NCBI GenBank assembly: GCA_041671225.1
Contig: JBAZBY010000001.1
Coordinates: forward strand, 494,940-558,939
Direction of reading: 5' to 3'
DNA: 64,000 nucleotides
DNA from: Patescibacteria group bacterium
Lineage (GTDB): Bacteria > Patescibacteriota > Patescibacteriia > JBAZBY01
The notes beneath the pieces were generated by a model, which saw only the letters and a program-made list of their open reading frames with translations, made no database searches and was not told the DNA's origin. Numbering within the stretch: the stretch's first letter is position 1; each line of letters starts with the position of its first letter. Positions 1-64,000 of this stretch are shown piece after piece. The translations under genes were made by a program, and so were the position numbers.

Positions 1-804
1 ACGTTTGGTTTTTTTGGCATTGTTTTTGCCCAGTCGAGTGAAACAATCAATATCACCGCGATTGTTCCTGAACCAGAGCCTACTGAAGAACTCATCACGA
101 AGGTGATCTTTACGGGGATTGCGTATCCTGGTGAGCAGGTAACGCTGCAGCGAGCTGGCGTGACCATTGCGAGTGTGCCAGCCGACCCAACAGCTCATTT
201 TGACATCGGTTTTGAGACAGACCCGGGCAGTTACGCATTCACTGTCTATGCAACAGACGAAGAAGGACGAACATCTCCATCAATGTCTTTTAGCGTCACA
301 CTGACGGAAGGAGTGATATTAACGGTGAATGGTATCTTTCTCGGGCCAAGTATTGAAGTTGAACAACCGACGTATGCACTCAGTGACACTGTCGTTGTTT
401 TTGGACAAACAGCGCCATCAAGTCAGGTGACGCTTTTTGTGAGTTCTGATACGACACAGACGTATGATACTGTTTCTGATACCAATGGTTTATGGTCGCG
501 CTCACTGCTTGCAAATGACATTGGCACAGGAACGCATGAATCAAATGCAAAGGCTGAGAATCCTGATGCGCTTATTTCTGAGCTGAGTAAAACCGTAACC
601 TTTGCGGTTGAAGATGATGATCTTTGCAGCGGCAAGACGCGCGGTGATTTGAACTGTGATGGCAGCGTCAACCTCGTTGACTTTAGCATCCTTCTTTTTT
701 ATTGGCAGCAAACACATCCAGCAAACGAACGAGCAGATATTAATGATGACGGTATTGTGAATATTGTTGACTTTAGTATTATGCTCTTCTATTGGACTGG
801 TTAA
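1..804 (+). CDS. Secreted protein with C-terminal dockerin domain (5'-partial; frame open from nt 1)
   Basis: The reading frame is stop-free from position 1. The C-terminus carries two Ca-binding dockerin-type repeats, DLNCDGSVNLVDFSILLFYW and DINDDGIVNIVDFSIMLFYW. Confidence 0.75.
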   Translation, partial: TFGFFGIVFAQSSETINITAIVPEPEPTEELITKVIFTGIAYPGEQVTLQRAGVTIASVPADPTAHFDIGFETDPGSYAFTVYATDEEGRTSPSMSFSVTLTEGVILTVNGIFLGPSIEVEQPTYALSDTVVVFGQTAPSSQVTLFVSSDTTQTYDTVSDTNGLWSRSLLANDIGTGTHESNAKAENPDALISELSKTVTFAVEDDDLCSGKTRGDLNCDGSVNLVDFSILLFYWQQTHPANERADINDDGIVNIVDFSIMLFYWTG

Positions 805-805
805 C

Positions 806-1924
806 ATGAAGTATTTTTTTCTCACACTTTTTGTTATTTTTGGATTTTCTTTTGCATCGCATGCAAATGCTTCTGTTTTGAAAATACATCCCTCTGAGCA
901 GATTGTGCAGCCGGGGGATATCGTTATTGTTGATGTACAATTAGATAGCGAGGCGCAGACAATTAACGCGGTTGAAGGGTACATCACGTATTCACCAGAA
1001 ATTTTGCAACCGGTTGAGCTCTCACGCGGAGGCTCTTTTTTAACACTATGGCCTGAGGAACCGCAACAAAACGCCATTGGCTCTCTGCAGTTTTCAGGCG
1101 GCATTCCAGGCGGAACCATTGCATGGAATGGACTCGTGTTACGGTTGAGCTTTGAAGTTCTTGCGCCAGGTACTGCCGAAATTGCGTTCGTTGACGCACG
1201 GAGCGGTGCGTACCTCAATGATGGTCTTGGTACTGCAACACAACTCACAACGCAACGCGGTGTTGTCTTTGTGGAATCTCTTGCTGAAGATGCATTACAC
1301 ATTACCTCCGGCACGCATCCTGACCAGACAGCATGGTACCAAGAAGATGCCGTGGAGTTACAATTTCCGCTGCGTGAGAATGCCGATTATGCATATACGC
1401 TTTCCATAGACCCGCTTGCGCATCCGGCGGATATCCCACAGGAAACAACAGGAACAGTGCGCTATGGCAGCCTCGATGACGGTATCTGGTATTTTGCATT
1501 GCAAGAGCGTCGCGACGGAGAGGAGTGGGGTGCAGTGAATCACTTCCGAATAAAGATTGATAGCACACCCCCTGAACCATTTGAACCAGTCTTCACTCTT
1601 GAACAAGAAGGAAATAAAGGAACGCCTATACTCCTGTTTTCCGCGCACGATGCGCTCTCTGGGGTTGAACGGTATACTGTGCAAGAGGGAACACATACAA
1701 CCGAGGATGCAGCCAGTCCGTATGTTATCCGTGATCCCGATGCTCTCGACGATGTGGTGATTCGCGCGTATGACTACGCTGGCAATGTGCGCAAGGTAAC
1801 GTATCATGGACGTACCGGCACTGTGGTTGCAGAAAATAACAATCAGATTTTACTCCTGTCTATTATTGCCGGACTTCTGGTGCTTTCCCTTTTTCTCTTT
1901 ATGGTAGCCAAACGTAATGATTAA
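806..1924 (+). CDS. Cohesin-like domain protein, membrane anchored (scaffoldin-like)
   Basis: ATG at 806 sits immediately after the upstream stop. Signal peptide MKYFFLTLFVIFGFSFASHANA. Cohesin-like beta-sandwich signature INAVEGYITYSPEIL...GLVLRLSFEVLAPGTAEIAFVDARS...LNDGLGT. C-terminal TM helix ILLLSIIAGLLVLSLFLFMV. Confidence 0.7.
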   Translation: MKYFFLTLFVIFGFSFASHANASVLKIHPSEQIVQPGDIVIVDVQLDSEAQTINAVEGYITYSPEILQPVELSRGGSFLTLWPEEPQQNAIGSLQFSGGIPGGTIAWNGLVLRLSFEVLAPGTAEIAFVDARSGAYLNDGLGTATQLTTQRGVVFVESLAEDALHITSGTHPDQTAWYQEDAVELQFPLRENADYAYTLSIDPLAHPADIPQETTGTVRYGSLDDGIWYFALQERRDGEEWGAVNHFRIKIDSTPPEPFEPVFTLEQEGNKGTPILLFSAHDALSGVERYTVQEGTHTTEDAASPYVIRDPDALDDVVIRAYDYAGNVRKVTYHGRTGTVVAENNNQILLLSIIAGLLVLSLFLFMVAKRND

Positions 1925-3191
1925 ATTGCGAAATTCAACATTATCATTTCTTACAGCATTCGCTTTTCTTTTGGCGTTTCCTGCTTTTGCGCATGCATCA
2001 ACGTTGTTTTTTTCACCGAGTGCAGGGTCGTATCAAACGGGAGCTACCTTTAGCGTTGGCGTCTACGTCAATGCAGGCGCGACGCCCATCAATGCGGCAA
2101 ATGGTACGATTGGCGCGTCCAACCTTACGATAACGAGCGTACGCAAGGCATCATTGTTTAGCTTATGGCCGGTTGAGCCCGGAATGAGCGGCACTAGCGT
2201 CAGTTTTGCTGGCGGGCTTCCTTCACCAGGATATAGCGGAACCGCAGGACAGTTTCTTATACTTTCGGTTCGCGCAGGGAGCGTAGGGACGGCAACCCTT
2301 TCTTTCAGCGGGGCGAGTATTCTCGCAAATGACGGCCTTGGCACAAATGTGCTCAGTGGCACGGGCAGTGCAGCATTTACGATTACCGCAGTACCAGAAG
2401 CAGTACCGGGCATTCCCGGCGCTCCCACGGTTTCTTCACCAACGCATCCGGACCAAGAGCGTTGGTATGGCGATCCGAATCCGACCTTCACATGGAATCG
2501 CGGTTCTGACGTGGATGGCTTCAGCTACCTTTTTGATGACAATGCAGAGACGATACCAGAAACAACGCGCAGTGGAAACGATACAGAAGTTTCCTTTCAT
2601 GATCTTGCTGATGGTATTCATTATTTTCATATCCGCGCCCACACCGAAGCCGGTTGGGGAGCCACAACGCATTTTATTATCCGTATTGATAACACGCCGC
2701 CAGGCGCGCCAACAGTAACATTTGAAGATGACCTGCCGCTTGAACGTCCTTACGCGCTTCTCTATATCATAAGCGAGGATGCAACGTCCGGCATTGATCA
2801 TTTTGATGTCTTTCTTGATGATGGCGAGGTCGTTGTGTTGACTTCTGAAGAAGCCGCACAGTATGTGTTGCTTGATCTTTCTCTTGGCAAACATCGCTTG
2901 ATGGTACGCGCCATTGACCGCGCAGGAAAAATTGCGGAAATAACGATCTTTTTTGTTGTTCAGGAAGCTGGTGCGCCGGTTATTTGCGAAACACCGACGT
3001 GCCCAGCCGAGACGGTAACACTCTTTGGCGGACTTACCCTGCAACAGACCATAGTCAAAAATTGGCTTATTGCTTTCTGTTGTCTTTTTCTCTTATTATT
3101 GGTTGCTATTCTTACGCGCTTCAAACAAGAGACCGGTTCACTCCGGCATCTGGTATTTCCTGTTCGCAAGAAAACAGGAAAGCGTAAGTAA
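1917..3191 (+). CDS. Cohesin-like domain protein, paralog of the upstream gene, membrane anchored
   Basis: Signal peptide. Cohesin-like N-domain (PINAANGTIGASNLTITSV...FLILSVRAGSVGTATLSFSGASILANDGLGT). Shares THPDQxxWY and HFxIxIDxTPP motifs with the upstream paralog. C-terminal TM helix. Confidence 0.7.
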   Translation: MIKLRNSTLSFLTAFAFLLAFPAFAHASTLFFSPSAGSYQTGATFSVGVYVNAGATPINAANGTIGASNLTITSVRKASLFSLWPVEPGMSGTSVSFAGGLPSPGYSGTAGQFLILSVRAGSVGTATLSFSGASILANDGLGTNVLSGTGSAAFTITAVPEAVPGIPGAPTVSSPTHPDQERWYGDPNPTFTWNRGSDVDGFSYLFDDNAETIPETTRSGNDTEVSFHDLADGIHYFHIRAHTEAGWGATTHFIIRIDNTPPGAPTVTFEDDLPLERPYALLYIISEDATSGIDHFDVFLDDGEVVVLTSEEAAQYVLLDLSLGKHRLMVRAIDRAGKIAEITIFFVVQEAGAPVICETPTCPAETVTLFGGLTLQQTIVKNWLIAFCCLFLLLLVAILTRFKQETGSLRHLVFPVRKKTGKRK

Positions 3192-3192
3192 T

Positions 3193-3966
3193 TTAAAACC
3201 AGCGTAACTTAAGTGCCCCGGCAGTGGAATCGATGGGGTTGATAAATGCTGGTGGTAAACAAGAACCTACGGGAGTGCCTGGGTTTGACGAACTAACGCC
3301 GAGGTAATATGCGCAACCGTTTTTATCATTTCCACAATTTGAAGGAAGAAACAAACCGCCTGGACATTCACTATCTGTAAAACTTTGGCAACCTGACTTA
3401 AACCACGCGAAATATGCACCAGGCACAACGGTATGACCCCAAAATGTACCACCGGGACTGTGCGATATATAGATGAAACTTGGATAGCCACTCGTAAATT
3501 TTTTCGTTACAGGTGAGAGGATGGGGTTGGTTTGAATGTTGCGGTTGATATATGGAAGCATTTTTGTCGCAATAGCACTGTCCCCACTTTGTGTTGGTCC
3601 CGCACCACTACAAGGAGCTGCCGATGATTCACCGATTCGGCAGTAGCTATTAGCACCAAGACCGACTCTTCCCGCCCCGAGACAGGTATGTTCTGGAAAT
3701 CCAGGGCCGTAACTAAAACATGTTGGGGCTTGTCCCATACAGTGACTGGTAGGAAGTGCTCCATTATTATCATCTGCAAACACCATAAGCGCATTCATCA
3801 GTGAACGTGCGTCGGTAGACGCCTTTGCATTTAATGCTTTCTCTCGCCCGCCATTCAGTTGTACCAGCCCGATCGTTGAAAGAATTCCAATGATTGCAAT
3901 AACGATCAGCAGCTCAATGAGGGTAAAGCCTTTTTTGTTTTCAGGATTTTTTTCGTCCTTTTCCAT
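3193..3966 (-). CDS. Type IV pilin-like / pseudopilin (class III signal peptide)
   Basis: An internal Met gives MEKDEKNPENKKGFTLIELLIVIAIIGILSTIG, the canonical prepilin N-terminus (G-F-T-L-I-E plus hydrophobic helix). The longer ORF upstream of this Met is Arg/Cys-rich and looks non-coding. Confidence 0.7.
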   Translation of the reverse strand: MEKDEKNPENKKGFTLIELLIVIAIIGILSTIGLVQLNGGREKALNAKASTDARSLMNALMVFADDNNGALPTSHCMGQAPTCFSYGPGFPEHTCLGAGRVGLGANSYCRIGESSAAPCSGAGPTQSGDSAIATKMLPYINRNIQTNPILSPVTKKFTSGYPSFIYISHSPGGTFWGHTVVPGAYFAWFKSGCQSFTDSECPGGLFLPSNCGNDKNGCAYYLGVSSSNPGTPVGSCLPPAFINPIDSTAGALKLRWF

Positions 3967-4912
3967 GGTGCGTTTTATAGATATCCTTAAGGCCTTTGTT
4001 CGTGACGTGCGTGTATATTTGGGTTGTGGTGATCGATGCATGGCCGAGCAGCGCCTGCACAGAGCGGATGTCCGCTCCGCTGCCGAGCATGTCGGTCGCA
4101 TATGAGTGGCGCAGCGTGTGAGGCGTTACTGGTTTGGTGATGCCGGCAATTTTTGCGTAGTGTTGCACAATGCGTTGCACAGAACGAGACGTGAGCGCCT
4201 CTCCGGCAGAGCCGGATCCCGCTCCGCGGGGGGCTTCACTACTTTTTTTTGCGCGGTCGTGTCGCACAAACAACGAGGGGTTCAGATCATGGCGTGCATC
4301 TTTATACGCCTTCAGCGCTGCGCGTGCGGCATCAGAGAGAAACACAAGACGAAGTTTACCACCCTTACCGCGCACTGTGAATTCATCCTTTTTAAGATTT
4401 ACTTGCTCTTGCGTGAGATTCGCGAGTTCAGAAACACGCAAGCCCGTTGAAAAGAGCGTTTCAAGAATTGCTGTATCGCGATGTTTGACGATTTCGTCCG
4501 CGTCACTTTTTTCAGGCGCAGAAAGAAGCGCTTCAACCTCCTCTTCATCCAAGAAGCTCACTTCCCGTTGTTGTTGTTTTGCCAGCTCGATTTTTTCAGG
4601 CGCAAGCGATAGAATGTCCTGTTTTGAGAGGTATTTCAAGAATGACCTGAGCGCAATAAGGTGGTAGTTGATGGTTGATGCTTTGAGCGGTTCGCCTTTT
4701 GGCCCCTCTCTCCGGTTCAACATGAGCCGAAAACGTTTCACTTTTGGAAGCGTGATATCTTCTGGTTTTTTGATCTCACTTTCAGAAAGAAAACGAGTGA
4801 GGTAAAAATCGTAATTTTTGATCGTTTTTTGGGATGCCCCATGTTCAATCTCTAGATACTCCAAAAAATCGGTTTGAAGTTTCTGAGCAGTATTACCCCC
4901 CTTTTGTGGCAT
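3941..4912 (-). CDS. Tyrosine site-specific recombinase, XerC/XerD family
   Basis: C-terminal catalytic region HTLRHSYATDMLGSGADIRSVQALLGHASITTTQIYTHV (R-H-R-Y signature) and an N-terminal SAM-like core-binding domain. Confidence 0.85.
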   Translation of the reverse strand: MPQKGGNTAQKLQTDFLEYLEIEHGASQKTIKNYDFYLTRFLSESEIKKPEDITLPKVKRFRLMLNRREGPKGEPLKASTINYHLIALRSFLKYLSKQDILSLAPEKIELAKQQQREVSFLDEEEVEALLSAPEKSDADEIVKHRDTAILETLFSTGLRVSELANLTQEQVNLKKDEFTVRGKGGKLRLVFLSDAARAALKAYKDARHDLNPSLFVRHDRAKKSSEAPRGAGSGSAGEALTSRSVQRIVQHYAKIAGITKPVTPHTLRHSYATDMLGSGADIRSVQALLGHASITTTQIYTHVTNKGLKDIYKTHHGKGRKKS

Positions 4913-5105
4913 ATACCGTATTGTACGACACTTGCGTTCTTTTGCACACTATACCGCCCAAGCATTGACATGGTATACTCGTTGTGGTAGTTTATTTTGG
5001 TTCAGTTTTTAATGTTTATCATTTATTTCCCCGACATCGCTTGGTGAGGCGCGTCCCGAGAGGCCACGTCCACTCAGCAATGCCGAACGTATTTAAGGAG
5101 GAAAC

Positions 5106-5375
5106 ATGCCTCTCTCAAAAGAGAAAAAGGACAAGATCATCAAGAAGTTTAAAACGCATGAAAGCGACACGGGTTCTTCTGTGGTGCAGATTGCTATTTT
5201 GTCCAAAGAAATCGAGGAGATTACAAAGCATCTCCAAGAGCATAAGAAGGATTTTTCAACCCGCCGCGGATTACTCCGCAAGGTTGGCCAGCGTAAGCGC
5301 TTGCTCGGCTACCTTGAGCGTGATAACCACAAGGCATTTGTGAAGCTCGTAAAGGATTTGAAGCTCAATGTCTAA
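5106..5375 (+). CDS. rpsO: 30S ribosomal protein S15
   Basis: 89 aa, MPLSKEKKDKIIKKFKTHESDTGSSVVQIAILS...LLGYLERD. SD AAGGAGG at 5095-5101. Confidence 0.95.
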   Translation: MPLSKEKKDKIIKKFKTHESDTGSSVVQIAILSKEIEEITKHLQEHKKDFSTRRGLLRKVGQRKRLLGYLERDNHKAFVKLVKDLKLNV

Positions 5376-5988
5376 CATGATCAAACACAAAGAACAGCGC
5401 ATCGGCATTTTTGTTGATGTCGCAAATATGTATTACTCCGCAAAGAACCTTTATCAAACAAAGGTGAACTTTGGTGAAGTTTTGAAACTCGCTGTTTCAG
5501 ATCGTCGATTGCTTCGCGCAATCGCCTATGTCGTTCGCGCGGACAGTCCCGAAGAGCAAGGCTTTTTTGATGCGTTGGAGAATCAGGGATTTGAAGTTCG
5601 TAGCAAAGACCTTCAAGTTTTTTATGGTGGCCAAAAAAAAGGCGACTGGGATGTTGGAATTGCTATTGACGCAATTACACTCGCGGAACGCCTGGATGTC
5701 GTTGTGATTGTTTCAGGCGACGGAGATTATGTGCCACTCATTGAGTACTTGCGGTACAATAAGGGTTGCCGCGTGGAGGCAATGGGCTTTGGACGTTCCT
5801 CATCCAGCAAACTCAAAGAGACTGCGGATGAATTTATTGATCTTGCTGATTTTCAAGACAAGGTATTGCTTGGTAATCGAGGTTCACGCATCACGCGATT
5901 GATTCGTCCACGCGGAGGTCGCGAACAAGATAACGCACCAAGGCACCCACAGAAGGATATAAAGAAGAATGGACGACCATCCTCCTAG
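5368..5988 (+). CDS. NYN-domain (LabA/YacP-like) putative RNase
   Basis: IGIFVDVANMYYSA...VVIVSGDGDYVPLIEYL motifs of the NYN/PIN-like fold. Overlaps the rpsO stop by 8 nt. Confidence 0.75.
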   Translation: MSNMIKHKEQRIGIFVDVANMYYSAKNLYQTKVNFGEVLKLAVSDRRLLRAIAYVVRADSPEEQGFFDALENQGFEVRSKDLQVFYGGQKKGDWDVGIAIDAITLAERLDVVVIVSGDGDYVPLIEYLRYNKGCRVEAMGFGRSSSSKLKETADEFIDLADFQDKVLLGNRGSRITRLIRPRGGREQDNAPRHPQKDIKKNGRPSS

Positions 5989-6087
5989 GACACCGCGCAG
6001 AGGAAAGCAACTCGAAGCAATTGGAACCCTATCGATCATCGTCGGTTTGATTTTGGTTGCTTGGGGGATTTTTTCGCTCATGACGGG

Positions 6088-6116
6088 TTGACAATACATA
6101 CTTGGTCGCGTATAGT
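6088..6116 (+). promoter_or_regulatory. Sigma70-like promoter upstream of pnp (TTGACA-17-TATAGT)
   Basis: TTGACA at 6088-6093, 17-nt spacer, TATAGT at 6111-6116. Confidence 0.5.
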
Positions 6117-6230
6117 GTGACCGCGTTCTTTATGACTACATTACATTATTAATTCCTTGCCTTTCGCCGGAAGACAGGTAGGCTCACCTCATTTGTGGAG
6201 AACACCAACGAGGAAGTCTAAAGTCTACTG

Positions 6231-8501
6231 GTGAAGGAAGGATCTGAAAGGTATTCTATGGAATCCTTTACCACTGAAGTTGGTGGGCGTACGCTCACCA
6301 TCCAGGCCGGCAAATATGCTGGTCAGGCAAATGCTGCCGTTACCGTGCAATACGGTGAAACGGTTGTTTTAGCAACTGCTGTTATGAGCAGCGAAGTCCG
6401 CGAGGGAATGGAATATTTCCCCCTTATGGTGGATTATGAGGAGCGGCTCTATGCTGCGGGGAAGATCAAAGGCTCTCGCTTTATCAAACGCGAAGGCCGG
6501 CCTTCTGATGAAGCAATTCTCACTGGCCGAATCGTTGATCGTTCCGTGCGTCCGTTGTTTGATCAAAGTGCACGCAATGATGTGCAGGTTGTCATCACCG
6601 TTCTCTCTGTTGATCAGGAGAACGATCCGGATGTACTCTCTGTCATTGCTGCATCCACTGCACTTGCTGTTTCTGATATCCCATGGAACGGTCCGCTCTC
6701 TGCGGTTCGCGTGAGCCGCTTGAACGATGCATGGGTCGTGAATCCAACCTACGCCCAGCGCGCGGAAAGTCAGCTTGACTTGCTCGTGTGTGGAACGGAT
6801 GAAAAAGTCATCATGATCGAGAGCGAAGGAAAGCAGGCACCGGAAGATATCGCTCTGCAGGGTATTGAAGAAGCACTGAAGCATATTGCCCCTTCATATA
6901 AACTCATTCAGGAAGTAACAAAGAAGATCGGCAAAGAGAAGAGTACCTTCACCACCACGGAACAGGATGAGAATCCTGAAGAGCGAGAAGCGCATGAGTA
7001 CACGCAGAATAAGGTGAAAGAAATGGTGGGCGAACGTTTGAAGGATATTCTTGCCATTACTGATCCCGCAAAAGGGAAAGAAGCCATCAAAGCTCTGGAA
7101 GCAGAAGTTGAAGCAACACTAAAAGCAGACAATAAAGTCAGCAAAGATCTTCGCGTCATGGGTATTGCGCTCATCGGCAAGCACCTGGACGAAGCAACAG
7201 TAAAACTCACCCTTGAAGAAGGAAAGCGCGTTGACGGTCGTGCATTAGACGAGGTGCGACCATTGACCGTTGAGGTTGGTTTATTGCCTCGTACGCATGG
7301 TACGGGACTCTTTCAGCGCGGTGAAACACAGGTCCTCTCCGTTGTAACACTTGGCTCTCCAGGCGATGAGCAAACGCTTGATTCAATGGAAGAAAGTGGC
7401 ACGAAGCGTTACATGCATCATTACAACTTCCCAGGATTCTGTGTTGGTGAAGCAAAGCCATTGCGCGGTCCGGGACGTCGGGATATCGGTCATGGCGCGC
7501 TTGCAGAAAAGGCACTCGTTCCAGTACTGCCAAGCAAAGAAGATTTTCCCTATACGGTTCGTGTTGTATCTGAAGTCCTTTCATCAAATGGATCGTCTTC
7601 TCAGGCCTCTATTTGCGGCTCAACGCTTGCATTAATGGATGCTGGCGTACCGATCACCGCACCGGTCGCGGGTATTGCCATGGGACTTGTCATGGATGAA
7701 GAAACAGGGAAATACCGGGTTTTGACTGATATTCAGGGTATTGAAGATCACTCAGGAATGGACTTTAAGGTTGCGGGAACCGCAGAGGGTATCACGGCGA
7801 TTCAACTGGATATCAAAGTTTCCGGGCTCACGCTTGCAATTTGTAAGGAAGCCTTGGAAGGCGCAAAGAAAGCGCGTCTTACCATTCTCGACACAATGGC
7901 AAAGGTCATCAAAGAGCCGCGCAAAGAACTTTCAAAGTACGCACCGCGTATCAGCACTATCAAGGTTGATCCTGAAAAGGTACGCGAAGTCATTGGTCGC
8001 GGCGGTGAAGTCATCAATAAGATTATTGAAGACTGCGGCGGTAAGGATGTCACCAAAATTGATATTGATGACGAAGGTTTGGTTGTCATCACATCAATGG
8101 ATGCGGCGATGGCAGAGAAAGCAAAGAAGATTATTGAAAGCATCACAAAGGAAGTTGAAGTCGGAGAAGTCTATGAAGGGACTGTTACGCGTATCGTGAC
8201 CGATGCAAACAGCGGAGGCGAGATCGGCGCCATTGTAGAAATTGCGCCAGGCAAAGACGGCATGGTGCACATCTCAGAAGTTCGCCCGGAGCGCATTGAA
8301 AAGATCTCTGATTACCTGAAGGTTGGCGATACCGTCAGAGTAAAGGTCATGGAAGTTGATAAAGAGCGTGGTCGCACGGGTCTTTCTGTTCGCGCGCTTA
8401 CTGATCCAAATTACGAAGAGCATAAAAAGGAACGACGTAGTCCTCGTCCAGGTGGTAATGACCGTCGCGGCGGTGGACGTCCGTTCCGTCCACGACGCTA
8501 A
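6231..8501 (+). CDS. pnp: Polynucleotide phosphorylase (polyribonucleotide nucleotidyltransferase)
   Basis: Two RNase PH domains, KH and S1 domains (GRGGEVINKIIE; EGTVTRIV...GLSVR). The start may be GTG at 6231 or ATG at 6258. Confidence 0.95.
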   Translation: MKEGSERYSMESFTTEVGGRTLTIQAGKYAGQANAAVTVQYGETVVLATAVMSSEVREGMEYFPLMVDYEERLYAAGKIKGSRFIKREGRPSDEAILTGRIVDRSVRPLFDQSARNDVQVVITVLSVDQENDPDVLSVIAASTALAVSDIPWNGPLSAVRVSRLNDAWVVNPTYAQRAESQLDLLVCGTDEKVIMIESEGKQAPEDIALQGIEEALKHIAPSYKLIQEVTKKIGKEKSTFTTTEQDENPEEREAHEYTQNKVKEMVGERLKDILAITDPAKGKEAIKALEAEVEATLKADNKVSKDLRVMGIALIGKHLDEATVKLTLEEGKRVDGRALDEVRPLTVEVGLLPRTHGTGLFQRGETQVLSVVTLGSPGDEQTLDSMEESGTKRYMHHYNFPGFCVGEAKPLRGPGRRDIGHGALAEKALVPVLPSKEDFPYTVRVVSEVLSSNGSSSQASICGSTLALMDAGVPITAPVAGIAMGLVMDEETGKYRVLTDIQGIEDHSGMDFKVAGTAEGITAIQLDIKVSGLTLAICKEALEGAKKARLTILDTMAKVIKEPRKELSKYAPRISTIKVDPEKVREVIGRGGEVINKIIEDCGGKDVTKIDIDDEGLVVITSMDAAMAEKAKKIIESITKEVEVGEVYEGTVTRIVTDANSGGEIGAIVEIAPGKDGMVHISEVRPERIEKISDYLKVGDTVRVKVMEVDKERGRTGLSVRALTDPNYEEHKKERRSPRPGGNDRRGGGRPFRPRR

Positions 8502-8515
8502 ATGAATGAGGGAAA

Positions 8516-8545
8516 GGAAAGTCCGCAAGGGCTTTCCTCTTCATT
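8516..8545 (+). terminator. Hairpin (GGAAAGTCC-GCAA-GGGCTTTCC) plus T-rich tail between pnp and cmk; possible terminator/attenuator
   Basis: 9-bp stem with GCAA tetraloop followed by TCTTCATT. Confidence 0.35.
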
Positions 8546-9142
8546 ATGATAATTACGATATCAGGCAAACCCGGTTCAGGAAAAAGCACGATCGGCAAAA
8601 GACTTGCGGAAGCGCTTGGGTATGAACGTCATTATATGGGTGGCTTGCGGCGCAAAATGGCCGCGGAGCGTGGCATGACGCTCGCTGAATTCAACAAGCT
8701 CGGTGAGAGCGAGGAGTTCACTGATCGGGATGTCGATGAAGAGGCCGCAAGGCTTGGCGCAACGACTGACAATTTTGTTATTGAGGGACGAACAATGTTT
8801 AAGTTCATCCCGCATGGCATTCATATTTTTCTTGATGTAGAACCAGAGGAGGGTGCACGGCGTATTCTACAGCATCTCAAGGAAGATACGGATAATAGCC
8901 GTAATGAGGATAAGGATCTCAATACTGTTGAGGATGTACTGCGTTCCACTCATGAGCGCATGAAGAGTGACCAGCTCCGCTATGAGAAATACTATAATCT
9001 TGATGTCTTTGATCCAAAGCACTACGATCTCGTTGTTGATACCACGCATCTCGCTCCGGATCAGGTTTTTGCAAAGATTATAAGCTTCTTGGACGAGAAA
9101 AAAGACAAGAGTGTAGCGGAAAATAAAGGGAAAACTTCATAG
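8546..9142 (+). CDS. cmk: Cytidylate kinase (short form)
   Basis: P-loop ITISGKPGSGKSTIGKRLAEALGY; NMP-kinase fold. Confidence 0.8.
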   Translation: MIITISGKPGSGKSTIGKRLAEALGYERHYMGGLRRKMAAERGMTLAEFNKLGESEEFTDRDVDEEAARLGATTDNFVIEGRTMFKFIPHGIHIFLDVEPEEGARRILQHLKEDTDNSRNEDKDLNTVEDVLRSTHERMKSDQLRYEKYYNLDVFDPKHYDLVVDTTHLAPDQVFAKIISFLDEKKDKSVAENKGKTS

Positions 9143-9166
9143 AAGGGGTTTCCACAGCCCATTGGT

Positions 9167-9195
9167 TTGACTTGCTGTCAAATCCGTGCTATACT
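9167..9195 (+). promoter_or_regulatory. Sigma70-like promoter (TTGACT-17-TATACT) driving an ORF-free transcript
   Basis: TTGACT 9167-9172, spacer 17, TATACT 9190-9195. Confidence 0.5.
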
Positions 9196-9201
9196 CTTGC
9201 C

Positions 9202-9528
9202 ATCGCTCACTAAAGAGAGCGTCTTGAAAACAGAAACGCACATTCAAACGTAATCTCTGTGAGGAAATCGATTTCCCAGCAGAACAAACGACTAGCCAAA
9301 CCCCTTCCTTCAAGGGAAAAAACAAAACAAAAAGGGAGCGCCCCGTTCGCGGATGCAATCCCAGAGGCTGGTCAAATTGAACTTCACCTTCTGAAGGAGA
9401 GGAGAAGTGGTCATCCGATATCATATTTGTATCGCCTTCGGGCGGTGCCAGTTGGTCGGAGAAGCCTTGGGGCTTCTCGTGTACGCATTTACTCACTGTG
9501 TTGTGCGGGGCGGAAGCCCCTTTATCTT
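9202..9528 (+). ncRNA. Candidate structured non-coding RNA of unknown class (about 330 nt), bounded by promoter and intrinsic terminator
   Basis: No convincing ORF. Several UUCG-type hairpins (CGCC-TTCG-GGCG, CCG-TTCG-CGG) and GAAGCC-TTGG-GGCTTC. Terminated by GGGGC-GGAA-GCCCC + TTTATCTT. Confidence 0.3.
9507..9528 (+). terminator. Rho-independent terminator (GGGGC-GGAA-GCCCC then TTTATCTT)
   Basis: GC stem with GNRA-like loop followed by a T-rich tract. Confidence 0.5.
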
Positions 9529-9548
9529 ATACTGAAAATGATGCAATG

Positions 9549-9577
9549 TTGACAGATTGCATTTTTTCGTGTATAGT
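9549..9577 (+). promoter_or_regulatory. Sigma70-like promoter (TTGACA-17-TATAGT) for the 1586-aa surface-protein gene, leaving a roughly 175-nt leader
   Basis: TTGACA 9549-9554, spacer 17, TATAGT 9572-9577. Confidence 0.5.
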
Positions 9578-9756
9578 ACATATGAAGGTTGCAAGATATC
9601 TTCGCTCTTAAGCCGCGTTCATAAGGGGGATGCGTGCTACAAAGCACTAAAATAAAAAACAATTCGATTCAGTGGAGGACCAAGGGCCTTTTGTTTTGGA
9701 CCCTTACTTTTCCATTCGAATTATTAAACGAGAACGGCGTATTATAGCGCCGCTTT

Positions 9757-12700
9757 TTGTATATGAAACATACACGATATCAGCGCATGTTCGCATCCAT
9801 CGCAGTCATTGCGATGATCCTCATGCCACTCAGCGGTCTGCAGATCAACACCGCACAAGCAAGCGGCTTGCAAGTGACAGGCAGAGTTGTCAGCCCGAGC
9901 GGCGCAGCGCTTTCCAGCGCTGGCGGTTGGGTGCAGATCGATCCCGCTGCCGGTGGCCCAGGTTTTGGGGAACCGATTCAGAATGACGGTACGTTCACCC
10001 TGAACGGTTTAACTGCCGGCCAGTATAACGTGATGCTAAATTATGGCGGGGCTGGAGATTACACCGCACCGGCGCCGTTCCTCATTACCATTGGAGCAAC
10101 GAATGTTAATCTTGGAAATATCAAACTTGTGATGCCGGCGATCAGTGGGGTACTTTTACCGCCGTCAGGAAGTGCACCCGTCACCAATGCCTCCATCAAT
10201 CTTCGTAGTCAAGACTATACGGTGAATATATGGATCGGCACGGATCCTGTTACCGGAACATTCAAATTCGGTGGCATCAATCCGGGAACATATATCTTAG
10301 CGGCTGAAGCACCGGCCGGTAGCGGATATGCAAATGCAACTGCTGAACTGGAATATACGGGTACAGCGATCACGAATTATCAGTTGCGTCTTGCAATGCC
10401 GAACGTCAAAGGAAAGATCGTCAGCTCTACCGGTGGCTCGTTGGCATATCCGGATATGGCATGGATGAACGCGCGCCTGCACAACGAAGATTACACCATT
10501 TCTCGCGATGCAAATGTCGACCGCACGTCTCATGAATTCATCTTTGGGACTGTGCCATCAGGTTCTTACATATTGGAATTTGATGCGAATGGATTTTCAG
10601 AAACGCCTCCAACAGCCATCACCGTTTCTGTGACGAGCGGTGTATTGAAGAATTTAGGTAATATTCGGATGAGTCGGTCACAATTACAGGGAACCATTAC
10701 CGATCCGTCGGGAGATCCGGTGCAAAATGCGAATATTCAGGTACATAATGATGACTGGTCAAAGAAAGCATGGGCGAACACCGATCAAAACGGTGCATAT
10801 CGCATTGGCGGACTTGCCGCCGGTATATATACCATTGAGGTTCAGGCACCATGGGGAGGTTCTTCCGGACTTGTGTCTCCTGAACCGCAACAAGTGACGC
10901 TGACGCTGGGCGGAACGATCACAAAAAATCTCCGGTTCGTGCAGGCAACGAAGTTCCTGCGTGGAACGGTACGATATGCCGTTGGCACCGGCGCTCAGGC
11001 CGTTGTTGAAGGGGGTGTTGCCGGTGCGCAGGTGAATCTGAATAAAGACGGGGGCTTTGGCAATGCAAGCGCCACCACGGATAGTTCAGGCAATTATGAG
11101 ATCGCGCTTTCCGGCGGCATTTGGAATATGAATGTACAGCCGGCCAATTATCCCGGAGCACCGGCAGCGGATTGGTTCTATGCCGGTCCATCACTGAGCG
11201 TGACATTCGCGAACAACGGAACAATAGAAAATAAGACCATGAATGTGGGAGTTGAACGCGCAACAGCAAGCATCAAAGGAAAAGTGACAAAAGCAGACGG
11301 AACACCGGTGACGCAGGCATGGGTGGATGCAAGGAATGGTAGCGGTGCAGGACAGGGTACCAATGTACAGCCGAACGGGACCTTTACCTTGCGAGTAAAA
11401 GCAGGGACATACACCCTCAATATCTTTGGTGATCAGTCCATGACCTTTCCGGATATGCAGGTTAGTGTGAAAGACGGGGAAATAAAGAACATCGGGACCG
11501 TCACTGCAAAGACCAAAGACGCTAAGATCATCGGAAAGTTTGTTGATGCGTCCGGACGCCCGGTACAAGGACTGCAGGTCGGCGCATTCCAATTTAATGC
11601 AAAAGGATGGAGTAATGGAACATCAGATGAGAACGGCCAGTTCGTTCTTGCGGTGACTTCCGGGCGCTGGGGCGTCAACATGGATAATGGCGGCAACTCA
11701 TCGTATGTGTATTCCGGACAACCTGTTGATGTTGATGTGAAGACCGAAACCTCCACGGTGACATTTGAAGACAACCCGAGATTGGTCATGGAGCTTACCC
11801 GTGCGGATGCAACGATCCAAGGGAACGTTGTCGATACCGACGGTAATGTGGTAACGGGTTTCTGCGCATGGGCGTGGGCTCAGCCAAAGACCGCCGAGAC
11901 ACAAGGGAAAGACGGGGAATTCATGGGACAGCGGTTCGGCGGTCCGGTGAATTGTCAGAACGGGTCATTTTCCATCAGTGTGCCATCAAAAGTAGCTTCC
12001 ACATATATCATCGGCATCGATACTCCGCCGAATACGGTGTATTCCCCGGAAGGAACGCAGACGGTCGCAGTTCTTGCGGACATCACCATAACAAAGAATC
12101 TCGTCGTCAAAGCGAACGATGCGACCCTCAAAGGAAATCTTGTTGACCAGGCTGGAGATCCGGTGAAGGATTGCACAAGCCCGCGCGGATGGTTCGGGGA
12201 CGTGAATGTCTTCGGCAACGGTGGCTGGAAAGGCGGACCCATCAATCCGGATTGCAGTTTCAGCTTCTCGCTGCTTTCTGGTGAATACAACTATGGCTGG
12301 TGGATCGATGACAGCCGTTTCCTGCAAACACCTCCAAGTGATGAAAAGATCACCATCAAAGCCGGTGACAATACATTGAAGATCAAAGTCCTCCGTTCTG
12401 ATGTGACCATTGAAGGAACAGTGGTGAATCCCTCTGGCAAAGGCGTTGATGCCTATGTATGGGCAGGCAATACCGGCGGTGAAGACGAGAAACAGAACGA
12501 TGCAGACATGAACTTCGGCAAGAACATCTTTACCGGGACAAAGACAGAACAAGACGGTACATTCAGCCTTGGACTGCTCTCAGGACAAGTGTGGGAGGTC
12601 GGAACAGGTCTTCCGCAGGGGTCACAATATATGCCAGCGGAACTCTCGACGATCGATCTGAAGAATGGAAGCGCACCGGATGCATTGAGACTGAAGCTGC

Positions 12701-14517
12701 AGGAAGCATTGGGAACTCTTTCCGGTAGCGTTACCATCGGGAATTCTCCTGCGCAGTTCGGATATGTGCATTGCTGGAGTGAACAAGGCGGTTTCACCGG
12801 CGGCGAAGTCATGAATGGAAAATATGAAGTGAACTATGTACAGGGGGATTGGCACTGCCAAGCGGACAGCTTCAATGGCGACACGTTCTATCAGAGCGAT
12901 GAGGCGCTGATCACCGTCACAGACCAGAAGAGTCTGCAGCAGGACTTTACACTTGGTGAGTCTATCTTCTCAGTGCCTTCTACTGTGACGGCAACATTTG
13001 ACGCCGGGGAAGTGCGGAACATCGAACTGGAGAACGGCGTGCGCATCAACATTCCATCAGGAGCGCTTGGGGATGCCGGAACGAACGTGACGGTCACTGC
13101 TTCACCGAATGTCAACGTGAACCAGACCAAGACCGACAAATTGTTCGGCGTCGGGTATGAATTCTCCGCAAAGACCGCTGACGGAACGGACATTACCACG
13201 TTCAACAGCAATGTCACCATCATATTCCCATATACGGACGCGCAATTGGAGGAAATGGGAGTGACGGAAGATGCGCTCGTACCGAAGTATTATGACTCAA
13301 CAACGAATACGTGGCAGCTTCCTATCGGTATCACCGTGGATACGGAGAACAACACCATCTCCATTCAGACGAATCACTTCACAACATTCGGCATCATGCG
13401 TTCCGGTATCACGGGACCTTCCGGCGGTGCACAGAAGATTGTTGCGTCTGCAAAGGCAGGCGGCGGTCCGCACGTAACTGTTTGGGATGCTAACGGCGAG
13501 CTCACTGGCAGCTTCATGGCATACGCAGATACGTTCCGCGGCGGCGTGAATGCAGTCATCGGTGATATTGACGGTGACGGCGTCGGAGAAGTCGTGACGG
13601 TTCCGGATAGCGCTGCCGGCGGACAAGTTCGCGCATTTGAGCAGGACGGCACCTTTATTGGTGAAGTATGGCCCTACGGGTACGGAACCTCATGGCGCGG
13701 TACGCTTTCTCTTGCACTTGCCGATATTGATGGTGATGGCAGTGATGAGGTGATTGTTGCTCCAAAGTCCAACGGTGGCCCGAATGTCCGCACCTATAAC
13801 TTCACTGGTTCTGGATTCGGCCTTCATAGCCAGTTTAACGCGTATAACACGTCACTTCGTACCGGTATTAAAGTATACAGCGAGGATGTTACTGGTGATG
13901 GCACAGCAGAGATCGTGACCGTTCCAATGCCCGGCGCGCCAGCACACGTGCGCGTGTTGAACCAGACTGGTGGTTTGGTCGGCCAGTTCTACGCATTTAC
14001 TGAGGGGTATCGTGGCAGTGCAAACATTACCTTTGGCGACGGTGACCGGGATGGCGACAATGATCTCGTTCTTGCGCCAGCCGTTCTTGGCGGCCCTCAA
14101 GTGCGTGTTGTTGATGGTGGTGGCCAGATGATCTACCAGGAATTCCTCTGGAATTCGAACTGGCGCATGGGTTTTACAGCAGCAATTGATGACACATGGG
14201 AAGGTGGACATATGCATATCATTGCAGCGCCTTCGCAGGGTAGCGGACCACAAATGCGCGTCTGGGATATTGACCCAGGACGCCACAGTCCATATTCTCA
14301 AGGATTCGCATACAATGAATCTTTCCGTGGTGGCGTTGATGTCGTTGTCGCAGATGTTGATAGCGATGGAGTTATGGAGGCTATTACCGCCCCTGGCGCA
14401 GGAGGTGGCCCTCATATCCGCTCTTTCGAGCATGGGTTCACTGGTAGTCCAGAGCTCAACTTTATGAGCCATGCTTCAGCCTTCCGCGGCGGTGTGAACA
14501 TCGACATCGGTCGATAA
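9757..14517 (+). CDS. Giant secreted surface protein with carboxypeptidase-regulatory-like beta-sandwich repeats and C-terminal FG-GAP (integrin-alpha-like) repeats
   Basis: 1586 aa. Signal peptide MFASIAVIAMILMPLSG...AQA. Repeated GxVVxxxGxPV units. C-terminal repeats GDIDGDGVGEVVTVPD...GGQVRAF / GGPNVRTY / GGPQVRVV / GGPHIRSF. Confidence 0.8.
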   Translation: MYMKHTRYQRMFASIAVIAMILMPLSGLQINTAQASGLQVTGRVVSPSGAALSSAGGWVQIDPAAGGPGFGEPIQNDGTFTLNGLTAGQYNVMLNYGGAGDYTAPAPFLITIGATNVNLGNIKLVMPAISGVLLPPSGSAPVTNASINLRSQDYTVNIWIGTDPVTGTFKFGGINPGTYILAAEAPAGSGYANATAELEYTGTAITNYQLRLAMPNVKGKIVSSTGGSLAYPDMAWMNARLHNEDYTISRDANVDRTSHEFIFGTVPSGSYILEFDANGFSETPPTAITVSVTSGVLKNLGNIRMSRSQLQGTITDPSGDPVQNANIQVHNDDWSKKAWANTDQNGAYRIGGLAAGIYTIEVQAPWGGSSGLVSPEPQQVTLTLGGTITKNLRFVQATKFLRGTVRYAVGTGAQAVVEGGVAGAQVNLNKDGGFGNASATTDSSGNYEIALSGGIWNMNVQPANYPGAPAADWFYAGPSLSVTFANNGTIENKTMNVGVERATASIKGKVTKADGTPVTQAWVDARNGSGAGQGTNVQPNGTFTLRVKAGTYTLNIFGDQSMTFPDMQVSVKDGEIKNIGTVTAKTKDAKIIGKFVDASGRPVQGLQVGAFQFNAKGWSNGTSDENGQFVLAVTSGRWGVNMDNGGNSSYVYSGQPVDVDVKTETSTVTFEDNPRLVMELTRADATIQGNVVDTDGNVVTGFCAWAWAQPKTAETQGKDGEFMGQRFGGPVNCQNGSFSISVPSKVASTYIIGIDTPPNTVYSPEGTQTVAVLADITITKNLVVKANDATLKGNLVDQAGDPVKDCTSPRGWFGDVNVFGNGGWKGGPINPDCSFSFSLLSGEYNYGWWIDDSRFLQTPPSDEKITIKAGDNTLKIKVLRSDVTIEGTVVNPSGKGVDAYVWAGNTGGEDEKQNDADMNFGKNIFTGTKTEQDGTFSLGLLSGQVWEVGTGLPQGSQYMPAELSTIDLKNGSAPDALRLKLQEALGTLSGSVTIGNSPAQFGYVHCWSEQGGFTGGEVMNGKYEVNYVQGDWHCQADSFNGDTFYQSDEALITVTDQKSLQQDFTLGESIFSVPSTVTATFDAGEVRNIELENGVRINIPSGALGDAGTNVTVTASPNVNVNQTKTDKLFGVGYEFSAKTADGTDITTFNSNVTIIFPYTDAQLEEMGVTEDALVPKYYDSTTNTWQLPIGITVDTENNTISIQTNHFTTFGIMRSGITGPSGGAQKIVASAKAGGGPHVTVWDANGELTGSFMAYADTFRGGVNAVIGDIDGDGVGEVVTVPDSAAGGQVRAFEQDGTFIGEVWPYGYGTSWRGTLSLALADIDGDGSDEVIVAPKSNGGPNVRTYNFTGSGFGLHSQFNAYNTSLRTGIKVYSEDVTGDGTAEIVTVPMPGAPAHVRVLNQTGGLVGQFYAFTEGYRGSANITFGDGDRDGDNDLVLAPAVLGGPQVRVVDGGGQMIYQEFLWNSNWRMGFTAAIDDTWEGGHMHIIAAPSQGSGPQMRVWDIDPGRHSPYSQGFAYNESFRGGVDVVVADVDSDGVMEAITAPGAGGGPHIRSFEHGFTGSPELNFMSHASAFRGGVNIDIGR

Positions 14518-14571
14518 GTTTATTCCTTGACCCTTTGACATTTGTCAGAGGGAGAAAATCACTCTTAAATA

Positions 14572-14601
14572 CCCCACGCCTTTCCTTGCAAGGGCGTGGG
14601 G
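14572..14601 (+). terminator. GC-rich hairpin downstream of the 1586-aa gene (CCCCACGCC...GGCGTGGGG)
   Basis: 9-bp stem with 12-nt loop. The weak T-tract after it lowers confidence. Confidence 0.3.
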
Positions 14602-14658
14602 TTGCATATGAAGGAGTCACAGGGTACACTAAGTTCGTTCTATTCGTAAGATAACGCT

Positions 14659-15021
14659 ATGGAAAAGGCATTCGACCAGTCCTTTCTTGATGAAATGAAA
14701 GGCGAACTCGAAGAAGAAAAACAGCGCATAGAAGAGGAAATTGAAAAGCGCTCAATAAAAAGTTCGCGCGAGGCGGATCACCATGAACCTGCGTATGATG
14801 ATTTAGGTGATAAGACAGAAGACAATGCCACGGAGATGGCGGATTTTGATGTGACCTTCAATGTTGAGACAACACTGGAGGAACAATTGAAGCGCGTTGA
14901 GGAAGCTCTTCAACGTCTTGCGAATGGCATATATGGCATTGATGAAGAGACAGGCATGCAAATTTCAGAAGCTCGCCTGCGCGCCAATCCTACCGCTACA
15001 GTGGACATCGCACCGGAGTAG
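14659..15021 (+). CDS. DksA/TraR-family-like regulator, cysteine-free variant
   Basis: Acidic coiled-coil N-region plus C-terminal GIYGIDEETGMQISEARLRANPTA. This resembles the DksA C4 zinc-finger region but has no Cys residues. Confidence 0.5.
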   Translation: MEKAFDQSFLDEMKGELEEEKQRIEEEIEKRSIKSSREADHHEPAYDDLGDKTEDNATEMADFDVTFNVETTLEEQLKRVEEALQRLANGIYGIDEETGMQISEARLRANPTATVDIAPE

Positions 15022-15024
15022 GCC

Positions 15025-15474
15025 GTGCTTCTTATCGTTGGTATTGCGCTTTTTGGGCTCGCTGCCATAGATCAAATGGTCAAGGCATGGGTACTGCATC
15101 AACCCGACCCGATGATGATACTTCCGGGTTTTCTTGAGATACGCGCAGTAGAAAATCCAGGCATTATTTTTTCCCTTGTATTGCCACTGTGGCTCATTAT
15201 TCTTGGCAGCGTGGTAAGTGCCATACTACTTATGGTAGCACTCGTGCAGGCTCATAAGGCTGGTCATGAGCGTCTTGTAGTTTCCCTTTGTGCGCTCCTT
15301 GCAGGAGGCATGTCAAATCTATTGGATCGTTTTATGCGCGGCGCCGTTATTGATTATATTGCGCTTCCAAAGCCACTGCCCATTATTAATCTTGGGGATG
15401 TACTGGTTGTACTTGGTTTGGTGATGATGCTCATTGATGTATGGGGGAGAAGGAAAAAAGTAAAGAGTGATTGA
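15025..15474 (+). CDS. lspA: Lipoprotein signal peptidase (signal peptidase II)
   Basis: Four TM segments; motifs FLEIRAVENPGIIFS and SNLLDRFMRGAVIDYI. GTG start. Confidence 0.85.
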   Translation: MLLIVGIALFGLAAIDQMVKAWVLHQPDPMMILPGFLEIRAVENPGIIFSLVLPLWLIILGSVVSAILLMVALVQAHKAGHERLVVSLCALLAGGMSNLLDRFMRGAVIDYIALPKPLPIINLGDVLVVLGLVMMLIDVWGRRKKVKSD

Positions 15475-15532
15475 CAAGTTCTGCATGATTTTGTAATGTG
15501 CCTTTAGAGACCCGGCGGCATACCGGGTTTTT

Positions 15533-17065
15533 ATGATGACGCATATTTCAAGCGGCGCATTGCATGGCATCCGCATGGAGCCAGTGGACGTAGAGGTGGA
15601 CGTTGCAGGCGGTCTGCCTGCGGTGTATGTTGTTGGGCTTCCTGATGCGGGCGTACAAGAAGCACGAGAACGCATACGCGCAGCATTACATGCAGCAGGT
15701 GGCGTGTTTCCACGCACACGCGTTACCATTAATCTTGCGCCTGCTGATTCGATTAAACGCGGACCCCACTTCGATTTGCCTATTGCCCTTGCGTTGGCCG
15801 CGCAGACCGATGCAAGCATTGCCCGCGCCCTAGAGCAACAATGTTTTTTGGCATTTGGTGAGCTCTCGTTGGATGGGCGTCTGCGCAAGACGCCAGGACT
15901 CCTTGCCGCAGGGAAGCTCGCGGAGCAGGCACAAACAGATGCGCTCATTGTTCCTGCCGCAAATGCGCAGGAGGCGGTACGTTTTTCAGCAGTGCCAGTG
16001 TATGCGGTAGAATATCTTGGCGAGATATTGGATTTTCTTCGCGGCAGACGAACACTTACTGCGGTAAAAAAGCAGGAGCGAAAGGCAAAGGAATCATTGC
16101 CGGATATTGATTTTAGTGATGTTCGCGGGCAAGATCTTGCGAAGCGAGCGCTTCTTGTTGCCGCCGCAGGTGGGCATAATGTACGAATGGAGGGCCCGCC
16201 TGGTGCGGGGAAAACACTACTCGCAAAAGCATTCGCTGGTATTTTGCCGCACATGGACGATGGCGATGTGTATGCTGTTTCGCAGATTTATAGCGCACTT
16301 GGTCTCTTAGATAACGACGCGCCAATTGTTCAGCAAAGACCATTTCGAAGTCCGCATCACACAGCGACCGCGGCAGCATTGCTTGGTGGTGGGAGGCCGC
16401 TGAAGCCGGGCGAACTTACCCTTGCGCATCACGGCGTCCTTTTTCTTGATGAGTTCCCTGAATTCGATCGTCGCGTACTTGAGGCATTGCGCCAACCCTT
16501 GGAGGAAGGTGTGATTGTGCTTTCCCGCGCAGAGGGCACGGAGCGGTTTCCAGCATCATTCATGCTGATTGCCGCACACAATCCCTGCCCATGCGGTTTT
16601 GCAGGTGATCCTGAACGCGAGTGCGTGTGCAGTCCAAATGAGCGTGCGCGATACAAGAGAAAGCTTTCAGGTCCCGTGCTGGACCGGATTGATTTACACG
16701 TTCGTCTGCCCCGTTTGCCATATGAAGAATTACGCGGAAAGGATACCGCATCCGCTGTCTCATCGATGGAAATGCGCGAGATGGTACACGCGGCTCGTTT
16801 GCGTCAGGCAGCGCGCTACGCACAAGAGCCTTGGAAGACAAACGGAGCAATCCCGCATCGTGCGGCAACTGCATATCTTGCTTTGTCTGATGTATCCGAA
16901 GCGCTTCTGAAGAACGCAATGGAAAAGCATCAACTTTCTGCCCGCGCAGTGAGTCGTATTCTTAAAGTGAGCAGGACCATTGCAGATCTTGCCGATGAAC
17001 AACACATACAGCCGAGCCACCTTGCGGAAGCCCTGCAGTATCGTGGCGTTGTACTTAACGCCTAA
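15533..17065 (+). CDS. comM: Mg-chelatase-like AAA+ ATPase, YifB/ComM family
   Basis: N-terminal Lon-protease-like domain, Walker A MEGPPGAGKTLLAK, Walker B VLFLDEFPEF, C-terminal Mg-chelatase ChlI domain. Confidence 0.9.
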   Translation: MMTHISSGALHGIRMEPVDVEVDVAGGLPAVYVVGLPDAGVQEARERIRAALHAAGGVFPRTRVTINLAPADSIKRGPHFDLPIALALAAQTDASIARALEQQCFLAFGELSLDGRLRKTPGLLAAGKLAEQAQTDALIVPAANAQEAVRFSAVPVYAVEYLGEILDFLRGRRTLTAVKKQERKAKESLPDIDFSDVRGQDLAKRALLVAAAGGHNVRMEGPPGAGKTLLAKAFAGILPHMDDGDVYAVSQIYSALGLLDNDAPIVQQRPFRSPHHTATAAALLGGGRPLKPGELTLAHHGVLFLDEFPEFDRRVLEALRQPLEEGVIVLSRAEGTERFPASFMLIAAHNPCPCGFAGDPERECVCSPNERARYKRKLSGPVLDRIDLHVRLPRLPYEELRGKDTASAVSSMEMREMVHAARLRQAARYAQEPWKTNGAIPHRAATAYLALSDVSEALLKNAMEKHQLSARAVSRILKVSRTIADLADEQHIQPSHLAEALQYRGVVLNA

Positions 17066-18351
17066 ATGTAAGAAAGCGGGTTCAGCTTGCGACCGCCAAT
17101 GATGACTTCAAAATGGAGGTGATCACCGGTACACCAACCCGTGCAGCCCGAGATGCCAATAACCTGCCCACGACTCACCTGTTGGCCAGCACTTACGCCA
17201 AGACTTGAGAAGTGTCCGTAGAGTGTTTGCATGCCGCCGCCATGATTGATAACGATATTAAGGCCGTATCCGCCACTCCAGCCGGCACTTGTTACCGTGC
17301 CAGACTCTGCTGCATAGATAGGAGAGCGGTTACTATCAATATCAACGCCAGTGTGGCCATAGCGGAAGTATTGGTTGATGCGGTGCGAAGGCGTTGGCCA
17401 CTGTAGTTTTGCTCCAGAAATTGGCGCAGAGGGCAGGTTTATGTTGCTTGGCGATGCATTATACGCGATCGCAGTAGGCTTTGGCGGAGGTGGTGGCTCA
17501 ATTTCTCCTCCAGGAATCATCATATGTTGGCCTGCTTCAATTGCTTCAGCTGCAGGAAGAAGATTAAATGCAAGGATTTCAGCCTCGTCAGCCTTGTATT
17601 TTTTTGCAAGGCTTGCAACGGAGTCTCCAGATTTCACTTCAACGAGCACGCCGGAAACTGGTGGGATGCGGAGTTTCTGCCCCGGTTTGATGTAATTTGT
17701 TGCGGTGAGGTCATTTGCCCAGAGGATAGTATTAGTAGAAATACCAAAATTACTCGCTATAGAAGAGATAGTATCACCACCTTGCACAGTGTATTCTTCC
17801 ACTGCCTCACGCGGACGCCCGGTTGTTGAGGTATCAATAAGATTCGCCTTTACGAGTGCATCGCCGCTACCCGTGACCATTCCCGCTCCACTCGTAATCG
17901 TATTGACGAACACGGCATTTGAGGGACTTATATGTGCCGCAAGCACAGCTTCTTCGTTACGGTAGTTCTTGGGTACGTAAAAGTTTTGCGCCGTTTCTAT
18001 AATTTCCGTTGGAAAGTCAGTCCCAACCACCGCTGCGATCGCGGTGCCACGACCAAAATCCTCTGTTTGCACTTCCTGCGCGGTGATATTACTTGCTGTC
18101 ACTCCAAGCGTTACGAGGGCAATCATGATATGCAACACGTAGCGGGTGGTGAAAACATAGAGCCAGCTATTCTTTGCCGGTGCGAGGAATTTTTTGGTTG
18201 TTTGTTTGATAGGTAGGTACCACTGGTAGATGCGTACAGATAGTGGCAGCAACATGTTACGAACGAGGAATCGTATCGGAATGACCAATACAATAAAAAA
18301 GAAGAGTAGTAGACTCTTCCCGAGAAATGCCACAAGCGCCAAAAACTTCAC
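17062..18351 (-). CDS. LysM-domain M23 family metallopeptidase (peptidoglycan hydrolase), membrane anchored
   Basis: N-terminal TM segment. Two LysM repeats (YTVQGGDTISSIASNFGIS; VEVKSGDSVASLAKKY). M23 motifs GHTGVDID and GDHLHFEV. Confidence 0.85.
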   Translation of the reverse strand: MKFLALVAFLGKSLLLFFFIVLVIPIRFLVRNMLLPLSVRIYQWYLPIKQTTKKFLAPAKNSWLYVFTTRYVLHIMIALVTLGVTASNITAQEVQTEDFGRGTAIAAVVGTDFPTEIIETAQNFYVPKNYRNEEAVLAAHISPSNAVFVNTITSGAGMVTGSGDALVKANLIDTSTTGRPREAVEEYTVQGGDTISSIASNFGISTNTILWANDLTATNYIKPGQKLRIPPVSGVLVEVKSGDSVASLAKKYKADEAEILAFNLLPAAEAIEAGQHMMIPGGEIEPPPPPKPTAIAYNASPSNINLPSAPISGAKLQWPTPSHRINQYFRYGHTGVDIDSNRSPIYAAESGTVTSAGWSGGYGLNIVINHGGGMQTLYGHFSSLGVSAGQQVSRGQVIGISGCTGWCTGDHLHFEVIIGGRKLNPLSYI

Positions 18352-18642
18352 CAGGATACTGAGTGCTGTTTTGGAGAATTGAATGGAGATACTTTGTCCT
18401 TTTCCGCATCAGACACTGCCCTGCGATTTGGGTCTTTACCCCCTCCCTATGGAGTGTTCCAGAAGCCTGAAACATCACAGCAGCACCTCTATGCGATTTT
18501 GAGAACCAAGCAATACTACCCTGGTGTATATTGCCTGTCAAGGCGTTTATTTGTGCTTCAAAAACAACCTTTTTTGCTTTTCGAGTCGCTCCTGATTTGG
18601 TATACTGCAGGTGCACAAAAGGGGACTTACGAGCATTTTTGT

Positions 18643-21048
18643 ATGGATGAAAAGTACATGCCACGCGCTATTGAAACGAAGTGGCAGAAGATTTGGGAGG
18701 AGAAAAAGACATTTGCCGCTGATGATACGGAGAAGGATCATCTCTATATTTTAGATATGTTTCCGTATCCTTCCGCTGCCGGACTCCATGTGGGGCATCC
18801 AGAGGGGTACACCGCAAGTGATATCCTGACGCGATACTGGCGCATGCGCGGCAAAACAGTGCTGCATCCAATGGGTTGGGATGCGTTTGGTTTGCCAGCA
18901 GAAAATTACGCCATCAAAACAAAAACGCATCCACGAGAAATTACAAAACGCAATATTGATCACATGCGTCAGCAGATCAAGCAGCTTGGTTTTGCATATG
19001 ACTGGTCCCGTGAATTTGCCACAACAGACCCAGAATATTACAAATGGACACAGTGGATCTTTTTGAAGCTTTTTGAACGCGGTCTTGCGTATGAGGCGGA
19101 TGTGCCCATCAACTGGTGCCCCAAGGACAAGACCGGGCTTGCGAATGAAGAGGTGGTGGATGGCAAGTGCGAACGCTGCGGCACGCCGGTCACCAAGAAG
19201 AAGCTTCGCCAGTGGATGCTCAAGATTACCGCATATGCGGACCGACTCCTTGGGGGACTTGATGGTCTTGACTGGCCCGAGCCGATCAAACTCCTTCAGC
19301 GTAACTGGATTGGTCGAAGTGAAGGCGCGGAGATTCATTTTTCAATTGAGGGTCATACTGAAACGCTTGATATTTTTACGACGCGACCAGATACGCTTTT
19401 TGGGGCAACCTATATGGTGTTGGCTCCGGAACATCCACTGGTTGATGTGCTCACGACAGATGAACAGCGCGATGCTGTGTATGGCTATCGTCATGAAGCA
19501 GAGTCAAAATCTGATATAGAGCGCCAAGAAGTGAGCCGCGAGAAGACGGGTGTCTTTACGGGGACGTATGCCGTGAATCCGGTGAATAGCGAAAAAATTC
19601 CTATTTGGGTCGCAGATTATGTGCTTATGGGGTATGGCACTGGCGCGATTATGGCGGTACCTGCGCATGATCAACGCGATTTTACATTTGCATCCGCTCA
19701 TCAGCTCCCCATTCGTCAGGTCATTTCCCCTGACGGTATTGAACATGATTTACCGGAGGCATATACAGGTAAAGGCATACTCATTCATTCTGGGGAGTTT
19801 AATGGCCAGCAGACTCAGGACGCATCCGCTGCCATCATTCATTGGCTGACAAAACAGAAAGCAGGCGCGCCCAGCATTCACTATAAGCTTCGCGATTGGG
19901 TGTTCTCCCGCCAGCGGTATTGGGGAGAGCCCATTCCTATTATTTATTGTGAGCATTGCGGCGTTGTGCCAGTTCCAGCAGAAGACCTTCCCGTACTTCT
20001 TCCTGATGTGGAGTCCTACGAGCCAACAGGAACCGGCGAATCTCCGCTTGCGGGTATTGATGATTGGGTGAAGACGCAATGCCCCAAATGTGATGGCCCC
20101 GCAAAACGTGAAACAAACACCATGCCGCAGTGGGCAGGCTCTTCATGGTATTTTCTCCGTTATATTGATGCCAAGAATTCAAATGCGCTTGCAGACAAAA
20201 AGAAGTTGAAACATTGGTTGCCAGTGGATCTCTATATTGGTGGAGCTGAACATGCGGTATTACATCTGCTTTACGCACGTTTTTGGAACATGGTTCTGTA
20301 TGACGAAGGCATTGTTCCCGTTGAAGAACCATTTCAAAGACTGAAGAATCAGGGACTTATTATCGGCGAGGACAATCATAAGATGTCGAAGTCTCGCGGG
20401 AATGTGATTGATCCAGACAAGATCATTGATGCGTATGGCGCAGACACCATGCGCTTGTATGAAATGTTCATGGGGCCCTTTGAAGACGCAAAACCTTGGT
20501 CCACGCGCGGTATCGCTGGAGTGCATCGATTCTTGCATAAAGTGTGGCATGCGCAGGAAAAAGTGAAGAGCGTTGTGGGACAAGATGAAGAAACAGAACG
20601 ACTTGTGCACCAGGCAATACAAAAAGTTACCGCAGATATTGAGGGATTCCGGTTTAATACTGCAATTGCGCAATTGATGGCGCTCATGAATCATCTCACT
20701 GCACGTGAAGTTATTGCAAAGGATACATGGGATATTTTTGTGCGGCTTCTTGCGCCGTTTGCTCCGCACCTCAGCCACGAGCTCATGGAACGCGCTGGTA
20801 TGAAGGTAGATTTTATTGCAGAGTGGCCTGAGGCAGACAGCGCAAAAGCTGAGGAATCTCAGGTGACACTTGTCGTACAGGTGAATGGCAAGGTGCGCGC
20901 GAAGCTACAAATACAAAAAGGAAAGAAAGAAAAGGAGATCGTTGTCGCAGCAAAGAAGAACGAGAAGGTTGCAAAGTACCTTGCGGAGGGGGAAGTGGTA
21001 AAGGTCATTTTTGTACCTGAAAAGCTCGTGAACTTTGTGATGAAATGA
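18643..21048 (+). CDS. leuS: Leucyl-tRNA synthetase
   Basis: MDEKYMPRAIETKWQKIWEE start; HVGHPEGY (HIGH-like) and HKMSKSRGN (KMSKS) motifs. The ORF extends upstream to 18379, but that extension does not look coding. Confidence 0.95.
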   Translation: MDEKYMPRAIETKWQKIWEEKKTFAADDTEKDHLYILDMFPYPSAAGLHVGHPEGYTASDILTRYWRMRGKTVLHPMGWDAFGLPAENYAIKTKTHPREITKRNIDHMRQQIKQLGFAYDWSREFATTDPEYYKWTQWIFLKLFERGLAYEADVPINWCPKDKTGLANEEVVDGKCERCGTPVTKKKLRQWMLKITAYADRLLGGLDGLDWPEPIKLLQRNWIGRSEGAEIHFSIEGHTETLDIFTTRPDTLFGATYMVLAPEHPLVDVLTTDEQRDAVYGYRHEAESKSDIERQEVSREKTGVFTGTYAVNPVNSEKIPIWVADYVLMGYGTGAIMAVPAHDQRDFTFASAHQLPIRQVISPDGIEHDLPEAYTGKGILIHSGEFNGQQTQDASAAIIHWLTKQKAGAPSIHYKLRDWVFSRQRYWGEPIPIIYCEHCGVVPVPAEDLPVLLPDVESYEPTGTGESPLAGIDDWVKTQCPKCDGPAKRETNTMPQWAGSSWYFLRYIDAKNSNALADKKKLKHWLPVDLYIGGAEHAVLHLLYARFWNMVLYDEGIVPVEEPFQRLKNQGLIIGEDNHKMSKSRGNVIDPDKIIDAYGADTMRLYEMFMGPFEDAKPWSTRGIAGVHRFLHKVWHAQEKVKSVVGQDEETERLVHQAIQKVTADIEGFRFNTAIAQLMALMNHLTAREVIAKDTWDIFVRLLAPFAPHLSHELMERAGMKVDFIAEWPEADSAKAEESQVTLVVQVNGKVRAKLQIQKGKKEKEIVVAAKKNEKVAKYLAEGEVVKVIFVPEKLVNFVMK

Positions 21049-22214
21049 TTCATTTTCGACATCATCTCAATTTTGCATTAAATCGAGAGATCACGGAGAT
21101 ATATGTTGCGAGTGGACTCCGGCATTTTGGTATGGCAGCGGTTGGTCTCTTTGTCCCTATTTACCTTTATGAATACTTTGATAATGCGATTGCGCCGGTA
21201 CTGCTGACCTTTGCGCTTTTCAGCATTCTTGTAGCATTCCTGACGCCATTTGCCGCAAAACTTTCGACGCATATCGGCCTGAAGCATTCGATGCTCCTCT
21301 CAGTGCCGTTTCTCGTGCTGTATCTTTTTTCACTCATTCAGTTACCAGCGCACCCGCTTTTTCTCGCTGGGGTGATCTTGGGGTATGGCCTTGCCACGGC
21401 ACTTTATTGGACATCCTTTCACACGGATTTTGCACGTGCTTCTTGTATTGAGCGGCAAGGGAAGAATATCGGTGGTTTTCGTGCGGTTGTCATCCTTGCG
21501 GCGATCCTCGGACCTTTTTTTGGCGCACTCATCATCAGTCAGTTTGGCTTTACTGTATTATTCCTCATTGCAATCCTTGTTGAGGCGTTGGCATTGCTTC
21601 CGTTATTTTTTTCTCCGGATATTCATGAGCCGTATGATTTTCATTTTGGCCGTGAATTAAAAAGCGCTTTTGCGCACAAGCGCCTCCGCACCATATTCAC
21701 ATTTTTTGGCGAAGGAATAGATACTAAGCTTTCGCTTTATGTCTGGCCAATTTTTCTTTTCACTGCGCTTTCGGGGTATGTGGCAGTCGGAGGAATCGCA
21801 ACAGGGTCGCTCTTGGTTGCGCTTATCCTGGGGCTTTTCATTGGACGGTTCGTTGATTCGCGTGGCAGGGTAGGGCCATTTCGTCTTGCGGTTATTGTGA
21901 ATGCACTTGCGTGGATCGGACGCGCATTTGCCGTGGGTGAATTTTTTATTTTTATGGCCGATAGTTTTTACAAAATCGCAACAAATGTGCTCCAGGTTCC
22001 CTATATGGCTTTGGTCTATAATCATGCGGAGGAGAAAGGCACAAGTCTCGAACACTATATTGTGATACGGGAGATTGTATTGAACATTGGCGGAGCAACC
22101 GCACTCTTGCTTGGCGTGTTCTACTTCCAGCACTTTGCAAGCATTCAGGCGTTTATGTTGTTTGGATCTCCGGCCGTTCTTATGATGTTGGTATACAGCC
22201 ATGGAAAGAGGTAA
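21045..22214 (+). CDS. MFS-type transporter
   Basis: About 12 predicted TM helices. Overlaps the leuS stop (ATGA). Confidence 0.75.
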   Translation: MIHFRHHLNFALNREITEIYVASGLRHFGMAAVGLFVPIYLYEYFDNAIAPVLLTFALFSILVAFLTPFAAKLSTHIGLKHSMLLSVPFLVLYLFSLIQLPAHPLFLAGVILGYGLATALYWTSFHTDFARASCIERQGKNIGGFRAVVILAAILGPFFGALIISQFGFTVLFLIAILVEALALLPLFFSPDIHEPYDFHFGRELKSAFAHKRLRTIFTFFGEGIDTKLSLYVWPIFLFTALSGYVAVGGIATGSLLVALILGLFIGRFVDSRGRVGPFRLAVIVNALAWIGRAFAVGEFFIFMADSFYKIATNVLQVPYMALVYNHAEEKGTSLEHYIVIREIVLNIGGATALLLGVFYFQHFASIQAFMLFGSPAVLMMLVYSHGKR

Positions 22215-22800
22215 TGATATTGAGAAAGCAGTAACAGCGCTTACGCAGGGTGCTTTGGTGATCGTTCCAACTGAAACATCATATGGCATTGCCGCTGATG
22301 CGTTGGATGCTCAGGCATTAAAGCTTCTTTTTGCCGTGAAACGGCGCAAACCAAATGAAGCAGTGGGAATATTTCTTCCGGATATGCAAACAGTGCAAGA
22401 ACATTTTTCTCTTGCTCCGGAAGAAAACGCACTGGCACGGCAGTACTGGCCAGGTCCAGTGAATATCGTGCTCACGCCACGGGCAGGGAGCCCTCTTGTC
22501 GCGCTGCGATCCATTCTCGCTCCCGGAAAGACGAGGCTGAGTATTCGTATTTCTTCGCATCCTGTCATCGCGGCTGCTTGCCAGGCGCTGCAATCGCCGA
22601 TCACCTCAACATCCGCAAATCATTCCGGTGATGGAGATGTGTATGACCCCGCGCTTTTTGCGGATATCTTTACTTCAGATGAGATAGCATATCTTTTTGA
22701 TGGAGGTGTACTTCCTCAAGAAAAACCCTCAACCGTGGTAGAATGGAATGGCACGACATGCATTGTGCACCGCCAAGGCGCTATTCATATTGCAATATGA
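22201..22800 (+). CDS. tsaC: L-threonylcarbamoyladenylate synthase (YrdC/Sua5 family, tRNA t6A)
   Basis: VIVPTETSYGIAADALDAQALKLLFAVKRRKPNEAVGIF, YrdC-fold signature. Confidence 0.8.
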   Translation: MERGNDIEKAVTALTQGALVIVPTETSYGIAADALDAQALKLLFAVKRRKPNEAVGIFLPDMQTVQEHFSLAPEENALARQYWPGPVNIVLTPRAGSPLVALRSILAPGKTRLSIRISSHPVIAAACQALQSPITSTSANHSGDGDVYDPALFADIFTSDEIAYLFDGGVLPQEKPSTVVEWNGTTCIVHRQGAIHIAI

Positions 22801-23969
22801 TATTTCAACACCTCCATATTCATCCCCATTATTTTTCCCGAGCGATTTCCAAAGACATGAAGGAGCTTTTTTTCTCCGTTGGCATTCTTGGTTTTGCCGT
22901 TTCGACCGTTGCGCTTTTTGAACCGTTGTATCTTTATACGCGCGGTTTTTCTGTATCAGAGATCCTTCTTTATTTTGCCGTACTCTATGCGGTGTATTTT
23001 CTCGTTGTTCCGTTTGGTGGGAAGATCGTTGCGCATATTGGTATTCGAAGAGGAATTCTCATTGCATCCTTCATGCTCATTGGGTATTACATTTCGCTTT
23101 TTGCGATGGAAGCAAGTGTGTGGTTTGCGCTACCTGCAATTCTTTTTGGCGCACTGCAAAAGACCTTTTATTGGCCGTCGTTCCATAAGGATTTTATCGA
23201 GACATCAGATGCGGTTAACCGCGGCAGGGAGGTGAGCGTTATTAGCAGCGTTTTACTCTCCGTGAGCGTTGTTGGTCCAATATTCGGGGGTATTATGCTT
23301 ACATACACATCATTCCCTGTACTCTTCAGCATTGCCATTGTTTTGATTTTTCTTTCAAATATCCCTTTATTTTCAACGAAAACAACGTTACCCAAGGAAC
23401 ATTTTTCAATTGTGCAGTCATGGAAGATGCTCATTGAGCCTGCACATCGAAGGGTCATGATTGCATATATCGGGTTTGGTGAAGAAATTGTGCAGTTTAC
23501 CGTTTGGCCCCTTTTTCTTTTTCTCGTGGTGGATAGCACAACGGATGTGGGTTTGTTTTTGGGAGCTGGCACGCTTGCCAGCGCGCTTTTTCTTTTGCTA
23601 ACAGGCAAATATATTGATAGAAGAAAAGACTACAAACATTCTTTTCTGCAGCTTGCCTCAGGAGTCCTTTCGTTATCCTGGCTCGTGAGAATATTCGTCT
23701 TTTTGCCTTTGCCGGCATTCACATCGAATCTCTTAGGAGGAGTGGTGAAAGATTTTTCATTTGTTCAGCTCTCAACGCTTACGTATGAACGGGCGCGCAA
23801 AGAACATCCGTTAGCATATGGGGTGTTCATTGAACAGAGTCTTGCGCTTGGGAAGGCGCTCATTGGGGTAGCCCTCGCAGCACTTTTTGTGTTTATGGGA
23901 TTCTTTGGCGTTTGGCTTGTTGCGGCAGCATTTGCTCTCCTTTATGGTATCTACCCAAGATCCCGCTGA
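22797..23969 (+). CDS. MFS-type transporter, paralog of 21045-22214
   Basis: Start MIFQHLH chosen by N-terminal alignment with the paralog (MIHFRHHL). ATGA overlap with the tsaC stop. Multiple TM helices. Confidence 0.7.
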   Translation: MIFQHLHIHPHYFSRAISKDMKELFFSVGILGFAVSTVALFEPLYLYTRGFSVSEILLYFAVLYAVYFLVVPFGGKIVAHIGIRRGILIASFMLIGYYISLFAMEASVWFALPAILFGALQKTFYWPSFHKDFIETSDAVNRGREVSVISSVLLSVSVVGPIFGGIMLTYTSFPVLFSIAIVLIFLSNIPLFSTKTTLPKEHFSIVQSWKMLIEPAHRRVMIAYIGFGEEIVQFTVWPLFLFLVVDSTTDVGLFLGAGTLASALFLLLTGKYIDRRKDYKHSFLQLASGVLSLSWLVRIFVFLPLPAFTSNLLGGVVKDFSFVQLSTLTYERARKEHPLAYGVFIEQSLALGKALIGVALAALFVFMGFFGVWLVAAAFALLYGIYPRSR

Positions 23970-24807
23970 TCCTAGCGTTCTGAAGTGCCTCATTAAGGAG
24001 GTGGGCATTACCCCCAGTCGTCTTCGCGGGCAGAATTTTCTTATTGATGCGAGCATCGCAGATATGCTTGTTGACGCTGCGCCATTGCAGCAGACAGACA
24101 CCGTTTTGGAGATTGGCTCAGGATTTGGAGTGATCACAAGGCGCCTGCGAGAGCGAGTAGGGAAGATCATTGCCGTTGAGGCGGACAAAAAGCTCGCGTT
24201 ACCACTCGCAGAGCACTATAAGGAAGATCCAGGCGTTGAGGTCATTCCTGAGGACATTTTAACGTTTTTGCGCTGGGGACATTTTGAGGATTTTGGATAT
24301 CACCTTGTTTCCAGCCTTCCCTATTCCATCACCGCACGTGTTTTCAGGCTTTTTTTGAGCGAAGTACCACGTCCACTCTCCATAACAGTACTTATACAGC
24401 AGGAAGTCGCAGAGCGTGTTACTGCCCCAGCAGGAAAACTTTCACAACTTGGATTACTTGCACAGCTCTATGCACGCCCAGAGATCGTCCAAGCCAAGAT
24501 TTCTCCACAATCATTTTTTCCTCTTCCTGCTGTTTTCTCAGCAATTGTTCGCTTTTCTGACATTCAAGGCGCAGCACGGCAACGTGCCTCCTGGAAGTGT
24601 TCTGAAGCCACCTTGTGGAAGATTGTGCGTGCAGGATTCCAAAATAGGCGCAAAATGCTCAAAAATACACTCGCAAACCTTCCTGAAATTGAGGGTGAAG
24701 CAGTACAGAATTGGCTTGAAAAGCAGGGATACCCGCATTCTGCGCGTGCTCAGGACATACGACCGGCTGATTGGCCCCTCTTGGCGCAGTATTTCTTTGA
24801 CGAATAG
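23944..24807 (+). CDS. rsmA: 16S rRNA (adenine1518/1519-N6)-dimethyltransferase RsmA/KsgA
   Basis: GQNFLID motif and SAM-binding fold. The exact start is uncertain: a strong SD (TAAGGAGGTG, 23995-24003) is followed by in-frame ATT at 24007. Confidence 0.8.
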   Translation: MVSTQDPADPSVLKCLIKEVGITPSRLRGQNFLIDASIADMLVDAAPLQQTDTVLEIGSGFGVITRRLRERVGKIIAVEADKKLALPLAEHYKEDPGVEVIPEDILTFLRWGHFEDFGYHLVSSLPYSITARVFRLFLSEVPRPLSITVLIQQEVAERVTAPAGKLSQLGLLAQLYARPEIVQAKISPQSFFPLPAVFSAIVRFSDIQGAARQRASWKCSEATLWKIVRAGFQNRRKMLKNTLANLPEIEGEAVQNWLEKQGYPHSARAQDIRPADWPLLAQYFFDE

Positions 24808-24846
24808 GGCTGTTCGTGATATAATAGCCCTACATTTTTAATACCT

Positions 24847-25662
24847 ATGGATGATTTTAGGGCAGGTCCCGGCAGTCCTCAAATGGAGCCTTTTGGGCAT
24901 CGACGAAATTCGTTCTTTTCCCAGAAAAACGTTCTTATTATCATCTCATGCATCGTCGCGGTTGGTCTTATTGTTGGCTTTATGCAGATACGGGGAGGAA
25001 TTCTTTCTGCATTCAATCAAAATACGCTCAATCAAAATTCTGAAACCCAAGATGAATATACTGAACGACTTCTTGCGCTTGCAGAAAAAGACACTGATCA
25101 AGACGGAATAAGTGATTTTAAAGAGCTCTACCAACTAGGAACGAGCCCGTATCTTTTTGATTCAGATTCTGATGGCCTGAGCGACCTTAGTGAAATTGAA
25201 AATAACACAAATCCAAATTGTCCAGAGGGACAGGACTGCACAGGATTTATTTCTCCTGAGGAATTAGCTTCCACAACGACGGCCGAAGCAAACACAAACT
25301 CTGCTAGCGCGGAAACAAATTTAACAGCAGAAGCAATACGGGAAACACTGCGAAGTTCAGGTTCACCTGAGTATCTGCTTGATGCAACAAGCGATGAAGA
25401 GCTCCTCTCAATATACACAGAAGTTACTGGCGGAGAAGCGGCCACAACAAGTGATGGAGCAGATACCTTAGCAACACTGCAGGCATTCACGCCTGACGAT
25501 ATCCGTGACTTTCTTGTTTCGACCGGTGCTGATGCTTCAGTTCTCTCAGAAGTAAGTGATGCGGATCTTAATGAAATATTTAGGCAGGCATTAGAAGAAG
25601 AGGCAGGCCTCTTCGCGGATACTGCTGACAGCGCAGTGACGAATACAAATTCATCACCATAA
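24847..25662 (+). CDS. Membrane-anchored acidic protein with TSP type-3/dockerin-like Ca-binding repeats
   Basis: TM helix IIISCIVAVGLIVGFMQI; repeats DTDQDGISDFKE and DSDSDGLSDLSE; acidic Thr/Ser-rich tail. Confidence 0.6.
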   Translation: MDDFRAGPGSPQMEPFGHRRNSFFSQKNVLIIISCIVAVGLIVGFMQIRGGILSAFNQNTLNQNSETQDEYTERLLALAEKDTDQDGISDFKELYQLGTSPYLFDSDSDGLSDLSEIENNTNPNCPEGQDCTGFISPEELASTTTAEANTNSASAETNLTAEAIRETLRSSGSPEYLLDATSDEELLSIYTEVTGGEAATTSDGADTLATLQAFTPDDIRDFLVSTGADASVLSEVSDADLNEIFRQALEEEAGLFADTADSAVTNTNSSP

Positions 25663-25669
25663 ACGTTCC

Positions 25670-28600
25670 ATGAACGAACGGGGGCAAAATCAAGAATCAA
25701 AACCGCGCCGCGGTTTTAGTATTCGCATGGCTATTGCGGCATTTGTGTTGGTGGCCATTCTTATTGGCGGAGTAGTGTTCCTTTTTCCTCGTCCTGTGCA
25801 GGCATTTCCTGGTGAGGCGCTTGCCGCTGCCGCATGGAAGGAAATTCGCGATTCTTTGCGTTATCTTGGCCAGAATCTTAATACCATTCGCAAAGATGCA
25901 CTGAAGGTAACCTACGATATTACGTACAAGAATACGTTGCGGCTGTATCTTTCTCGCATTGCGGAAGATACAGCGGTGTGGGTTGCATCCGCAGGCACCG
26001 GCCAAGAGCCGCTTTTTATCACTGACCCAAAATATTTTCAAAAATTGAATGATGCCGCCGTTGGTGATTTTGTTGCGCGCATTTCAACGCAGACGTTTGG
26101 TACGGATCTTTCGCCACTCATTGGGACGCAGGTGTTTAAGGATCCTAAATCCCTTGCATTGGTTCGCCGCGTTGTCACAACCCTCACTTCTCCAGATAAA
26201 AAGACACAGTCATGTAATGATTTTTGTATTCCAACAGCGGAGGGAAGTGAACAAAAACTCCAAGCGGTTCGTAAGTGGCAGAGTGAAGGGCTTGAACATT
26301 TAGTTCCTGATGATCCCAAAGATTTAGGCCCAGTGGTTAATTGTCCTGTATCGATCGATGATGATGACAAGTATACCCTCTATTGGAAGGATGGCGAGAT
26401 CGACTCAAGAAGTATCATGGAGTGGCCAAAAATTGAAGCACGGGTGTGTCATGGATTGCTCTCAAGTTACATTGGACAATTAAAAACAGAAGCACAGGCA
26501 ACCTTTCAGGCATGTCTCAATGAATGTAAGGCTTTTTCTGGTCAACGTGGAAAATCAGCGGCAGAAACGTGGACGAATCTCAAAGCTGTGGATCTTGGAG
26601 CTGCTGTTGAGTCATATTATTCTCTTGAAAATAATCATTTCGGCGTCGCGCTCTCACTCTATAATGAGGCGGCAAAGGCAGGCCGTGAAGAAGAAAAGGC
26701 TCTACGCGATATCACTCCAGAAGGAGGCCTGAAGCCATTAGTATCGCCAGTTAGTGGCGCGGTGCTCACCCCGAGCGTTCTTACTGAGGAGCGGGCAACA
26801 CAAGCAGTGCAAGAATCCACTTCCGCGGAAAAAATTCAGACAGGATCGCCGTGGGCTGATGCGCTTGGCGTGTTTTCAAACACATTGGTGCAGAAGCTCA
26901 CCGAACGCTTTTTTGCGGGCAAGTGCGGACTCAACCCCAAGGAATGCGCAGGGCCATCAGGAAGTCCGGGTACGTCTGATTTAGGTTCATTGCTTTTTAG
27001 TGGTCAGCGTCTTACAAGCATTGCTGCTGCGCGGTTGCAGTTCGCCTCTTTGGCGCAGATCAGCTATTCAGTAGGAAGTCCTTCAAGCGATACCTATTCT
27101 AGCGTTGATGAACTTACGGCGAGCGGCGTTCTTGATGCTGGGTTTGCTCAGGCAATTGAGCAACGCTTCACTGTTCAGGAGGCCATTAATAATGGTTTGC
27201 TACAGGGTGAGCGTACGTTTGGTTTTGATGCACAACGCAATGACCCCGGGAGTAATGGATATGGGTATCGGGCAATGGTGTATCTCCGACGCGCGCGCAT
27301 TATTCCTGTGGGTTGGGAACTTGCGGCACAGTATATTCGTGAGTATGAGAACAGCGGAAATGTTTTGAGTCTACAACGCGTGGTGGATGCGTTCTTTGAT
27401 TGTGGCATAGACGGTACTGATGCCTCACCTTACTGCGGTCTTGTTGATCCCAACTGGGTTCTCAAAGCACCGGAACAATTCTGTAAACGCGCGGGCGCTG
27501 GAGACGAAATTATTTCACGTGATTTCGTTTGCGACGAAGATACGAATGCGGACGGACGCATCAATTGTTCCGCCGACCCTGTTTTTGGCGGAGACCTTGG
27601 ACGCTGGGTATTGCAACGTGACCAAAATCAATGCGTGGATGTGCAGGATTGTATTCTTGAAAATGATGATGGTACCTGTATCGCCTTTGGGTATTGCTTT
27701 GAAGAAAAGCCAATATGGCGTTTTGATGGGGAGGCATGTCCTTCGTATTACACATCATGTCAAAGTTACGAGAATACCGCCGGAAACATTTCCGCGTACC
27801 TTGCAGACACCGTCAATATAGATTCATGTACTGCTGAGAATGCGGGATGTCAGGGGTACTGTGCAGAATCGAGCTATTGGGGATCGCGTGATCAATGGAC
27901 ATGTACCGCAGACAGCGGGAAGATTGTCTATGCTGATGATGATATTCAATCCTGTAATGAACAAGAGTCTGGTTGCAATGAATATATTCGGACAACCAAT
28001 GGTACGAATCTCGTTCCGAACGGGAGTTTTGAAATATATACCGGTACTATTGATGACACGACTGATGATAGCTTTGCAGGATGGAGTGGTGCTGCTCTTG
28101 CGGTATCGAGCACCAATACTTCATTTGGCGCGGATAATGTTGTTGTTGCAGAAATTGCTGCAAGCGGGAGTTTGCAAGCACGAATTCAAACCGGCACGCC
28201 AATGGCAGGCCGTTCGTTTACCGTTGGTTTAAACACAAAAGGCGCAACAGGCACGTGCAGTGGTACGCTGCAGGTGTCATCAGGTTTGTATAGCCCGCCC
28301 GTCGTTCCTGTTTCGTTTGGCTCATTCTGGCAGCAGAATGCCAGTACTTTTTCCGTACCAAACAACGCATCAGCAGATACGTATGTTGATATAGAAATTA
28401 TCCCTACCGGTTGCGCCGGTCAGATTGATGTCGCTTATCTCACGCTTGGCGATGCCTTCTATAATTATACAGACTACGGTACAACGAATCGCATCTATCT
28501 CAATGCCTATGGTGATAATCTTTTGGCAAACAGTGATTTTTCCTATGACGCGGGAAAAGATTTTGATCCAGACTGGGTAGGCGATAACACCACTGAGAAT

Positions 28601-31363
28601 GATACTGTTCCTGATGGGTGGTCAGGAGGGGGTATTGATAAGCTCAGTGGGGGGTATGATGACAAAACTGCGGTGAAGCTTGAGGGTGGAGGGGATCAAT
28701 GGACGGGTCAGGATATTCCTGTTGTACAGGGCAAAGATTATGTGGTGAGCGGTTGGGTGCGCTCAGAGAATGCCGGCGGCTCCGGAACAGTTCGCACAGA
28801 GTGCGTTGATGCAAACCATAATACTCTTGATGACCACACATGTGAGTTGTGGAGTCGGACGAATAACTGGAATTGGGAACCACAGATCACGAATAGCGAA
28901 TGGACGTTTGTGCAGTACCGTATTCATGCCAATTTGAGCAACGTCGATTTTGTTCGCGTCTTCTGTTATAAGTACGGCGGCAGCGGATCCCTGTGGTGTG
29001 ATAATCTTCGCCTTGAGGAAGTTCCAGAGAGCCTGCTTTGTAATACGGAGGATGTTGGCTGCGAACTTTACACCGCGGTAGAAGATGGCAATGAGATTCC
29101 TGGCATCGCCACATCACAGGATCAATGCGCCGAGGATCAGGTTGGGTGTAAGGCATATCAAGAAGAAGGCATTGATCGTATTCCGATTCGCGACCCGGCT
29201 GATCCCGTCTATTTGATTGCAAAAACTGGCCAGAAGTGCAGTGCCGCAGCTGTTGGGTGTGAAGAATACACCAATCTCAATAAACTCGCAGAAGGCGGTG
29301 AGGCGCTAACCTATTTCACAAATGCCCGTCTTTGCGTGCCGCAAGATCATTCGCTCGTTGTTGCGAATCCTACTGATCACCTCTTTTATTCATGGGTTGG
29401 TACCGCGGAAGATGGATATCAGCTCCGTAAGTGGAATCTTCTGAAGAGTAATTTTGACAATGGTCCGTGTACGAATGTTTCACCGGGAACGGTAACAACC
29501 GAGCCAACATGTAATGATACCCTGACGACTAGGGCGGTATGTGGTCCGGACGCGGGAAATCCCACCGAGCTCTTCAGCAATCCGGATTGCGTTGAATTCT
29601 TTGATGGAAATGCAAACCCGTATTATCGGTATGTTTCACGAACAATTCCTGTTTCTGCAGAGTGTACGCCGTTCCGCAATACCATTGATGAGGCCGCGAA
29701 CAAGGATATCATTTATCATATTCTTCCAAGCGCATCACGAACATGCAGCGCTGCTCAGGCTTTTTGTCGCGAATATAAAGGCTCCACCGGCCAAAATAGA
29801 GTTCAGGTTTTCTATGATGATTTTGAAGACGGCGCAGCAGATGGTTGGGCACCGACGATTATTTCATTTGAATCGCTCACAGGTGGCGGCCACTCTCTTT
29901 CAACCGGAGCAGGAAACACCGTTACGCGCCTGGTCTCGGACATCGCACAAGAAGGGCAGTCATATTTGATCCGCTTGTGGGCAAAGGCGCGGGGTACGGG
30001 GAATCCAACTGATACCATTGCTGCCAAATTTACTAATGGGACTGAAACAGATCAGGCGACAACATCAATAACTCCTGGCGAGTGGAACGCATACACCATT
30101 GGTCCCATCACTATTGATCATCAGGTGAATCCAGGAGAGCAGTTCACCCTTACGCTTGCGGGCGGCGGCTGGGTGGATAACATTGAGATCATTGCAAACG
30201 TCAGCAGCGCGTATCTTATTCAAGGCACGGCAGACACGTGCGATGAGGCAAATGTGAACTGTGCCGCATATCGCACTCGTACGAATGAAACGGTTGCGCT
30301 CAAATCATTCACGCGACTGTGTTCAGAGGAGCAGATTGGTTGTGAGGCGCTTATTGATACGCAAAATTCTGAATCACCGTTCAGCCAGACCGTGCATGGC
30401 ACGACCACGCCAAAGGATAACGCTATTGCGGTGATTAATGATCCGCGCAGGGCATGCAGCGCGCAGGCCGCGGGCTGTGAACCATTTGGTATAGCGAGTT
30501 ATGTGGCCGACGGCACGGTTGCTGATTTCCAGACAACCTATCTTGTGAACGAACCTGATGCGCATGAAAGTATTCTTTGTGATGCGGCTGCGAATTTTTG
30601 CAGGGAATATAACGTACCAGAGACAGGGGGAGTGTCATACTTTAAGGATCCTATTACCCGCTCTTGTGATTATCGCGTCGGTCAGAGTTATTTAGGAACG
30701 GATGTCACTGGGTGGTTCAAGACGGATACCAATGAACTCTGCCCATCGTATAATTTGTGGTGTAAAGTGGGCGGTACCATTCAACCGGCAAATACGCCAA
30801 CACAGCTTGATGCGTGTCTTGCCGTTGATAAGCCATTTATCTATCCAACCAACGGATACAGTCCGCTTACGAAGATTTTCTGTACGGTGGATCCAGGATT
30901 GGATTGTTCGGAAGCACTTCAGGCGGCTGCTTGTCGCACAGGTGGTGGCAGTTGTGTAGCACCGGGGTTGCCCTCTGCGGTATGCGACGGCGGCGATGAT
31001 GATGGCTTTGCCTGTCGCACTGACGCGGATTGCACCAACGGGGGTGCCTGTACGGATGTGTATACCGGCCTGTGTACCACAGCGTTTTCAGGTTGTAACG
31101 CGTATCGGGATCCATTAGACCCAGTCGGGTGTCAGGTGGAATGCAACAATGAGATCGACGCGAGCGGTAATTCGGTTCCGGTCAATGCGTCATGCGAACC
31201 CGATGCAGCTGCAACAACGCCAGGCTGCACCACCTATACGTATATTCGCTCCAGCGTTGAAGGCCGTTCTGCAGATTGTAATAATCAGGTAGACTTTGAA
31301 CGTGGCTGCCGGCCATTCTACGATTCGTCAAACCCAAGTACTTTATTTAACGTTGTCCCATAA
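25670..31363 (+). CDS. Giant (1897 aa) cysteine-rich surface protein with CBM4/9-like beta-sandwich modules
   Basis: N-terminal TM helix. A C-x(4-5)-G-C-x-x-[YF] motif recurs more than ten times (e.g. CTAENAGCQGY, CNEQESGCNEY, CAEDQVGCKAY, CSEEQIGCEAL). CBM-like starts NLVPNGSFE...GWSG and DFEDGAADGW. Confidence 0.8.
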   Translation: MNERGQNQESKPRRGFSIRMAIAAFVLVAILIGGVVFLFPRPVQAFPGEALAAAAWKEIRDSLRYLGQNLNTIRKDALKVTYDITYKNTLRLYLSRIAEDTAVWVASAGTGQEPLFITDPKYFQKLNDAAVGDFVARISTQTFGTDLSPLIGTQVFKDPKSLALVRRVVTTLTSPDKKTQSCNDFCIPTAEGSEQKLQAVRKWQSEGLEHLVPDDPKDLGPVVNCPVSIDDDDKYTLYWKDGEIDSRSIMEWPKIEARVCHGLLSSYIGQLKTEAQATFQACLNECKAFSGQRGKSAAETWTNLKAVDLGAAVESYYSLENNHFGVALSLYNEAAKAGREEEKALRDITPEGGLKPLVSPVSGAVLTPSVLTEERATQAVQESTSAEKIQTGSPWADALGVFSNTLVQKLTERFFAGKCGLNPKECAGPSGSPGTSDLGSLLFSGQRLTSIAAARLQFASLAQISYSVGSPSSDTYSSVDELTASGVLDAGFAQAIEQRFTVQEAINNGLLQGERTFGFDAQRNDPGSNGYGYRAMVYLRRARIIPVGWELAAQYIREYENSGNVLSLQRVVDAFFDCGIDGTDASPYCGLVDPNWVLKAPEQFCKRAGAGDEIISRDFVCDEDTNADGRINCSADPVFGGDLGRWVLQRDQNQCVDVQDCILENDDGTCIAFGYCFEEKPIWRFDGEACPSYYTSCQSYENTAGNISAYLADTVNIDSCTAENAGCQGYCAESSYWGSRDQWTCTADSGKIVYADDDIQSCNEQESGCNEYIRTTNGTNLVPNGSFEIYTGTIDDTTDDSFAGWSGAALAVSSTNTSFGADNVVVAEIAASGSLQARIQTGTPMAGRSFTVGLNTKGATGTCSGTLQVSSGLYSPPVVPVSFGSFWQQNASTFSVPNNASADTYVDIEIIPTGCAGQIDVAYLTLGDAFYNYTDYGTTNRIYLNAYGDNLLANSDFSYDAGKDFDPDWVGDNTTENDTVPDGWSGGGIDKLSGGYDDKTAVKLEGGGDQWTGQDIPVVQGKDYVVSGWVRSENAGGSGTVRTECVDANHNTLDDHTCELWSRTNNWNWEPQITNSEWTFVQYRIHANLSNVDFVRVFCYKYGGSGSLWCDNLRLEEVPESLLCNTEDVGCELYTAVEDGNEIPGIATSQDQCAEDQVGCKAYQEEGIDRIPIRDPADPVYLIAKTGQKCSAAAVGCEEYTNLNKLAEGGEALTYFTNARLCVPQDHSLVVANPTDHLFYSWVGTAEDGYQLRKWNLLKSNFDNGPCTNVSPGTVTTEPTCNDTLTTRAVCGPDAGNPTELFSNPDCVEFFDGNANPYYRYVSRTIPVSAECTPFRNTIDEAANKDIIYHILPSASRTCSAAQAFCREYKGSTGQNRVQVFYDDFEDGAADGWAPTIISFESLTGGGHSLSTGAGNTVTRLVSDIAQEGQSYLIRLWAKARGTGNPTDTIAAKFTNGTETDQATTSITPGEWNAYTIGPITIDHQVNPGEQFTLTLAGGGWVDNIEIIANVSSAYLIQGTADTCDEANVNCAAYRTRTNETVALKSFTRLCSEEQIGCEALIDTQNSESPFSQTVHGTTTPKDNAIAVINDPRRACSAQAAGCEPFGIASYVADGTVADFQTTYLVNEPDAHESILCDAAANFCREYNVPETGGVSYFKDPITRSCDYRVGQSYLGTDVTGWFKTDTNELCPSYNLWCKVGGTIQPANTPTQLDACLAVDKPFIYPTNGYSPLTKIFCTVDPGLDCSEALQAAACRTGGGSCVAPGLPSAVCDGGDDDGFACRTDADCTNGGACTDVYTGLCTTAFSGCNAYRDPLDPVGCQVECNNEIDASGNSVPVNASCEPDAAATTPGCTTYTYIRSSVEGRSADCNNQVDFERGCRPFYDSSNPSTLFNVVP

Positions 31364-31386
31364 TGAGACTTAAGGAGGTGAAATAT

Positions 31387-34300
31387 ATGCGCCCTATTAT
31401 CACAGGAGTTTTACTCCTGGCAGTCAGTTTTGCTACTGCAGCGTTTGTGTTTCCTAGTGAAGTGCACGCACTGCCGAATGATATTCTGTATACCAACCAC
31501 CAGGATAGCATTACCCCAAAAGGGATAATACTTGATGGATCCTTTATTTGGGTTATAAGTCACACTCAGGATGGGTATCCGAGTATCGGCAACGGCCTCT
31601 TTAAGTTAAACAAGAGCGATCTCTCCATTGCACTTTCTGTTGTGAATCCTGAGCCGACGGTTATGGATCAAGATATTGTTATTGCTGGGGGCTATGTTTG
31701 GTGGATTAAAGGCCATATTATTTATCGCCTTGATGCCGCGGGTAATATTATTCACACATATAATTATCAAAATCTTAATCCCATACTTGAGGAGTTTTAT
31801 AATTGTGATTCTTTTGGCAAGGCAGTGTCCGATGGTACGTATCTTTATGTCGCGAATGCAGTCACTGCGGGGTCTGGTATTTGTAAGATACGGATAACGG
31901 ATGGCGTGGTAATGGATTGGTTTCCAGTCGGTGAGCAGTACGACACCATCTTGGATATTTTTTATCTAAATGGCAATCTGTATTTTTACCGCAAGATAAC
32001 CGGAGATATTGTTGAGATGAATCCAAGCACCGGTGCTTTTCTGCGACACCAGTCGGCGGGGGGCTTAAGTACCGCACCCACAGAAACCGGAGATTTTATT
32101 GGGACGTCCCCTGATTTCATTAACCGTTTAACCGGCTCGACCTTTACTGTGGATCATACATATAGTGCACTCGCCCACGACTTTAGCTTTTCCCTTGCTG
32201 CTCCTGGCTCAGGAAAGCACATTCTTTTTGCTGGCAATAAGATCAACTATATATCAGAACCGCCGAATGGATTGGATGAAATCAGTACGCCGGATTATAC
32301 CCTACTCAACGCCGAGACCGTTTATGATGGGGTTCTTGATGGAAATATTCTGTATACTATTTCTGGTCCTGCTATTGCGCGGTATGACCTCACTGCCTTT
32401 TTGGGCATTCCCGTGACTGGTCCTGCAACCGATGAAATTCCTTCGCTCGGCGTTATGATAACAAGTGATCCAACGGCAACGGTTGCTGGCAACACTGCGA
32501 ATTTTGCATGGCAGACTGCCCCCAATCCCGGAACAAGTTGGGGCTCATATCGTGATAGCGACCCCATATCCATGACATCAATGAATATCACCACAGAAAC
32601 GTTGCGTGATATTGATTGCCAGGGCACGCGTTGCTTTGCCGTTGGGCATAACGGCGTGATTCATCGCAGTACCAATGTCACGACCTGGAGCGCGCAGACA
32701 TCCGGAACCAGTAATGATCTCTTCAGCGTTTCTGCCGTATCCCCTGATATAGCGTGGGCAGTTGGGGAAGCCGGAACCATTTTGAGGACTGCCAATGGAG
32801 GCAGTACATGGACAGCGCAGACATCACCCTATGGCACTGTTGCGCACATTAACAGCGTGTTTGCCATTGATAGCAATACCGCATGGGCAGTCACCAGTAC
32901 CGGCAAGGTTATACGCACGACTGATGGCTATGCATGGTCAGAGGCGGCTTCACTTGCAACAAATGTCCCAATGAATGCCATCATGTTCGCAAAAAACAGC
33001 GATGGCACGCTTTCGGGTTGTGTTGCGGGGGACGCTGGTAACCTCTGGCGCTATGATAGTGGTACAACGTTCACAAAATTGACCACAAATGATACCTCAT
33101 CTGGTCTTGAAGGCTGTTCGGTTTCTACACAGCCAGGGAGTCATACCGCATTTCAAATGTTTGGCGTTGCGCGCAACGGGAAGGTCTGGCGCCATGATTA
33201 CTCAGGAACAGGAACAACCTCACTCACGAACCCCCTCTTTTCTGGTTTAGCACACAAGAGCGTACAAATGTATCCTGGCGGGCGGGTCTGGATCGGCGAT
33301 TCAAATGGCAAGGCACTCTATTCTGATGATGCAGGTCTTTCATGGACATTGATCAATCTTGGCGCTTCCACGACCGGATTCCTCGGGCTGTATGTCTATG
33401 AACCGACCGACGTCGTCTTTGTGGGAACCAACGGTGGTAACTTCCGTTATCAGGCAATTTATGGAACCACTTTTGGGCCGTCTACCTATCTCAATTCACA
33501 TAACATCCCCACACCAGCGCTCGCAGAACTCACAACGTATCATTACAAAGTTGCCTCACAAACCGCAGCGGGCGCGTATGTTGGGAGTTGGGATTATACT
33601 TTTGATACCGGTTTTGATGACACCACTCCGCCAACATGGCCAACGCCAAACGTCAACGGCACAAAGGCTTGCAGCGGAAGCACCATACAGTACACATTAA
33701 CGTGGGATCAGGCAACGGATGCAGAATCCGGTATTGACCACTATGAAGTCTGGCGATCGGTCAACTCTTCATTACCCACGAGCTACTCAAAGGTCAATGG
33801 AAATATTGCCGCAACAGGGCCTTACACCCTCACTGATCCGGGGCCGTTGAATCCGGGTTCAACGTATCGCTATATTGTCCGCGCGTATAATCGTGCCGAG
33901 CTATATACTGAATCGCCGGTACATTCCATTGTACCCGGAACGCCAACATTCAATATCACATGGGAAGGTCCTCAACCATTGCCGCCGCATGTAACGGTTA
34001 CCAAAGGCGATCCCGGCGTGTACCAGATCAATGTGACGCGTGATTGGTGTTTTGCCGGAACAATTGCTTGGAGCTATGTCAGTTCAACGCCGCCGACCGG
34101 CCAACCTGCAATGGCAGGCACAATGTATACCTTTGGCCCGGAGACGAGCGGTATTGTGCAGATGAATGTTGCAACATCAGCCCTCGGCCTGGGGACCTAC
34201 ACGAATATGAAGGTGAAGGGTGTCAGTGGCACCACAAAGTATGTTGACCTTGCAAAACTCACCATCGAGTCTACTGATACTACCCCGCCATCAGCCCCCA

Positions 34301-36492
34301 CTGTTGATGGTGAACTGCAATGTTCCGGCACAACAGGCCGGACTATTGTGCTCAATTGGAGCGAGGCGGTGGATCTAGAAACCGGCATCAGCAAATATGA
34401 AGTATATCGCTGCACCGGAGCCTCATGCACGTTCCCCACGACTCCTCTTACAACGCTGACAGGTTCGCCACCCCCAACAACATATACCGACGCTACCGTC
34501 TCACCAAATTTGACGTATAAGTATAAGGTGATCGCGTATAACGGTGGTGTTCCTCCAATGCCTATCACTTCCAACATCTTTACGAAGAGTACCACTACCG
34601 CAGATTGCGATAATGACATATCTGCACCAACCGCTCCGGTCTTGACAGTAACTGCGGAGTGTAGCCTAGGGAATCTTCATAACGTGAGTCTTTCATGGAC
34701 TCCCGCGGTGGATAATGAATCCAATATCGTACGATATGAAATCTTCCGCAATGGAACGTTGATCGCAACAGTCGGCGGGGGAACAACTTCCTATCCAGAT
34801 CTTGGTCTTGCGCCGGGAACATACAGTTATGTCATTGACGCGTGGAATGATGCAACACCTGCGCTCAAGGTATCAAGCCAAGCCAAGAGTATCACGCTGG
34901 ATGCCGCCGGCCTTTCTGTGAATGTCATTGCGCCGGCAACAAAGTCAATTACCGTGGCAAGCGGCAACCCTGCAGTCTACACCGTGCAGGTGACGCCGCA
35001 AGGATGTTTTGCCGACGTCGCAACGTTATCACTAGGAACGGTGCCTGCGCCTATCAGCACAAGCAACACAACCTTTAACCCGTCCACATTGGCGCTTTCT
35101 GGCGGCGCACCAAAGTCAGCACTCATGACCATTGATACCACTGGATTTTTATCCGGAACTTATCAACCGATAAACATCAATGCCAACTCTCCCACGGCAA
35201 ATGCAAGTGTGCCGCAGAGTCCAAATCCAGTAACGCTCATCATTGATAGCAGTGTTTGTACGGATGGAACCCCAAATTTAACGTGCGTTGAGGAACGCAC
35301 TGGGAATGAATCTGACCTGCCAGTATTCTGCGATACGAGCCAGACCCCAGAACTCTTTGACAATTGCGGAGATGCCAGTGGACCGATTTGTGGATGCCCA
35401 GTGTGGACTGCAACCCCTGCAACAGACAAACCATACTGTAATATAACAACCGGTTCATGTGAGTTGAAGTGTTCGGATGGAACAGATCACCTCACTTGCT
35501 CAACGGTGACTCCCGGTTCATATTGTGACCTCACTGAGAGTTTTGACCCGGTTGAGAATTGTAATGAATGTGATGCGCCGGGTGACGGGTATTGTGACGC
35601 CGCAAATGAAATGTGTGATGCAGATACAGGATTGTGCGAAATCGATGATATTCCCCCCGCATTAACCTGCCCAGTCACATGCGTTGGAGGAACCGATTAC
35701 ATCACTGTTTCATGGTGTACTGATGAAGATGCCACATCGCTGGTAAATTATGGTCTTGCTTCAGGTTTTTTGCCTGGTTCAAAGGGTGATACTGCATACG
35801 TGAAGAATCACACTGTCAATATTACTGGATTACTTCCGGATGCAGAGTATTATTATCGCGCATTGAGTAAAGATATATTTGGGAATCTCTTCACGTCACC
35901 AGAAATGACCTGTAGCACTGCGTCCATACCAGATGGAGAGCCACCATCATGTGACATTACTGACCCATTAAATGGCGCGACTGTTTCAAACACCATTCCC
36001 TTCAGTGCGATTGCTTCAGACAATATTGGTGTAGTCGGAGTCGATTTTACAGCGGCGAGTGTTTTTCAAACAACAGTTACAACCCCCCCATACACAATGT
36101 CACTGAACACAAAAGCACTTCCTGATGGCACTGTGCAGCTGAGCATCAAAGCGCGCGATGGCGCATCTCCTGTACCGAACACATGTGAAAAGGATATTTT
36201 AGTAACCGTGAATAACGATGCGGCTGGTCCGCAGCTTGTGGGAGATATTGATTATGAATTCTTTAACTCTGGCAGAAACGTACGTATCAGATGGACCACT
36301 GATGAAGCATCGAGTGGAGAACTGCGATATGGAGAACAAGGAAAACAAAACACATGGACAGAATCAGTGCCCTATTCACTTGCGACCTCGCATGAGATCG
36401 AACTCGGTCCATTTCCGTTTGGTTTCCCAGTTGGATTTGCAATTTGGGCCTGTGATGCGTTGAGTAATTGTAATTACTTGTCTCCCAACTAA
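31387..36492 (+). CDS. Giant (about 1700 aa) surface protein with BNR/Asp-box beta-propeller repeats, FN3 domains and a Cys-rich C-region
   Basis: SD TAAGGAGGTG at 31371-31380, then ATG at 31387 with a signal peptide. Asp-box motifs (SxDxGxTW: ANGGSTWTAQ, SDDAGLSWT). FN3 repeats (WDQATDAESGIDHYEVWRS; WSEAVDLETGISKYEVYRC). C-terminal purple-acid-phosphatase-N-like FN3. Confidence 0.8.
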   Translation: MRPIITGVLLLAVSFATAAFVFPSEVHALPNDILYTNHQDSITPKGIILDGSFIWVISHTQDGYPSIGNGLFKLNKSDLSIALSVVNPEPTVMDQDIVIAGGYVWWIKGHIIYRLDAAGNIIHTYNYQNLNPILEEFYNCDSFGKAVSDGTYLYVANAVTAGSGICKIRITDGVVMDWFPVGEQYDTILDIFYLNGNLYFYRKITGDIVEMNPSTGAFLRHQSAGGLSTAPTETGDFIGTSPDFINRLTGSTFTVDHTYSALAHDFSFSLAAPGSGKHILFAGNKINYISEPPNGLDEISTPDYTLLNAETVYDGVLDGNILYTISGPAIARYDLTAFLGIPVTGPATDEIPSLGVMITSDPTATVAGNTANFAWQTAPNPGTSWGSYRDSDPISMTSMNITTETLRDIDCQGTRCFAVGHNGVIHRSTNVTTWSAQTSGTSNDLFSVSAVSPDIAWAVGEAGTILRTANGGSTWTAQTSPYGTVAHINSVFAIDSNTAWAVTSTGKVIRTTDGYAWSEAASLATNVPMNAIMFAKNSDGTLSGCVAGDAGNLWRYDSGTTFTKLTTNDTSSGLEGCSVSTQPGSHTAFQMFGVARNGKVWRHDYSGTGTTSLTNPLFSGLAHKSVQMYPGGRVWIGDSNGKALYSDDAGLSWTLINLGASTTGFLGLYVYEPTDVVFVGTNGGNFRYQAIYGTTFGPSTYLNSHNIPTPALAELTTYHYKVASQTAAGAYVGSWDYTFDTGFDDTTPPTWPTPNVNGTKACSGSTIQYTLTWDQATDAESGIDHYEVWRSVNSSLPTSYSKVNGNIAATGPYTLTDPGPLNPGSTYRYIVRAYNRAELYTESPVHSIVPGTPTFNITWEGPQPLPPHVTVTKGDPGVYQINVTRDWCFAGTIAWSYVSSTPPTGQPAMAGTMYTFGPETSGIVQMNVATSALGLGTYTNMKVKGVSGTTKYVDLAKLTIESTDTTPPSAPTVDGELQCSGTTGRTIVLNWSEAVDLETGISKYEVYRCTGASCTFPTTPLTTLTGSPPPTTYTDATVSPNLTYKYKVIAYNGGVPPMPITSNIFTKSTTTADCDNDISAPTAPVLTVTAECSLGNLHNVSLSWTPAVDNESNIVRYEIFRNGTLIATVGGGTTSYPDLGLAPGTYSYVIDAWNDATPALKVSSQAKSITLDAAGLSVNVIAPATKSITVASGNPAVYTVQVTPQGCFADVATLSLGTVPAPISTSNTTFNPSTLALSGGAPKSALMTIDTTGFLSGTYQPININANSPTANASVPQSPNPVTLIIDSSVCTDGTPNLTCVEERTGNESDLPVFCDTSQTPELFDNCGDASGPICGCPVWTATPATDKPYCNITTGSCELKCSDGTDHLTCSTVTPGSYCDLTESFDPVENCNECDAPGDGYCDAANEMCDADTGLCEIDDIPPALTCPVTCVGGTDYITVSWCTDEDATSLVNYGLASGFLPGSKGDTAYVKNHTVNITGLLPDAEYYYRALSKDIFGNLFTSPEMTCSTASIPDGEPPSCDITDPLNGATVSNTIPFSAIASDNIGVVGVDFTAASVFQTTVTTPPYTMSLNTKALPDGTVQLSIKARDGASPVPNTCEKDILVTVNNDAAGPQLVGDIDYEFFNSGRNVRIRWTTDEASSGELRYGEQGKQNTWTESVPYSLATSHEIELGPFPFGFPVGFAIWACDALSNCNYLSPN

Positions 36493-39400
36493 TGACGAAT
36501 CGCCTTTACAATACGGTGTTCCGCTCGCTCCTGCAGCTTGTTGTTGTTTTTGGGGGTATGGTGCTATTTGTGCAGTCAGTATCTGCGTTGGCCATTAATC
36601 CTCCTGGGCCAAGGGTGCAATCTGTCACCGCGACAAGCGCAACGGTGTATTGGACAACTGACGCAGCTGCTGATGCAACGGTTGAACTAACAGATACCGT
36701 TACTGGTACAGTAAAATCAAGCACTATCAGTGCGCCTTCTACGATCCACACGGTTATTGTTGAATCTTTGTCGCCTTCAACCACATATACGTATACCGTA
36801 ACATCATTTGATGGCACTAATACTGTCAGTGCGACAGGCGCCACAAATATTGTAACACCGGCAAATATCGGCGATACCACTGCTCCAAAACTTCTTTCTC
36901 CTGGCGTGGGCGTGAGTTGTGGTGCTGTTTCGTGTACGGCGTATGTGCTGTATCAATCCGACGAGTTGGCTATTTCAAAGGTATGGTGGGGTCTTACGTC
37001 ACCCCCAGCAAACGGACCACTCACCACAGGCATTTATGACACGAATTTCTCAACATCAATTACGTCTTTGTCGCATGCAACCGATTATTTCTATACCATT
37101 CATCTTCAGGATGCAGCTGGTAACTTCCGGGAATACGGACCGTTAACCTTTACGACATGCGCTGTCGGAGAAATCGGATGTTTTTCCGTTGGCCAGTGTT
37201 TTGATGGCACGCCGCTTGGTTCATGTAATGAAAAGGCAGAATATTGCGACGGCGGCACGCTCGAACTCAACTGCACAGCATGCGGCTATCAATGCCAAAT
37301 TGGCGCAACATGCAAGACAGGCGGCGCCTGCATCAGTGATCCGCCCGTAACGGACAATACCTATCAATGTAATCCCATTTCTTGTTATGAGCCGGATGGA
37401 ACCTTCACCCAACCCGCTGGCGCAGGGTGCTTTCGCAGCTGGCCAAAGTGTAACTCAAATGTCGTGCTCAAGGTCCGCAATGATCGCGAATGCAAGCGCT
37501 GGATTGATTGCAGAAGTTCCATCGAGGTCAAAGATCCTGTTTCAAAGAGCGTGCAGCAGCTTTGCACAAGCCTTGCCAATTGCGCGCAGATTGACGTTAC
37601 CACCGGTGAGTGCACGCGCTTCTTGCCTGAACGGCAATGCCAGTTCAATCCCGGGCGTTTTTGTTCAAAAAATGAAGATTGCGCTGTTTTTGATGAAGGC
37701 GATTGTCTCCCCGCAGGAACTTCCAGCGCGTTGACCTTTAACACGAACCGCGATCTTGGGAATATTCGTTATCTGACGGGCGCGGTCAAGGCGGGACTGG
37801 AATGGAGCGCTGGTGGTGCGGTATCAGGGCAGTACCCCTGGGCGTTTGCGCGTGAGGATGGGGCATCCGTGAATGTGCTTGATAACAATGAGTTCGAAGA
37901 TGTTGAGGAAGTGTACACGCGTGATGCTCAAGGTGTTGCTATAACAAAAAAGCAATTTACTACGGACCCATGGTTCCCGGTTGGCGGGGTTATAAATGCT
38001 GGTACGCCTCAACAAGAAAATCTTGAATTGGATACAAATGGCAAAGCGTCAAAAATAACAGTGAATAGCGAAAATGCGCAGGATTTGAATAATCCAAATC
38101 ATGTTCTCTGGATATATCCAAACAGTAATGAATTTTCAGGTGCGCGTGCCCCTGTTTCCGGATTTTTTGCAACTGATAAGGATCAATATCAGATATCCTT
38201 GCGTATCAAGGGTACCGGTCTCTCTGATCAGGTTGTTCTCATTCAGCTTTTGCACAAAAATACTCTTGGAGAATTTGAGTACCCTGAAGACGCACGCACA
38301 TACGTGAAATTGACAACAGGATGGCAGAATGTTGCGTTTCAGGCGAATGGCGTTTCAAGTACAACATATCTTCAAATTGTGAATACATTCGGCGGACAGT
38401 GTCTTGGGGCTGGCACGTATTGCCGTGAAGATAGTGAATGTCCGGACGTTGCGTTTGGCAAGCCCGGCAAATGCATGGGCGCCCTTGATCAGGTTGCTGA
38501 CCCAAGTCCATTTTTAGTTGATGATGTATATATTCAGCCATCCCTGAAAGTTTCGAATTCAGACTCGATTGCCCGTTCGTGCCGTTTGTTTCCACGCGGG
38601 GATTCACTCTCCTGCGCGTATAATGACCAAAATGGCATACAATATCAAGGCTGGCGCGGTTTTTGTCTGGAGCAAGATCCCAGTAACGCATCAAAGTGCG
38701 TTTCATGGTGGCCGGTTGACGTGATTGCCGGCGACACCGCTGTTTTGGGGAGTTTTGGTGGAGAAACGCAAGACGGGTATGCCGGCCGCAAACCTGTTTA
38801 TTACTGTCTTGAGGCTGCTGGCAGAGCAATGGGCGTTGAGATAGATCGCTATCAGATTACGGCAAAGTACTTCATGAGCCGTTGTGCAAACTGCACGTTT
38901 CCTGATTTTCCCGATGCAGGTTGGCCGGAGAGTACATCTGAGTGTAATGGAAAAGAATCAGGTGGCGTCTGGGGCGAGTCCTTTTGGGTCTGTGGCGATA
39001 ATGAATCATCAAGCTGGGACATCGAGCCAGATTGGCCGGAATATGATTTTTACCAGTATGAAATTGATAGTATTGAGGTTAAGCGAACAAATGGACGCGG
39101 TGAATACCCCGCAAATTTCTTCTTAACGGAAGAAGATCGGCATCTTGATAGTTCTAATAATGAATACTGGGAATTTGTTCAAGCCAGCAGCTCAACGAAG
39201 AACTTACTACGATTTCAAGTGCATTTTGATGTGAATGGGAAGGTTGCCAGTTATTCTGCAGAAACCGACGATGATACGGAGGACAAAAACGAACCCGGAT
39301 TATTTCTTATCTACTACCATATGAGGGAATGGTGTAACAAGATTGTTCAGGTTGTTGATGACAGTGGTCAGAACAAAGCATGGACACAACGCCTACAGCC

Positions 39401-40868
39401 GTCATCCTCCTATAGCGTTCCAGATCTTAACTATAACCTAGCGACAGATTTTACCCCGTTTGGAGGCATTATTCCGCCACCAGGAACTCCTGAATCATGG
39501 GATGGTGATGTGGGGCGTAATGGAAACCAGCCTCTGTATATTGAGGCTCCACAGATAAATGACCCTGCATTACAGGAACCACTGTATCAAGCTCGCGCGG
39601 GAACCCCCTATGCGTGCCTTGAGAACTGTGATGCACGGCTTTGCGCGGCAGCAGGGAATAAAACAGGAGCATTTTGTAAGAACGCCGATGATTGTGTTGG
39701 TGAGGCTGCTGGGCTACCAGTGTTTGGACGATGTATTGGAGTGGGGACATGTGAGAATACTGCACGACACTGCAACATAAATTATACTTGTCCCGCAAAA
39801 CCAGGCACAGAGCAGACCGAGCAATGTATCGGTGGTGATGCATCATATAAAGGAGGGCAGGCGTTTACTTATAATCAATCAAGTATCTGCTCGCAATCTG
39901 GTAATTATTGTTCAAAAACGAGTGTCGGCCTGTGTTATATTACGGTTAATCTCCCGGTGGGTGGACCTGTTACGCTTCCTACTGGCACATCGTGTTCAGA
40001 TCCCATAGAGTGTGCTGGACCCAACGCAACATGCGTGCCCACGCCTACTGGTGATGGAAGTGAATTCTGCGAAGGTGTTGGTGATGTTTGCACTTCTGTT
40101 TCTGGAAAGGCAACATTTGCCGTGCGCAGACTGCAGCGTCTTTTTGCAGAAAGCTATGGCGCATGGCAATGGAATAACGAGACAAGAAGGTATGAACGCC
40201 TGAACGGGAATGTGACATGGGATCCTCCTTCAAAGGTGTGTAATGTCCGGTGGTGTGAAGATAATAGTGGACGTGGATGTGTGTCAGATCTTGATTGTTC
40301 GGGTAGTACCTGTAGTCCAAACATTACGCCCGGAGTGCGTCCACCAACCTATAATGACACAGTAGCCGCTGCTGATTTGGATTATTGCGGTGTGCCGCCG
40401 CAGATATTCAATGTCTCCGTCAATGGAGAAGAAACAACAACTCGCGAGAGCGATGATATTGTGCGGTTTGAATTCAACACAACGGCGGATCCAAACCAAT
40501 TGCCACTTGAAAGCATTCTTGTGAACTGGGGCGACGGAGATGTGCAGGGACTTTCCTTCCCGTATGCGCCAAAACAGGATACGGATAACCCGCACGTATT
40601 CATCCATGCATACTCCTGTATTGATGGAACAGAAGGTGAAGATGATGGGCGGCTTGATATCTGCACCTTCAAGCCAAAGGCGCTTGTGCGTGATAATTGG
40701 GGATTCTGTAATAATTTCTGGAACAGCGATCCCACTGCTCCGTCAACCTTGAAATGCGATATTGATAATACGGATGTATGGGCGCCAAATGAATGGTTCA
40801 CAGAACCCGGCGGTAAGCAGCAAGAAGAAGTGCTGGTGATTATTAACGCGGAGACTCCGGCGCCGTAA
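36492..40868 (+). CDS. Giant (1458 aa) cysteine-rich surface protein with N-terminal FN3 domains
   Basis: TAATG stop/start overlap with the upstream gene. Signal/TM segment. FN3 at the N-terminus (PRVQSVTATSATVYWTTDAAADATVELTD). Many Cys-pairs. Confidence 0.8.
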   Translation: MTNRLYNTVFRSLLQLVVVFGGMVLFVQSVSALAINPPGPRVQSVTATSATVYWTTDAAADATVELTDTVTGTVKSSTISAPSTIHTVIVESLSPSTTYTYTVTSFDGTNTVSATGATNIVTPANIGDTTAPKLLSPGVGVSCGAVSCTAYVLYQSDELAISKVWWGLTSPPANGPLTTGIYDTNFSTSITSLSHATDYFYTIHLQDAAGNFREYGPLTFTTCAVGEIGCFSVGQCFDGTPLGSCNEKAEYCDGGTLELNCTACGYQCQIGATCKTGGACISDPPVTDNTYQCNPISCYEPDGTFTQPAGAGCFRSWPKCNSNVVLKVRNDRECKRWIDCRSSIEVKDPVSKSVQQLCTSLANCAQIDVTTGECTRFLPERQCQFNPGRFCSKNEDCAVFDEGDCLPAGTSSALTFNTNRDLGNIRYLTGAVKAGLEWSAGGAVSGQYPWAFAREDGASVNVLDNNEFEDVEEVYTRDAQGVAITKKQFTTDPWFPVGGVINAGTPQQENLELDTNGKASKITVNSENAQDLNNPNHVLWIYPNSNEFSGARAPVSGFFATDKDQYQISLRIKGTGLSDQVVLIQLLHKNTLGEFEYPEDARTYVKLTTGWQNVAFQANGVSSTTYLQIVNTFGGQCLGAGTYCREDSECPDVAFGKPGKCMGALDQVADPSPFLVDDVYIQPSLKVSNSDSIARSCRLFPRGDSLSCAYNDQNGIQYQGWRGFCLEQDPSNASKCVSWWPVDVIAGDTAVLGSFGGETQDGYAGRKPVYYCLEAAGRAMGVEIDRYQITAKYFMSRCANCTFPDFPDAGWPESTSECNGKESGGVWGESFWVCGDNESSSWDIEPDWPEYDFYQYEIDSIEVKRTNGRGEYPANFFLTEEDRHLDSSNNEYWEFVQASSSTKNLLRFQVHFDVNGKVASYSAETDDDTEDKNEPGLFLIYYHMREWCNKIVQVVDDSGQNKAWTQRLQPSSSYSVPDLNYNLATDFTPFGGIIPPPGTPESWDGDVGRNGNQPLYIEAPQINDPALQEPLYQARAGTPYACLENCDARLCAAAGNKTGAFCKNADDCVGEAAGLPVFGRCIGVGTCENTARHCNINYTCPAKPGTEQTEQCIGGDASYKGGQAFTYNQSSICSQSGNYCSKTSVGLCYITVNLPVGGPVTLPTGTSCSDPIECAGPNATCVPTPTGDGSEFCEGVGDVCTSVSGKATFAVRRLQRLFAESYGAWQWNNETRRYERLNGNVTWDPPSKVCNVRWCEDNSGRGCVSDLDCSGSTCSPNITPGVRPPTYNDTVAAADLDYCGVPPQIFNVSVNGEETTTRESDDIVRFEFNTTADPNQLPLESILVNWGDGDVQGLSFPYAPKQDTDNPHVFIHAYSCIDGTEGEDDGRLDICTFKPKALVRDNWGFCNNFWNSDPTAPSTLKCDIDNTDVWAPNEWFTEPGGKQQEEVLVIINAETPAP

Positions 40869-40869
40869 T

Positions 40870-43800
40870 ATGCAGAAACACCTGCACAATCTACGAAATA
40901 TTCTCAACCGCGTTTTTGGCATACGAGCGCCTCATAAACGCGTTGTTCTGTTGGTAGGCGTTCTGTCCGTTGCCGTAGGCGTCTTTTTTGCGTTGCAGTT
41001 CGTGAAGGCAGATGCCGGAGAAACCGTTGTTCGCATTGCAACCAATGCATTCACAAGTCTTCTTGCGGAGATCGTTATTTATATTGACAAACTTCTTGCG
41101 CGCCTGCTTGTGGTGCTTTCCAACATCATGATAGCCGCTGCGTCATATAATGATTTTGTGAATGCTCCGGCAGTTGAGAAGGGCTGGACGATCGTGCGCG
41201 ATCTCGCAAATATGTTCTTCATTGTCGTGCTTCTGGTCATTTCTTTTGGCACGATCCTTCGCATTCAGCAGTATCGCTTTCAGCAGACGTTGCCGCGCTT
41301 CATCATTTGGGCGGTACTCATCAACTTTTCCAAGTTCATCGCCGGCGTGTGGATCGATTTTGCGCAGGTCATCACGCTGACGTTTGTGAATGCATTTAGA
41401 GATGCCGCTGCGGGGAATATCGTGGATGCCTTTGGGTTGCGCGAGATGCTCACCTTTTTGAATGATGGATCCACGATCAGCGCAGATGCAGGCGATGTTC
41501 TTGGTGCGGTTATCCTTTCGCTCGCGTTGCTCATCATTGCAAACGTCGTTATTTTTTCTCTTGCAATCACCTTTCTTTTTCGCATCGTTGCCTTGTGGCT
41601 CTTGGTGGTGCTCTCTCCGATCGCGTATGTGACGCGCACGTTTCCGAATGCGACAAAGTATTCTGATCAGTGGTGGACAATGTTCAACAAATATGTGATG
41701 ACCGGCCCTGTGCTTGCCTTCTTTATTTGGCTCGCCTTGACGATTATCGCGACGCCGGGACCGGATAATCTCCCTTATTTGCAGGGCGTCGTCGGCACTA
41801 TTGATGATGCGACCCAGACAGCCGGGTATGACGTTGTTAATGCGACCAGTGCCGGCGGTTATGGACTTGCCGCGTCAATCAGCGCAATTAGCAGTAGCGA
41901 TCGCCTGCTTTCTTTTATACTTTCGATCGGGCTTTTTATCTCAGCTTTGATGGCGACGCAACAGCTTGGTGTGATGGGCAGCGGCGTCGCTGGTTCCGCG
42001 CTGAAGGGCATTCAGAAGGGCGCGCTGGGGACCGCACGCTGGGTTGCGCGGAGACCAGGAGCCATGGGTTCATGGACTGCAAGAAAGATCAAGGCGGGTC
42101 GCGCGCCAGGGCCGCTGAAGAGACTTGCTGGCGTTGATTTTAACCCCGCCAATTTTGTGCGAGGCGTTCGCAAGGGTATGGCAAACAAGCGCATTGAAGA
42201 AGAACTGGAAGGTACGCGCGAATCTGGCGCCAAGGCAAGGCAATCCGGGGGACTCAAAGCTGCGATTTATGCCGGGGGAACCCCAGAAGATTTTCAGCGG
42301 GAATACATGAGCGGATTCATCTATAATCGCGGGCTTCAACGTTTGGGCATGAATGCTTCAGAAAAAGCCGAATCGATCAGAACACAGGCTTTGGAAGAAA
42401 AAAAGAAAAAAGAATCCCTTGAGATGCTTGCGCAAACTCCGGATCCCGAGACCTACATGGAGAATGATTTGAATAGCAGGATAGATATTCATGAACAGGA
42501 ATTAAAAGCGAAAACTAATCAGATCGAGGAAGGCGATACTATTGAGAAAAGGCTTCTTGTTCGCCGAGATGCACTTGAGAAGCTGAAAAAGCCAAAAGAG
42601 GGGCAAGCAGTAGACCAAAATAAGGTCGAAGCTGAAGAGGCAGCTATTGCGGACTTGGAAGTGAAAAAACAGACCTTCTTGGAGAATAAAAAGAATTTTG
42701 GGGAACAGTGGGAGGAGGATAGAGCTGCTTTGGACACAGAATTGACGGCATTGAAGACACAGCGGGCTTCGGTTTTTGGCGTAGGAGCAGACGGTACGCC
42801 AGCGCTGGACCCGAACGACAGATATACAGCAGCCATGCAGTATGTTGAGGAGCAACACCAAAAGAAGGTCGTAGAACGAGACCGCGTTCAACGCGGCGGC
42901 ATTACTGACGCACAAATAGAAGAGCGCAAGGCTCTGATACGAGCAGCACGGCAGAAGGACAGAACAGCAGCAAAGGAACAAGATTCTCTTATTGAAAAAA
43001 AGGATACTGCGCATCCTGAGGAGCTTGCAAAGCTCAATGCGCAGCTTGAAGAGTTGCAGAAATTACGGGAGGGCATTGCAGCATGGATGGCGCGAATTGA
43101 TGATGGCGGGAAAACGCGATTAACACGTGACGATTATAAGAACCATCAACAGACATTGGGCGAGGGCAGGGAGACAGAAGATGAGAGGTTCAAAAAGGAA
43201 GAAATAGACGTTGATGGCAAAAAAACTGGGCGCACCATGGGCGAGGCGTTGATTAAGGGATTAAATGAGGCATTGACCGAAGACACAGAGCAGCTCGATG
43301 CCATGAGAACCATTACAGAGGCACAGCGGGAGCAATATAGAATACTGGCCGCAGAAGCAGGCACAGCACAGAAGAAATTGGAAGATAAGGCCATGGAAGC
43401 ATCAAAATGGGTGTTTCAGGACTTTAGCGCTCGCGCCGCGGGCCGCACTGCCGCGTCTATTGCAGCCAAAAATGTTGATACAGAAAATGAACATGAGCTT
43501 ATCCAGCTTTTTAAATCTGCATTGAATAATGATGACAAAGGTTTGGCAGAAGCAGTGATGCGGGAAGCAGCAGCAGTGGGGCACTTGAATGAATTGGTGA
43601 ATGCAGAGGGATTCATCGCGAACCAGGACGGGCTTAATCAGTTTGTTAATAAGACCCTTGTTGATAAGCTCGGCATGGACAAGCAAATTGCTTATGGCAT
43701 CCAGAATGACGCTTCAGAAATGGCGCAGCGAATTAATCACTGGACCTTTGCGCAATCTGTCGGCGTCAAGAGCGGACAATATTATCAACGCACTCCGTAT

Positions 43801-44205
43801 GAACAGGGAATGCGTTCAGCAGTTGAAATGTCCAAGAAGGATCCTGAAGGTGTTGTGCGGCAATCGAACCGCCTTGGGTATGGAGGGGAGGATCCCAGCG
43901 GAGCTTTTCATATCTCTGAAGTAGGTTTGCATATGATCGCAAAAGGATATAAATCCATTCAAAGCCAGTTTAGTCGCGGCCGCTATAACCGCAGCGCAGC
44001 AATGAAACTCGTTACCCCGGAGACCTTCTCAAGACTGCAGAGCCTTATGTATACGGATCTCATCGATGACAAGCGGCTTTACAGAAAGTTCTTGAATGAA
44101 TTGCTCTCATATGCGGCAGGCTCTGCAGACACGCTGGGTGCAGAAAGCAGGGCAGTGAGTAGGCTGCTTGATCACGCGGTGCCTCGGGATCTTCCAAACG
44201 TTTAA
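40870..44205 (+). CDS. VirB6/TrbL-like polytopic membrane protein with long coiled-coil hydrophilic C-terminal extension
   Basis: N-terminal about 330 aa with at least 6 TM helices and an early periplasmic loop, as in VirB6/TrbL. The remaining roughly 780 aa are charged and heptad-rich (EELQKLREGIAAW..., KKLEDKAME...). Confidence 0.65.
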   Translation: MQKHLHNLRNILNRVFGIRAPHKRVVLLVGVLSVAVGVFFALQFVKADAGETVVRIATNAFTSLLAEIVIYIDKLLARLLVVLSNIMIAAASYNDFVNAPAVEKGWTIVRDLANMFFIVVLLVISFGTILRIQQYRFQQTLPRFIIWAVLINFSKFIAGVWIDFAQVITLTFVNAFRDAAAGNIVDAFGLREMLTFLNDGSTISADAGDVLGAVILSLALLIIANVVIFSLAITFLFRIVALWLLVVLSPIAYVTRTFPNATKYSDQWWTMFNKYVMTGPVLAFFIWLALTIIATPGPDNLPYLQGVVGTIDDATQTAGYDVVNATSAGGYGLAASISAISSSDRLLSFILSIGLFISALMATQQLGVMGSGVAGSALKGIQKGALGTARWVARRPGAMGSWTARKIKAGRAPGPLKRLAGVDFNPANFVRGVRKGMANKRIEEELEGTRESGAKARQSGGLKAAIYAGGTPEDFQREYMSGFIYNRGLQRLGMNASEKAESIRTQALEEKKKKESLEMLAQTPDPETYMENDLNSRIDIHEQELKAKTNQIEEGDTIEKRLLVRRDALEKLKKPKEGQAVDQNKVEAEEAAIADLEVKKQTFLENKKNFGEQWEEDRAALDTELTALKTQRASVFGVGADGTPALDPNDRYTAAMQYVEEQHQKKVVERDRVQRGGITDAQIEERKALIRAARQKDRTAAKEQDSLIEKKDTAHPEELAKLNAQLEELQKLREGIAAWMARIDDGGKTRLTRDDYKNHQQTLGEGRETEDERFKKEEIDVDGKKTGRTMGEALIKGLNEALTEDTEQLDAMRTITEAQREQYRILAAEAGTAQKKLEDKAMEASKWVFQDFSARAAGRTAASIAAKNVDTENEHELIQLFKSALNNDDKGLAEAVMREAAAVGHLNELVNAEGFIANQDGLNQFVNKTLVDKLGMDKQIAYGIQNDASEMAQRINHWTFAQSVGVKSGQYYQRTPYEQGMRSAVEMSKKDPEGVVRQSNRLGYGGEDPSGAFHISEVGLHMIAKGYKSIQSQFSRGRYNRSAAMKLVTPETFSRLQSLMYTDLIDDKRLYRKFLNELLSYAAGSADTLGAESRAVSRLLDHAVPRDLPNV

Positions 44206-44219
44206 TCATTATCTCGCGT

Positions 44220-45575
44220 ATGGCAGTTGTAACTGACAAAGCACTAGAGGACGAAAATATTCTCCGCGAACTCAAGGAGAGCATGGATGATATTCTTCTT
44301 TTTGATGATGTGGTCACTGCGGAGAAAGCCATGGTGAATTTGGAGACCTTTTTCTCCGAGTATAAGAATTTTCGCAACAAAAATCCGCAACTGTATGCGC
44401 GTTATCAGGATATATTGACGCTCGCGCGATGGGTTTCCCTCGCTGCGCTGAATGATGACAAAGTGGTTCGTTTGTTTCATGAAGATTTGCCGATCATTCT
44501 TCGCCACGGCGAATATGACATTTTCAACAAACTTGATCTCCTGCTCATCAAGCAGAGCACGCTAGAACGGCGTGATGAGATTCGTGGAAAGTTGCGCCAG
44601 GCAATGATCACGAGTGAGGCTGATCTCACCACAGCCGCCATTAAGAAGCAGGAAAGCTTGGTAGCAGGAACGGTCGGGGGGTGGATAAATGATTATAATG
44701 CGTTTGTTGGTGCAGAAAAAAAGCAAATAGATAGCATGAAGCGCACGACATACTTTGTGCAAAGCCCAACACTGCCGAAGATATCTGAGAATGAGAAGAT
44801 TCTTGTTCGACGCATGCTTGATATCTATGAATATTTGAAGCTTTCATCCGGGGATCTCATTGGGTTTGAAGAAAAGATTCCGATCGATGATGAAGGAACT
44901 GAAGGGTGGGTCTATCGTGGGTCCTTTCAACCGATCGATAAGAATATCGTCAATGAGTATCGCGCTCTCATGCGGAGTATTCAGGAAGATGTCCAGCGCA
45001 CCGCATCATCAGGAGAAGCGGCAACTGGCGCAGAGCAAGGAAACATCCAAAAGGAGATCATTGCCGCGCAGCAAAAGTATCAAAAACTGCTCATGGCAGT
45101 CCACAATGAGGAGAAGCAACTCATAAAAGAAGCAGAAGGAAAGACTGACATGCTTTTTGACATTCTCTTTGACGAGAATCTTAAGGCAAGTTCCATGAAG
45201 AAAGTTGGGGCGCTTGTTGCCTGTGCGCGCATGACGGCTCTTGATGAACTTTTTCAGGATGCGCGCGCCGCGCTGTATGTTGAAAGCCATGTGTTGCCGC
45301 ATATTCTGGAGGGAAAAGTTTCCACAAAAGCATTGCAAGAGGATTTTAAACGTAAAAAGTTTTCCCCCGCGTATAAAAAGGAATTACTGAAGGCGCTGTT
45401 GCAAGACGCCTTGAAGAAGGAAGAAGACGCAGCAATGCTGTATCAGCAGATTGTGAACCTTGCCGGTGATAAAGATCAGGCGGATTTATTGGGCGGGAGT
45501 TTCTACAATGTTTCTCTGCATCAGTACAGCTTTCAAGCAAGCGCCTGGAGAGACGACGGGCTTGTCAATGCATAG
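44220..45575 (+). CDS. Hypothetical protein within the T4SS-like locus
   Basis: 451 aa, co-directional and tightly spaced; no motif recognised. Confidence 0.6.
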   Translation: MAVVTDKALEDENILRELKESMDDILLFDDVVTAEKAMVNLETFFSEYKNFRNKNPQLYARYQDILTLARWVSLAALNDDKVVRLFHEDLPIILRHGEYDIFNKLDLLLIKQSTLERRDEIRGKLRQAMITSEADLTTAAIKKQESLVAGTVGGWINDYNAFVGAEKKQIDSMKRTTYFVQSPTLPKISENEKILVRRMLDIYEYLKLSSGDLIGFEEKIPIDDEGTEGWVYRGSFQPIDKNIVNEYRALMRSIQEDVQRTASSGEAATGAEQGNIQKEIIAAQQKYQKLLMAVHNEEKQLIKEAEGKTDMLFDILFDENLKASSMKKVGALVACARMTALDELFQDARAALYVESHVLPHILEGKVSTKALQEDFKRKKFSPAYKKELLKALLQDALKKEEDAAMLYQQIVNLAGDKDQADLLGGSFYNVSLHQYSFQASAWRDDGLVNA

Positions 45576-45577
45576 GT

Positions 45578-45877
45578 ATGAATATTTCGATCCCTCAGCC
45601 GGCATATCAGCCAGTAGTGCTTCTTCGTGCTGCAGGATATGCGCCATTTCGCGACCCAAAGACCGGTGAAGGTTCATTTGTGCGGCGACTTGGCACAGAA
45701 TTTTATCCGCGATTCCATATTTATGTGATAAAGGACACGGATGATGTTTTGGACCTTACGCTGCATTTGGATCAACGGCGCCCAAGCTATACTGGCAGCC
45801 GCGCACACAATGGTGAGTACGACGGACCGCAGATTGAGGCGGAGAGGACGAGGATTCTTTCACGTATTCCACAGTAA
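45578..45877 (+). CDS. Hypothetical small protein
   Basis: 99 aa ORF starting 3 nt after the upstream stop; no motif recognised. Confidence 0.4.
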   Translation: MNISIPQPAYQPVVLLRAAGYAPFRDPKTGEGSFVRRLGTEFYPRFHIYVIKDTDDVLDLTLHLDQRRPSYTGSRAHNGEYDGPQIEAERTRILSRIPQ

Positions 45878-45882
45878 GCAGC

Positions 45883-45911
45883 ATAAATATATTGCGGAGA
45901 TGCGGTGTTTT
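45883..45911 (+). promoter_or_regulatory. Promoter-like element with extended -10 (TTGCGG-17-TGgTATAAT)
   Basis: TTGCGG 45883-45888, 17-nt spacer, TATAAT 45906-45911 preceded by TGG. Confidence 0.4.
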
Positions 45912-46018
45912 TGGTATAATCAGCGCATACAACATGGATATTTTCATCTGCATTTCCTATAAAAATCCCGCAAAAGCAGATGAAAGGGGGCGGTACGGTT
46001 TTATGATGACTGCACTCG

Positions 46019-46046
46019 TCCCGGAAAGGCCGGGATTTCTTTTTTC
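46019..46046 (+). terminator. Rho-independent terminator (TCCCGG-AAAGG-CCGGGA then TTTCTTTTTT)
   Basis: Clean GC stem plus a run of T. It sits only about 100 nt downstream of the promoter at 45883-45911 and just before the gene at 46053. Confidence 0.6.
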
Positions 46047-46052
46047 AATCAA

Positions 46053-47912
46053 ATGATAGACGCAGCAACGCTTGCGACTATAGACCTCAAAACAACTGAG
46101 GGCGAGGAAGCAGTGCGCCGTATCGTTCATGATACGGTACGGTTTGGCGAGGCGCGAGCAGCGTTTCGTACTGCACAGGCACTGACCGTACGCATCAAGG
46201 GAGAAGGCACGCTTGAGAGGCAGTATGCTCAGTTATTAGCGCTTCTGAAGGCCGCGGCTCTCCCACTTTTAAGCGACGAAGGGGCGGTTACCGTCTTTGG
46301 GGAGTATTTACCGTATATTTTGAGTCAGCCGGATATTGACCTTATCCATGGTCTTCGCATGAGGGCGATTGGCATGCCAGAAGAGGATCTCCGCAGATTT
46401 TTTGCCGATGTCATAAGCGCAATGGCCGCAGCGCAGACTGCACTCACAGATGTGCCATTACAAATGGATGATGGTTCAGCGCGCCCACCAACACTTGCAA
46501 GCTGGATTATGGTTTTGCGCATCGCATTGCAAGACAGTTCCGCTGAAAAGGTTGCCTCAAGCCCGCTTCTTGAGAAGCTTACGGGTGAAGACAAGCAGAA
46601 GGTGCTGCGATTGACGCATCTTGTGGCCATTGTTGAGAAACTTGCCAAGGGCGAGATGCAGCCTGAAGGAATTATGATTCGTGAAGCAAATGGAAGCATG
46701 AAAGTGCTTTCAGAAGGTGGCGCTGTTCCGGTAATGGGAACCGCGCTTCCTGCAGCAGCACCTCTTCAAGAAGAACCGCCTCTACCCCAACCAGAACACA
46801 CAGAGCAACCAGCCGAGACTGTTCCAACACCAGAGCCAACACCAGAGCCAGAGGCGCCGCCCATTCCTGTTTCAAAACCAACACTTCCGCCTCAAGCGGT
46901 AGCCTCGCCAGCGGCTCCTGCTGAACTAGGTCCGATTGCACAAACGCAATATTCACTTGATGACGAAGAAGAGATCCAGCGGCACATGGAGCGTTTACGT
47001 GATATTGGAAGTGAGCCGTCCGCGGATCAGGTACTTGATGCAAAGGTTGCAGATTTGATACGCGAACAGAATCTGCAGTTTGATGATGAGAATCTGAAAA
47101 GTCGTTTTCAGATGATGATCAAAACATACATCAAGGGCATCCGTAATGGCGTAGAAACCGAAGAAATTCTTTGCCGCCCCGAAAAAATTGGCGGTATGGG
47201 ATATGACAAAGAGCAGGCGCACGCCATTATGGAATCAGCAAAGAAGCAGATTGCAAAACGCAAGGATGATGCCGGTGTGAGGGAACTTGTTGAGGAGGCG
47301 CGCACGATCGAAGAAGCTCCGGAGGGCATGCCATCTGCACCAACCATCCCTTCTGCGCCGCAAGTGCCCATCGTTCCTCCTATTGTCATGCCGGAAAAGC
47401 CAAAGATTGAGACAACAACGCAGAACATCCCAACATCAGTACCAGTTGTACCAGATCCACAAAAGAATGCGGGAGCATCTATCGAGAAACGGGCAGTGAC
47501 GTTTTCGCAATCCGGGGGGAGCGGACTTTTTCGCCGCGCACGTGGCCTGAAGCCGGCAGTGGACGATATTAAGGCACCAAAAAAATTAGCCGGTCCAACA
47601 GAGGAGATTCGCTCTATGTCATTAGAAGACTTTCAGAAGTTGGGACCAACGCCGCGAGATCGGGTTCAGAAACTTTTTAGCCGCTTTGTTTCACTCCAGA
47701 AGGAATCCTTTGCGTTGCGCATGGAAGGCGTGAGCGCCTGGCGCAAGAGCCCCGTGTACCAACAATATCTGGATATTGGCGGTGAGAGTATGAATACGAG
47801 TCAAAGTATTGCCGATGTTATTGCCGCCCGGGTACAAAAGGGTATGCCAACACTCACCACAGATGATTTTCATTATATTGCCGACTTAAACCGGCAGCTC
47901 CAGTTCCACTAA
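46053..47912 (+). CDS. Hypothetical protein with a central Pro-rich linker
   Basis: 619 aa; PEPTPEPEAPPIPVSKPTLPPQ linker between two alpha-rich regions. Confidence 0.6.
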   Translation: MIDAATLATIDLKTTEGEEAVRRIVHDTVRFGEARAAFRTAQALTVRIKGEGTLERQYAQLLALLKAAALPLLSDEGAVTVFGEYLPYILSQPDIDLIHGLRMRAIGMPEEDLRRFFADVISAMAAAQTALTDVPLQMDDGSARPPTLASWIMVLRIALQDSSAEKVASSPLLEKLTGEDKQKVLRLTHLVAIVEKLAKGEMQPEGIMIREANGSMKVLSEGGAVPVMGTALPAAAPLQEEPPLPQPEHTEQPAETVPTPEPTPEPEAPPIPVSKPTLPPQAVASPAAPAELGPIAQTQYSLDDEEEIQRHMERLRDIGSEPSADQVLDAKVADLIREQNLQFDDENLKSRFQMMIKTYIKGIRNGVETEEILCRPEKIGGMGYDKEQAHAIMESAKKQIAKRKDDAGVRELVEEARTIEEAPEGMPSAPTIPSAPQVPIVPPIVMPEKPKIETTTQNIPTSVPVVPDPQKNAGASIEKRAVTFSQSGGSGLFRRARGLKPAVDDIKAPKKLAGPTEEIRSMSLEDFQKLGPTPRDRVQKLFSRFVSLQKESFALRMEGVSAWRKSPVYQQYLDIGGESMNTSQSIADVIAARVQKGMPTLTTDDFHYIADLNRQLQFH

Positions 47913-47921
47913 GGAATATAT

Positions 47922-48383
47922 ATGCCAATGCAGTTCATCGTTCCGCAGTTCATCGATGTTGAGGATAAGATCCTTGGTCCTCTTTCTGTGCGGCAGTTTA
48001 TTATGTTTCTTGTGGGCGCGGCGCTTATTTATATCGACTATGAATTGATGTATCACCTTGCTGGTAATTTTTGGTTCTTTCTTGTTTCAGCGATTGCGCT
48101 CTTTGGACTTACGGGAGTGTTCGCCTTTTTGAGAATCAACGGCAGACCTTTTCATTGGTTTTTATTGGCGATCATCGTGAATTTTCGCGACCCAAAATTA
48201 CGTATCTGGTCAAAATATGTTCCGAACGACGAATTAAAGCGAAAGAAGGAAAAAATTGATAACGGACCGGATATTCCCATGAAGCCTGGCGTGACGCAAT
48301 CTCAGCTGCAACGTCTTGCGCTTATTGTGGATACCGGCGGCGCGTTTACTGATGATGTCCCCGAAAAAAAACCTAAGAGGTAA
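47922..48383 (+). CDS. VirB3/PrgI-like small membrane protein
   Basis: 153 aa with two TM helices (FIMFLVGAALIYIDYELMY; FWFFLVSAIALFGLTGVFAFL). Lies immediately upstream of VirB4, the conserved VirB3 position. Confidence 0.55.
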   Translation: MPMQFIVPQFIDVEDKILGPLSVRQFIMFLVGAALIYIDYELMYHLAGNFWFFLVSAIALFGLTGVFAFLRINGRPFHWFLLAIIVNFRDPKLRIWSKYVPNDELKRKKEKIDNGPDIPMKPGVTQSQLQRLALIVDTGGAFTDDVPEKKPKR

Positions 48384-48385
48384 TT

Positions 48386-49063
48386 ATGGAACGCAAACTA
48401 CGCAAACCAAAACAAGCATCGACACAAGAGTATCTTCGTATTCAGGAGATCAAGGATGATGTCGTGGTGATGAAGGACGGAAGTCTTCGCGGCGTTTTGC
48501 TTGTTGCGTCGGTAAACTTTGCCCTCAAGAGTGACGACGAGCAGATTGCCGTTATTCAGTCGTATACGCAGTTTTTGAATGCTCTTACGTTTCCCTTGCA
48601 AATCGTTATCCAATCGCGCAAATTGAATGTGGATGAGTATTTGAACCGTCTTCGTGAGGTTGAGAAAGCACAAACGAATGATTTACTGAAGATGCAGACG
48701 GCGGAGTACGTGCAGTATATTAAGGAGCTTGTGGAAATCGCCGACATTATGTCGAAGCGTTTTTATGTGGTGGTGCCGTTTTATCCAGGAGAGAACGAAC
48801 GAACGCCGGCGAAGTTTTTTGGACGTTTTTTTCAGGCATTGTCGCCAACAAGCATCATCCATCTGAAGCAAAAGCAGTTCATTGATTTGCGCACAGAACT
48901 CATGAAGCGCATTGATTATATCATTGAGGGTCTTTCTGAATCCGGCTTAAAAAGCGTTTTACTCAATACGCAGAGCCTCATTGAGCTTTATTACAATACC
49001 TATAATCCAGAAGTGTACAGCCAAGAGCAATTACTTGATGTTTCAAAGATTCAAATAGACTAA
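48386..49063 (+). CDS. VirB4/TraC/TrbE N-terminal domain (separate ORF)
   Basis: VLLVASVNFALKSDDEQIAVIQSYTQFLNALTFPLQIVIQS...RFYVVVPFY, typical of the VirB4 N-domain. Stops 1 nt before the ATPase ORF and is in a different frame. Confidence 0.7.
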   Translation: MERKLRKPKQASTQEYLRIQEIKDDVVVMKDGSLRGVLLVASVNFALKSDDEQIAVIQSYTQFLNALTFPLQIVIQSRKLNVDEYLNRLREVEKAQTNDLLKMQTAEYVQYIKELVEIADIMSKRFYVVVPFYPGENERTPAKFFGRFFQALSPTSIIHLKQKQFIDLRTELMKRIDYIIEGLSESGLKSVLLNTQSLIELYYNTYNPEVYSQEQLLDVSKIQID

Positions 49064-49064
49064 C

Positions 49065-51047
49065 ATGGCAGAAATCGACCTCTCCAAAGCAGGAAAGCTC
49101 CGCGAGCCTCAACGCAAGGTTTCTATTGAGGAGCGTCAGAAGCAGGAACAGCAACACCTGCAAAAGCAAAAACAACTTCTTGAAGCTGAGCGGTTGTATC
49201 GGGAGGGTGTTGTCTCCGTTCGTGATCTGATAGCCCCAGCCGCCATGAAGGTGGAAAATGATTATATTCGTTTGGGCAGCAAGTTTGTCCGTACGGTGTT
49301 TGTGGTGACGTATCCTCGCTATATTGCCGTTGGATGGTTTTCACCGATCATTACTCTGAACTATACATTGGATATTGGCATGTTCTTCTATCCTGTGGAT
49401 TCCGCGGTTATTTTAAAGCAGCTGAAGAATAAAGTCGGCGCTCTTGAGGCGCAGATTCTCGCCGATGCAGAAAAGGGTGCGCCGCGTGATCCTCTTCGTG
49501 AAACCGCGCTCCGCGACATTGAAAAACTCCGCGATGATCTCACCCAAGGCACAGAGAAGTTCTTTCAATATGCGCTCTATATCACCATCTATGCAGATGA
49601 TAAGAAAGACCTTGATCGTCAGACAGAAAAGGTAGAATCACTTTTTGGCGCACGACTGGTGTATACAAAGCGCGCGCTCTTTCAATCTGAACAGGGTTTT
49701 AATGCCACAGTGCCGATGGGAGAAGATGAACTCATGGTGACCTTCAACATGAATTCTTCGCCTGTTGCAAGTTCCTTCCCGTTCGTTTCAAGTGACCTCA
49801 CGAGTGATAACGGCATTCTTTACGGCATTAACCGCCATAATAACTCACTGATTCTTTTTGACCGCTTTAGCCTGCAGAATGCGAATTCCGTGGTGTTTGC
49901 AACCGCTGGCGCTGGAAAGAGTTATGCCGTGAAACTGGAGATCCTGCGTTCACTTATGCTTGGGACGGAAATCATTGTCATCGATCCTGAAATGGAATAC
50001 AAACATCTTTCTGAGGCGGTGGGCGGAACATATATTAGCATCTCACTCAACGCGGATTCCAAGATTAATCCTTTTGATCTCCCCAGTGCCCTGCAGGGTG
50101 ATGAAAAACCGGCTGATATCATCCGGTCCGCCGTCATCACGTTAAAATCGCTGCTGCGCCTCATGCTCGGCGAACTGACGCATGAAGAAGACTCCATCAT
50201 TGACCGCGCGTTGCTTGAAACGTATGCCAAGAAGGACATCACTCCGGATGCGGATCTTTCCAATATTGAAGCCCCGCTCATGACGGATTTTCAGGAAGTG
50301 CTTTCTGGCATGGAGGGCGCGGATGGATTAGTTGAACGTTTAAAAAAGTATACTGAGGGGACGTTCTCTGGCTTGTTTAATAGCCCGACGAATGTTGAAC
50401 TTAAGAATAATCTCGTCGTGTTCTCTGTGCGTGACCTTGAGGATGAACTGCGCCCGATCGGCATCTCAACGATTATTTCGTATATTTGGAATATCGCGCG
50501 CTCCAGGCTCAAGAAGCGTCTTTTAGTCATTGATGAAGCCTGGTGGCTGATGCAGCATGAAGACTCGGCAAAGTTTATCTACGCACTGGTCAAGCGCGCA
50601 CGAAAGTATTATTTGGGCGTTACCACCATTACGCAGGACGTGAATGACTTCTTACGTTCGCCATATGGCCAGGCCATCATTAACAACTCAGCCTTGCAGT
50701 TGCTCATGAAGCAGTCACGATCCGGGATCGATATTGTCGCCAAGACATTCATTCTCACAGAAGGTGAGAAGTATTTGTTGCTGGAATCCGGCGTTGGTGA
50801 AGGTATCTTCTTTGCCGGTTCTAAACACGCTGCGATCAAAGTTGTTGCTTCGTATACAGAAGATCAGATTATTACATCAGATCCGCGCCAGCTTCTTGAA
50901 ATTGAGGATGCAAAAAAAGAGTTTGAGGCATCATTGGATAGTAACGAGGAAGATGGTATTGAGGATATCTTTGATGCGGAAGAAAAATTGAACCCAATGA
51001 GTCCTGAAGAGCGGGAGATCCAGGAGATGCGTACTACAAAGCGATGA
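49065..51047 (+). CDS. VirB4-like type IV secretion ATPase (C-terminal ATPase domain)
   Basis: Walker A FATAGAGKSYAV and Walker B LLVIDEAWWLM. Conserved VirB4 blocks: YIRLGSKFVRTVFVVTYP, ITQDVNDFL. Confidence 0.85.
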   Translation: MAEIDLSKAGKLREPQRKVSIEERQKQEQQHLQKQKQLLEAERLYREGVVSVRDLIAPAAMKVENDYIRLGSKFVRTVFVVTYPRYIAVGWFSPIITLNYTLDIGMFFYPVDSAVILKQLKNKVGALEAQILADAEKGAPRDPLRETALRDIEKLRDDLTQGTEKFFQYALYITIYADDKKDLDRQTEKVESLFGARLVYTKRALFQSEQGFNATVPMGEDELMVTFNMNSSPVASSFPFVSSDLTSDNGILYGINRHNNSLILFDRFSLQNANSVVFATAGAGKSYAVKLEILRSLMLGTEIIVIDPEMEYKHLSEAVGGTYISISLNADSKINPFDLPSALQGDEKPADIIRSAVITLKSLLRLMLGELTHEEDSIIDRALLETYAKKDITPDADLSNIEAPLMTDFQEVLSGMEGADGLVERLKKYTEGTFSGLFNSPTNVELKNNLVVFSVRDLEDELRPIGISTIISYIWNIARSRLKKRLLVIDEAWWLMQHEDSAKFIYALVKRARKYYLGVTTITQDVNDFLRSPYGQAIINNSALQLLMKQSRSGIDIVAKTFILTEGEKYLLLESGVGEGIFFAGSKHAAIKVVASYTEDQIITSDPRQLLEIEDAKKEFEASLDSNEEDGIEDIFDAEEKLNPMSPEEREIQEMRTTKR

Positions 51048-51619
51048 GTCCCGCCATCCGTATTACACTGATTTTTGTGAGTATTATCCTTGTTGGGGGG
51101 ATCGGACTCGGTTTACTGCTCTTTAAAGATTCATCACCAGACACCGTTCAGGACACTCTTCCGGAGAACGAAGATGTCGTGCCTGCGACGACACCGACAA
51201 ATTCCAGTATATCGGAGGATGCGCCCGTTATTGAACCAGAGGCGAATACGACGCAGCAGATTCGCAACGTTGCCATCATTTTTTCAGAACGTTTTGAAAG
51301 CTATAATGAAAACGCGCGCGAAGCAGTGCTCCCCAGCGTTCAAGCGTATCTCACGGATGCAAGCCTTGTGACGCTCACAAGAGAGGCCGAATATCTTGCT
51401 ACACAGCCGAATGTTGAAAAGCCGAACGTCTACACTGCTCAAGCGTTCAATGTTTCCATTGTTGATGAGCAGCCAGCTCGGGCAACGGTTGATGTTTCAC
51501 TTTTTGTAGAAACTTCTATAGGAGCGTCAATTGAGGTGACCTCTACGGAGCAACGTACACGACGATATATCCTTATCCAAGAAAATGAGAACTGGAAAAT
51601 AATAAATGCCATTTTCTAA
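51044..51619 (+). CDS. Bitopic membrane protein, candidate VirB8-like (NTF2-like) component
   Basis: N-terminal TM helix IRITLIFVSIILVGGIGLGLLLF followed by about a 150-aa mixed alpha/beta domain ending ...ENENWKIINAIF. Position and topology are consistent with VirB8 (low confidence). Confidence 0.45.
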   Translation: MSPAIRITLIFVSIILVGGIGLGLLLFKDSSPDTVQDTLPENEDVVPATTPTNSSISEDAPVIEPEANTTQQIRNVAIIFSERFESYNENAREAVLPSVQAYLTDASLVTLTREAEYLATQPNVEKPNVYTAQAFNVSIVDEQPARATVDVSLFVETSIGASIEVTSTEQRTRRYILIQENENWKIINAIF

Positions 51620-52916
51620 GCGCGCCATCTTAACTTTTCTTCTCCTGCTTTTGGCGGTACTTTTTCTTGTGCCTGCAGGAGATGTGCATGCACAAGAACA
51701 CGAGATTCAGTTGAGCGTGGATCTGCCCGGCACGTCGCCATGCAGCTATGATGCAACAAAAAAATGTGTTGCGGATTTTGGTGATTATATGGCGAACTTT
51801 TACCGCTGGTTTGTGAGCGTTTCTGGCGTGCTTGCGATCGCAATGCTTGTGATGGGCGGATTCATGTGGATAACCGCAACAGGAAACAGCAGCAAAATCG
51901 AATCCGCAAAGGATGTGATTAACAGTGCGCTTTCTGGCGTGGTTCTTTTGATGCTTTCTTTTTTGTTCTTGCAACTCATCAACCCGCAGATTCTTTCATT
52001 GCGTCTTCCTATTCCCGGCATCACGGGTAGCGATTTTTTTCTTGATAGTACGATACTGTGCAACGGCCGTGCGATATTGGAAGACAGGGATACGGCGACC
52101 TGCGGGGACATTGTGTCCTTAGACATTGCAACAGCGGTTGGCGTGAAACAGCCTTGTATCTGGAATGAATGCAAAGATCCAAAGGAAGTCTGCGCGCCTA
52201 ATCCAAAAGTAGGGAAATATGAATGCCTGACTCCGATCAAGGGCTGCACGTACTCAAAACCAAAGGATTGCCAGGCAGTTGACCTTATTTTTCAAAATAC
52301 CGTACCTCCCGTGACTGAAGGGGGGAAAGTGTTTTCCTGCCGCACGCGTAACCTCACAGATGCCATTCCTCTTATTGGGTATGAAGATGACTGCAGCCCT
52401 GGCCCAATATGGTCAACATATGCGCCTCTTCCCGTAAAAGACCTGGTTGATAGCCGTATTGCGGATTCTGGGTATCAATGTGGTGATGACGCAGACTGGA
52501 TGCGCGTTACGTGCGATGCCGGTAAAGGAAGAAAAACAGAGTGTTGGCGTCCGGATGATGGTGGTCCGAGAGAGGAAACAAAGAGCATTAATGATCCATG
52601 GTGGGCGCAGTTGGATAACCATATGGCTGTTTCCTATATCAAGGCACGCTTAACATGCACAGATGCTGCACGGGCGAATCAAACGTCAGACATGGTTTGC
52701 TGCGGTCAGCGCGATAAAGGTCAGATTGATTGTCGGGGTATTGAAGAAAAAATCGATGAGAATGAAATTGCCGTACCTTGTGATTATTACAATACCCTGA
52801 CTGACGAGTATGACGGAAAACTTTCTACGAATAGCAAAGCAAAAGATAAGAACGCCACACGAGACTGGTGTGATGATATTTGCTTTATGCAAATAGATAT
52901 TAAATTTGGGCTCTAA
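51606..52916 (+). CDS. VirB2/TrbC-like pilin-motif protein fused to a large Cys-rich extracellular domain
   Basis: Signal peptide, then the hairpin-helix motif WFVSVSGVLAIAMLVMGGFMWITATGNSSKIESAKDVINSALSGVVLLMLSFLFLQLINP. About 280 aa Cys-rich C-terminal region. Confidence 0.65.
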   Translation: MPFSKRAILTFLLLLLAVLFLVPAGDVHAQEHEIQLSVDLPGTSPCSYDATKKCVADFGDYMANFYRWFVSVSGVLAIAMLVMGGFMWITATGNSSKIESAKDVINSALSGVVLLMLSFLFLQLINPQILSLRLPIPGITGSDFFLDSTILCNGRAILEDRDTATCGDIVSLDIATAVGVKQPCIWNECKDPKEVCAPNPKVGKYECLTPIKGCTYSKPKDCQAVDLIFQNTVPPVTEGGKVFSCRTRNLTDAIPLIGYEDDCSPGPIWSTYAPLPVKDLVDSRIADSGYQCGDDADWMRVTCDAGKGRKTECWRPDDGGPREETKSINDPWWAQLDNHMAVSYIKARLTCTDAARANQTSDMVCCGQRDKGQIDCRGIEEKIDENEIAVPCDYYNTLTDEYDGKLSTNSKAKDKNATRDWCDDICFMQIDIKFGL

Positions 52917-52919
52917 AAT

Positions 52920-54167
52920 ATGAATCGTTCACGGCTTCAGACGCTTCTCTATTTGGCGGCATTCATCATCACCGTTTTGCTTTTCATATTTGCGATATAT
53001 TGGTTGTTTTTTAGGACCGCTCCATCCACAAATACAAATGACAATGCAAACGAAAACGTGAATGGCTTGCCGAACGTGAATGCGGCAAATTTCAATGTCA
53101 ATGGAAACGCAAATGCGAATATTGCCTTACCGAATGTGAATACCACCGATCTCATAGATCGCATTGCTCAGGGCGGTTTCACACAGACCAACCTCGTTAC
53201 GGAAAATGCCGTCATTGCTCCAAGTTTTGGATCGAACGATCAGGATCTTGTTTTTTACGACACCGCTGAAGATAAGTTTTATCGTCGTACGCAAGATGGA
53301 CGTTCACAAACATTGCTCACTGAAGAGACCTTCCCCGAGGTTGAGTCGATAGCATGGTCACCAACAGGCGATAGGGCGGTGCTCACATTCCCTGATGACA
53401 CAAAACTCTATTATAACTTTGCCACGCAAGAGAAGGCGACGCTGCCAAAGGAGTTGAATGATATTTCTTTCTCGCAACAGGGCACGCAGATCGCCTCAAA
53501 GTTCGTAGGATCAGAAACCACTGATACGTGGCTGACGGTCTCGAATCCAGACGGAACAGGCGCAGAGATCCTTGAAAGCCTTGGTGAGAATGAAAGTCTT
53601 GTGGACGTCAACTGGTCGCCAACGCAACAAGTCGTGGCAACGTATCACCGCGGGACATCCTTTGATGCCGAAGAGGTTATTTTTCTTGGCAAAGAGGGAG
53701 AGAATTTCCCTTCCGTGAATGTACCCGGCCGCGGTTTTGAAGGAATTTGGAGCAGCGATGGACGGAAGATGCTCTATTCTGTGTACGCCCCTGAGACGCG
53801 CAACGTCCCGCAGATCTATTTTATGGATGCATCGGGGGATAATTTTGGCACAAATCATCAGACACTTGCACTTGAAACATGGGCGGACAAATGCACTTTC
53901 TCGCTTACCGGTACGAATGTGTATTGTGCGGTGCCGAACTTCTTGCCAAGCAGCTCCGGTTTTGACCGTGCACTTGCATTAGGTATCCCGGATGATATCT
54001 ATAAAATTGATCTTATCAATGGGCGCGCGGACAGAATCGCAACGCCGGTTGATTCCCGCGGCCTTGCAACCGTTACTGCTTCTGACCTTCTCGTTTCTCC
54101 TGCTGAAGATGTGCTGTATTTCAAAAGCGAGAGTGACGGGAAAGTTTATACCCTTAATCTTCGATAA
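52920..54167 (+). CDS. TolB-like beta-propeller protein with N-terminal TM anchor and Asn-rich low-complexity linker
   Basis: TM helix LYLAAFIITVLLFIFAIYWLFF. NVN-type repeats NANENVNGLPNVNAANFNVNGNANANIALPNVN. PD40/TolB-like blades (WSPTGDRAVLTF, WSPTQQVVATYH, WSSDGRKMLYSV). Confidence 0.7.
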   Translation: MNRSRLQTLLYLAAFIITVLLFIFAIYWLFFRTAPSTNTNDNANENVNGLPNVNAANFNVNGNANANIALPNVNTTDLIDRIAQGGFTQTNLVTENAVIAPSFGSNDQDLVFYDTAEDKFYRRTQDGRSQTLLTEETFPEVESIAWSPTGDRAVLTFPDDTKLYYNFATQEKATLPKELNDISFSQQGTQIASKFVGSETTDTWLTVSNPDGTGAEILESLGENESLVDVNWSPTQQVVATYHRGTSFDAEEVIFLGKEGENFPSVNVPGRGFEGIWSSDGRKMLYSVYAPETRNVPQIYFMDASGDNFGTNHQTLALETWADKCTFSLTGTNVYCAVPNFLPSSSGFDRALALGIPDDIYKIDLINGRADRIATPVDSRGLATVTASDLLVSPAEDVLYFKSESDGKVYTLNLR

Positions 54168-54264
54168 GTGCGCGATTCACTCACTGGCTATCTTCTTATC
54201 GCGATCGGCGCACTCTTCTTGCTCATACTGATTGTGCAACAATTTAAGTCGGCCTCATGATATT

Positions 54265-55551
54265 ATGAAACGTTCTCTCCTTTTTATCTCTTTTTTCATA
54301 CTTGTCGGCCTTAGTTTTGCGAGGCCGGTTTTTGCAGAGGGGTGTTGCGTGGGGCCAACGGCAGCATATTTTCTTTTTGATAATAATCAATGCCTTAATG
54401 AGGCCTCACCTCCTGGCCGCTGGGATGCGCATCAGTACCCGGACAGCATAACAGGCAAGTGCGAGCTGATGGTTGGCGCGGACGAGAGGGCGCTCGTTAT
54501 TGGTAAGTCCATTGCGACTCAGGTTGCAGAAAAGCCCCCGCTTATTTTTATTCCGAGCGTTGAGATACCGGGACTCTTCACTGGCCCCATTGTGGTTGGC
54601 AATGAGACATTAGGGCAGTATATCGCGGCGTTTTATATGTTTTTTGTCGGTCTCACGGGAGTGCTCGCAATGGCTATGTTGGTTTATTCTGGATTCCGGC
54701 GCATTACGGCAGCAGGGAACTCAAGCAAAGTACAGGAATCAACAGATATCATGAATGCCGCGCTTTCAGGCGTGGTACTGGTGATGCTCTCATATTTGCT
54801 GCTCAATCTCATTAATCCAGCACTGACGCGTCTTGCGGGCATGCAGCTTGATCCCATTAAGCCGGTATTGTTTTCATTTGAATCATCGGCTCATTCATTG
54901 AGGGACGCGAGTGTTTGCGGTGTTGGGGTGAACCCCGCAACAGGGGAACTTGTCGGTTTTCAGGATGATATTTATGAGTATGATGATATTTTTAAGGAGG
55001 TTGGTGATGCAAAAGGGGTGATGCCAAGCCTTTTAAAGGCGATCATGATAGTAGAGTCATGTGGGGATCCAGATGCAGCAAGCGTTCTGGAAGATGGTAC
55101 AAATGGCGGATGTGGTCTTATGCAGGTGAATCCAAAAAACAACACAACGGGCGGTTCTGGTTGTGACGGTCTCAGAACACCCGCAATTGAACCGACAGAT
55201 TCTGACGCCGTTAAAGAAGCAAAGCTAAAAATCATCAAAGCGAATATCACGCGTGGCGCAGAGATTATTGTACACGCGTATAAAAAAACATGTCCAGAAA
55301 CGGCGCGATATGAGTCTGGTGAAGTTGTGCAGTGCGATCATCAAAAGAGTGGCTGTATTGTGGGTGCTGATCGTTATGCCATTGCTGCGTATAATGGAGG
55401 CACTGGTGCAAATTGTAACAGCAGTGATTGTCAGGGAGAGACTTGGTGGGAGTGTAAGAATAATGATGGTTTTGCAGCAACACGACAGTATGTATCGAGT
55501 ATTGTGGCAGCGCACAATATGATCAGAAATAGAAATTGGATTCCGGATTAA
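54265..55551 (+). CDS. Pilin-motif protein fused to a lytic transglycosylase (SLT, VirB1-like) domain
   Basis: Signal peptide MKRSLLFISFFILVGLSFARPVFA. Pilin motif FFVGLTGVLAMAMLVYSGFRRITAAGNSSKVQESTDIMNAALSGVVLVMLSYLLLNLINP, paralogous to 51606-52916. SLT catalytic motifs IVESCGDPDAAS...GGCGLMQVNP. Confidence 0.75.
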   Translation: MKRSLLFISFFILVGLSFARPVFAEGCCVGPTAAYFLFDNNQCLNEASPPGRWDAHQYPDSITGKCELMVGADERALVIGKSIATQVAEKPPLIFIPSVEIPGLFTGPIVVGNETLGQYIAAFYMFFVGLTGVLAMAMLVYSGFRRITAAGNSSKVQESTDIMNAALSGVVLVMLSYLLLNLINPALTRLAGMQLDPIKPVLFSFESSAHSLRDASVCGVGVNPATGELVGFQDDIYEYDDIFKEVGDAKGVMPSLLKAIMIVESCGDPDAASVLEDGTNGGCGLMQVNPKNNTTGGSGCDGLRTPAIEPTDSDAVKEAKLKIIKANITRGAEIIVHAYKKTCPETARYESGEVVQCDHQKSGCIVGADRYAIAAYNGGTGANCNSSDCQGETWWECKNNDGFAATRQYVSSIVAAHNMIRNRNWIPD

Positions 55552-56655
55552 AAGAAGGAGGCGGGCCAAGGGTTTGAACCTTGTGTTACCCGCCATCGTA
55601 TCTAGCGCCCCGTAAGGGGAGAGTGCCGTGAGATTGGCCTGTGCGCTCGCAAGGAGCGCTGTTTCAGGCACGTATCAGGCGCCTCTTTCGCTGTTTGTGC
55701 TGTTGTGTGGGGTTTGGCGGCTACGTCGTGTTGCTGAATCTAGGATGACCCGTCTTCCTCACACTGTTTGGGAGTCCCTACCGTTCGTCGCCGCGACCAG
55801 AGTGGTAGCGACGCCGGTGCGGATGTCCCGGACCCATGAGGGCGCCGGTGTACCCCAGGGAGGATTCCCTAGGGTGCGCTCCGCTTCCGGACAGTACCAG
55901 CTCGGCATCGGCGGCGCCCAGCCTCTTGCTCTCGTTGCCGGGAAGATCCAGTGTCCGCGTCGGCAGCTGGCGCGGCTTCGGCTCGAGCCGCAACCCTTCC
56001 TGCGGGATGTCAGTTCCGGTGAGGAAACCTTCCCGTTGGAGGACTTCGTGCTCGGCCATTACGCCAGGACCGAAAGCGGGGTAGATGATGCGCGGTTTGG
56101 CCACGCTCGGGTCAGTGAGACCCCAGCGCAGCGTCCGCGACATCGGTTGATCGCTTCCGTGTACCAGTCCGGTCTGACTGCAGACCAGCCGCGCAGAACC
56201 TTTCGGTTCTGGCACCGCGAACCCGAAACCCAGGGTTCCGATACAGCAGCGGTGTCCGCTGCCTGTGTCGTGCCCCGGGCATTGGTCACCCGACTTGAGA
56301 GACTTCTTTTTTTCCATCTGCTTTGAACCTTTTCGCGTGTTGAGGGTTGTCACGCCATACTTCACTACCCTTTCTTTTTTTTGGAGGTATGACGCTGTTG
56401 CGTTGCGTGGAATCCCTCCCTTGCTCATTTGAGTGGAAGGGGAAAAGGGGGAGCACGCCGAAAATGTTCGGAGGGCAACTCCCATGATGTCCGCTGGGCG
56501 GTTCAAGACCCTAAACATCATGAGAAGAACACTTCTCGGGCATGCTCCCAAAGATTGGGAACAAAGCAACACGAAGTAGCTTTCAAGGTGCGCTTTGTGT
56601 TTGCATGGACTATACGAGAAAGAGGATATTTGTCAAGTTGAACCCTGGTCTCTTC
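55552..56655. other. GC-rich 1.1-kb segment without a convincing gene, between the convergent T4SS-like operon and recG; nature unresolved
   Basis: Only mutually antisense, Arg/Gly/Pro-rich ORFs (55628-56326 +, 55778-56572 -) typical of GC-rich non-coding DNA. Composition is clearly GC-richer than flanking genes by eye. Begins with a 35-nt GC hairpin (55560-55594). Confidence 0.3.
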
Positions 56656-58722
56656 CTACTCAAAATGCGTTTGAATGGTGCGCTGCTGTAGCACTGCCTT
56701 GAGCGCAGGATACTGTTCAAGTTCAGGATCTTGTTTAAGCAGCGCATCGGCATCCTGCTGCGCCGCGGCGATGAGGTCGCTGTTCGTGAGATGCGCGAGC
56801 GTCTCGCCACTGTAGCCGGATTGGTTCTTCCCGAATATTTCGCCCGGCCCTCGCAGTTCAAGATCCTTCTCAGCGAGGGTGAATCCATCCAGAGTATGTT
56901 CCATGAGTCGCAGACGTTCCAGCGCGCCGCGATTTTTTTGATCTGTCGCAAGATAGCAGAATGCCTCCTGCCCTGCGCGCCCGATGCGCCCGCGCAATTG
57001 GTGCAGCTGCGCAAGGCCAAAACGTTCCGCTCCTTCAATGAGCATGAACGATGCATCCGGCACATCAATGCCCACTTCAATAACCGACGTTGTGACAAGA
57101 ATGTGATTCTCTCCGCGCGCAAATCGATCCAACACGTTCTGTTTTTCATCCGGTTTCATGCGTCCATGCAGCAAGCTTAATTCTTTTTCAGGGAATATAT
57201 CAGCGAGTGTTTTGAACTCCTCGGTTGCCGCCCGCACGCCGAGCGTGTCAGACGGGTCAATAATAGGGTAGACAACAAAGCATTGTTTGCCACGGGAAAC
57301 CATTTCCTTCATTTTTGTAAAAGCGTGTTCTCGTTCTTCCCCCGGAAGCGCTTTTGTCGTAATGCGTTTTTCTCCGGTCGGGAGTTCTTTGATAAGCGTG
57401 AGATCAAGGTCGCCGTAGATAGTGAGCGCGAGTGAACGCGGAATCGGCGTTGCGGTCATTGAGAGGAAGTGCGGGACGCTCCCATGCCGTTCCATCGCCT
57501 GCTCGCGTAATATTTTGCGCTGTTCCACGCCAAAGCGATGTTGTTCATCAATGACAATAAGCCCAAGTTTTTTAAAACGCATACGCTCATTGAGCAAAGC
57601 GTGCGTCCCAACAAGAATATTCACGTTGCCGTCCCGCACTGCTTGTTCAAGCTCTGTGCGAGGCACCTCCCTGCCATTCAGTCTTGCGGTGCCTCCGGTC
57701 ACAAGCCCAAGCGAGAGGCCGTGTTCTTTGACGTGTTCGGTAAAACGCTCTGCATGCTGGCGGGCCAGTATCTCCGTCGGCGCAAGCAATGCACCTTGGA
57801 ATCCGGCTTTTGCAGAGGAAAAGAGCACGATTTCAGCCACAAGCGTTTTGCCTGAGCCAACATCACCTTGCAGCAAGCGGTTCATTGGGCGGGGCTGCTC
57901 CATGTCTTGCAGGATCTTCCATGCAGCTTTGCGTTGATCGTTCGTGAGATCAAAGGAGAACTGCTGCAAGAATGTTTTAATGGCATCGTCATCGTGCGCA
58001 ATTGCATGCGCGGGCAACGTCTTAAGTAGTTTTTTTGCTTTGACAACCGCAAGTTGAATGAAAAAGAGCTCCTCATAGGTAAAGCGCGCTTTTGCTTTTT
58101 TGAGTGCTTCCATGCTCTCTGGAAAGTGGATTGCGCGTACGGCTTCACCGCGGCTAGGGAAGTGCTGCTTGGCCATGATGTTTTCTGGGAGCACCTCGGG
58201 CAACATATCCGCAGCAGGCAATACCTTTTGAATAAAGGTACGGATTGTTTTAACGGTAAGATCCTTTTTTGTTGCATAGACCGGCACAATGCGTCCCACA
58301 TGCGCTTGATCCTCTTTTTCCTTCTCCCACGCTGGTGATGCCATAGAGAGTTTTCCAAATCTGTAGTGTGCCTTTCCAGAGCAGAGAAGGGTATCACCCT
58401 GCTTTACGACATGCGTGAGGTATGGCTGATTGAACCAAAGGACGCTGATGCTGCCTGAATCATCAGAGAGAATCGCCTCGGTCATGCGCATGCGCCTGTT
58501 TTTTGTTGTGCGGTTTACAATAGATTTTACTGTCCCGCGTATCGTAACAGTCGTTTCAGGAGTGACGTCGTTTATCTGCACCGTTTCAGAAAAGTCATCA
58601 TAACGAAAGGGGAAGTGCCAAAGCAGATCCTCAAAAGTCAAAAAACCCGCTTCCGCAAACTTAGCCACGGTAGCTTTGTGGATGCGCGGAATGTTGGCGA
58701 TAAGTGCTTGGGCTTGCGTCAC
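56656..58722 (-). CDS. recG: ATP-dependent DNA helicase RecG
   Basis: Wedge/OB domain, helicase motifs GDVGSGKT and DEQHRFG, C-terminal RecG-specific region. Confidence 0.95.
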   Translation of the reverse strand: MTQAQALIANIPRIHKATVAKFAEAGFLTFEDLLWHFPFRYDDFSETVQINDVTPETTVTIRGTVKSIVNRTTKNRRMRMTEAILSDDSGSISVLWFNQPYLTHVVKQGDTLLCSGKAHYRFGKLSMASPAWEKEKEDQAHVGRIVPVYATKKDLTVKTIRTFIQKVLPAADMLPEVLPENIMAKQHFPSRGEAVRAIHFPESMEALKKAKARFTYEELFFIQLAVVKAKKLLKTLPAHAIAHDDDAIKTFLQQFSFDLTNDQRKAAWKILQDMEQPRPMNRLLQGDVGSGKTLVAEIVLFSSAKAGFQGALLAPTEILARQHAERFTEHVKEHGLSLGLVTGGTARLNGREVPRTELEQAVRDGNVNILVGTHALLNERMRFKKLGLIVIDEQHRFGVEQRKILREQAMERHGSVPHFLSMTATPIPRSLALTIYGDLDLTLIKELPTGEKRITTKALPGEEREHAFTKMKEMVSRGKQCFVVYPIIDPSDTLGVRAATEEFKTLADIFPEKELSLLHGRMKPDEKQNVLDRFARGENHILVTTSVIEVGIDVPDASFMLIEGAERFGLAQLHQLRGRIGRAGQEAFCYLATDQKNRGALERLRLMEHTLDGFTLAEKDLELRGPGEIFGKNQSGYSGETLAHLTNSDLIAAAQQDADALLKQDPELEQYPALKAVLQQRTIQTHFE

Positions 58723-58935
58723 CGGGTTATTGTAGCGCAGTCATGCAAAACGTAACATGGCAGTCTTCGCCCAGGGGTCCCCGCAAACGGGGTGCGCAGG
58801 GAGCGTAGGATTGAGTGAGTGTAGCGAGCGAAATCCGTTAAGCGCGACCGTGTCCCAGTTTGTGGGGTATAACGAGGCTTTATGCGAAAGCCGCAGTCCC
58901 GCTCGGCGGGACGAAGGCTGAAGCATAAAACGATG

Positions 58936-58954
58936 TGGTGCGCCCGGCAGGATT
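58936..58954 (-). other. tRNA 3'-end-like fragment (17/19 identity to the tRNA-Arg 3' end incl. CCA), about 100 bp downstream of the tRNA
   Basis: tggtgcgcccggcaggatt versus tggtgtccccggcaggatt at 59052-59070. Confidence 0.4.
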
Positions 58955-59051
58955 TGCACTCCGCCTTCGGCGGAGTACTCGCGTTACGACGAGCACATAC
59001 GACCGCTCGCGCCGCAGGCGCGAGCCATCACGCCCCCAATAGGCCACCTTT

Positions 59052-59128
59052 TGGTGTCCCCGGCAGGATTCGAACCTGCGACCTCAGGCTCCGCAAGCCT
59101 GCGCTCTATCCAACTGAGCTACGAGGAC
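59052..59128 (-). tRNA. tRNA-Arg (anticodon GCG)
   Basis: 77-nt cloverleaf: GTCCTCG-TA-GCTC-AGTTGGATA-GAGC-G-CAGGC-TTGCGGA-GCCTG-AGGTC-GCAGG-TTCGAAT-CCTGC-CGGGGAC-A-CCA. 7-bp acceptor stem, A20 in the D-loop, encoded CCA. The D- and T-arms closely resemble canonical bacterial tRNA-Arg. Confidence 0.85.
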
Positions 59129-59192
59129 ATCAAAAAGTGGCTATCTGCGCTACATTCCAAATCCAATGATTAAAAGAAAGGGGCGTGATGAG

Positions 59193-59220
59193 CAGGCTCC
59201 GCAAGCCTGCGCTCTATCCA
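59193..59220 (-). repeat. 28-bp perfect direct repeat of the internal tRNA-Arg segment 59085-59112 (D-loop/D-stem through anticodon stem-loop); att-like tRNA fragment
   Basis: caggctccgcaagcctgcgctctatcca occurs inside the tRNA and again about 80 bp beyond its 5' end. Confidence 0.8.
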
Positions 59221-59328
59221 GCTGCCCGGCAGAGCCGGGTCCGGCTTTGCCGGAAGCTACGGGCGCATATCACCAAGGCACTATAGAGAAGAATCCATCT
59301 CTATGCAAGGATACGCGCATTTTTGTGT

Positions 59329-59357
59329 TTGACCAAAGCGTAAATTTGTGCTACAAT
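59329..59357 (+). promoter_or_regulatory. Sigma70-like promoter (TTGACC-17-TACAAT) upstream of the Kelch-repeat giant gene
   Basis: TTGACC 59329-59334, spacer 17, TACAAT 59352-59357. Lies in an AT-rich tract preceding the GC-rich gene. Confidence 0.5.
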
Positions 59358-59447
59358 AATCTTGATTTTTCAGATAAAAAATTTGAAAAACCTTATTTTT
59401 TGGGAGACTTTTTTGCCTTTATCTCCCTATGTATCGTATTGTCGGGA

Positions 59448-62400
59448 ATGAAAAAAACAAGGGGGAAGAGGAAAAAGCACACAATACCTGCACAACGCAT
59501 GCGGCGCACGCCATTGGCGCACCGGCGGCGTCGCGCACCGGCAGGTCAAATACAGCAGATAGCTGGAGCATTCTTGTCGCGGGTTCGCGCGTTGCGCACC
59601 GCACTCATTATCATTGCCATCCTTTCGTTGGGTGGTTTTTTTGCATTCCAATACATCACCACATATGCCGTTTCTGACAGCGTCACCATCTCATCACAAA
59701 CGGAATGGGAAGCTGGCGAGTACTGGAAGAATCAGCTGAATACCACCAACGCCGCAGGGGATCTTTCCATCGCATCCGGAGGCGTTGGTTCATGGGATCT
59801 GACAATGCCGAGCTTCCCAGAAGACACCCGAGGGTATTTTGCATACGGCCAGGAGCCCGCGGATCTTGGTACGGACCTCACGACCGATGGAACATATCTC
59901 TATATGATCATCGGCGGACGCCAGCCGGAGCTCTTCCGCTACAATCCGGAACTGGGAACATGGAAGCAGCTTGCAGATGCACCGACGGATTTCTATGACG
60001 CAGGAGCGCTCACCTATTACGACGGGTATCTGTATGCAACGAACGGGCATGATGGTTTGACGACGACGGATGCCGCAGGCGAGCTCTGGCGTTATGATAT
60101 TGCCGGAGACGCGTGGGCGAAGATGGCAAGCGCTCCGAGCGTCTGGGGTAGTACTGCAGTAGGCGGCGCAGACATTGAAAGCGGCAACAACGGAAAGCTG
60201 TATGCCGTGCAAGGCCATGCGCAGGCGCCGTTCTGGATCTATGACATCGCATCCAACACATGGGCAGACGGTCCAACCGTTCCGGACCCTATTTCCACGG
60301 CCAACAGCCACGCATTGGTCTATTCCGATGTCTCGTTCGGTACTGATCCGGTGTACTGTGAAACGGGGTGTATCTATGCGTTTTTGGGCAACAGCAGGAC
60401 GTTCCTTCGATATGACATCAGCATGAACCAGTGGTACTCGAGCTTCGCAGATGTTCCGGCGGCGCTCGGGAACGTCACAACTGGTAGTGCGCTTGCGTTT
60501 GATGCCGCAAATGATGATCTCTACGCGTTCCGCGGCGGTTCAACGGAATTCATGAAGTATGACATCGATAATCCGGGAACATGGGATGCGGCAACGCTCA
60601 CCACGCCCAACACCCAGCGCAACGTGACGACAGGCGCATCGCTCGTGTACCTTGACGGATACATCTATGGAACGCTGGGGGGCGTGCCGGAACTGGTGCG
60701 GTATGACGTTGGGAATGGCCGGTGGGATGCCGTTGTTGCGCAGAACGCGACCGGCACCAATTCCGGCGATCTGGTGGTGTATGTTCCGGATAACGTCACG
60801 GCAGGGTGTACGGATGATTCCGGGTGTTTGTTCGTTGCCCAGGGAGGCGGTACGGGATTGCGCAGATATGACATCGGCGCGCGCGCGTGGTCTGCGGCGC
60901 TCACCGTGGTTCCTGCCGCGTTCGGGCTGAACGGCACCATGTGCTTTGACGGCACGAATACCATCTATATGGCGCGCGCGGGCAACCAGACCATGGTGTA
61001 CCCGTACAGCATCAGCGGGAACAGTTACGGTACCACCATCACTGCGCCCGGAGCGGTTCAGCAGGGTGCGGGCATCGTTTGCACGGCAGCGAACCGCTTT
61101 TATCTTTTGCGCGGCAATGCGACGAACAGCTTCTATTATTACAACGGAACGACACTCGCGGCAGATGACAACATCCCCGCAGCGGCAGTGGGTTACGGCG
61201 GCGGGCTTTCCTGGGATGGCACATATGTCTATGCTCTTGCTGGCGATCGGCGCGGCAATTTCTACCGCTTTGATCCCTCGCAGGGTTCCGGATCGCGCTG
61301 GAGCGTGATGAACAACCTTCCGACCACCGCGTACTATGTATCGTCTTTGGAGTACGACGGCGCCGGGAACATCTATGTCATCCCAGGGCAATATGAAAAG
61401 GATTTTTGGCGCTATGACGTTTCAGAGAATTCTTGGAGCCGTGCAAGCGAATTACCGCAACGTTTTGGGTATGCGCACGGATTGGCCTATGACAGCGCTG
61501 CCGGCAAGATATGGGTCCTGCGCGGAGGCGCGCCAAGCACGAACAGCGTCGGGTTCCATATGTTCACACCGGAAGCGCATGCATACATTCCATCCGCAAC
61601 ATGGATCTCCGCTCCGATCGATCTTGATTATGTGAGTTCATTTACGGATCTGACCGCAACCACCACGACCCCCGGAGGCACGAGCGTCGCATATGTAACG
61701 CGCACGTCGGATGACAGCGTGAGCTGGTCGGATTGGGCAACAGTTGTTGGCGGGGCCATTGCTTCGCCGGCCAACCGGTACATGCAGGTGAAGGCAACGC
61801 TCACATCGGATGATACCAACACGCCGACGCTCTCGGATTTCACCATTACGTATGAGCGCGATTCAACCGATCCGATACAGCCGAGCATCGTTGGGTATGA
61901 TACCAGCGCAAAAGCCGCCACGCTGACCACGGGCAATTCATATTACTATACGAATCCGTATTTTGAATTTTCCGACGCAACGGATTCTGATTCACGCGTC
62001 ACCGGGTATTACGTTTCATGGACGACCAATGCGAGCCATAATCCGGCGAGCAGCGAAGACTACTTCCAGACCGCGGAGACATATTCCGTGCAAACGCCGC
62101 TCGCGGCCGGCAGCACATACTCCTTGCGCGTCGCAACAAAGGATGCCGCAGGCAACGTGACAGACGCTGAGACGAAGTTCACGTATACGTATACCGGCAT
62201 CTCTCCAGCAGCAACAAAGCAGTGGTCATCCCAGGCGGAGTTTGCCGCGGGTACGGTGAGCAATGTGAGCACATCCGCAAACGCGGGGAACGTCCAGCTC
62301 TCCGCCATGGCGAACGGCGCATGGGCCAATGAAGCGCCGACGAACCTCAACTTGACGACCGGTTCAGGAGCGTCAATGGTGTTCAACGGCAATGACACGG

Positions 62401-64000
62401 TGTATATCCTTCGCGGAACCACCACGCAGACGTTCTGGGCATATTCTGTCGCCAATAAGACCTATACGACGCTCGCGAATTACGGGAACAACGTTACCAC
62501 CGGCGCCAGCATGATCTTTGTTCCTGCCGGTACAAGCGCCGGATGTGCCGATGCCGGCGGGTGTGTCTTTGCATCGCGCGGCGGCTCCACAACGGAATTC
62601 CGGAGGTATGACGTGAATGCCAATACCTGGACGCAGCTTACCGATGGATCCGTGCTACCGCTTGCAGCCGGCAATGGAGCATCGTTCGCGTATAATAGCA
62701 GTGATACGCTGTATTATCTTTCTGGGAGCACTGCGCCCAGCACACGCTTCTATAAATATACGATCTCAACCGGAACCTGGACCCAGCTTCCAGATGTGGA
62801 CCAGACCATCGGGCTTGGGGGAACGCTCACGTATGTTCCCAGCGGCGCATATTGTTCTGATGCAACCGGATGTCTTTTTGCGACTCGCGGGAACTATGAC
62901 ACCGATTTCTACCGGTATCGCATCCAGGCGAATGCCTGGTCATATATGCCGAACACGCCCTTTGGCATCGGGGATGGCGCTTCGATCCGTTATGCCAACG
63001 GGTATGTCTATCTGTTGCGTGGGAGCGCCGCAAGTGCGGTCCCGACGAATAACTTCGTCCGGTATGATCTCACGACCAACCAGTGGGAACACCTTGCGGA
63101 TACGCCGACGAACATTTATCAGGGTTCTGAACAGGGATTGGCATACATCTCCACAAAGAACGAATTCCTGACGTTCCGGGGGTATTCGGAGTATGCGATG
63201 TTCGCGTATGACATCACGGAGAATGCATGGCGGACGCCGTCATTGCCGCATCACTATACGTCGAACGGGTATTACTACGGCGCCGTTGCATATGACACCT
63301 CGGCAGACCTGCTCTATGTCGCCCGCGGGGGAACCTATACGGACTGGTGGGCGTATGATCCGGCGCTCGCGACATGGCAGCAGAAGGCGGACGTCCCGCA
63401 TAACTTGAACATCGGCGCGAGCGCGGAGTATGTGAATCACGCGAACAATACCTACGACGGCACGTACATGCTCGTCGGGTATGAAGCGCAGGGAGACAGC
63501 GTGGGGCACTTCTTCCGGTACAGCGCCGCGACCGATTCCTGGACGCGGTTGGCAAATACCCCTGCAGAGCCGGGCACTGCCGGAGGTGCAGATCTGGTCT
63601 ATGACGGGACTGATGCTATATACACCGCGCAAGGCGGCACCACGTCATATTATAAATACACCATTTCAACCAATACATGGACGACGGTTGTTTCTACGAT
63701 ATGGGCGGCGCCATCAGAAGGGTCTTGCGCAGTGAAGGTGGATGTCGGCGGGACGGATTATATCTATCTGACCCGTGCGGCCAATACAACAACCGTGTAC
63801 CGGTTCAACATCGGCACGCAGACATGGGACGCCGCAGCCACGGTCGAAGTCGCGCCCGGAGCGTTGCGTTATGGGAATGCCTGCGTTGCGGACGGGCAGG
63901 GGAACATTTTGATCCCGCGCGGCAACAGTACCACGGATATGTATGTGCTTGATCCGGACGGTGATGCGAACGGCGTATGGACGACGCGTTCAACATTGAG
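59448..64000 (+). CDS. Giant Kelch/beta-propeller-repeat surface protein (3'-partial; runs off the window; absent from the ORF track because no stop is reached)
   Basis: Manual translation of frame 3 from ATG 59448 gives MKKTRGKRKKHTIPAQRMRR..., then a TM helix ALIIIAILSLGGFFAFQYI, then more than 1450 stop-free codons of Kelch-like blades (YLYATNG, KLYAVQG, DLYAFRGG, IYGTLGG, FYLLRGN, VYALAGD, IWVLRGG, LYYLSGS, VYLLRGS) and FN3-like segments. Confidence 0.75.
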   Translation, partial: MKKTRGKRKKHTIPAQRMRRTPLAHRRRRAPAGQIQQIAGAFLSRVRALRTALIIIAILSLGGFFAFQYITTYAVSDSVTISSQTEWEAGEYWKNQLNTTNAAGDLSIASGGVGSWDLTMPSFPEDTRGYFAYGQEPADLGTDLTTDGTYLYMIIGGRQPELFRYNPELGTWKQLADAPTDFYDAGALTYYDGYLYATNGHDGLTTTDAAGELWRYDIAGDAWAKMASAPSVWGSTAVGGADIESGNNGKLYAVQGHAQAPFWIYDIASNTWADGPTVPDPISTANSHALVYSDVSFGTDPVYCETGCIYAFLGNSRTFLRYDISMNQWYSSFADVPAALGNVTTGSALAFDAANDDLYAFRGGSTEFMKYDIDNPGTWDAATLTTPNTQRNVTTGASLVYLDGYIYGTLGGVPELVRYDVGNGRWDAVVAQNATGTNSGDLVVYVPDNVTAGCTDDSGCLFVAQGGGTGLRRYDIGARAWSAALTVVPAAFGLNGTMCFDGTNTIYMARAGNQTMVYPYSISGNSYGTTITAPGAVQQGAGIVCTAANRFYLLRGNATNSFYYYNGTTLAADDNIPAAAVGYGGGLSWDGTYVYALAGDRRGNFYRFDPSQGSGSRWSVMNNLPTTAYYVSSLEYDGAGNIYVIPGQYEKDFWRYDVSENSWSRASELPQRFGYAHGLAYDSAAGKIWVLRGGAPSTNSVGFHMFTPEAHAYIPSATWISAPIDLDYVSSFTDLTATTTTPGGTSVAYVTRTSDDSVSWSDWATVVGGAIASPANRYMQVKATLTSDDTNTPTLSDFTITYERDSTDPIQPSIVGYDTSAKAATLTTGNSYYYTNPYFEFSDATDSDSRVTGYYVSWTTNASHNPASSEDYFQTAETYSVQTPLAAGSTYSLRVATKDAAGNVTDAETKFTYTYTGISPAATKQWSSQAEFAAGTVSNVSTSANAGNVQLSAMANGAWANEAPTNLNLTTGSGASMVFNGNDTVYILRGTTTQTFWAYSVANKTYTTLANYGNNVTTGASMIFVPAGTSAGCADAGGCVFASRGGSTTEFRRYDVNANTWTQLTDGSVLPLAAGNGASFAYNSSDTLYYLSGSTAPSTRFYKYTISTGTWTQLPDVDQTIGLGGTLTYVPSGAYCSDATGCLFATRGNYDTDFYRYRIQANAWSYMPNTPFGIGDGASIRYANGYVYLLRGSAASAVPTNNFVRYDLTTNQWEHLADTPTNIYQGSEQGLAYISTKNEFLTFRGYSEYAMFAYDITENAWRTPSLPHHYTSNGYYYGAVAYDTSADLLYVARGGTYTDWWAYDPALATWQQKADVPHNLNIGASAEYVNHANNTYDGTYMLVGYEAQGDSVGHFFRYSAATDSWTRLANTPAEPGTAGGADLVYDGTDAIYTAQGGTTSYYKYTISTNTWTTVVSTIWAAPSEGSCAVKVDVGGTDYIYLTRAANTTTVYRFNIGTQTWDAAATVEVAPGALRYGNACVADGQGNILIPRGNSTTDMYVLDPDGDANGVWTTRSTL

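Follow-up and report, generated by a model that had tools for sequence, protein, structure and literature searches.

The gene cluster and its two fusion proteins

The DNA analysed here, referred to as the window, is a 64-kb stretch from the chromosome of a Patescibacteria MAG. It harbors a same-strand operon that encodes, in this order, PrgI, a TrsD-like protein, VirB4, a 191-aa protein, a pilin-hairpin protein with a Cys-rich domain (protein 1), a beta-propeller and a pilin-hairpin protein with an SLT domain (protein 2). These ORFs overlap or nearly abut, and VirB4 is split over two of them. The cluster is a chromosomal type IV secretion system (T4SS) of the monoderm type, without a relaxase or coupling protein nearby. 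Its genes and the parts of the two fusion proteins are the following.

40870..44205, plus strand: 1111-aa polytopic membrane protein, candidate extended VirB6/PrgH-like channel subunit from position and topology alone
47922..48383, plus strand: PrgI/VirB3-like small membrane protein (PF12666 PrgI, E 6.7e-9, 36.6 bits against a cut-off of 27)
48386..49063, plus strand: TrsD/TraC-like protein, the N-terminal VirB4 part as its own ORF (NCBIfam TrsD, E 9e-7; VirB4_plasma, E 2.5e-10)
49065..51047, plus strand: VirB4-family ATPase, the signature T4SS motor (NF045971 conju_CD1110, 362 bits against a cut-off of 325, E 6e-108; PF19044 P-loop_TraG, E 4e-29)
51044..51619, plus strand: 191-aa bitopic protein (TM 9-27), possible VirB8-like component, conserved in L001-L005
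51606..51692, plus strand: protein 1, signal peptide, residues 1-29, ending VHA|Q (hydrophobic segment 7-25; AxA-type cleavage site read from sequence)
51777..52001, plus strand: protein 1, T4SS_pilin two-helix hairpin, residues 58-132 (PF18895; AF2 helices 58-90 and 95-125)
52002..52913, plus strand: protein 1, extracytoplasmic domain of 304 aa with 20 cysteines, of no known family
52920..54167, plus strand: 415-aa membrane-anchored TolB/PD40-like beta-propeller (TM 8-26), between the two pilin-fusion genes
54265..54336, plus strand: protein 2, signal peptide, residues 1-24, ending VFA|E (hydrophobic segment 5-23; cleavage site read from sequence)
54337..54609, plus strand: protein 2, N-terminal outer segment with 4 Cys (27, 28, 43 and 66) and an F-x-P-x3-I-P-G motif
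54610..54834, plus strand: protein 2, T4SS_pilin two-helix hairpin, residues 116-190 (PF18895; AF2 helices 116-148 and 153-183)
54835..54981, plus strand: protein 2, linker of ~50 residues, predicted disordered (AF2: pLDDT below 50 at 184-212, no secondary structure to 239)
54982..55548, plus strand: protein 2, SLT domain (GH23, family 1 lytic transglycosylase) with conserved cysteines (PF01464, PDB profile search, Foldseek)
55054..55056, plus strand: codon of Glu264, the predicted catalytic acid

The 1111-aa protein contains 0 Cys and has no Pfam match; hydropathy puts about seven hydrophobic segments into residues 1-365, ahead of a C-terminal part that is large and soluble. A gene identical to the TrsD-like one is found in locus L003, where it matches PF26593 (TraC-like). 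The gene of the 191-aa protein shares 4 nt with the end of virB4 and 14 nt with the beginning of the gene after it; its product gives only a weak ARC6-like_IMS match (E 0.0015). The propeller, whose matches are Beta-prop_THOC3 (E 7e-7), PD40 (E 6e-4) and the TolB propeller (E 3.6e-5), has homologues adjoining hairpin genes in more than 20 loci. Its gene (52920-54167) lies inside the interval of the original prediction, which left it unmentioned.

The ORF list places both fusion genes where they had been predicted, on the plus strand at 51606-52916 (protein 1, 436 aa) and 54265-55551 (protein 2, 428 aa counted from the ATG; a TTG located 33 nt upstream would put 11 extra residues ahead of the signal peptide). 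Both are far from the canonical size of VirB2/TrbC, which is roughly 70-120 aa when mature and consists mostly of hairpin. The parts that follow the hairpin had been expected to span 280-300 aa, which is right for protein 1 (304 aa) and too long for protein 2 (238 aa, linker of ~50 aa included). Their enrichment in Cys, Asp and Gly is real: against nine other window proteins, a baseline that is mostly cytoplasmic, the C-terminal parts of proteins 1 and 2 contain 6.6% and 4.2% Cys (0.5% in the comparison proteins), 11.8% and 7.6% Asp (5.3%), and 7.2% and 10.5% Gly (5.9%). The strictly cytoplasmic proteins of the cluster have 0-1 Cys each, in contrast to the 4-7% Cys of these outer parts.

The pilin hairpin and the outer domains

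Both proteins have a signal peptide and two hydrophobic helices joined by a short loop with R/K residues, as seen by hydropathy and in the AF2 models. In Pfam, the hairpin belongs to PF18895 (T4SS_pilin), with 27.7 bits for protein 1 and 27.9 bits for protein 2 against a gathering cut-off of 26.6; the hairpin of protein 2 alone reaches 32.5 bits, and all 28 sampled relatives match the same family (best E 3e-15). The TrbC/VirB2 family PF04956 is matched by 9 of the 28 (best E 1e-4) and by neither window protein at E <= 0.1, and a PDB profile search with the hairpin retrieved no solved VirB2 or TraA. For the segment that had been proposed to resemble the VirB2/TrbC pilin core, the profile searches thus return the T4SS pilin family PF18895 instead of an unrelated membrane-anchor family. 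The 'pilin' status of PF18895 proteins is itself inferred; in NCBI, protein 1 and protein 2 already carry the names 'pilin' and 'SLT domain-containing protein'. The I-N-P motif that closes the second hairpin helix is strictly conserved. Directly N-terminal of the hairpin of protein 2, the F-x-P-x3-I-P-G motif has P97, I101, P102 and G103 invariant in A2, and it is also found in the consensus of A5 and A6.

BLASTP aligns residues 58-132 of protein 1 with residues 116-190 of protein 2, with 44 of 75 positions identical (59%), no gaps and an E-value of 2e-25, and no further alignable segment is found between the two proteins outside this 75-residue hairpin. Profile-profile comparison of their outer-domain families gives a probability of 0.05%. 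Therefore, the predicted paralogy of the two proteins is limited to the hairpin.

The Cys-rich domain of protein 1 has no match in Pfam or in the PDB, and AF2 gives no usable model of it (pLDDT 44; most of the domain is below 50). Exactly 20 Cys are present in this domain in all four close homologues, and 18 Cys, together with CG, CW and CC motifs, are invariant across 13 diverse relatives.

The C-terminal domain of protein 2, by its motifs and predicted fold, is a true SLT lytic transglycosylase. The SLT active-site module that had been read there is borne out by PF01464 (40.7 bits against a cut-off of 21.3, E 2e-10) and by the motifs IVES (E264-S265), GLMQ (284-287) and AYNGG (374-379). In the PDB profile search, which matches MltC, Slt70 and MltE, Glu264 is aligned, as the original prediction required, with the glutamate of the QES/TES motifs of Slt70 and MltC, which is the catalytic one (Glu478 in Slt70). 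PF01464 is matched by 93 of 93 fusion relatives, and in these proteins E264-S265, G284 and Q287 are invariant, with Y376, N377 and G379 at least 90% conserved; C343, C357, C364, C389 and C397 of the SLT domain are invariant in A7. The AF2 model has a pLDDT of mostly 70-90 over residues 240-422, dipping to ~50-65 near 270-300 and 350-390. Foldseek ranks MltF, MltE, MltC, Slt and g-type lysozyme highest, at probabilities of 0.95-1.0 but E-values of only 8e-4 to 2.5e-2, because the query was the whole chain. NCBIfam adds a weak EmtA match (E 6e-4), and Pfam finds no second hydrolase domain in protein 2.

Spread, synteny and concerted evolution

The architecture of a hairpin followed by an SLT domain is widespread in Patescibacteria, where it forms at least 93 clusters at 50% identity, all with the catalytic Glu. 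Described originally as unusual, it deserves the term in comparison with textbook T4SSs and loses it within Patescibacteria. Other hairpins carry Peptidase_M23, M15_4/VanY or 3D domains, all of them wall hydrolases, and the hairpin is also joined to Ig-like, beta-helix and Cys-rich domains; there are, moreover, proteins with 2 to 4 tandem hairpins (P0035, P0058, P0060 and others). Downstream of virB4, the order pilin-X, propeller, pilin-SLT recurs in nine independent loci, and the same gene order is seen in L001, L002, L005, L015, L016, L019, L020 and L026. A distant fusion, P0008, is also located downstream of PrgI/VirB4. Upstream sequence of at least 6 kb is available for 11 loci, and virB4 lies within ~7 kb in 7 to 8 of them; three fusion loci, L025, L033 and L044, lack virB4 within 10 kb. 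The 64-kb window encodes no short pilin, nor do the nine syntenic loci within 10 kb, so that the pilin family is represented in the cluster by the genes of proteins 1 and 2 alone. Short pilin genes do adjoin the pilin-SLT gene in L039 and also in L027, and L053 has two short hairpin ORFs. A Thioredoxin_4/DsbA gene is part of the operon in L001 and L002; comparison of the related loci reveals no conserved protease gene in the operon.

The two hairpins of one genome are 51-75% identical, in contrast to 24-50% for orthologous hairpins of distant loci, which indicates that the paralogous hairpins evolve in concert. In the window they share 18 of 42 codons, with 14.3 expected, and synonymous sites are saturated, so the similarity is maintained here at the protein level; most identical positions fall in the loop and in the half of the hairpin on the inner side of the membrane. 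The hairpins of L005 and L026 have 41 of 52 and 36 of 52 codons in common, respectively, and their similarity results, at least in part, from recent gene conversion, a process that can arise without functional coupling.

Function and relation to known secretion systems

The reading that we favour, at a probability of roughly 55%, is that proteins 1 and 2 are modular VirB2-like proteins whose hairpin would link the outer modules with the secretion system, with a VirB1-type wall-cutting activity contributed by the SLT domain. According to this model, each protein would be inserted by the Sec pathway and its signal peptide cleaved. Topology and Cys content suggest that the hairpin formed by the two hydrophobic helices has its termini outside and the short basic loop inside, which would place the Cys-rich and SLT domains outside the membrane, where cysteines can form disulfides; the basis for this outer, disulfide-bonded state is the Cys content together with the DsbA-like gene in the operon of related loci. 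As synteny and concerted evolution suggest, the hairpin may be recognised by the T4SS platform (VirB3/VirB4/VirB6-like) or pack with its partner hairpin. The SLT domain, on its flexible linker of ~50 residues, would cut peptidoglycan glycan strands beside the machine, either in the own wall or in that of a host, doing the VirB1/PrgK-type job that often seems to be absent from Patescibacteria T4SS loci. The 20-cysteine module would be a rigid surface domain, and the membrane-anchored TolB-like propeller probably works with both fusion proteins.

The VirB3/VirB4 operon position fits the localisation of wall remodelling to the secretion site, and protein 2 falls in the VirB1/PrgK-type class as a hydrolase encoded in a T4SS operon, with its SLT domain placed outside by the predicted signal peptide and hairpin topology. 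PMC12102498 remarks that VirB4 seldom comes with a VirB1 homologue and that the role may fall to other glycosidases. The supplement of PMC10633639 lists, for the essential T4SS locus of Ca. Southlakia epibionticum ML1, short PF18895 pilins and, as separate proteins, lysozyme-like and M15B hydrolases; that what is separate there is fused here constitutes a Rosetta-stone argument for a functional link.

A less likely alternative is that both proteins are genuine pilus subunits. Polymerisation of their matching hairpins on VirB4 as a platform, with or without a major pilin from another locus, would yield a T4SS filament whose surface or tip displays the SLT and Cys-rich modules, which would bind and locally digest the wall of the host bacterium that the epibiont feeds on. 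The hairpins belong to the pilin family, there is no other pilin-family gene in the cluster (64-kb window; 10 kb in nine syntenic loci), and their being closer within a genome than orthologues are across genomes is expected of a single helical lattice. In F-pilus structures, a VirB2-type hairpin has its two ends exposed on the filament exterior, and F-pilin displays peptides fused to its C-terminus. However, we estimate that a filament with an axial rise of ~13 Å would have little room for a domain of 25-33 kDa on each subunit. The filament itself is hypothetical, and the short pilins beside pilin-SLT in L039, L027 and L053 suggest that the fusions are minor or accessory components and not the filament itself. 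A T4SS review leaves a pilus in Patescibacteria as an open possibility (PMC12857230), but monoderm T4SSs as a rule have membrane-anchored hydrolases that need no pilus (PMC12102498). More doubtful is the full version, in which modular pilins would co-assemble through co-evolving hairpins into a filament or stub that bears a wall-cutting enzyme and a 10-disulfide binding domain, thereby breaching the host wall; if true, the pilin-hydrolase fusions (SLT, M23, M15, 3D) would be a new class of filament-displayed wall hydrolases.

The RP4 TrbC prepilin undergoes C-terminal trimming, and the fusions could likewise be precursor polyproteins whose cleavage after membrane insertion would free a short mature pilin and an outer enzyme or domain. 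This seems unlikely: the conserved I-N-P at the end of helix 2 or the F-x-P-x3-I-P-G before helix 1 could mark a processing site, but both are read equally well as helix caps or packing contacts, and although relatives with 2 to 4 tandem hairpins look like polyproteins and the post-hairpin linker is disordered in AF2, no protease gene is conserved in the operon. Besides, monoderm T4SS hydrolases need a membrane anchor, at least according to the studies on PrgK and on TraG of pIP501 as cited in PMC12102498, so that release from the hairpin would lose localisation. We give just as little credence to the idea that the PF18895 hairpin is a common two-helix anchor for secreted enzymes of Patescibacteria, with virB4 adjacency due to operon hitch-hiking. 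It would account for the many unrelated outer domains attached (SLT, M23, M15, 3D, Ig-like, beta-helix, Cys-rich) and for the fusions of L025, L033 and L044 without virB4 within 10 kb, and the name 'pilin', as said, is inferred only. Against it, the VirB3/VirB4 gene order is kept among loci with hairpins just 24-45% identical, the ORFs overlap inside the operon, and the loop-proximal half of the hairpin evolves in concert even at saturated synonymous sites, which is unexpected for a passive anchor; in addition, in S. epibionticum the pilins encoded at the T4SS locus are essential (PMC10633639).

The modular VirB2-like proteins favoured here combine known kinds of parts, a T4SS pilin hairpin and an SLT domain, in a new way, in a fusion that is not unique to this genome; no discussion of a pilin hairpin with a large outer domain was found in the literature searched. 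The short VirB2-like pilins of Patescibacteria (PF18895), such as SEML1_0014-0019 of Ca. Southlakia epibionticum ML1, are alike in hairpin family, signal peptide, a VirB3/VirB4 locus without relaxase and the presence of several divergent paralogues per locus. Nevertheless, SEML1_0014-0019 are genes of ~380-435 bp with nothing after the hairpin, whereas the window proteins have 428-436 aa, with 238-304 aa after the hairpin, and protein 2 has ~90 aa more ahead of it. The reported pilins within an array share 25% identity on average and 54% at maximum, compared to 59% for the window hairpins.

PilB and PilC of Streptococcus sanguinis are modular (bimodular) type IV pilins with a bulky C-terminal functional module, and they share with the window proteins the design of a filament-subunit module followed by such a module. 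They belong to an unrelated superfamily and machine, with N-methylated class III signal peptides instead of a VirB2-like hairpin, and we know of no wall hydrolase module in modular type IV pilins. EtgA, the lytic transglycosylase of type III secretion that works with the inner-rod protein EscI, is likewise a specialised SLT-family enzyme linked physically to a rod or filament subunit of a secretion machine; the PDB matches of the SLT domain include EtgA and an EscI-EtgA chain (4xp8, 8urn), though weakly (E 0.03-0.04). From its entry name, the fused chain is presumably a laboratory construct. The natural EtgA-EscI coupling is non-covalent and part of a diderm type III system, whereas in protein 2 it is covalent and involves a pilin hairpin. 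PrgK of pCF10, TraG of pIP501 and TcpG, like protein 2, are SLT/lysozyme-like, encoded in a T4SS operon and held in the membrane (PMC12102498). They have an ordinary N-terminal TM and usually an extra CHAP or amidase domain, in contrast to the pilin-family hairpin and single hydrolase of protein 2, and presumably make a local opening in the wall where the T4SS machine sits (PMC12102498).

Gene content around the two pilin-like proteins

Protein 1, which bears a Cys-rich tail (pilin-Cys), and protein 2, which bears an SLT tail (pilin-SLT), are encoded together with a propeller protein by the last genes of an operon-like run on the plus strand, whose ORFs overlap or nearly abut one another.

Main components of the operon-like run
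40870-44205 (+): 1111-aa polytopic membrane protein, first in the run
47922-48383 (+): PrgI/VirB3
48386-49063 (+): TrsD/TraC-like protein, corresponding to the VirB4 N-terminus
49065-51047 (+): VirB4 ATPase, CD1110 family (362 bits, E 6e-108)
51044-51619 (+): 191-aa bitopic protein, overlapping the virB4 stop and the start of the protein 1 gene
51606-52916 (+): protein 1, 436 aa
52920-54167 (+): 415-aa protein, TolB-like propeller, between the genes of proteins 1 and 2
54265-55551 (+): protein 2, 428 aa counted from the ATG

The original prediction had described the interval 51606-55551 as encoding two pilin-motif proteins, and both are present, but the interval holds three same-strand genes, the one at 52920-54167 having gone unmentioned. 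In the NCBI records protein 1 is MFA6512255.1 ('MAG: pilin') and protein 2 is MFA6512257.1 ('MAG: transglycosylase SLT domain-containing protein'), both on a 1,028,488-bp contig of a Patescibacteria group bacterium. The 1111-aa protein that opens the run, with about seven N-terminal transmembrane segments, a big soluble tail and no cysteine, had no match in a Pfam search and is a candidate for the 'extended VirB6' of the T4SS encoded here. Soluble proteins of 451, 99 and 619 aa come after it and before PrgI/VirB3; the last two were considered as short pilin and VirB6, and were dropped, as neither has transmembrane segments. The 191-aa bitopic protein is kept in related loci, and its sole match, a weak one, is to ARC6-like IMS, presumably an NTF2-like fold; from its length, topology and place in the gene order it may be a diverged VirB8/PrgL. 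This component is reported to be hard to find in Patescibacteria (PMC12102498). No relaxase or coupling protein was found in the window, and the system is a chromosomal, relaxase-less, monoderm-type T4SS, as described for Patescibacteria (PMC12102498).

The remaining genes of the window are housekeeping (LeuRS, PNPase, KsgA, Sua5, RecG and one tRNA-Arg) or encode very large Cys-rich surface proteins. Three consecutive giant proteins of 1897, 1709 and 1458 aa (25670-40868, +) lie directly upstream of the T4SS genes; they have 73, 38 and 67 cysteines, one N-terminal hydrophobic segment each, and contain fn3, Big_7, CBM_4_9 and BNR-like domains. They represent a very disulfide-rich surface proteome, whereas the cytoplasmic proteins of the T4SS cluster have 0-1 Cys. 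Elsewhere in the window are genes for a protein resembling type IV pilins, whose N-terminus carries a methylation motif (PF07963; 3193-4101, -), and for a separate LysM-Peptidase_M23 wall hydrolase (17062-18351, -), so that the pilus and wall-hydrolase genes of this genome are not confined to the T4SS cluster.

A 1.1-kb stretch (55552-56655, -) separating pilin-SLT from recG has a GC content of 58%, against about 47-50% around it. It harbors long ORFs on both strands, whose Arg/Gly/Pro-rich products had no Pfam match; the stretch itself had no Rfam match and is not conserved at the same position in L001 or L002, two related loci. The RNA fold of 55640-56600 (-) is far stabler than that of shuffled sequences (z = -6.2), and a strong sigma-70-like promoter (TTGACA-16-TATAGT, 56636-56609, -) is located just upstream. 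The stretch may represent a large structured RNA of a type not yet classified, or else an insertion rich in GC.

Architecture of the hairpins and their tails

The paralogy that had been proposed for the two proteins resides in a single common segment, residues 58-132 of protein 1 and 116-190 of protein 2, which are 59% identical without gaps (E 2e-25). Both segments exceed the curated cut-off of Pfam PF18895 (T4SS_pilin), as expected of the pilin-like hairpin originally described, and in the AF2 predictions each forms two long helices with a turn of about four residues between them. Both proteins begin with a signal peptide bearing an AxA-type site; a short outer segment that contains paired cysteines then leads up to the hairpin, which is followed by a tail of 304 residues in protein 1 and 238 in protein 2. 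The membership tests applied placed the hairpins in PF18895 and the SLT tail among the family-1 lytic transglycosylases; canonical VirB2/TrbC pilins are small hairpin-only proteins, which neither protein 1 nor protein 2 is. Nine of 28 hairpins sampled also match TrbC/VirB2 (PF04956; best E 1e-4), which supports VirB2 kinship at the family level; proteins 1 and 2 themselves have no PF04956 match. A PDB profile search returned no match linking the hairpin to solved VirB2/TraA structures, only chance-level sensory-rhodopsin transducers (E > 1).

About 15 residues N-terminal to the hairpin, beyond the Pfam model, the consensus of both the hairpin-SLT fusions and the hairpin-only set contains the motif F-x-P-x3-I-P-G, which might be either a processing site or a packing contact. 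It is located at residues 97-103 of protein 2 (54553-54573), and an L-P-G version is found at residues 40-42 of protein 1 (51723-51731).

The tails had been described as rich in Cys, Asp and Gly, and their composition bears this out: cysteine amounts to 6.6% in protein 1 and 4.2% in protein 2, compared with 0.5% in nine other, mostly cytoplasmic, window proteins, and Asp and Gly are likewise raised over the same nine. The SLT module claimed for the C-terminus of protein 2 matches PF01464 with 40.7 bits (cut-off 21.3), and all three family-1 motifs are present (E264-S265, GLMQ 284-287 and AYNGG 374-379). In a PDB profile search E264 pairs with the glutamate in the ES motif of both Slt70 and MltC, which is the catalytic residue (Glu478 in Slt70). 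The AF2 model of protein 2 has an overall pLDDT of 62.8, with the SLT part mostly at 70-90 and dips to about 50-65, and its best PDB matches are MltF, MltE, MltC, Slt and goose-type lysozyme. Residues E264, S265, G284 and Q287 are invariant across 93 hairpin-SLT fusions, so the SLT enzyme is under purifying selection. The two points on which the fusion could have failed were thus checked, and neither a hairpin from an unrelated anchor family nor a misalignment of the SLT catalytic residues was found.

The tail of protein 1 is a real uncharacterised domain. Its three close homologues (38-44% identity) all have, like protein 1, exactly 20 Cys after the hairpin. Local iterative profile (HMM) searches, conducted among the retrieved relatives of protein 2 only, widened the family to some 16-17 further 50%-identity clusters plus the long hairpin protein paired with pilin-SLT (pilin-X) of locus L005, with 18 or 20 Cys each; an alignment of 13 diverse members shows 18 invariant Cys, together with CG, CW and CC motifs. 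The domain probably forms ten disulfides, and in the sequences examined it comes after a T4SS_pilin hairpin. It had no match in Pfam or, by profile search, in the PDB, and a word-indexed search with the domain alone retrieved no relatives beyond those already known. A degenerate SLT was ruled out (hhalign probability 0.05% against the SLT tail), and the AF2 model of the domain, built with four sequences (pLDDT 44), was too poor for a fold search.

Distribution, gene order and joint evolution of the hairpins

When 1.84 billion cluster representatives were searched exhaustively with HMMER for relatives of protein 2, 1039 matches at E <= 1e-10 were obtained, of which 155 sequences were examined. 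Among these 155, the hairpin is followed by SLT, invariably in that order, in 93 and by another long tail (182-1006 aa) in 60, while 13 carry two to four tandem hairpins in one polypeptide. The tandem proteins, which include P0035 (four hairpins, 618 aa), P0058, P0060, P0068, P0071, P0088 and P0103, could be poly-pilins or precursors. All 93 hairpin-SLT fusions match PF01464 and 86 of them match PF18895. The non-SLT tails of the metagenomic hairpin-only set comprise Peptidase_M23 (4), Peptidase_M15_4/VanY (2), 3D (2), Ig-like and beta-helix modules, the first three of which are all wall hydrolases. Modular VirB2-family proteins with wall-hydrolase or disulfide-rich modules are widespread in Patescibacteria and domain-annotated in databases; what the original prediction observed is confirmed, and its interpretation is supported.

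The whole gene order (the 451-, 99- and 619-aa proteins, PrgI, TrsD-like, VirB4, the 191-aa protein, pilin-Cys, propeller and pilin-SLT) is repeated on the contigs of the closest homologues. L001 (9372-10004) and L002 (9378-10004) have an extra Thioredoxin_4/DsbA-like gene (208-210 aa) between propeller and pilin-SLT, where the window has a mere 97-nt gap (54168-54264), so that its genome must oxidise outer cysteines with an enzyme encoded elsewhere. A scan of genome contigs with narrow back-translated patterns gave only 8 loci, and a metagenome scan with 24 query sequences gave 61, about half of them plain SLT genes lacking a hairpin, which were left out. The triad of pilin-X, propeller and pilin-SLT occurs in L001-L005, L015, L016, L019, L020 and L026, with virB4 upstream wherever there is enough sequence, and a variant order, hairpin-SLT and then propeller, in L013/14, L028, L030, L035 and L037. 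Where at least 6 kb of upstream sequence is present (11 fusion loci), virB4 lies within about 7 kb in 7 to 8 of the loci, and not in L025, L033 and L044.

A hairpin HMM found no short pilin ORF in the window, and none was found in the triad loci; the one weak match (53983-54228, E 0.004) is out of frame with the propeller gene that it overlaps and was put down to chance. In L039 and L027 short hairpin ORFs adjoin pilin-SLT, and a further two are present in L053. Downstream of its propeller gene, L010 has four closely spaced hairpin ORFs (8790-17541), each about 630 aa long and the first three adjacent or overlapping, which is an array of long modular pilins, not short ones.

In nine triad loci the pilin-X and pilin-SLT hairpins of the same genome are 51-75% identical, whereas orthologous hairpins from distant loci share just 24-50%, the reverse of what an old duplication without homogenisation would produce. 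Identical residues use the same codon in 41/52 cases in L005 and 36/52 in L026, figures that point to recent gene conversion there. As sole cause, recent conversion is ruled out for the window (18/42, with 14.3 expected), L016 (14/42) and L020 (18/49), where same-codon use is near expectation: synonymous sites are randomised, and it is as proteins that the hairpins are kept alike. The positions they share are concentrated in the loop and in the membrane-inner half of both helices, while the outer ends differ. The simplest reading of these alignments would be that both hairpins must fit one lineage-specific partner, either the other hairpin or perhaps the VirB3/VirB4/VirB6-like platform at its cytoplasmic face.

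Proposed function and comparison with known systems

The favored model, to which a probability of about 0.55 is assigned, proposes that the tails are tied to the T4SS by the hairpin, and that the SLT tail performs VirB1-type wall opening. Once Sec has exported the protein and its signal peptide has been cleaved, the hairpin would insert with both ends outside, and the tails would fold oxidatively outside the cell, as argued by the Cys contrast between outer and cytoplasmic proteins and by the DsbA-like protein encoded in the operon of relatives. The hairpin would link the tails to the T4SS, where the SLT tail, tethered by some 50 residues of disordered linker, would most likely open peptidoglycan at the machine, the job of VirB1/PrgK/TraG. 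This would explain why VirB1 homologues seldom accompany VirB4 in Patescibacteria, as stated in PMC12102498.

It could also be argued that both proteins are true pilus subunits, displaying their tails to attack the host wall. A cluster devoid of any short pilin and the co-evolution of the hairpins speak for this, but crowding of the tails is likely and the filament itself is a supposition, which makes the proposal rather doubtful. Processing of the fusions as polyproteins is improbable: the hairpin ends bear conserved motifs (F-x-P-x3-I-P-G and I-N-P) and some relatives have multiple tandem hairpins, both of which would suit cleavage, but neither a protease nor evidence of processing was found. 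A hairpin acting as a passive membrane anchor has a similarly slim chance, as the synteny is conserved and the hairpins co-evolve, both of which argue against it.

In the single Patescibacteria species that has been tested, the T4SS is indispensable for epibiotic growth (PMC10633639, PMC11665869 and PMC12857230). Most genomes with VirB2-like pilins lack VirB1 in the survey, whose table gives one component label per protein and no SLT domain entries (PMC12102498). Given this one-label format, hairpin-SLT fusions would probably be counted there as VirB2 only, and some of the 'missing' wall hydrolase may be hidden in proteins classed as pilins. PMC12102498, PMC12857230, PMC10633639 and PMC11665869 describe short pilin arrays; in the passages and terms searched, they mention neither fusions of pilin and hydrolase nor the propeller nor the Cys-rich domain, and a full-text literature search, thin on subscription journals, retrieved no other paper on any of the three. 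The conserved three-gene module and the new 20-cysteine domain family are concrete targets, and the co-evolving hairpin pair provides a direct handle for identifying the T4SS component by which pilins are recognised. Display of the outer modules on a filament, should it occur, would make this the first VirB2-type pilus armed with an enzyme.

The essential T4SS locus of S. epibionticum ML1 encodes short pilins and separate lysozyme-like and M15B hydrolases (PMC10633639). The fused SLT, M15 and M23 forms are the Rosetta-stone counterpart of that arrangement, and by this argument the fusions imply a functional link between pilin and hydrolase. In their presumed way of working, the proteins would resemble the VirB1-type hydrolases of monoderms, although their anchor is different and they lack a CHAP domain. 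The nearest analogue in design is presumably to be found in an unrelated system, in the modular type IV pilins of S. sanguinis.

Follow-up and report, generated by a model that had tools for sequence, protein, structure and literature searches.

Within the 64,000-nt stretch of Patescibacteria DNA analysed here (the window), the gap between recG and the gene for a giant Kelch-repeat protein carries what we interpret, with moderate confidence, as the scar of an old recombination: a live inner tRNA-Arg gene lying between the two ends of an older outer tRNA-Arg gene that has a different acceptor stem, these ends now acting as the leader and trailer of the live gene. The gap is 725 nt long and holds the whole composite. 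The closest relatives of the recG gene (56656-58722, minus strand) are found in Patescibacteria MAGs at 36-46% identity among species representatives, and the Kelch-repeat gene starts at 59448 on the plus strand, has a promoter of its own (59329-59357) and extends past the end of the window. The adjacency of recG and tRNA-Arg(GCG) is conserved in the phylum, and recG as well as the T4SS-like genes near the tRNA locus are conserved neighbours in relatives; the window has no DUF6232, which adjoins the tRNA in two relatives discussed below (L042 and L043), and the interval 55560-56650 has neither a Pfam or Rfam match nor a counterpart in relatives. ARAGORN and Rfam agree in calling a single tRNA at the locus, the intact 77-nt gene on the minus strand that the first-pass annotation had proposed (Table 1), and the Rfam scans, at gathering thresholds for the window and at E <= 1 for 55400-59700, returned tRNA only. 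The locus also occurs in two independent Logan assemblies that are 100% identical to the window over 50534-59253 and 44265-59253, respectively; since the three assemblies are identical across the locus, an assembly artefact is ruled out. These two assemblies represent further samples of the same population, and neither shows a variant of the arrangement.

Table 1. Features of the tRNA-Arg(GCG) composite and of a related insertion elsewhere in the window (coordinates are window positions)
Feature	Coordinates	Strand	Description
Promoter-like site	59280..59308	-	TTGCAT-17 nt-TATAGT; ends 13 nt before the outer 5' end
Outer tRNA, positions 1-12	59255..59266	-	Acceptor 5' strand GCGCCCG, then TAGCT; same bases in L036
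30-nt double hairpin	59225..59254	-	Between outer tRNA positions 12 and 13; T-CCGGC-AAA-GCCGG-A, C-CCGGC-TCT-GCCGG-G
Outer tRNA, positions 13-43	59193..59224	-	D loop, D stem 3' strand, complete anticodon arm, anticodon GCG
Spacer x, 64 nt	59129..59192	-	Separates the outer 5' part from the inner tRNA
Inner tRNA-Arg(GCG), intact	59052..59128	-	77 nt; acceptor GTCCTCG/CGGGGAC; CCA encoded; ARAGORN, Rfam 71.5 bits
Spacer y, 93 nt	58959..59051	-	Right arms of the inverted repeats (GGGGCGTGATG at 59026-59036), hairpin B 59005-59025, hairpin A 58958-58976
Outer tRNA, 3' piece	58936..58958	-	T-loop remnant TGCAAAT, T-stem 3' strand CCTGC, CGGGCGC, A73, CCA
Imperfect palindrome, 24-nt arms	58879..58929	.	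Just past the outer 3' end; centre is a 15-nt hairpin unit, T-CCCGC-TCG-GCGGG-A, 58897-58911
Second double-hairpin copy	4202..4231	-	In frame in the Xer-type recombinase gene (3941-4912); adds 10 residues in a surface loop

Two sequences beside the intact gene had been described as partial copies of it, namely a perfect 28-bp repeat of its D-stem/anticodon segment and a 3'-end/CCA fragment. Both similarities are real and both are longer than had been recognized. Upstream, 59193-59224 matches 59085-59116 at 31 of 32 positions, including the 28 exact bases originally seen at 59193-59220 (100 shuffles gave no match), and beyond the 30-nt insertion (59225-59254) 12 more bases (59255-59266) continue in register to tRNA position 1, so that the upstream piece is not confined to the D-stem/anticodon segment but represents the whole 5' part of a tRNA gene, positions 1-43 (59266-59255 plus 59224-59193). 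Downstream, 58936-58954 agrees with the tRNA 3' end at 17 of 19 positions, and the match extends into the T loop, with 19 of 23 identities over 58936-58958. A short junction similarity, GCGGAG..TGC, is also seen between 59193-59204 and 58958-58967.

The acceptor strands indicate that these fragments did not come from the intact gene. The partner suggested earlier for the 3' fragment, GCGCCTG, belongs to the 5' arm of a 9-bp hairpin (59005-59025), and GCGCCCG at 59266-59260, with which the upstream fragment begins, is a better partner, forming seven of seven Watson-Crick pairs with CGGGCGC, the acceptor 3' strand of the 3' fragment (58940-58946). When the strands are crossed, the outer 5' and inner 3' strands have two mismatches, and the inner 5' and outer 3' strands have one mismatch and two G.U pairs. 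Because the outer strands pair fully with each other and mismatch the inner ones, the fragments are to be regarded as the two ends of one second tRNA-Arg(GCG) allele rather than as partial copies of the intact tRNA. This outer allele is still alive in L036, a distant relative (RecG 46%), where positions 1-44 agree with the outer copy at 42 of 44 bases (the two differences make up one compensated pair) and the 3' piece agrees at 20 of 23. Removal of the double hairpin leaves an outer D arm that reads GCTCAGCTGGATAGAGC, as in L036, and once 14 nt taken from the inner gene are used to bridge the outer ends, a clean tRNA-Arg(GCG) is called by ARAGORN. The same program calls no tRNA if the 30-nt double hairpin is retained in the reconstruction, and the outer copy as it stands is called by neither ARAGORN nor Rfam, which detect the inner gene only. 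Restored outer genes would be recognizable by GGAGCCTG on the 5' side and AATCCTGCCGGGCGCACCA on the 3' side, and a putative circle junction by GGCGGAGTGC joined to CTCATCACGCC.

The outer gene is without a variable loop and without the 5' strand of the T stem, and its D arm is broken by the double hairpin. For these reasons it cannot, to judge from its sequence, make a tRNA or be functional as a tRNA gene. The missing parts also bear on the idea of a split or intron-containing tRNA gene with the outer halves as its exons, in which the insert, the inner tRNA included, would be removed at the RNA level either in the archaeal bulge-helix-bulge (BHB) manner or in that of a group I intron. Archaea (Nanoarchaeum, Thermoproteales) have split and multi-intron tRNA genes, and the locus resembles the archaeal split genes in that the 5' and 3' parts are separated and a GC-rich complementary stem (of 11 bp, bracketing the insert) lies next to the break, while the halves themselves are complementary. 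It differs from them in occurring in a bacterium with sigma-70-type promoters and RecG, in the lack of essential parts from the joined halves, in the presence of a complete tRNA of the same specificity within the intervening DNA and in the lack of BHB geometry: by inspection, neither of the two junctions can be drawn with it, nor can the surroundings of the 30-nt hairpin, and 3-nt bulges separated by a 4-bp helix are not obtained at positions 12/13 or at the 43/57 junctions. Neither Intron_gpI nor any other Rfam intron family was matched at E <= 1 in 55400-59700, and the outer gene is broken after the anticodon stem, not in the anticodon loop where a group I intron would be inserted. We consider RNA-level removal extremely improbable, and the group I, BHB-intron and split-tRNA readings were rejected on the basis of the missing parts and the lack of a motif.

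Comparison with relatives suggests that both alleles have a considerable history. RecG identities give the tree (window,(L042,L043)), and orthologues of the inner tRNA gene are 74/77 identical in L042 and 71/77 identical in L043. The L042 locus (RecG 66%) is a decayed version of the composite, with a promoter, GCGCCCG, the inner-type tRNA, hairpin B, hairpin A and a degraded T-loop/acceptor 3' piece. The outer pieces are missing from L043, in which the promoter directly precedes the inner-type tRNA, and in both of these relatives the entire unit is inverted relative to recG. A further relative, L044, was obtained from a metagenome scan with a 32-mer, the other matches being mostly to unrelated bacteria; behind its inner-type tRNA lies an outer-type 3' piece, identical to that of the window at 21 of 23 positions. 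The decayed copy in L042 implies that the composite is probably old, and the occurrence of inner-type acceptors in L042 and L043 and of the outer type in L036 implies that both allele types are old. On these few sequences the composite itself might be old, with one gain and one loss, or might have formed repeatedly; parsimony favours neither, a gain and a loss being no simpler than two independent gains, and this counts against an old single origin.

An alternative history would require no foreign DNA: the resident gene would have been duplicated locally in tandem (in effect triplicated) and then trimmed by deletions, such that the middle copy stayed alive and the flanking copies lost their inner ends. 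Such events have a parallel in L031, where exact 333-nt tandem repeats include a tRNA 5' part, and they would account for the near identity of the outer and inner genes over positions 8-43 (36/37) and for the short similarity between the two junctions. We nevertheless think it unlikely that the composite arose in this manner: five acceptor bases, two fully compensated pairs among them, would have had to change in the live copy while the dead copies remained unchanged and complementary to each other, the two allele types are both old, and spacers x and y, neither of which contains a gene, are unrelated to each other. The ends of the inner gene correspond to the type found in L028 (7/7 and 32/34), its anticodon arm is identical to that of the outer gene, and the inner gene looks mosaic.

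If the composite is instead a recombination scar, as we prefer to think, the resident gene would have recombined internally, where the anticodon stem ends and within the T loop, and would thereby have taken up short, gene-less DNA with a replacement tRNA sequence. The DNA might have come either as one cassette of ~234 nt with a whole tRNA or through two Campbell-type events with cores at approximately positions 8-43 and 58-69; the mosaic character of the inner gene fits two Campbell-type events, and a single nested 234-nt insertion is equally possible. The resident gene's own ends would have been pushed outward as scars and its promoter retained, such that transcription would start at the old promoter and the transcript would run through the dead 5' half, the 64-nt spacer, the live tRNA and the 93-nt hairpin-rich trailer, from which ordinary tRNA end-processing would free the inner tRNA. 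Small GC-rich hairpin units would have gathered in the dispensable parts. Several considerations weigh on the other side. If the composite predates the split between the window lineage and L042, the relic should have decayed here as it did there, yet the outer 5' half is flawless and the acceptor strands still match, which counts against a scar. A two-step origin has to pass through an intermediate tRNA with a mismatched acceptor stem, which counts against that route, and for a one-step nested insertion we know of no enzyme that would carry it out.

The retained promoter has equivalents in the relatives, namely TTGATT-17-TATAGT in L042, followed 14 nt later by GCGCCCG, and TTGCTT-17-TATCAT in L043, 10 nt before its tRNA. 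Because the site at 59280-59308 falls below the -35 threshold of the promoter scan, we infer its promoter function. No strong promoter was seen by inspection in the 64-nt spacer x, which could not be aligned with L042 and which contains the left arms of two inverted repeats, CATCACGCCCC at 59180-59190 and ATAGCCAC near 59137-59144; the first of these is complementary at 11 of 11 positions (59190-59180 with 59036-59026). A MITE with terminal inverted repeats that carries the tRNA was considered and set aside, the 11-bp repeat being marginal (~0.1 expected per 900 nt, by our own estimate) and not conserved in L042. Hairpin A in spacer y consists of a 15-nt unit, TCCGCCGAAGGCGGA, that is also found within a double hairpin of L012. 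A scan of the whole 725-nt gap detected no terminator-like site; the palindrome at 58879-58929 has no T run and is for that reason not a scored terminator.

The folding of the locus raises the question of whether the outer pieces have acquired a role. The predicted fold of the 331-nt unit has a z-score of -7.9 relative to shuffles, a value inflated by the perfect GC hairpins, and in it the inner cloverleaf, the outer acceptor pairing, the 11-bp inverted repeat and a shorter helix between leader and trailer are all nested. A helix between leader and trailer is present in L042 as well, with an unrelated sequence, and hairpin B of L042 is conserved with three stem changes, all of which keep pairing through G.U and do so on the tRNA-sense strand only. 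These leader/trailer pairings and G.U-preserving changes hint at selection at the RNA level for which a pure scar has no need. One could accordingly imagine a selected RNA device, with the outer shell and hairpins controlling how the inner tRNA is processed, how stable it is or how it is expressed, or a functional RNA resembling a tRNA half, and the unusually good preservation of the outer 5' half and 3' piece, together with the presence of one double hairpin in nearly every displaced 5' half, would be in keeping with it. We hold this to be rather improbable, inasmuch as L043 works without any such shell, the outer parts in L042 are decayed, the shell is not tRNA-shaped owing to its missing T stem, the comparison rests on two or three sequences, and the occurrence of the same hairpin units in protein loops accords with selfish insertions.

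In the first-pass annotation, the fragments were taken as footprints of integrase-mediated insertion and excision at a likely integration hot spot. Our results support that idea in part, as a history of recombination in the tRNA gene and not as a description of a current hot spot. On the historical side are the fragment boundaries, one where the anticodon stem ends and the other within the T loop, the recurrence of modules at other tRNA genes (see below) and the lack of outer pieces in L043; the anticodon-loop and T-loop sublocations are reportedly the classical crossovers of tRNA-targeting recombinases. For a hot spot that is still active, the fragments would have to represent the att sites of an element with an integrase, and this element would either have its body and far att site beyond the window or come and go in the population. 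The same boundaries and the same absence from L043 could be cited in its favour, as could the 3'-end copies that lie behind conserved modules at several tRNA genes, one module family occurring at both Glu and Gly genes, and the GC-rich gene downstream of the locus. The annotation had itself named the lack of an integrase or att partner, combined with the same arrangement in relatives, as grounds for abandoning the idea, and this is largely what was found. No third copy of the upstream or downstream repeat exists in the 64-kb window at <=3 mismatches, and the only tyrosine recombinase there is an Xer-type gene (3941-4912) that is 54 kb away in an S15/NYN/PNPase context conserved and shared with relatives; tblastn with Xer detected no other recombinase in the window, and no phage or transfer genes adjoin the tRNA, which is flanked by its phylum-conserved neighbour recG and by the Kelch-repeat gene. 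An integrated element at the locus was rejected on these grounds. In addition, L042 has a decayed copy of the arrangement, the two other population samples carry it unchanged, an upstream 5' fragment is unlike the product of 3'-end integration, and the fragments derive from another allele. We therefore view an active hot spot as quite unlikely.

The locus nevertheless has points in common with known remnants of integration. Like the att copies left by tyrosine integrases, it shows direct partial tRNA copies beside an intact gene, with boundaries in the T loop and anticodon arm and a displaced piece that differs slightly from the live gene, as happens when element and host alleles differ. The T-loop-to-CCA piece (58936-58958) is a direct repeat of the kind that att duplication gives, and the upstream 5' fragment is an extra that the att family does not define. 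Unlike such copies, those at the present locus enclose no element or integrase, are separated from the gene by spacers of only 64 and 93 nt, represent complementary ends of one other allele and were probably inherited rather than recently acquired. CIMEs (cis-mobilizable elements) are att-flanked remnants that have no recombination genes. Such elements and decayed islands have been reviewed (PMC5704250), and our locus is similar to them in being gene-less DNA bounded by att-like repeats at a tRNA gene, with related modules (family 2, below) at Glu and Gly genes. It differs in scale, with tens to hundreds of bases as compared with kilobases, in the covarying hairpins of the modules and in that mobilization of the modules is putative.

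The 30-nt insertion in the outer D arm deserves separate consideration. It is composed of two tandem 15-nt units, each made up of a T, a 5-bp stem strand, a 3-nt loop, the 5-bp complement and an A, and single 15-nt units of the same format are found as well. The window contains two copies of the double hairpin, as against 0.03 expected, and five of its eight all-GC hairpins with a 5-bp stem are located within 58898-59254. The second copy interrupts, in frame, the Xer-type recombinase gene (Table 1); the closest Xer homologue (P0122, 76% identity; L055) is without exactly these 30 nt, and solved XerA-type structures have a gap at the loop concerned. In-frame double hairpins that encode SASGRSPEGR are present in the recG genes of L019 and L033 (a hairpin match in the recG of L043 turned out to be ordinary coding sequence). 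At tRNA genes, a double hairpin occupies the D loop of a broken tRNA-Ser that adjoins an intact tRNA-Ser in L043, and in L012 and L031 it lies between positions 35 and 36 of displaced tRNA-Glu 5' halves. The copies share a format with different, compensated stems rather than a sequence, and no target duplication is evident at the insertions.

Palindromic units at several unrelated sites, some of them in frame and missing from the closest orthologue, recall the Rickettsia palindromic elements (RPEs), short palindromic insertions of 100-150 bp that are not removed from transcripts (PMC1779305), and the comparable double-hairpin or repetitive hairpin elements of mitochondria (PMC2800124). Among known elements these appear to be the nearest to the 30-nt insertion: in each case short palindromes have been inserted into intergenic DNA, RNA genes and, in frame, protein genes, and orthologues lack them. 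Unlike RPEs, the Patescibacteria element is only 30 nt long, keeps a fixed format of two 15-nt units with freely varying stems and is strikingly associated with displaced tRNA 5' halves.

The composite is not the only tRNA gene of its kind in the phylum. Patescibacteria have genomes of ~1 Mb, and their tRNA genes are apparently mostly single-copy. In a survey of 134 tRNAs in 587 kb of DNA, several Patescibacteria tRNA genes were found to have partial copies of themselves within 60-300 nt. The tRNA-Glu gene of L012 has a 5' half with a double hairpin upstream and a T-loop-to-3' copy downstream; that of L031 is accompanied by two exact tandem 333-nt units, each with positions 1-35, a hairpin, positions 36-41, a spacer and a promoter region, which match the pattern that a Campbell-type event would give. 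Copies of 3' ends are located within 60-180 nt of the Arg gene of L028, the Gly gene of L035, the Ile gene of L012 and the Glu gene of L037. Conserved families with covarying hairpins can be recognized in the DNA that separates a tRNA from its copy; one of them, family 2, is found at Glu and Gly genes, always abutting the T-loop sequence CGAYTCCC; Rfam has no family for these modules. The only partial copies outside tRNA genes that lie more than 500 nt from their own tRNA are the second tandem unit of L031 (628 nt) and one 15-nt match in L041, and with almost none at such distances, no repeat brackets a full-size element, a further point against an active hot spot. Nothing in the literature that we searched describes nested or flanked tRNA genes, or hairpins of this kind, for Patescibacteria. 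What these cases apparently have in common is recombination inside tRNA genes at the two classical crossover sublocations.

A more speculative extension, to which we give tentative credence at most, is that Patescibacteria possess an undescribed system of tRNA turnover. Gene-less mini-modules would recombine at the anticodon arm or T loop and bring in replacement tRNA ends, the 5' modules with a promoter and the 3' modules with a conserved, covarying structured body, and the 30-nt double hairpin, which also inserts in frame into proteins, would mark or disable the displaced halves. If such a system exists, the locus in the window is a well-preserved example of its work, and the outer shell may still be under selection within the pre-tRNA. 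Jointly, the functional-RNA and mobile-module readings remain alive at roughly one chance in four.

The comparisons have some general implications for the genomes of this phylum. Partial copies of tRNA genes are routinely read as signs of islands or prophages, and here they probably mark an old replacement of one tRNA allele by another; since no element is left at the locus, an automatic island call there would be wrong. The 30-nt double hairpin can be viewed as a compact counterpart of the RPEs in a different lineage of reduced genomes, and it could explain some of the short insertions in Patescibacteria proteins. Taken together with the other tRNA genes surveyed, the composite suggests that essential tRNA genes in Patescibacteria have repeatedly been rebuilt by recombination within the gene.

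The GC-rich double hairpin, an element of 30 nt built from two tandem 15-nt units, is found within protein-coding genes as well as in tRNA genes (see the table, where L-numbers denote fetched loci of other Patescibacteria). In the window, the copy that lies in the gene of a Xer-type recombinase contributes ~10 residues (APRGAGSGSA) to the protein, and exactly those 30 nt are missing from the closest homologue, which is 76% identical. The same format is carried in frame by the recG genes of two other Patescibacteria, and one of these loci, L033, has it once more at an unassigned site.

Features located in the window and in fetched loci of other Patescibacteria
Feature	Locus	Position	Strand	Setting
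30-nt GC-rich double hairpin	window	4202-4231	minus	in frame in Xer-type recombinase gene (ORF 3941-4912)
30-nt double-hairpin format	L019	4254-4283		in frame in recG; encodes SASGRSPEGR
30-nt double-hairpin format	L033	7009-7038		in frame in recG; encodes SASGRSPEGR
Further copy of the format	L033	486-513		
tRNA-Ser(GCT)-like copy	L043	1-190	minus	30-nt double hairpin in D loop; broken in T loop
Two exact tandem 333-nt units	L031	11723-12460	minus	upstream of intact tRNA-Glu
~110-nt conserved structured module	L012	5823-5931		
~110-nt conserved structured module	L022	10674-10787		
~110-nt conserved structured module	L035	2963-3078		
Second conserved module, GGGAATCGAACGGGGAAGGGGTCGGGAAACGGGAGTTTCCCGTG...AGTGAGATAG	L012	2530-2665		
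Second conserved module, GGGAATCGAACGGGGAAGGGGTCGGGAAACGGGAGTTTCCCGTG...AGTGAGATAG	L037	2900-3064		

Among the tRNA genes, the double hairpin separates tRNA-Glu positions 1-35 from positions 36-41 in each of the tandem units of L031; the rest of the unit is a spacer of 140 nt and an upstream region of 123 nt. The broken tRNA-Ser(GCT)-like copy of L043 is followed by the hairpin TGCGCC-AAA-GGCGCA and CCA, and immediately downstream of it lies an intact tRNA-Ser that is truncated by the contig end. Two independent Logan assembly contigs from different samples (L057 and L058) end at one identical base, window 59253, within the double hairpin at 59225-59254, which probably breaks assembly or sequencing.

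The ~110-nt modules sit between a tRNA-Glu or tRNA-Gly gene and a copy of that gene's 3' end; their elements are, in order, GAAGACCGCAG, a hairpin, GCGAGGGGC, a long hairpin and CGAYTCCC. The hairpins exhibit covariation, and the modules have no match in Rfam. The second module comes after a terminator, downstream of tRNA-Ile and tRNA-Glu, and is followed by a 15-nt copy of that tRNA's 3' end.

The ~1.1 kb between recG and the SLT/pilin gene (window 55560-56650; GC 0.55) holds a single, unsupported ORF of 247-284 aa, matches nothing in Pfam or Rfam and shows no similarity to the equivalent gaps of L042 and L043, the closest relatives by RecG. A T4SS-like cluster adjoins recG (window ~44000-55551, from the genes of L058) and includes PrgI, TraC-like, VirB4/TraG-like ATPase, pilin-like and SLT genes; L043 likewise keeps SLT as a neighbour of recG. 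The sequence TACAAT (58729-58734) lies just 6 nt upstream of the recG GTG start (58720-58722), and the layout is comparable in the relatives (L042 ~1094-1110; L043 ~925-944); this suggests that the recG mRNA is leaderless.

Relative to recG, the entire tRNA-Arg unit is flipped in L042 (872-948) and L043 (800-876) as compared with the window (59052-59128), and its other neighbour in both relatives is a DUF6232 gene, which the window lacks. Many of these Patescibacteria, as represented by the window and the fetched loci, have beside recG a tRNA-Arg with the anticodon GCG instead of ACG. No tRNA-Arg with an ACG anticodon was seen among the fetched loci, so CGY codons may be read in these bacteria without inosine at position 34.

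What the first reader, a model, noticed from the sequence alone, without database searches (positions are those of the whole stretch)
59329..64000. Compositionally distinct (GC-rich) giant Kelch/beta-propeller surface-protein gene next to the tRNA hot spot; missed by the ORF track
From ATG 59448 a single frame stays open to the window end (more than 1500 codons). It encodes an N-terminal basic segment, one TM helix and a long series of Kelch-like blades plus FN3-like modules. By eye its GC content is much higher than that of the housekeeping genes (long GC runs such as gcgcgcgcgtggtctgcggcgctcaccgtgg). It follows the repeat-flanked tRNA-Arg and has its own sigma70-like promoter in an AT-rich spacer. 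This pattern suggests horizontal acquisition.
Basis: partly seen in the sequence, partly recalled or inferred. Interest (0 to 1): 0.55.

Follow-up and report, generated by a model that had tools for sequence, protein, structure and literature searches.

The report
Giant Kelch-propeller envelope protein gene
This is the first half of a gene for a roughly 2,850-residue membrane-anchored, multi-propeller surface protein from a family found across the ultra-small Patescibacteria and almost always followed by a MacB-type ABC transporter; its unusually high GC content here is real, but horizontal acquisition is only partly supported.

Summary
From ATG 59448 one frame stays open for 1,517 codons to the window end. 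It encodes a basic tail, one TM helix, two pairs of six-bladed Kelch propellers, a beta-sandwich and one FN3-like module. The public record (GCA_041665645.1) calls a 2,950-aa gene from an upstream ATG, so the real protein is about 2,856 aa.

It belongs to an unnamed, uncharacterised family of 2,300-3,000-aa proteins (265 loci in species-representative genomes, most of those listed titled Patescibacteria). In 68 of 73 loci with a complete 3' end, an ABC ATPase gene and then a MacB_PCD/FtsX permease gene follow on the same strand. The nearest solved permease is B. subtilis YtrF. This three-gene module is the main result; I found no paper on it.

The GC anomaly is real. GC3 is 0.644 against 0.46 for the other window genes. 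In 68 other genomes the giant gene matches its partners (difference -0.013 +/- 0.031), so the window is 6.5 sd out.

HGT is only partly supported. The gene abuts a rearranged, disrupted tRNA-Arg locus where two independent k=31 assemblies break. However, the protein groups with the host's own broad clade, codon usage is intermediate, and the dinucleotide signature is ordinary. Transfer from a GC-richer relative is my leading reading; a native gene or an assembly chimera remain possible.

The parts
58936..59270 (-). Left boundary: a disrupted outer tRNA-Arg-like copy (3' piece 58936-58959; 5' piece with anticodon arm 59193-59270, carrying a 30-nt hairpin insert in the D stem) that encloses the intact tRNA
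   Evidence: Direct repeats. The 346-nt minus-strand RNA folds with z = -7.6 and the outer acceptor stem closes around the rest. Artificially spliced pieces, with a borrowed 5-nt variable loop, are called tRNA-Arg(GCG) by ARAGORN. Two Logan contigs end at 59253.
59052..59128 (-). Intact tRNA-Arg (anticodon GCG)
   Evidence: ARAGORN and Rfam tRNA at 71.5 bits. It is 91-95% identical to the tRNA-Arg upstream of recG in relatives L143 and L144, but in the opposite orientation relative to recG.
59329..59357 (+). Sigma-70-like promoter match, TTGACC-17-TACAAT with a TG extended -10, in the AT-rich spacer
   Evidence: 10 of 12 positions match; one site found against 0.5 expected. This is a consensus match only.
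59448..59582 (+). Start codon and basic, predicted cytoplasmic N-terminal tail (aa 1-45)
   Evidence: Translation. Homologues align from residue 1-2. All family members carry a K/R-rich tail before the TM helix.
59583..59663 (+). Single N-terminal transmembrane helix or signal anchor (aa 46-72)
   Evidence: Kyte-Doolittle scan. It is the only hydrophobic segment in this protein, and eight of the nine homologues checked likewise have one N-terminal hydrophobic region (P0033, apparently lacking its N-terminus, has none).
59673..59795 (+). N-terminal beta strands of super-module 1 (aa 76-116). Inferred to pack against the beta-sandwich that follows the propellers.
   Evidence: Model 1 has pLDDT about 80-90 here. 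The equivalent segment of unit 2, whose partner domain lies outside the window, has pLDDT 33-50. The packing itself is an inference; I could not inspect coordinates.
59871..61526 (+). First pair of Kelch beta-propellers, about 12 blades (aa 142-693)
   Evidence: Pfam Kelch hits. Model 1 shows about 48 strands. Foldseek returns tandem-propeller proteins: GH74 enzymes and the BT4673 sensor domain.
61548..61859 (+). Beta-sandwich module with no Pfam match (aa 701-804)
   Evidence: Model 1 has pLDDT above 90 here. No Pfam hit. The motif is strongly conserved in the family.
61887..62192 (+). FN3-like module (aa 814-915)
   Evidence: fn3 E 2.5e-4, 21.6 bits, below the 25-bit cut-off. Modelled as an all-beta domain with pLDDT above 90.
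62340..63998 (+). Second pair of six-bladed Kelch propellers (aa 965-1517), cut by the window end
   Evidence: Best Pfam stretches at aa 1150-1385. Model 2 matches Keap1 and NS1-BP Kelch domains. It is 24-27% identical to the first pair, E 9e-24.

Best explanation
Shown: window 59448-64000 is the 5' 53% of a gene for a roughly 2,856-aa protein. It has a short basic tail and one N-terminal TM helix. The rest is almost entirely beta-structure. Recurrent Cys-containing 'GCxDxxGC' loops suggest it lies outside the cell; this topology is an inference.

The visible part holds one complete super-module (two six-bladed Kelch propellers, a beta-sandwich and an FN3-like domain) and the propeller pair of a second one. 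In homologues a further beta-sandwich, an FN3/purple-acid-phosphatase-N-like array and a conserved amphipathic C-terminal tail follow.

It belongs to an unnamed family spread across Patescibacteria. Family members keep a constant domain order and form length classes that follow the subclades.

Shown for the family, inferred for this copy: the gene is the first cistron of a three-gene module. It is followed by a LolD/FtsE/MacB-like ATPase gene and a MacB_PCD+FtsX permease gene. Together these make a type VII 'mechanotransmission' ABC transporter, nearest to B. subtilis YtrF.

Inferred mechanism: the giant protein is a cell-surface binding platform, probably for glycans or a partner-cell surface. 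The ABC transporter does not pump a small substrate. Instead it uses cytoplasmic ATP hydrolysis to act on the giant protein through its extracytoplasmic domain, either changing its conformation or extracting and positioning its membrane anchor. This would resemble FtsEX acting on PcsB/CwlO/EnvC, or LolCDE acting on lipoproteins.

History, inferred: this copy has a GC3 typical of a 53-55% GC genome but sits in a 48% GC genome, at a rearranged tRNA-Arg locus. The most likely account is replacement or acquisition by recombination from a GC-richer, related patescibacterium, long enough ago for partial amelioration.
For: Gene and architecture.

Full length.

Family:
- 58 proteins, the best only 55% identical, mostly 2,300-2,640 aa.
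- 265 loci in species-representative genomes; most of the 80 listed are titled Patescibacteria or named CPR lineages.
- The family-specific 271-aa module gives 179 hits at E <= 1e-10 among 1.84 billion cluster representatives.
- No NCBIfam model for the window protein, and no match to solved structures by sequence.

Module:
- Among the 83 loci then held, the ATPase was found in 73 and the permease in 70. In the 82-locus set (duplicate L001 dropped), 71 and 69 loci fall in the main clusters, on the same strand as the giant gene (81 of 82 ATPase ORFs, all 69 permease ORFs), with a median gap of 10 bp.
- Of 73 loci with a complete 3' end, 68 have the ATPase within 0.9 kb (my count).
- No other neighbouring gene family occurs in more than 32 loci.
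- Partner identity: ABC_tran, and MacB_PCD+FtsX. Best ATPase models are LolD, FtsE and MacB, all below their cut-offs. Nearest solved permease is YtrF at 6e-31, then MacB, LolC/E and, weakly, FtsX.

History:
- The GC3 excess is 6.5 sd beyond the family norm.
- Relatives' giant genes are equilibrated with their hosts across flank GC of 38-58%.
- The tRNA locus is rearranged and two assemblies break there.
- Codon usage is intermediate between the host (r = 0.71) and the GC-rich sister L090 (r = 0.78).
- A published survey reports that most gene transfers in Patescibacteria come from other Patescibacteria, and lists macB-type ABC genes among acquired genes (PMC12455944).
Against: - The ABC genes of this genome lie beyond the window and could not be read. 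Two relatives from what appears, from the isolate names, to be the same sampling project (L010, L011) have no ATPase in the 1.3-1.5 kb after the giant gene.
- No experiment or structure links any family member to its ABC partner, so the mechanism rests on synteny and analogy.
- Constant length and domain order across classes looks more like a housekeeping envelope component than a fast-evolving adhesin.
- Against HGT: phylogenetic placement is consistent with the host's clade. The dinucleotide signature is typical. Tyr, Glu and Asp codon choice is host-like. No integrase is adjacent. The donor is unknown, the best hit being 55% identical.
Confidence: 0.5

Rival explanations
1. Native, vertically inherited gene. 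The lineage descends from GC-rich ancestors and is drifting to lower GC. This gene has simply lagged, or is held at higher GC3 by selection on a very long and possibly abundant transcript. The adjacency to the tRNA arose by an internal inversion, not by import.
For: - The host's nearest relatives are GC-rich: L090 0.57, L144 0.60, L143 0.61.
- GC is very labile in this subclade, with flanks ranging from 38% to 58%.
- The protein groups with the host's broad clade.
- Codon usage is intermediate and partly host-like.
- The dinucleotide signature is ordinary.
- The tRNA is inverted relative to relatives, as an inversion would produce.
- recG (GC3 0.54) and the 9757-14517 giant gene (0.53) are also above the window mean.
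Against: - No other genome of 68 shows a comparable mismatch between the giant gene and its partners; the maximum is +0.096 against +0.185 here.
- Synonymous sites of a single gene have no obvious reason to escape a genome-wide mutational drift.
- Both G3 and C3 are raised, which argues against simple selection for C-ending codons.
Confidence: 0.3
2. Assembly artefact. The 120-kb MEGAHIT contig joins two co-occurring related populations at a shared tRNA-Arg sequence, so the Kelch gene belongs to another, GC-richer organism.
For: - Only one assembly spans the junction. The NCBI and ENA records have nearly the same length (120,000 and 120,036 bp) and the same gene content, and I take them to be the same contig.
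- Two k=31 Logan assemblies from different runs match 100% up to base 59253 and both stop there.
- tRNA genes are classic sites for chimeric joins.
- The composition changes at exactly this point.
Against: - The 5' acceptor strand on the Kelch side (GCGCCCG) pairs 7 of 7 with the 3' strand on the recG side, and the whole 346-nt unit folds coherently (z = -7.6).
- A k-mer chimera through the shared 32-mer would give one hybrid tRNA, not nested copies.
- Tyr, Asp and Glu codon choice in the Kelch gene is host-like and unlike any sampled GC-rich relative.
- Another GC-rich patch (55.6-56.6 kb, GC 0.63) lies well inside the Logan contigs, so GC mosaicism is genuine in this genome.
Confidence: 0.1
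3. Functional rival: the giant protein is a structural envelope or S-layer-type component, or a glycan-processing enzyme. In that case the ABC transporter either exports or extracts it in the manner of LolCDE, or is an unrelated peptide or antibiotic efflux pump that merely shares an operon.
For: - Length and domain order are constant across classes.
- The N-terminal anchor is a single helix.
- Tandem propellers resemble GH74 enzymes and glycan sensors.
- JGI names some members 'N-acetylneuraminic acid mutarotase'.
- MacB-family pumps are usually annotated as resistance exporters (PMC5985334, listed).
Against: - GH74 and the model share only 13-14% identity, with TM 0.36-0.42.
- The mutarotase model TIGR03548 scores 76.7 bits against a cut-off of 243.2.
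- No catalytic motif was identified.
- A coincidental neighbour would not stay adjacent and co-oriented in about 70 genomes whose other neighbours all differ.
Confidence: 0.25

Closest known systems
FtsEX with its extracytoplasmic partners (PcsB, CwlO, EnvC, RipC): type VII ABC mechanotransmission
   Same: In relatives the partner genes encode an FtsE/LolD-like ATPase and a four-TM FtsX-type permease with a large extracytoplasmic domain. They are encoded together with an extracytoplasmic protein and no obvious transported substrate.
   Different: The permease is only weakly similar to FtsX (E about 1e-4) and carries a MacB_PCD ectodomain. The partner is a 2,300-3,000-aa propeller protein with its own TM anchor, not a coiled-coil hydrolase activator. 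No interaction has been shown.
B. subtilis YtrEF (PDB 9o9x, 9o9y) and the MacB / LolCDE family
   Same: YtrF is the nearest solved homologue over the full length of the 420-aa permease (E 6e-31), followed by MacB and LolC/E. All belong to the same ABC type.
   Different: YtrF's own role is unsettled; the paper I read links it to cell-wall thickness and competence (PMC8060467). No MacA-like adaptor and no lipoprotein pathway is seen here. In Microgenomates-type loci the permease is about 700 aa, with a much larger ectodomain.
Eukaryotic and bacterial Kelch propellers (Keap1, NS1-BP, KLHL proteins; NanM-type mutarotases)
   Same: Six-bladed Kelch fold. Pfam Kelch families score above their cut-offs, and the structural match to NS1-BP has TM 0.75.
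   Different: Four or more propellers in one chain, membrane-anchored and predicted to be extracellular. There is no BTB/BACK domain. The mutarotase family model is not met.
Tandem-propeller glycan binders and enzymes (GH74 xyloglucanases; the Bacteroides BT4673 hybrid two-component sensor domain)
   Same: Two adjacent propellers followed by an Ig-like beta-sandwich. These are the top Foldseek hits for aa 70-935.
   Different: Low TM (0.21-0.42) and 11-14% identity. Similarity is at the level of general architecture only. Catalytic or ligand-binding residues were not assessed.
Large surface adhesin-like proteins of cultivated Saccharibacteria (essential in Tn-seq) and giant genes of Omnitrophota
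   Same: Very large extracytoplasmic multi-domain proteins of ultra-small or predatory bacteria, with glycan-binding-type domains such as FN3 (PMC10633639; bioRxiv 10.1101/2023.11.21.568195).
   Different: Neither paper mentions Kelch-propeller proteins or a MacB-type partner. Homology to those proteins was not tested.

Membership tests
Kelch-repeat beta-propeller superfamily | Repeated roughly 50-residue Kelch motifs scoring above the Pfam gathering cut-offs | tested here: met
   Kelch_6 108.8 bits (cut-off 25.3), Kelch_1 77.3 (20.1), Beta-prop_ATRN-LZTR1 99.1 (50), among others.
Kelch-repeat beta-propeller superfamily | Six-bladed propeller fold | tested here: met
   Models have pLDDT about 80. 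Foldseek matches to NS1-BP (TM 0.75, rmsd 3.6) and Keap1.
Patescibacterial giant Kelch/FN3 protein family (unnamed; P0001-P0052, L001-L083) | Collinear full-length similarity: N-terminal TM, propeller pair, beta-sandwich, FN3, second propeller pair | tested here: met
   93-100% of the 1,517 residues are covered in most hits at 26-55% identity. The alignments are collinear. The window protein falls inside the family tree.
Patescibacterial giant Kelch/FN3 protein family (unnamed; P0001-P0052, L001-L083) | Followed on the same strand by ATPase and MacB_PCD/FtsX permease genes | not testable with these tools
   Met in 68 of 73 relatives with a complete 3' end. For this genome the region lies beyond the window. 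Places on the source contigs were returned only when the requested flank stayed inside the window.
Fibronectin type III domain | Pfam fn3 at or above its gathering score | tested here: inconclusive
   aa 806-925 score 21.6 bits against a cut-off of 25, E 2.5e-4. The region is modelled as a beta-sandwich. The domain is clearly met in the C-terminal part of homologue P0002 (81.4 bits).
tRNA-associated genomic island (HGT) | Composition distinct from the host genome | tested here: met
   GC3 is 0.644 against 0.459 +/- 0.045, and 6.5 sd beyond the family-calibrated difference. However, the dinucleotide signature is not deviant.
tRNA-associated genomic island (HGT) | Insertion at a tRNA gene, with partial tRNA repeats marking both ends | tested here: inconclusive
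   The left end abuts a disrupted tRNA-Arg copy and an intact tRNA-Arg. The right end is outside the window.
tRNA-associated genomic island (HGT) | Integrase or other mobility gene adjacent | tested here: not met
   Between the tRNA and the window end there is only the Kelch gene. The one integrase-family gene (3941-4912) is 54 kb away.
tRNA-associated genomic island (HGT) | Absent from the same site in close relatives; gene tree discordant with the species tree | tested here: inconclusive
   Relatives L143 and L144 have a 165-aa gene beyond an inverted tRNA, but their contigs end within about 1 kb. The gene tree is compatible with the host's broad clade. No species tree could be built.
NanM-type / cyclically permuted mutarotase (JGI's name for some members) | NCBIfam TIGR03548 at or above its cut-off | tested here: not met
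   P0002 scores 76.7 bits against a cut-off of 243.2. The window protein has no NCBIfam hit.

The most novel reading that the evidence does not exclude
The giant Kelch/FN3 protein and the MacB/YtrF-like ABC transporter form a previously undescribed, Patescibacteria-wide envelope machine. In it a type VII ABC 'mechanotransmitter' powers a huge membrane-anchored propeller array, for example to grip, probe or release a host-cell surface. This genome's copy would be an allele exchanged between related lineages at a tRNA-Arg recombination hot spot.
Probability: 0.3. Interest if true: 0.7.

Novelty: new member of a known kind. Interest (0 to 1): 0.42.

Why it matters
Patescibacteria make up a large share of bacterial diversity, yet how they build their envelope and engage host cells is mostly unknown. 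A single-copy-looking protein of 2,300-3,000 aa, conserved in order and length across several classes and almost always encoded with a mechanotransducing ABC transporter, is a concrete candidate for a lineage-wide surface machine. It could be tested by genetics, proteomics, cryo-ET or complex prediction.

For this window specifically, the finding shows that a 'GC-rich gene next to a tRNA' can be calibrated against its own gene family, which here makes the anomaly robust. It also shows that composition alone does not settle horizontal transfer. As a single gene it is otherwise an ordinary member of an existing, unnamed family.

Tried and rejected
- Reading beyond the window. An exact 30-mer from the gene was not found in JGI metagenome contigs. 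The 100%-identical RecG cluster representative P0179 (JGI, 1.03-Mb contig) was not on record. A RecG-based metagenome scan returned only relatives at 43% identity or less. Places on the source contigs were shown only when the flank stayed inside the window. I repeated the RecG look-up once without gain.
- The absence of any protein more than 55% identical in the 5.8-billion-protein search first looked like evidence for a chimera. I dropped this, because the source gene clearly exists in the gene index and may simply not be returned.
- LeuS as a taxonomic marker. Its best non-self hits (61-64%) are labelled Spirochaetes and similar, which was not informative. RecG was better.
- Shared housekeeping genes between the window and the loci of the nearest Kelch homologues, to compare divergence: none found.
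- Dinucleotide signature as an HGT test: uninformative, because the family's amino-acid composition already gives a large distance everywhere.
- DNA-level tandem repeats in the gene: none, so the blades are old.
- Sequence search of solved structures with the Kelch protein: no hit.
- Rfam, Pfam and PHROGs on the GC-rich spacer at 55.6-56.6 kb: nothing.
- Literature searches for Kelch, giant or MacB together with Patescibacteria or CPR: no paper describing this family or module.
- I considered and rejected calling the protein a chitinase (one source's name), a mutarotase or a GH74 enzyme.
Full report
**1. The observation**

Translating from ATG 59448 to the window end gives 1,517 codons with no stop. 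The ORF list omits it only because ORFs that run off the window end are not listed. The product starts with a K/R-rich 45-residue tail and has one hydrophobic helix at aa 46-72. Seven Kelch-type Pfam families score far above their cut-offs. There are no DNA-level tandem repeats.

GC is 0.55-0.57 over the last 5 kb, against about 0.48 elsewhere. Per gene, GC3 is 0.644 against 0.32-0.54 for every other credible gene, z = 4.1. tRNA-Arg(GCG) lies at 59052-59128(-), flanked by partial copies of itself. A TTGACC-17-TACAAT match with an extended -10 sits at 59329-59357.

There are two small corrections. Only one sub-threshold FN3-like module and one unassigned beta-sandwich lie in the visible part. 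The gene is not unannotated in public data.

**2. Source and full length**

Looking up the neighbouring RecG sequence identified the source as NCBI GCA_041665645.1, contig JBAYIM010000003.1 (120,000 bp), and ENA ERZ27249449 contig k141_924761 (120,036 bp). I take these to be the same contig. Both call a 2,950-aa Kelch/FN3 gene starting at window 59166.

That start is an in-frame ATG 94 codons upstream. It reads through the tRNA-like sequence and the AT-rich spacer. Homologues align from residue 1-2 of the 59448 start. I therefore take 59448 as the start and about 2,856 aa as the length (my arithmetic). The window holds 53% of the protein.

**3. Architecture**

AlphaFold models built with a 47-sequence alignment reach pLDDT 81.5 (aa 70-935) and 80.2 (aa 915-1517).
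- short N-terminal strands
- about 12 four-stranded blades, i.e. two propellers (aa 142-693)
- a beta-sandwich (aa 701-804)
- an FN3-like domain (aa 814-915)

Its best PDB matches are tandem-propeller proteins: GH74 enzymes and the BT4673 sensor ectodomain. The second model matches six-bladed Kelch domains: NS1-BP at TM 0.75, and Keap1. The two propeller regions are 24-27% identical to each other (E 9e-24) and share Cys-containing 'GCxDxxGC' loops.

Homologues continue with a second beta-sandwich/FN3 unit, an FN3/Pur_ac_phosph_N-like array and a conserved amphipathic C-terminal tail. Eight of the nine homologues checked have a single N-terminal hydrophobic region; P0033, which appears to lack its N-terminus, has none.

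I infer a protein anchored at its N-terminus, with the N-terminus inside the cell and a very large extracytoplasmic part.

**4. The family**

The large protein search returned 58 relatives, most of them 2,300-2,640 aa. The best is only 55% identical. Sources name them 'hypothetical', 'N-acetylneuraminic acid mutarotase' or 'Chitinase A1 precursor'.

A scan of species-representative genomes found 265 loci. Most of the 80 listed carry Patescibacteria or named CPR-lineage titles, including Microgenomates-group lineages, Moranbacteria, Kerfeldbacteria and Dojkabacteria. Others are titled 'uncultured Gammaproteobacteria' or 'Pseudomonadales'; I suspect these are mislabelled but did not check.

The family-specific 271-aa inter-propeller module finds 179 cluster representatives at E <= 1e-10 among 1.84 billion. 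No NCBIfam model and no solved structure matches the window protein by sequence. My literature searches found no description of the family.

**5. The conserved module**

This is the most informative result. In the three nearest relatives the giant gene is followed after 24 bp by an ABC ATPase gene, and then within a few bases by a MacB_PCD+FtsX permease gene.

Across the fetched loci:
- Among the 83 loci then held, tblastn found the ATPase in 73 and the permease in 70.
- All-against-all clustering of the ORFs of 82 loci (the duplicate L001 dropped) gave three top families: the giant gene (82 loci), the ATPase (71) and the permease (69).
- 81 of 82 ATPase ORFs and all 69 permease ORFs are on the giant gene's strand, with a median gap of 10 bp.
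- No other neighbouring family occurs in more than 32 loci.
- Of 73 loci with a complete 3' end, 68 have the ATPase within 0.9 kb (my count).
- Exceptions: L008 has the pair upstream, L025 and L065 have it 4-5 kb downstream, and L010 and L011 show none in the 1.3-1.5 kb available.

The ATPase is closest to LolD, FtsE and MacB models, and the permease to LolCE, MacB, ADOP and FtsX models, all below their cut-offs. The nearest solved permease is B. subtilis YtrF (6e-31, full length), followed by MacB, LolC/E and, weakly, FtsX. In Microgenomates-type loci the permease is about 700 aa.

These are type VII ABC transporters. In the characterised members I found (FtsEX, LolCDE, MacB), cytoplasmic ATP hydrolysis drives work on the outside of the membrane (PMC5985334, PMC6355983, PMC7668044, listed). 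YtrF itself has no settled function (PMC8060467).

**6. Mechanism (inferred)**

I propose that the giant protein is a surface binding platform. The ABC transporter would act on it mechanically, by conformational control or by handling its membrane anchor, rather than pumping a small substrate.

The synteny is shown; the coupling and its direction are not. The enzyme, structural-layer and unrelated-efflux readings are listed as rivals.

**7. The HGT question**

*Calibration within the family.* In 68 other genomes, the giant gene's GC3 minus its partners' GC3 is -0.013 +/- 0.031 (maximum +0.096). Total GC is only 2.7 points above the flanks, which is an amino-acid composition effect. In the window the GC3 difference is +0.185, or 6.5 sd. 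In the 'long' subclade, flank GC ranges from 38% to 58% and each giant gene tracks its own host.

*Junction.*
- The intact tRNA-Arg is enclosed by pieces of a second, disrupted tRNA-Arg, whose 5' end abuts the Kelch promoter region.
- Two k=31 Logan assemblies from different runs are 100% identical to the window and both stop at 59253.
- In the two nearest relatives (RecG 66% and 62% identical) the same tRNA lies upstream of recG, but inverted and followed by a 165-aa gene. Their contigs end within about 1 kb.

*Against a foreign origin.*
- In an NJ tree the window protein is sister to L006 plus the clade of L002-L005. It lies inside the 'long' group, which includes a Kerfeldbacteria genome. 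RecG's best named hits are also Kerfeldbacteria, at 46%.
- The dinucleotide signature distance, 139, is ordinary for the family at 119 +/- 23.
- Codon fractions correlate 0.71 with the host, 0.78 with the GC-rich syntenic sister L090, and 0.48-0.57 with L001 and L002. Tyr, Glu and Asp choices are host-like.
- The sisters are GC-rich at 57-61%.

*Weighing.* These facts best fit an allele that came from, or is a relic of, a GC-richer related lineage and has partly ameliorated. My estimates are about 0.45 for within-clade transfer, 0.3 for a native lagging gene and 0.1 for a chimera.

The chimera reading is weakened by three points:
- The acceptor pairing across the junction is coherent.
- The Tyr, Asp and Glu codon usage is host-like.
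- A second GC-rich patch lies inside the Logan contigs.

A published survey reports that most detected transfers in groundwater Patescibacteria come from other Patescibacteria (PMC12455944).

**8. Comparison with what is known, and novelty**

The domains (Kelch, FN3) and the ABC type are known. The gene is a new member of an existing but unnamed and uncharacterised family. The family-level pairing of a giant propeller protein with a YtrF/MacB-like ABC transporter is, as far as my searches reach, undescribed. If it is functional, it would be a new variant of the type VII ABC-plus-partner theme.

**9. Limits**

- I could not read the 3' half of the gene or its downstream neighbours.
- I could not build a species tree.
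- I could not inspect model coordinates.
- I could not examine read support at the junction.

Noticed in passing
window 58930-59275 (minus strand): Nested tRNA arrangement. An intact tRNA-Arg(GCG) with about 230 nt of flanks, bracketed by the 11-bp inverted repeat GGGGCGTGATG/CATCACGCCCC, sits inside a second tRNA-Arg-like gene. That outer gene also carries a 30-nt double-hairpin insert in its D stem and a hairpin in place of the 5' T stem. The 346-nt RNA folds with z = -7.6. Relatives have only the single tRNA, inverted relative to recG. Two Logan assemblies break at 59253, one base from the D-stem insert. It could be a decayed tRNA, an insertion cassette or a structured RNA.
   Followed up: partly
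window 55552-56655: A 1.1-kb spacer between the SLT/pilin gene and recG has GC 0.63 in a 48% GC genome. Its only ORFs are unconvincing (247 aa in ENA, 195 aa in NCBI, on the minus strand; 232 aa on the plus strand). It has no Pfam, PHROGs or Rfam hit and no nucleotide or protein similarity to the same spacer in relatives L143 and L144. This is a second GC-rich, lineage-specific patch, on the other side of recG.
   Followed up: partly
window 59166-59447: The public gene call (2,950 aa) starts at ATG 59166 and reads through the tRNA-like sequence and the promoter-like AT-rich spacer. Homologues support 59448 as the start, so the deposited protein is probably 94 residues too long at its N-terminus.
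   Followed up: yes
window 25670-55551: Four consecutive giant ORFs (1,897, 1,709, 1,458 and 1,111 aa, with CBM_4_9, fn3, Big_7, BNR-like and Pur_ac_phosph_N hits) lead into a monoderm-type T4SS-like cluster (PrgI, TraC-like protein, VirB4/TraG-like ATPase, two T4SS-pilin proteins, an SLT transglycosylase and a beta-propeller protein). This resembles the patescibacterial T4SS described in bioRxiv 10.1101/2025.01.22.634366 (listed; I did not read it).
   Followed up: no
window 18379-21048 (leuS): Apart from one syntenic sister (64%), LeuS is most similar (about 61%) to proteins labelled Spirochaetes, Brevinematales or Margulisiibacteriota. It is only 43-47% identical to the LeuS genes that sit next to the Kelch module in 19 Microgenomates-type loci. 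This could be a different LeuS type or an old transfer.
   Followed up: partly
loci L014, L018, L020 and others (Microgenomates-type relatives): There are lineage-specific additions to the module: a 131-aa ORF between the giant gene and the ATPase in 14 loci, a 206-aa gene directly after the roughly 700-aa permease in 22 loci, a 430-aa gene directly upstream in 17 loci, and leuS nearby in 18-19 loci. In the nearest relatives (L001-L005), two receiver-only response regulators and a 437-aa protein with no Pfam hit follow the permease.
   Followed up: partly
window 1-5000: The window starts with Ig-like/dockerin-domain ORFs, a type IV pilin-like protein (N_methyl motif) and a XerC/D-type tyrosine recombinase (3941-4912). 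That recombinase is the only recombinase in the window.
   Followed up: no
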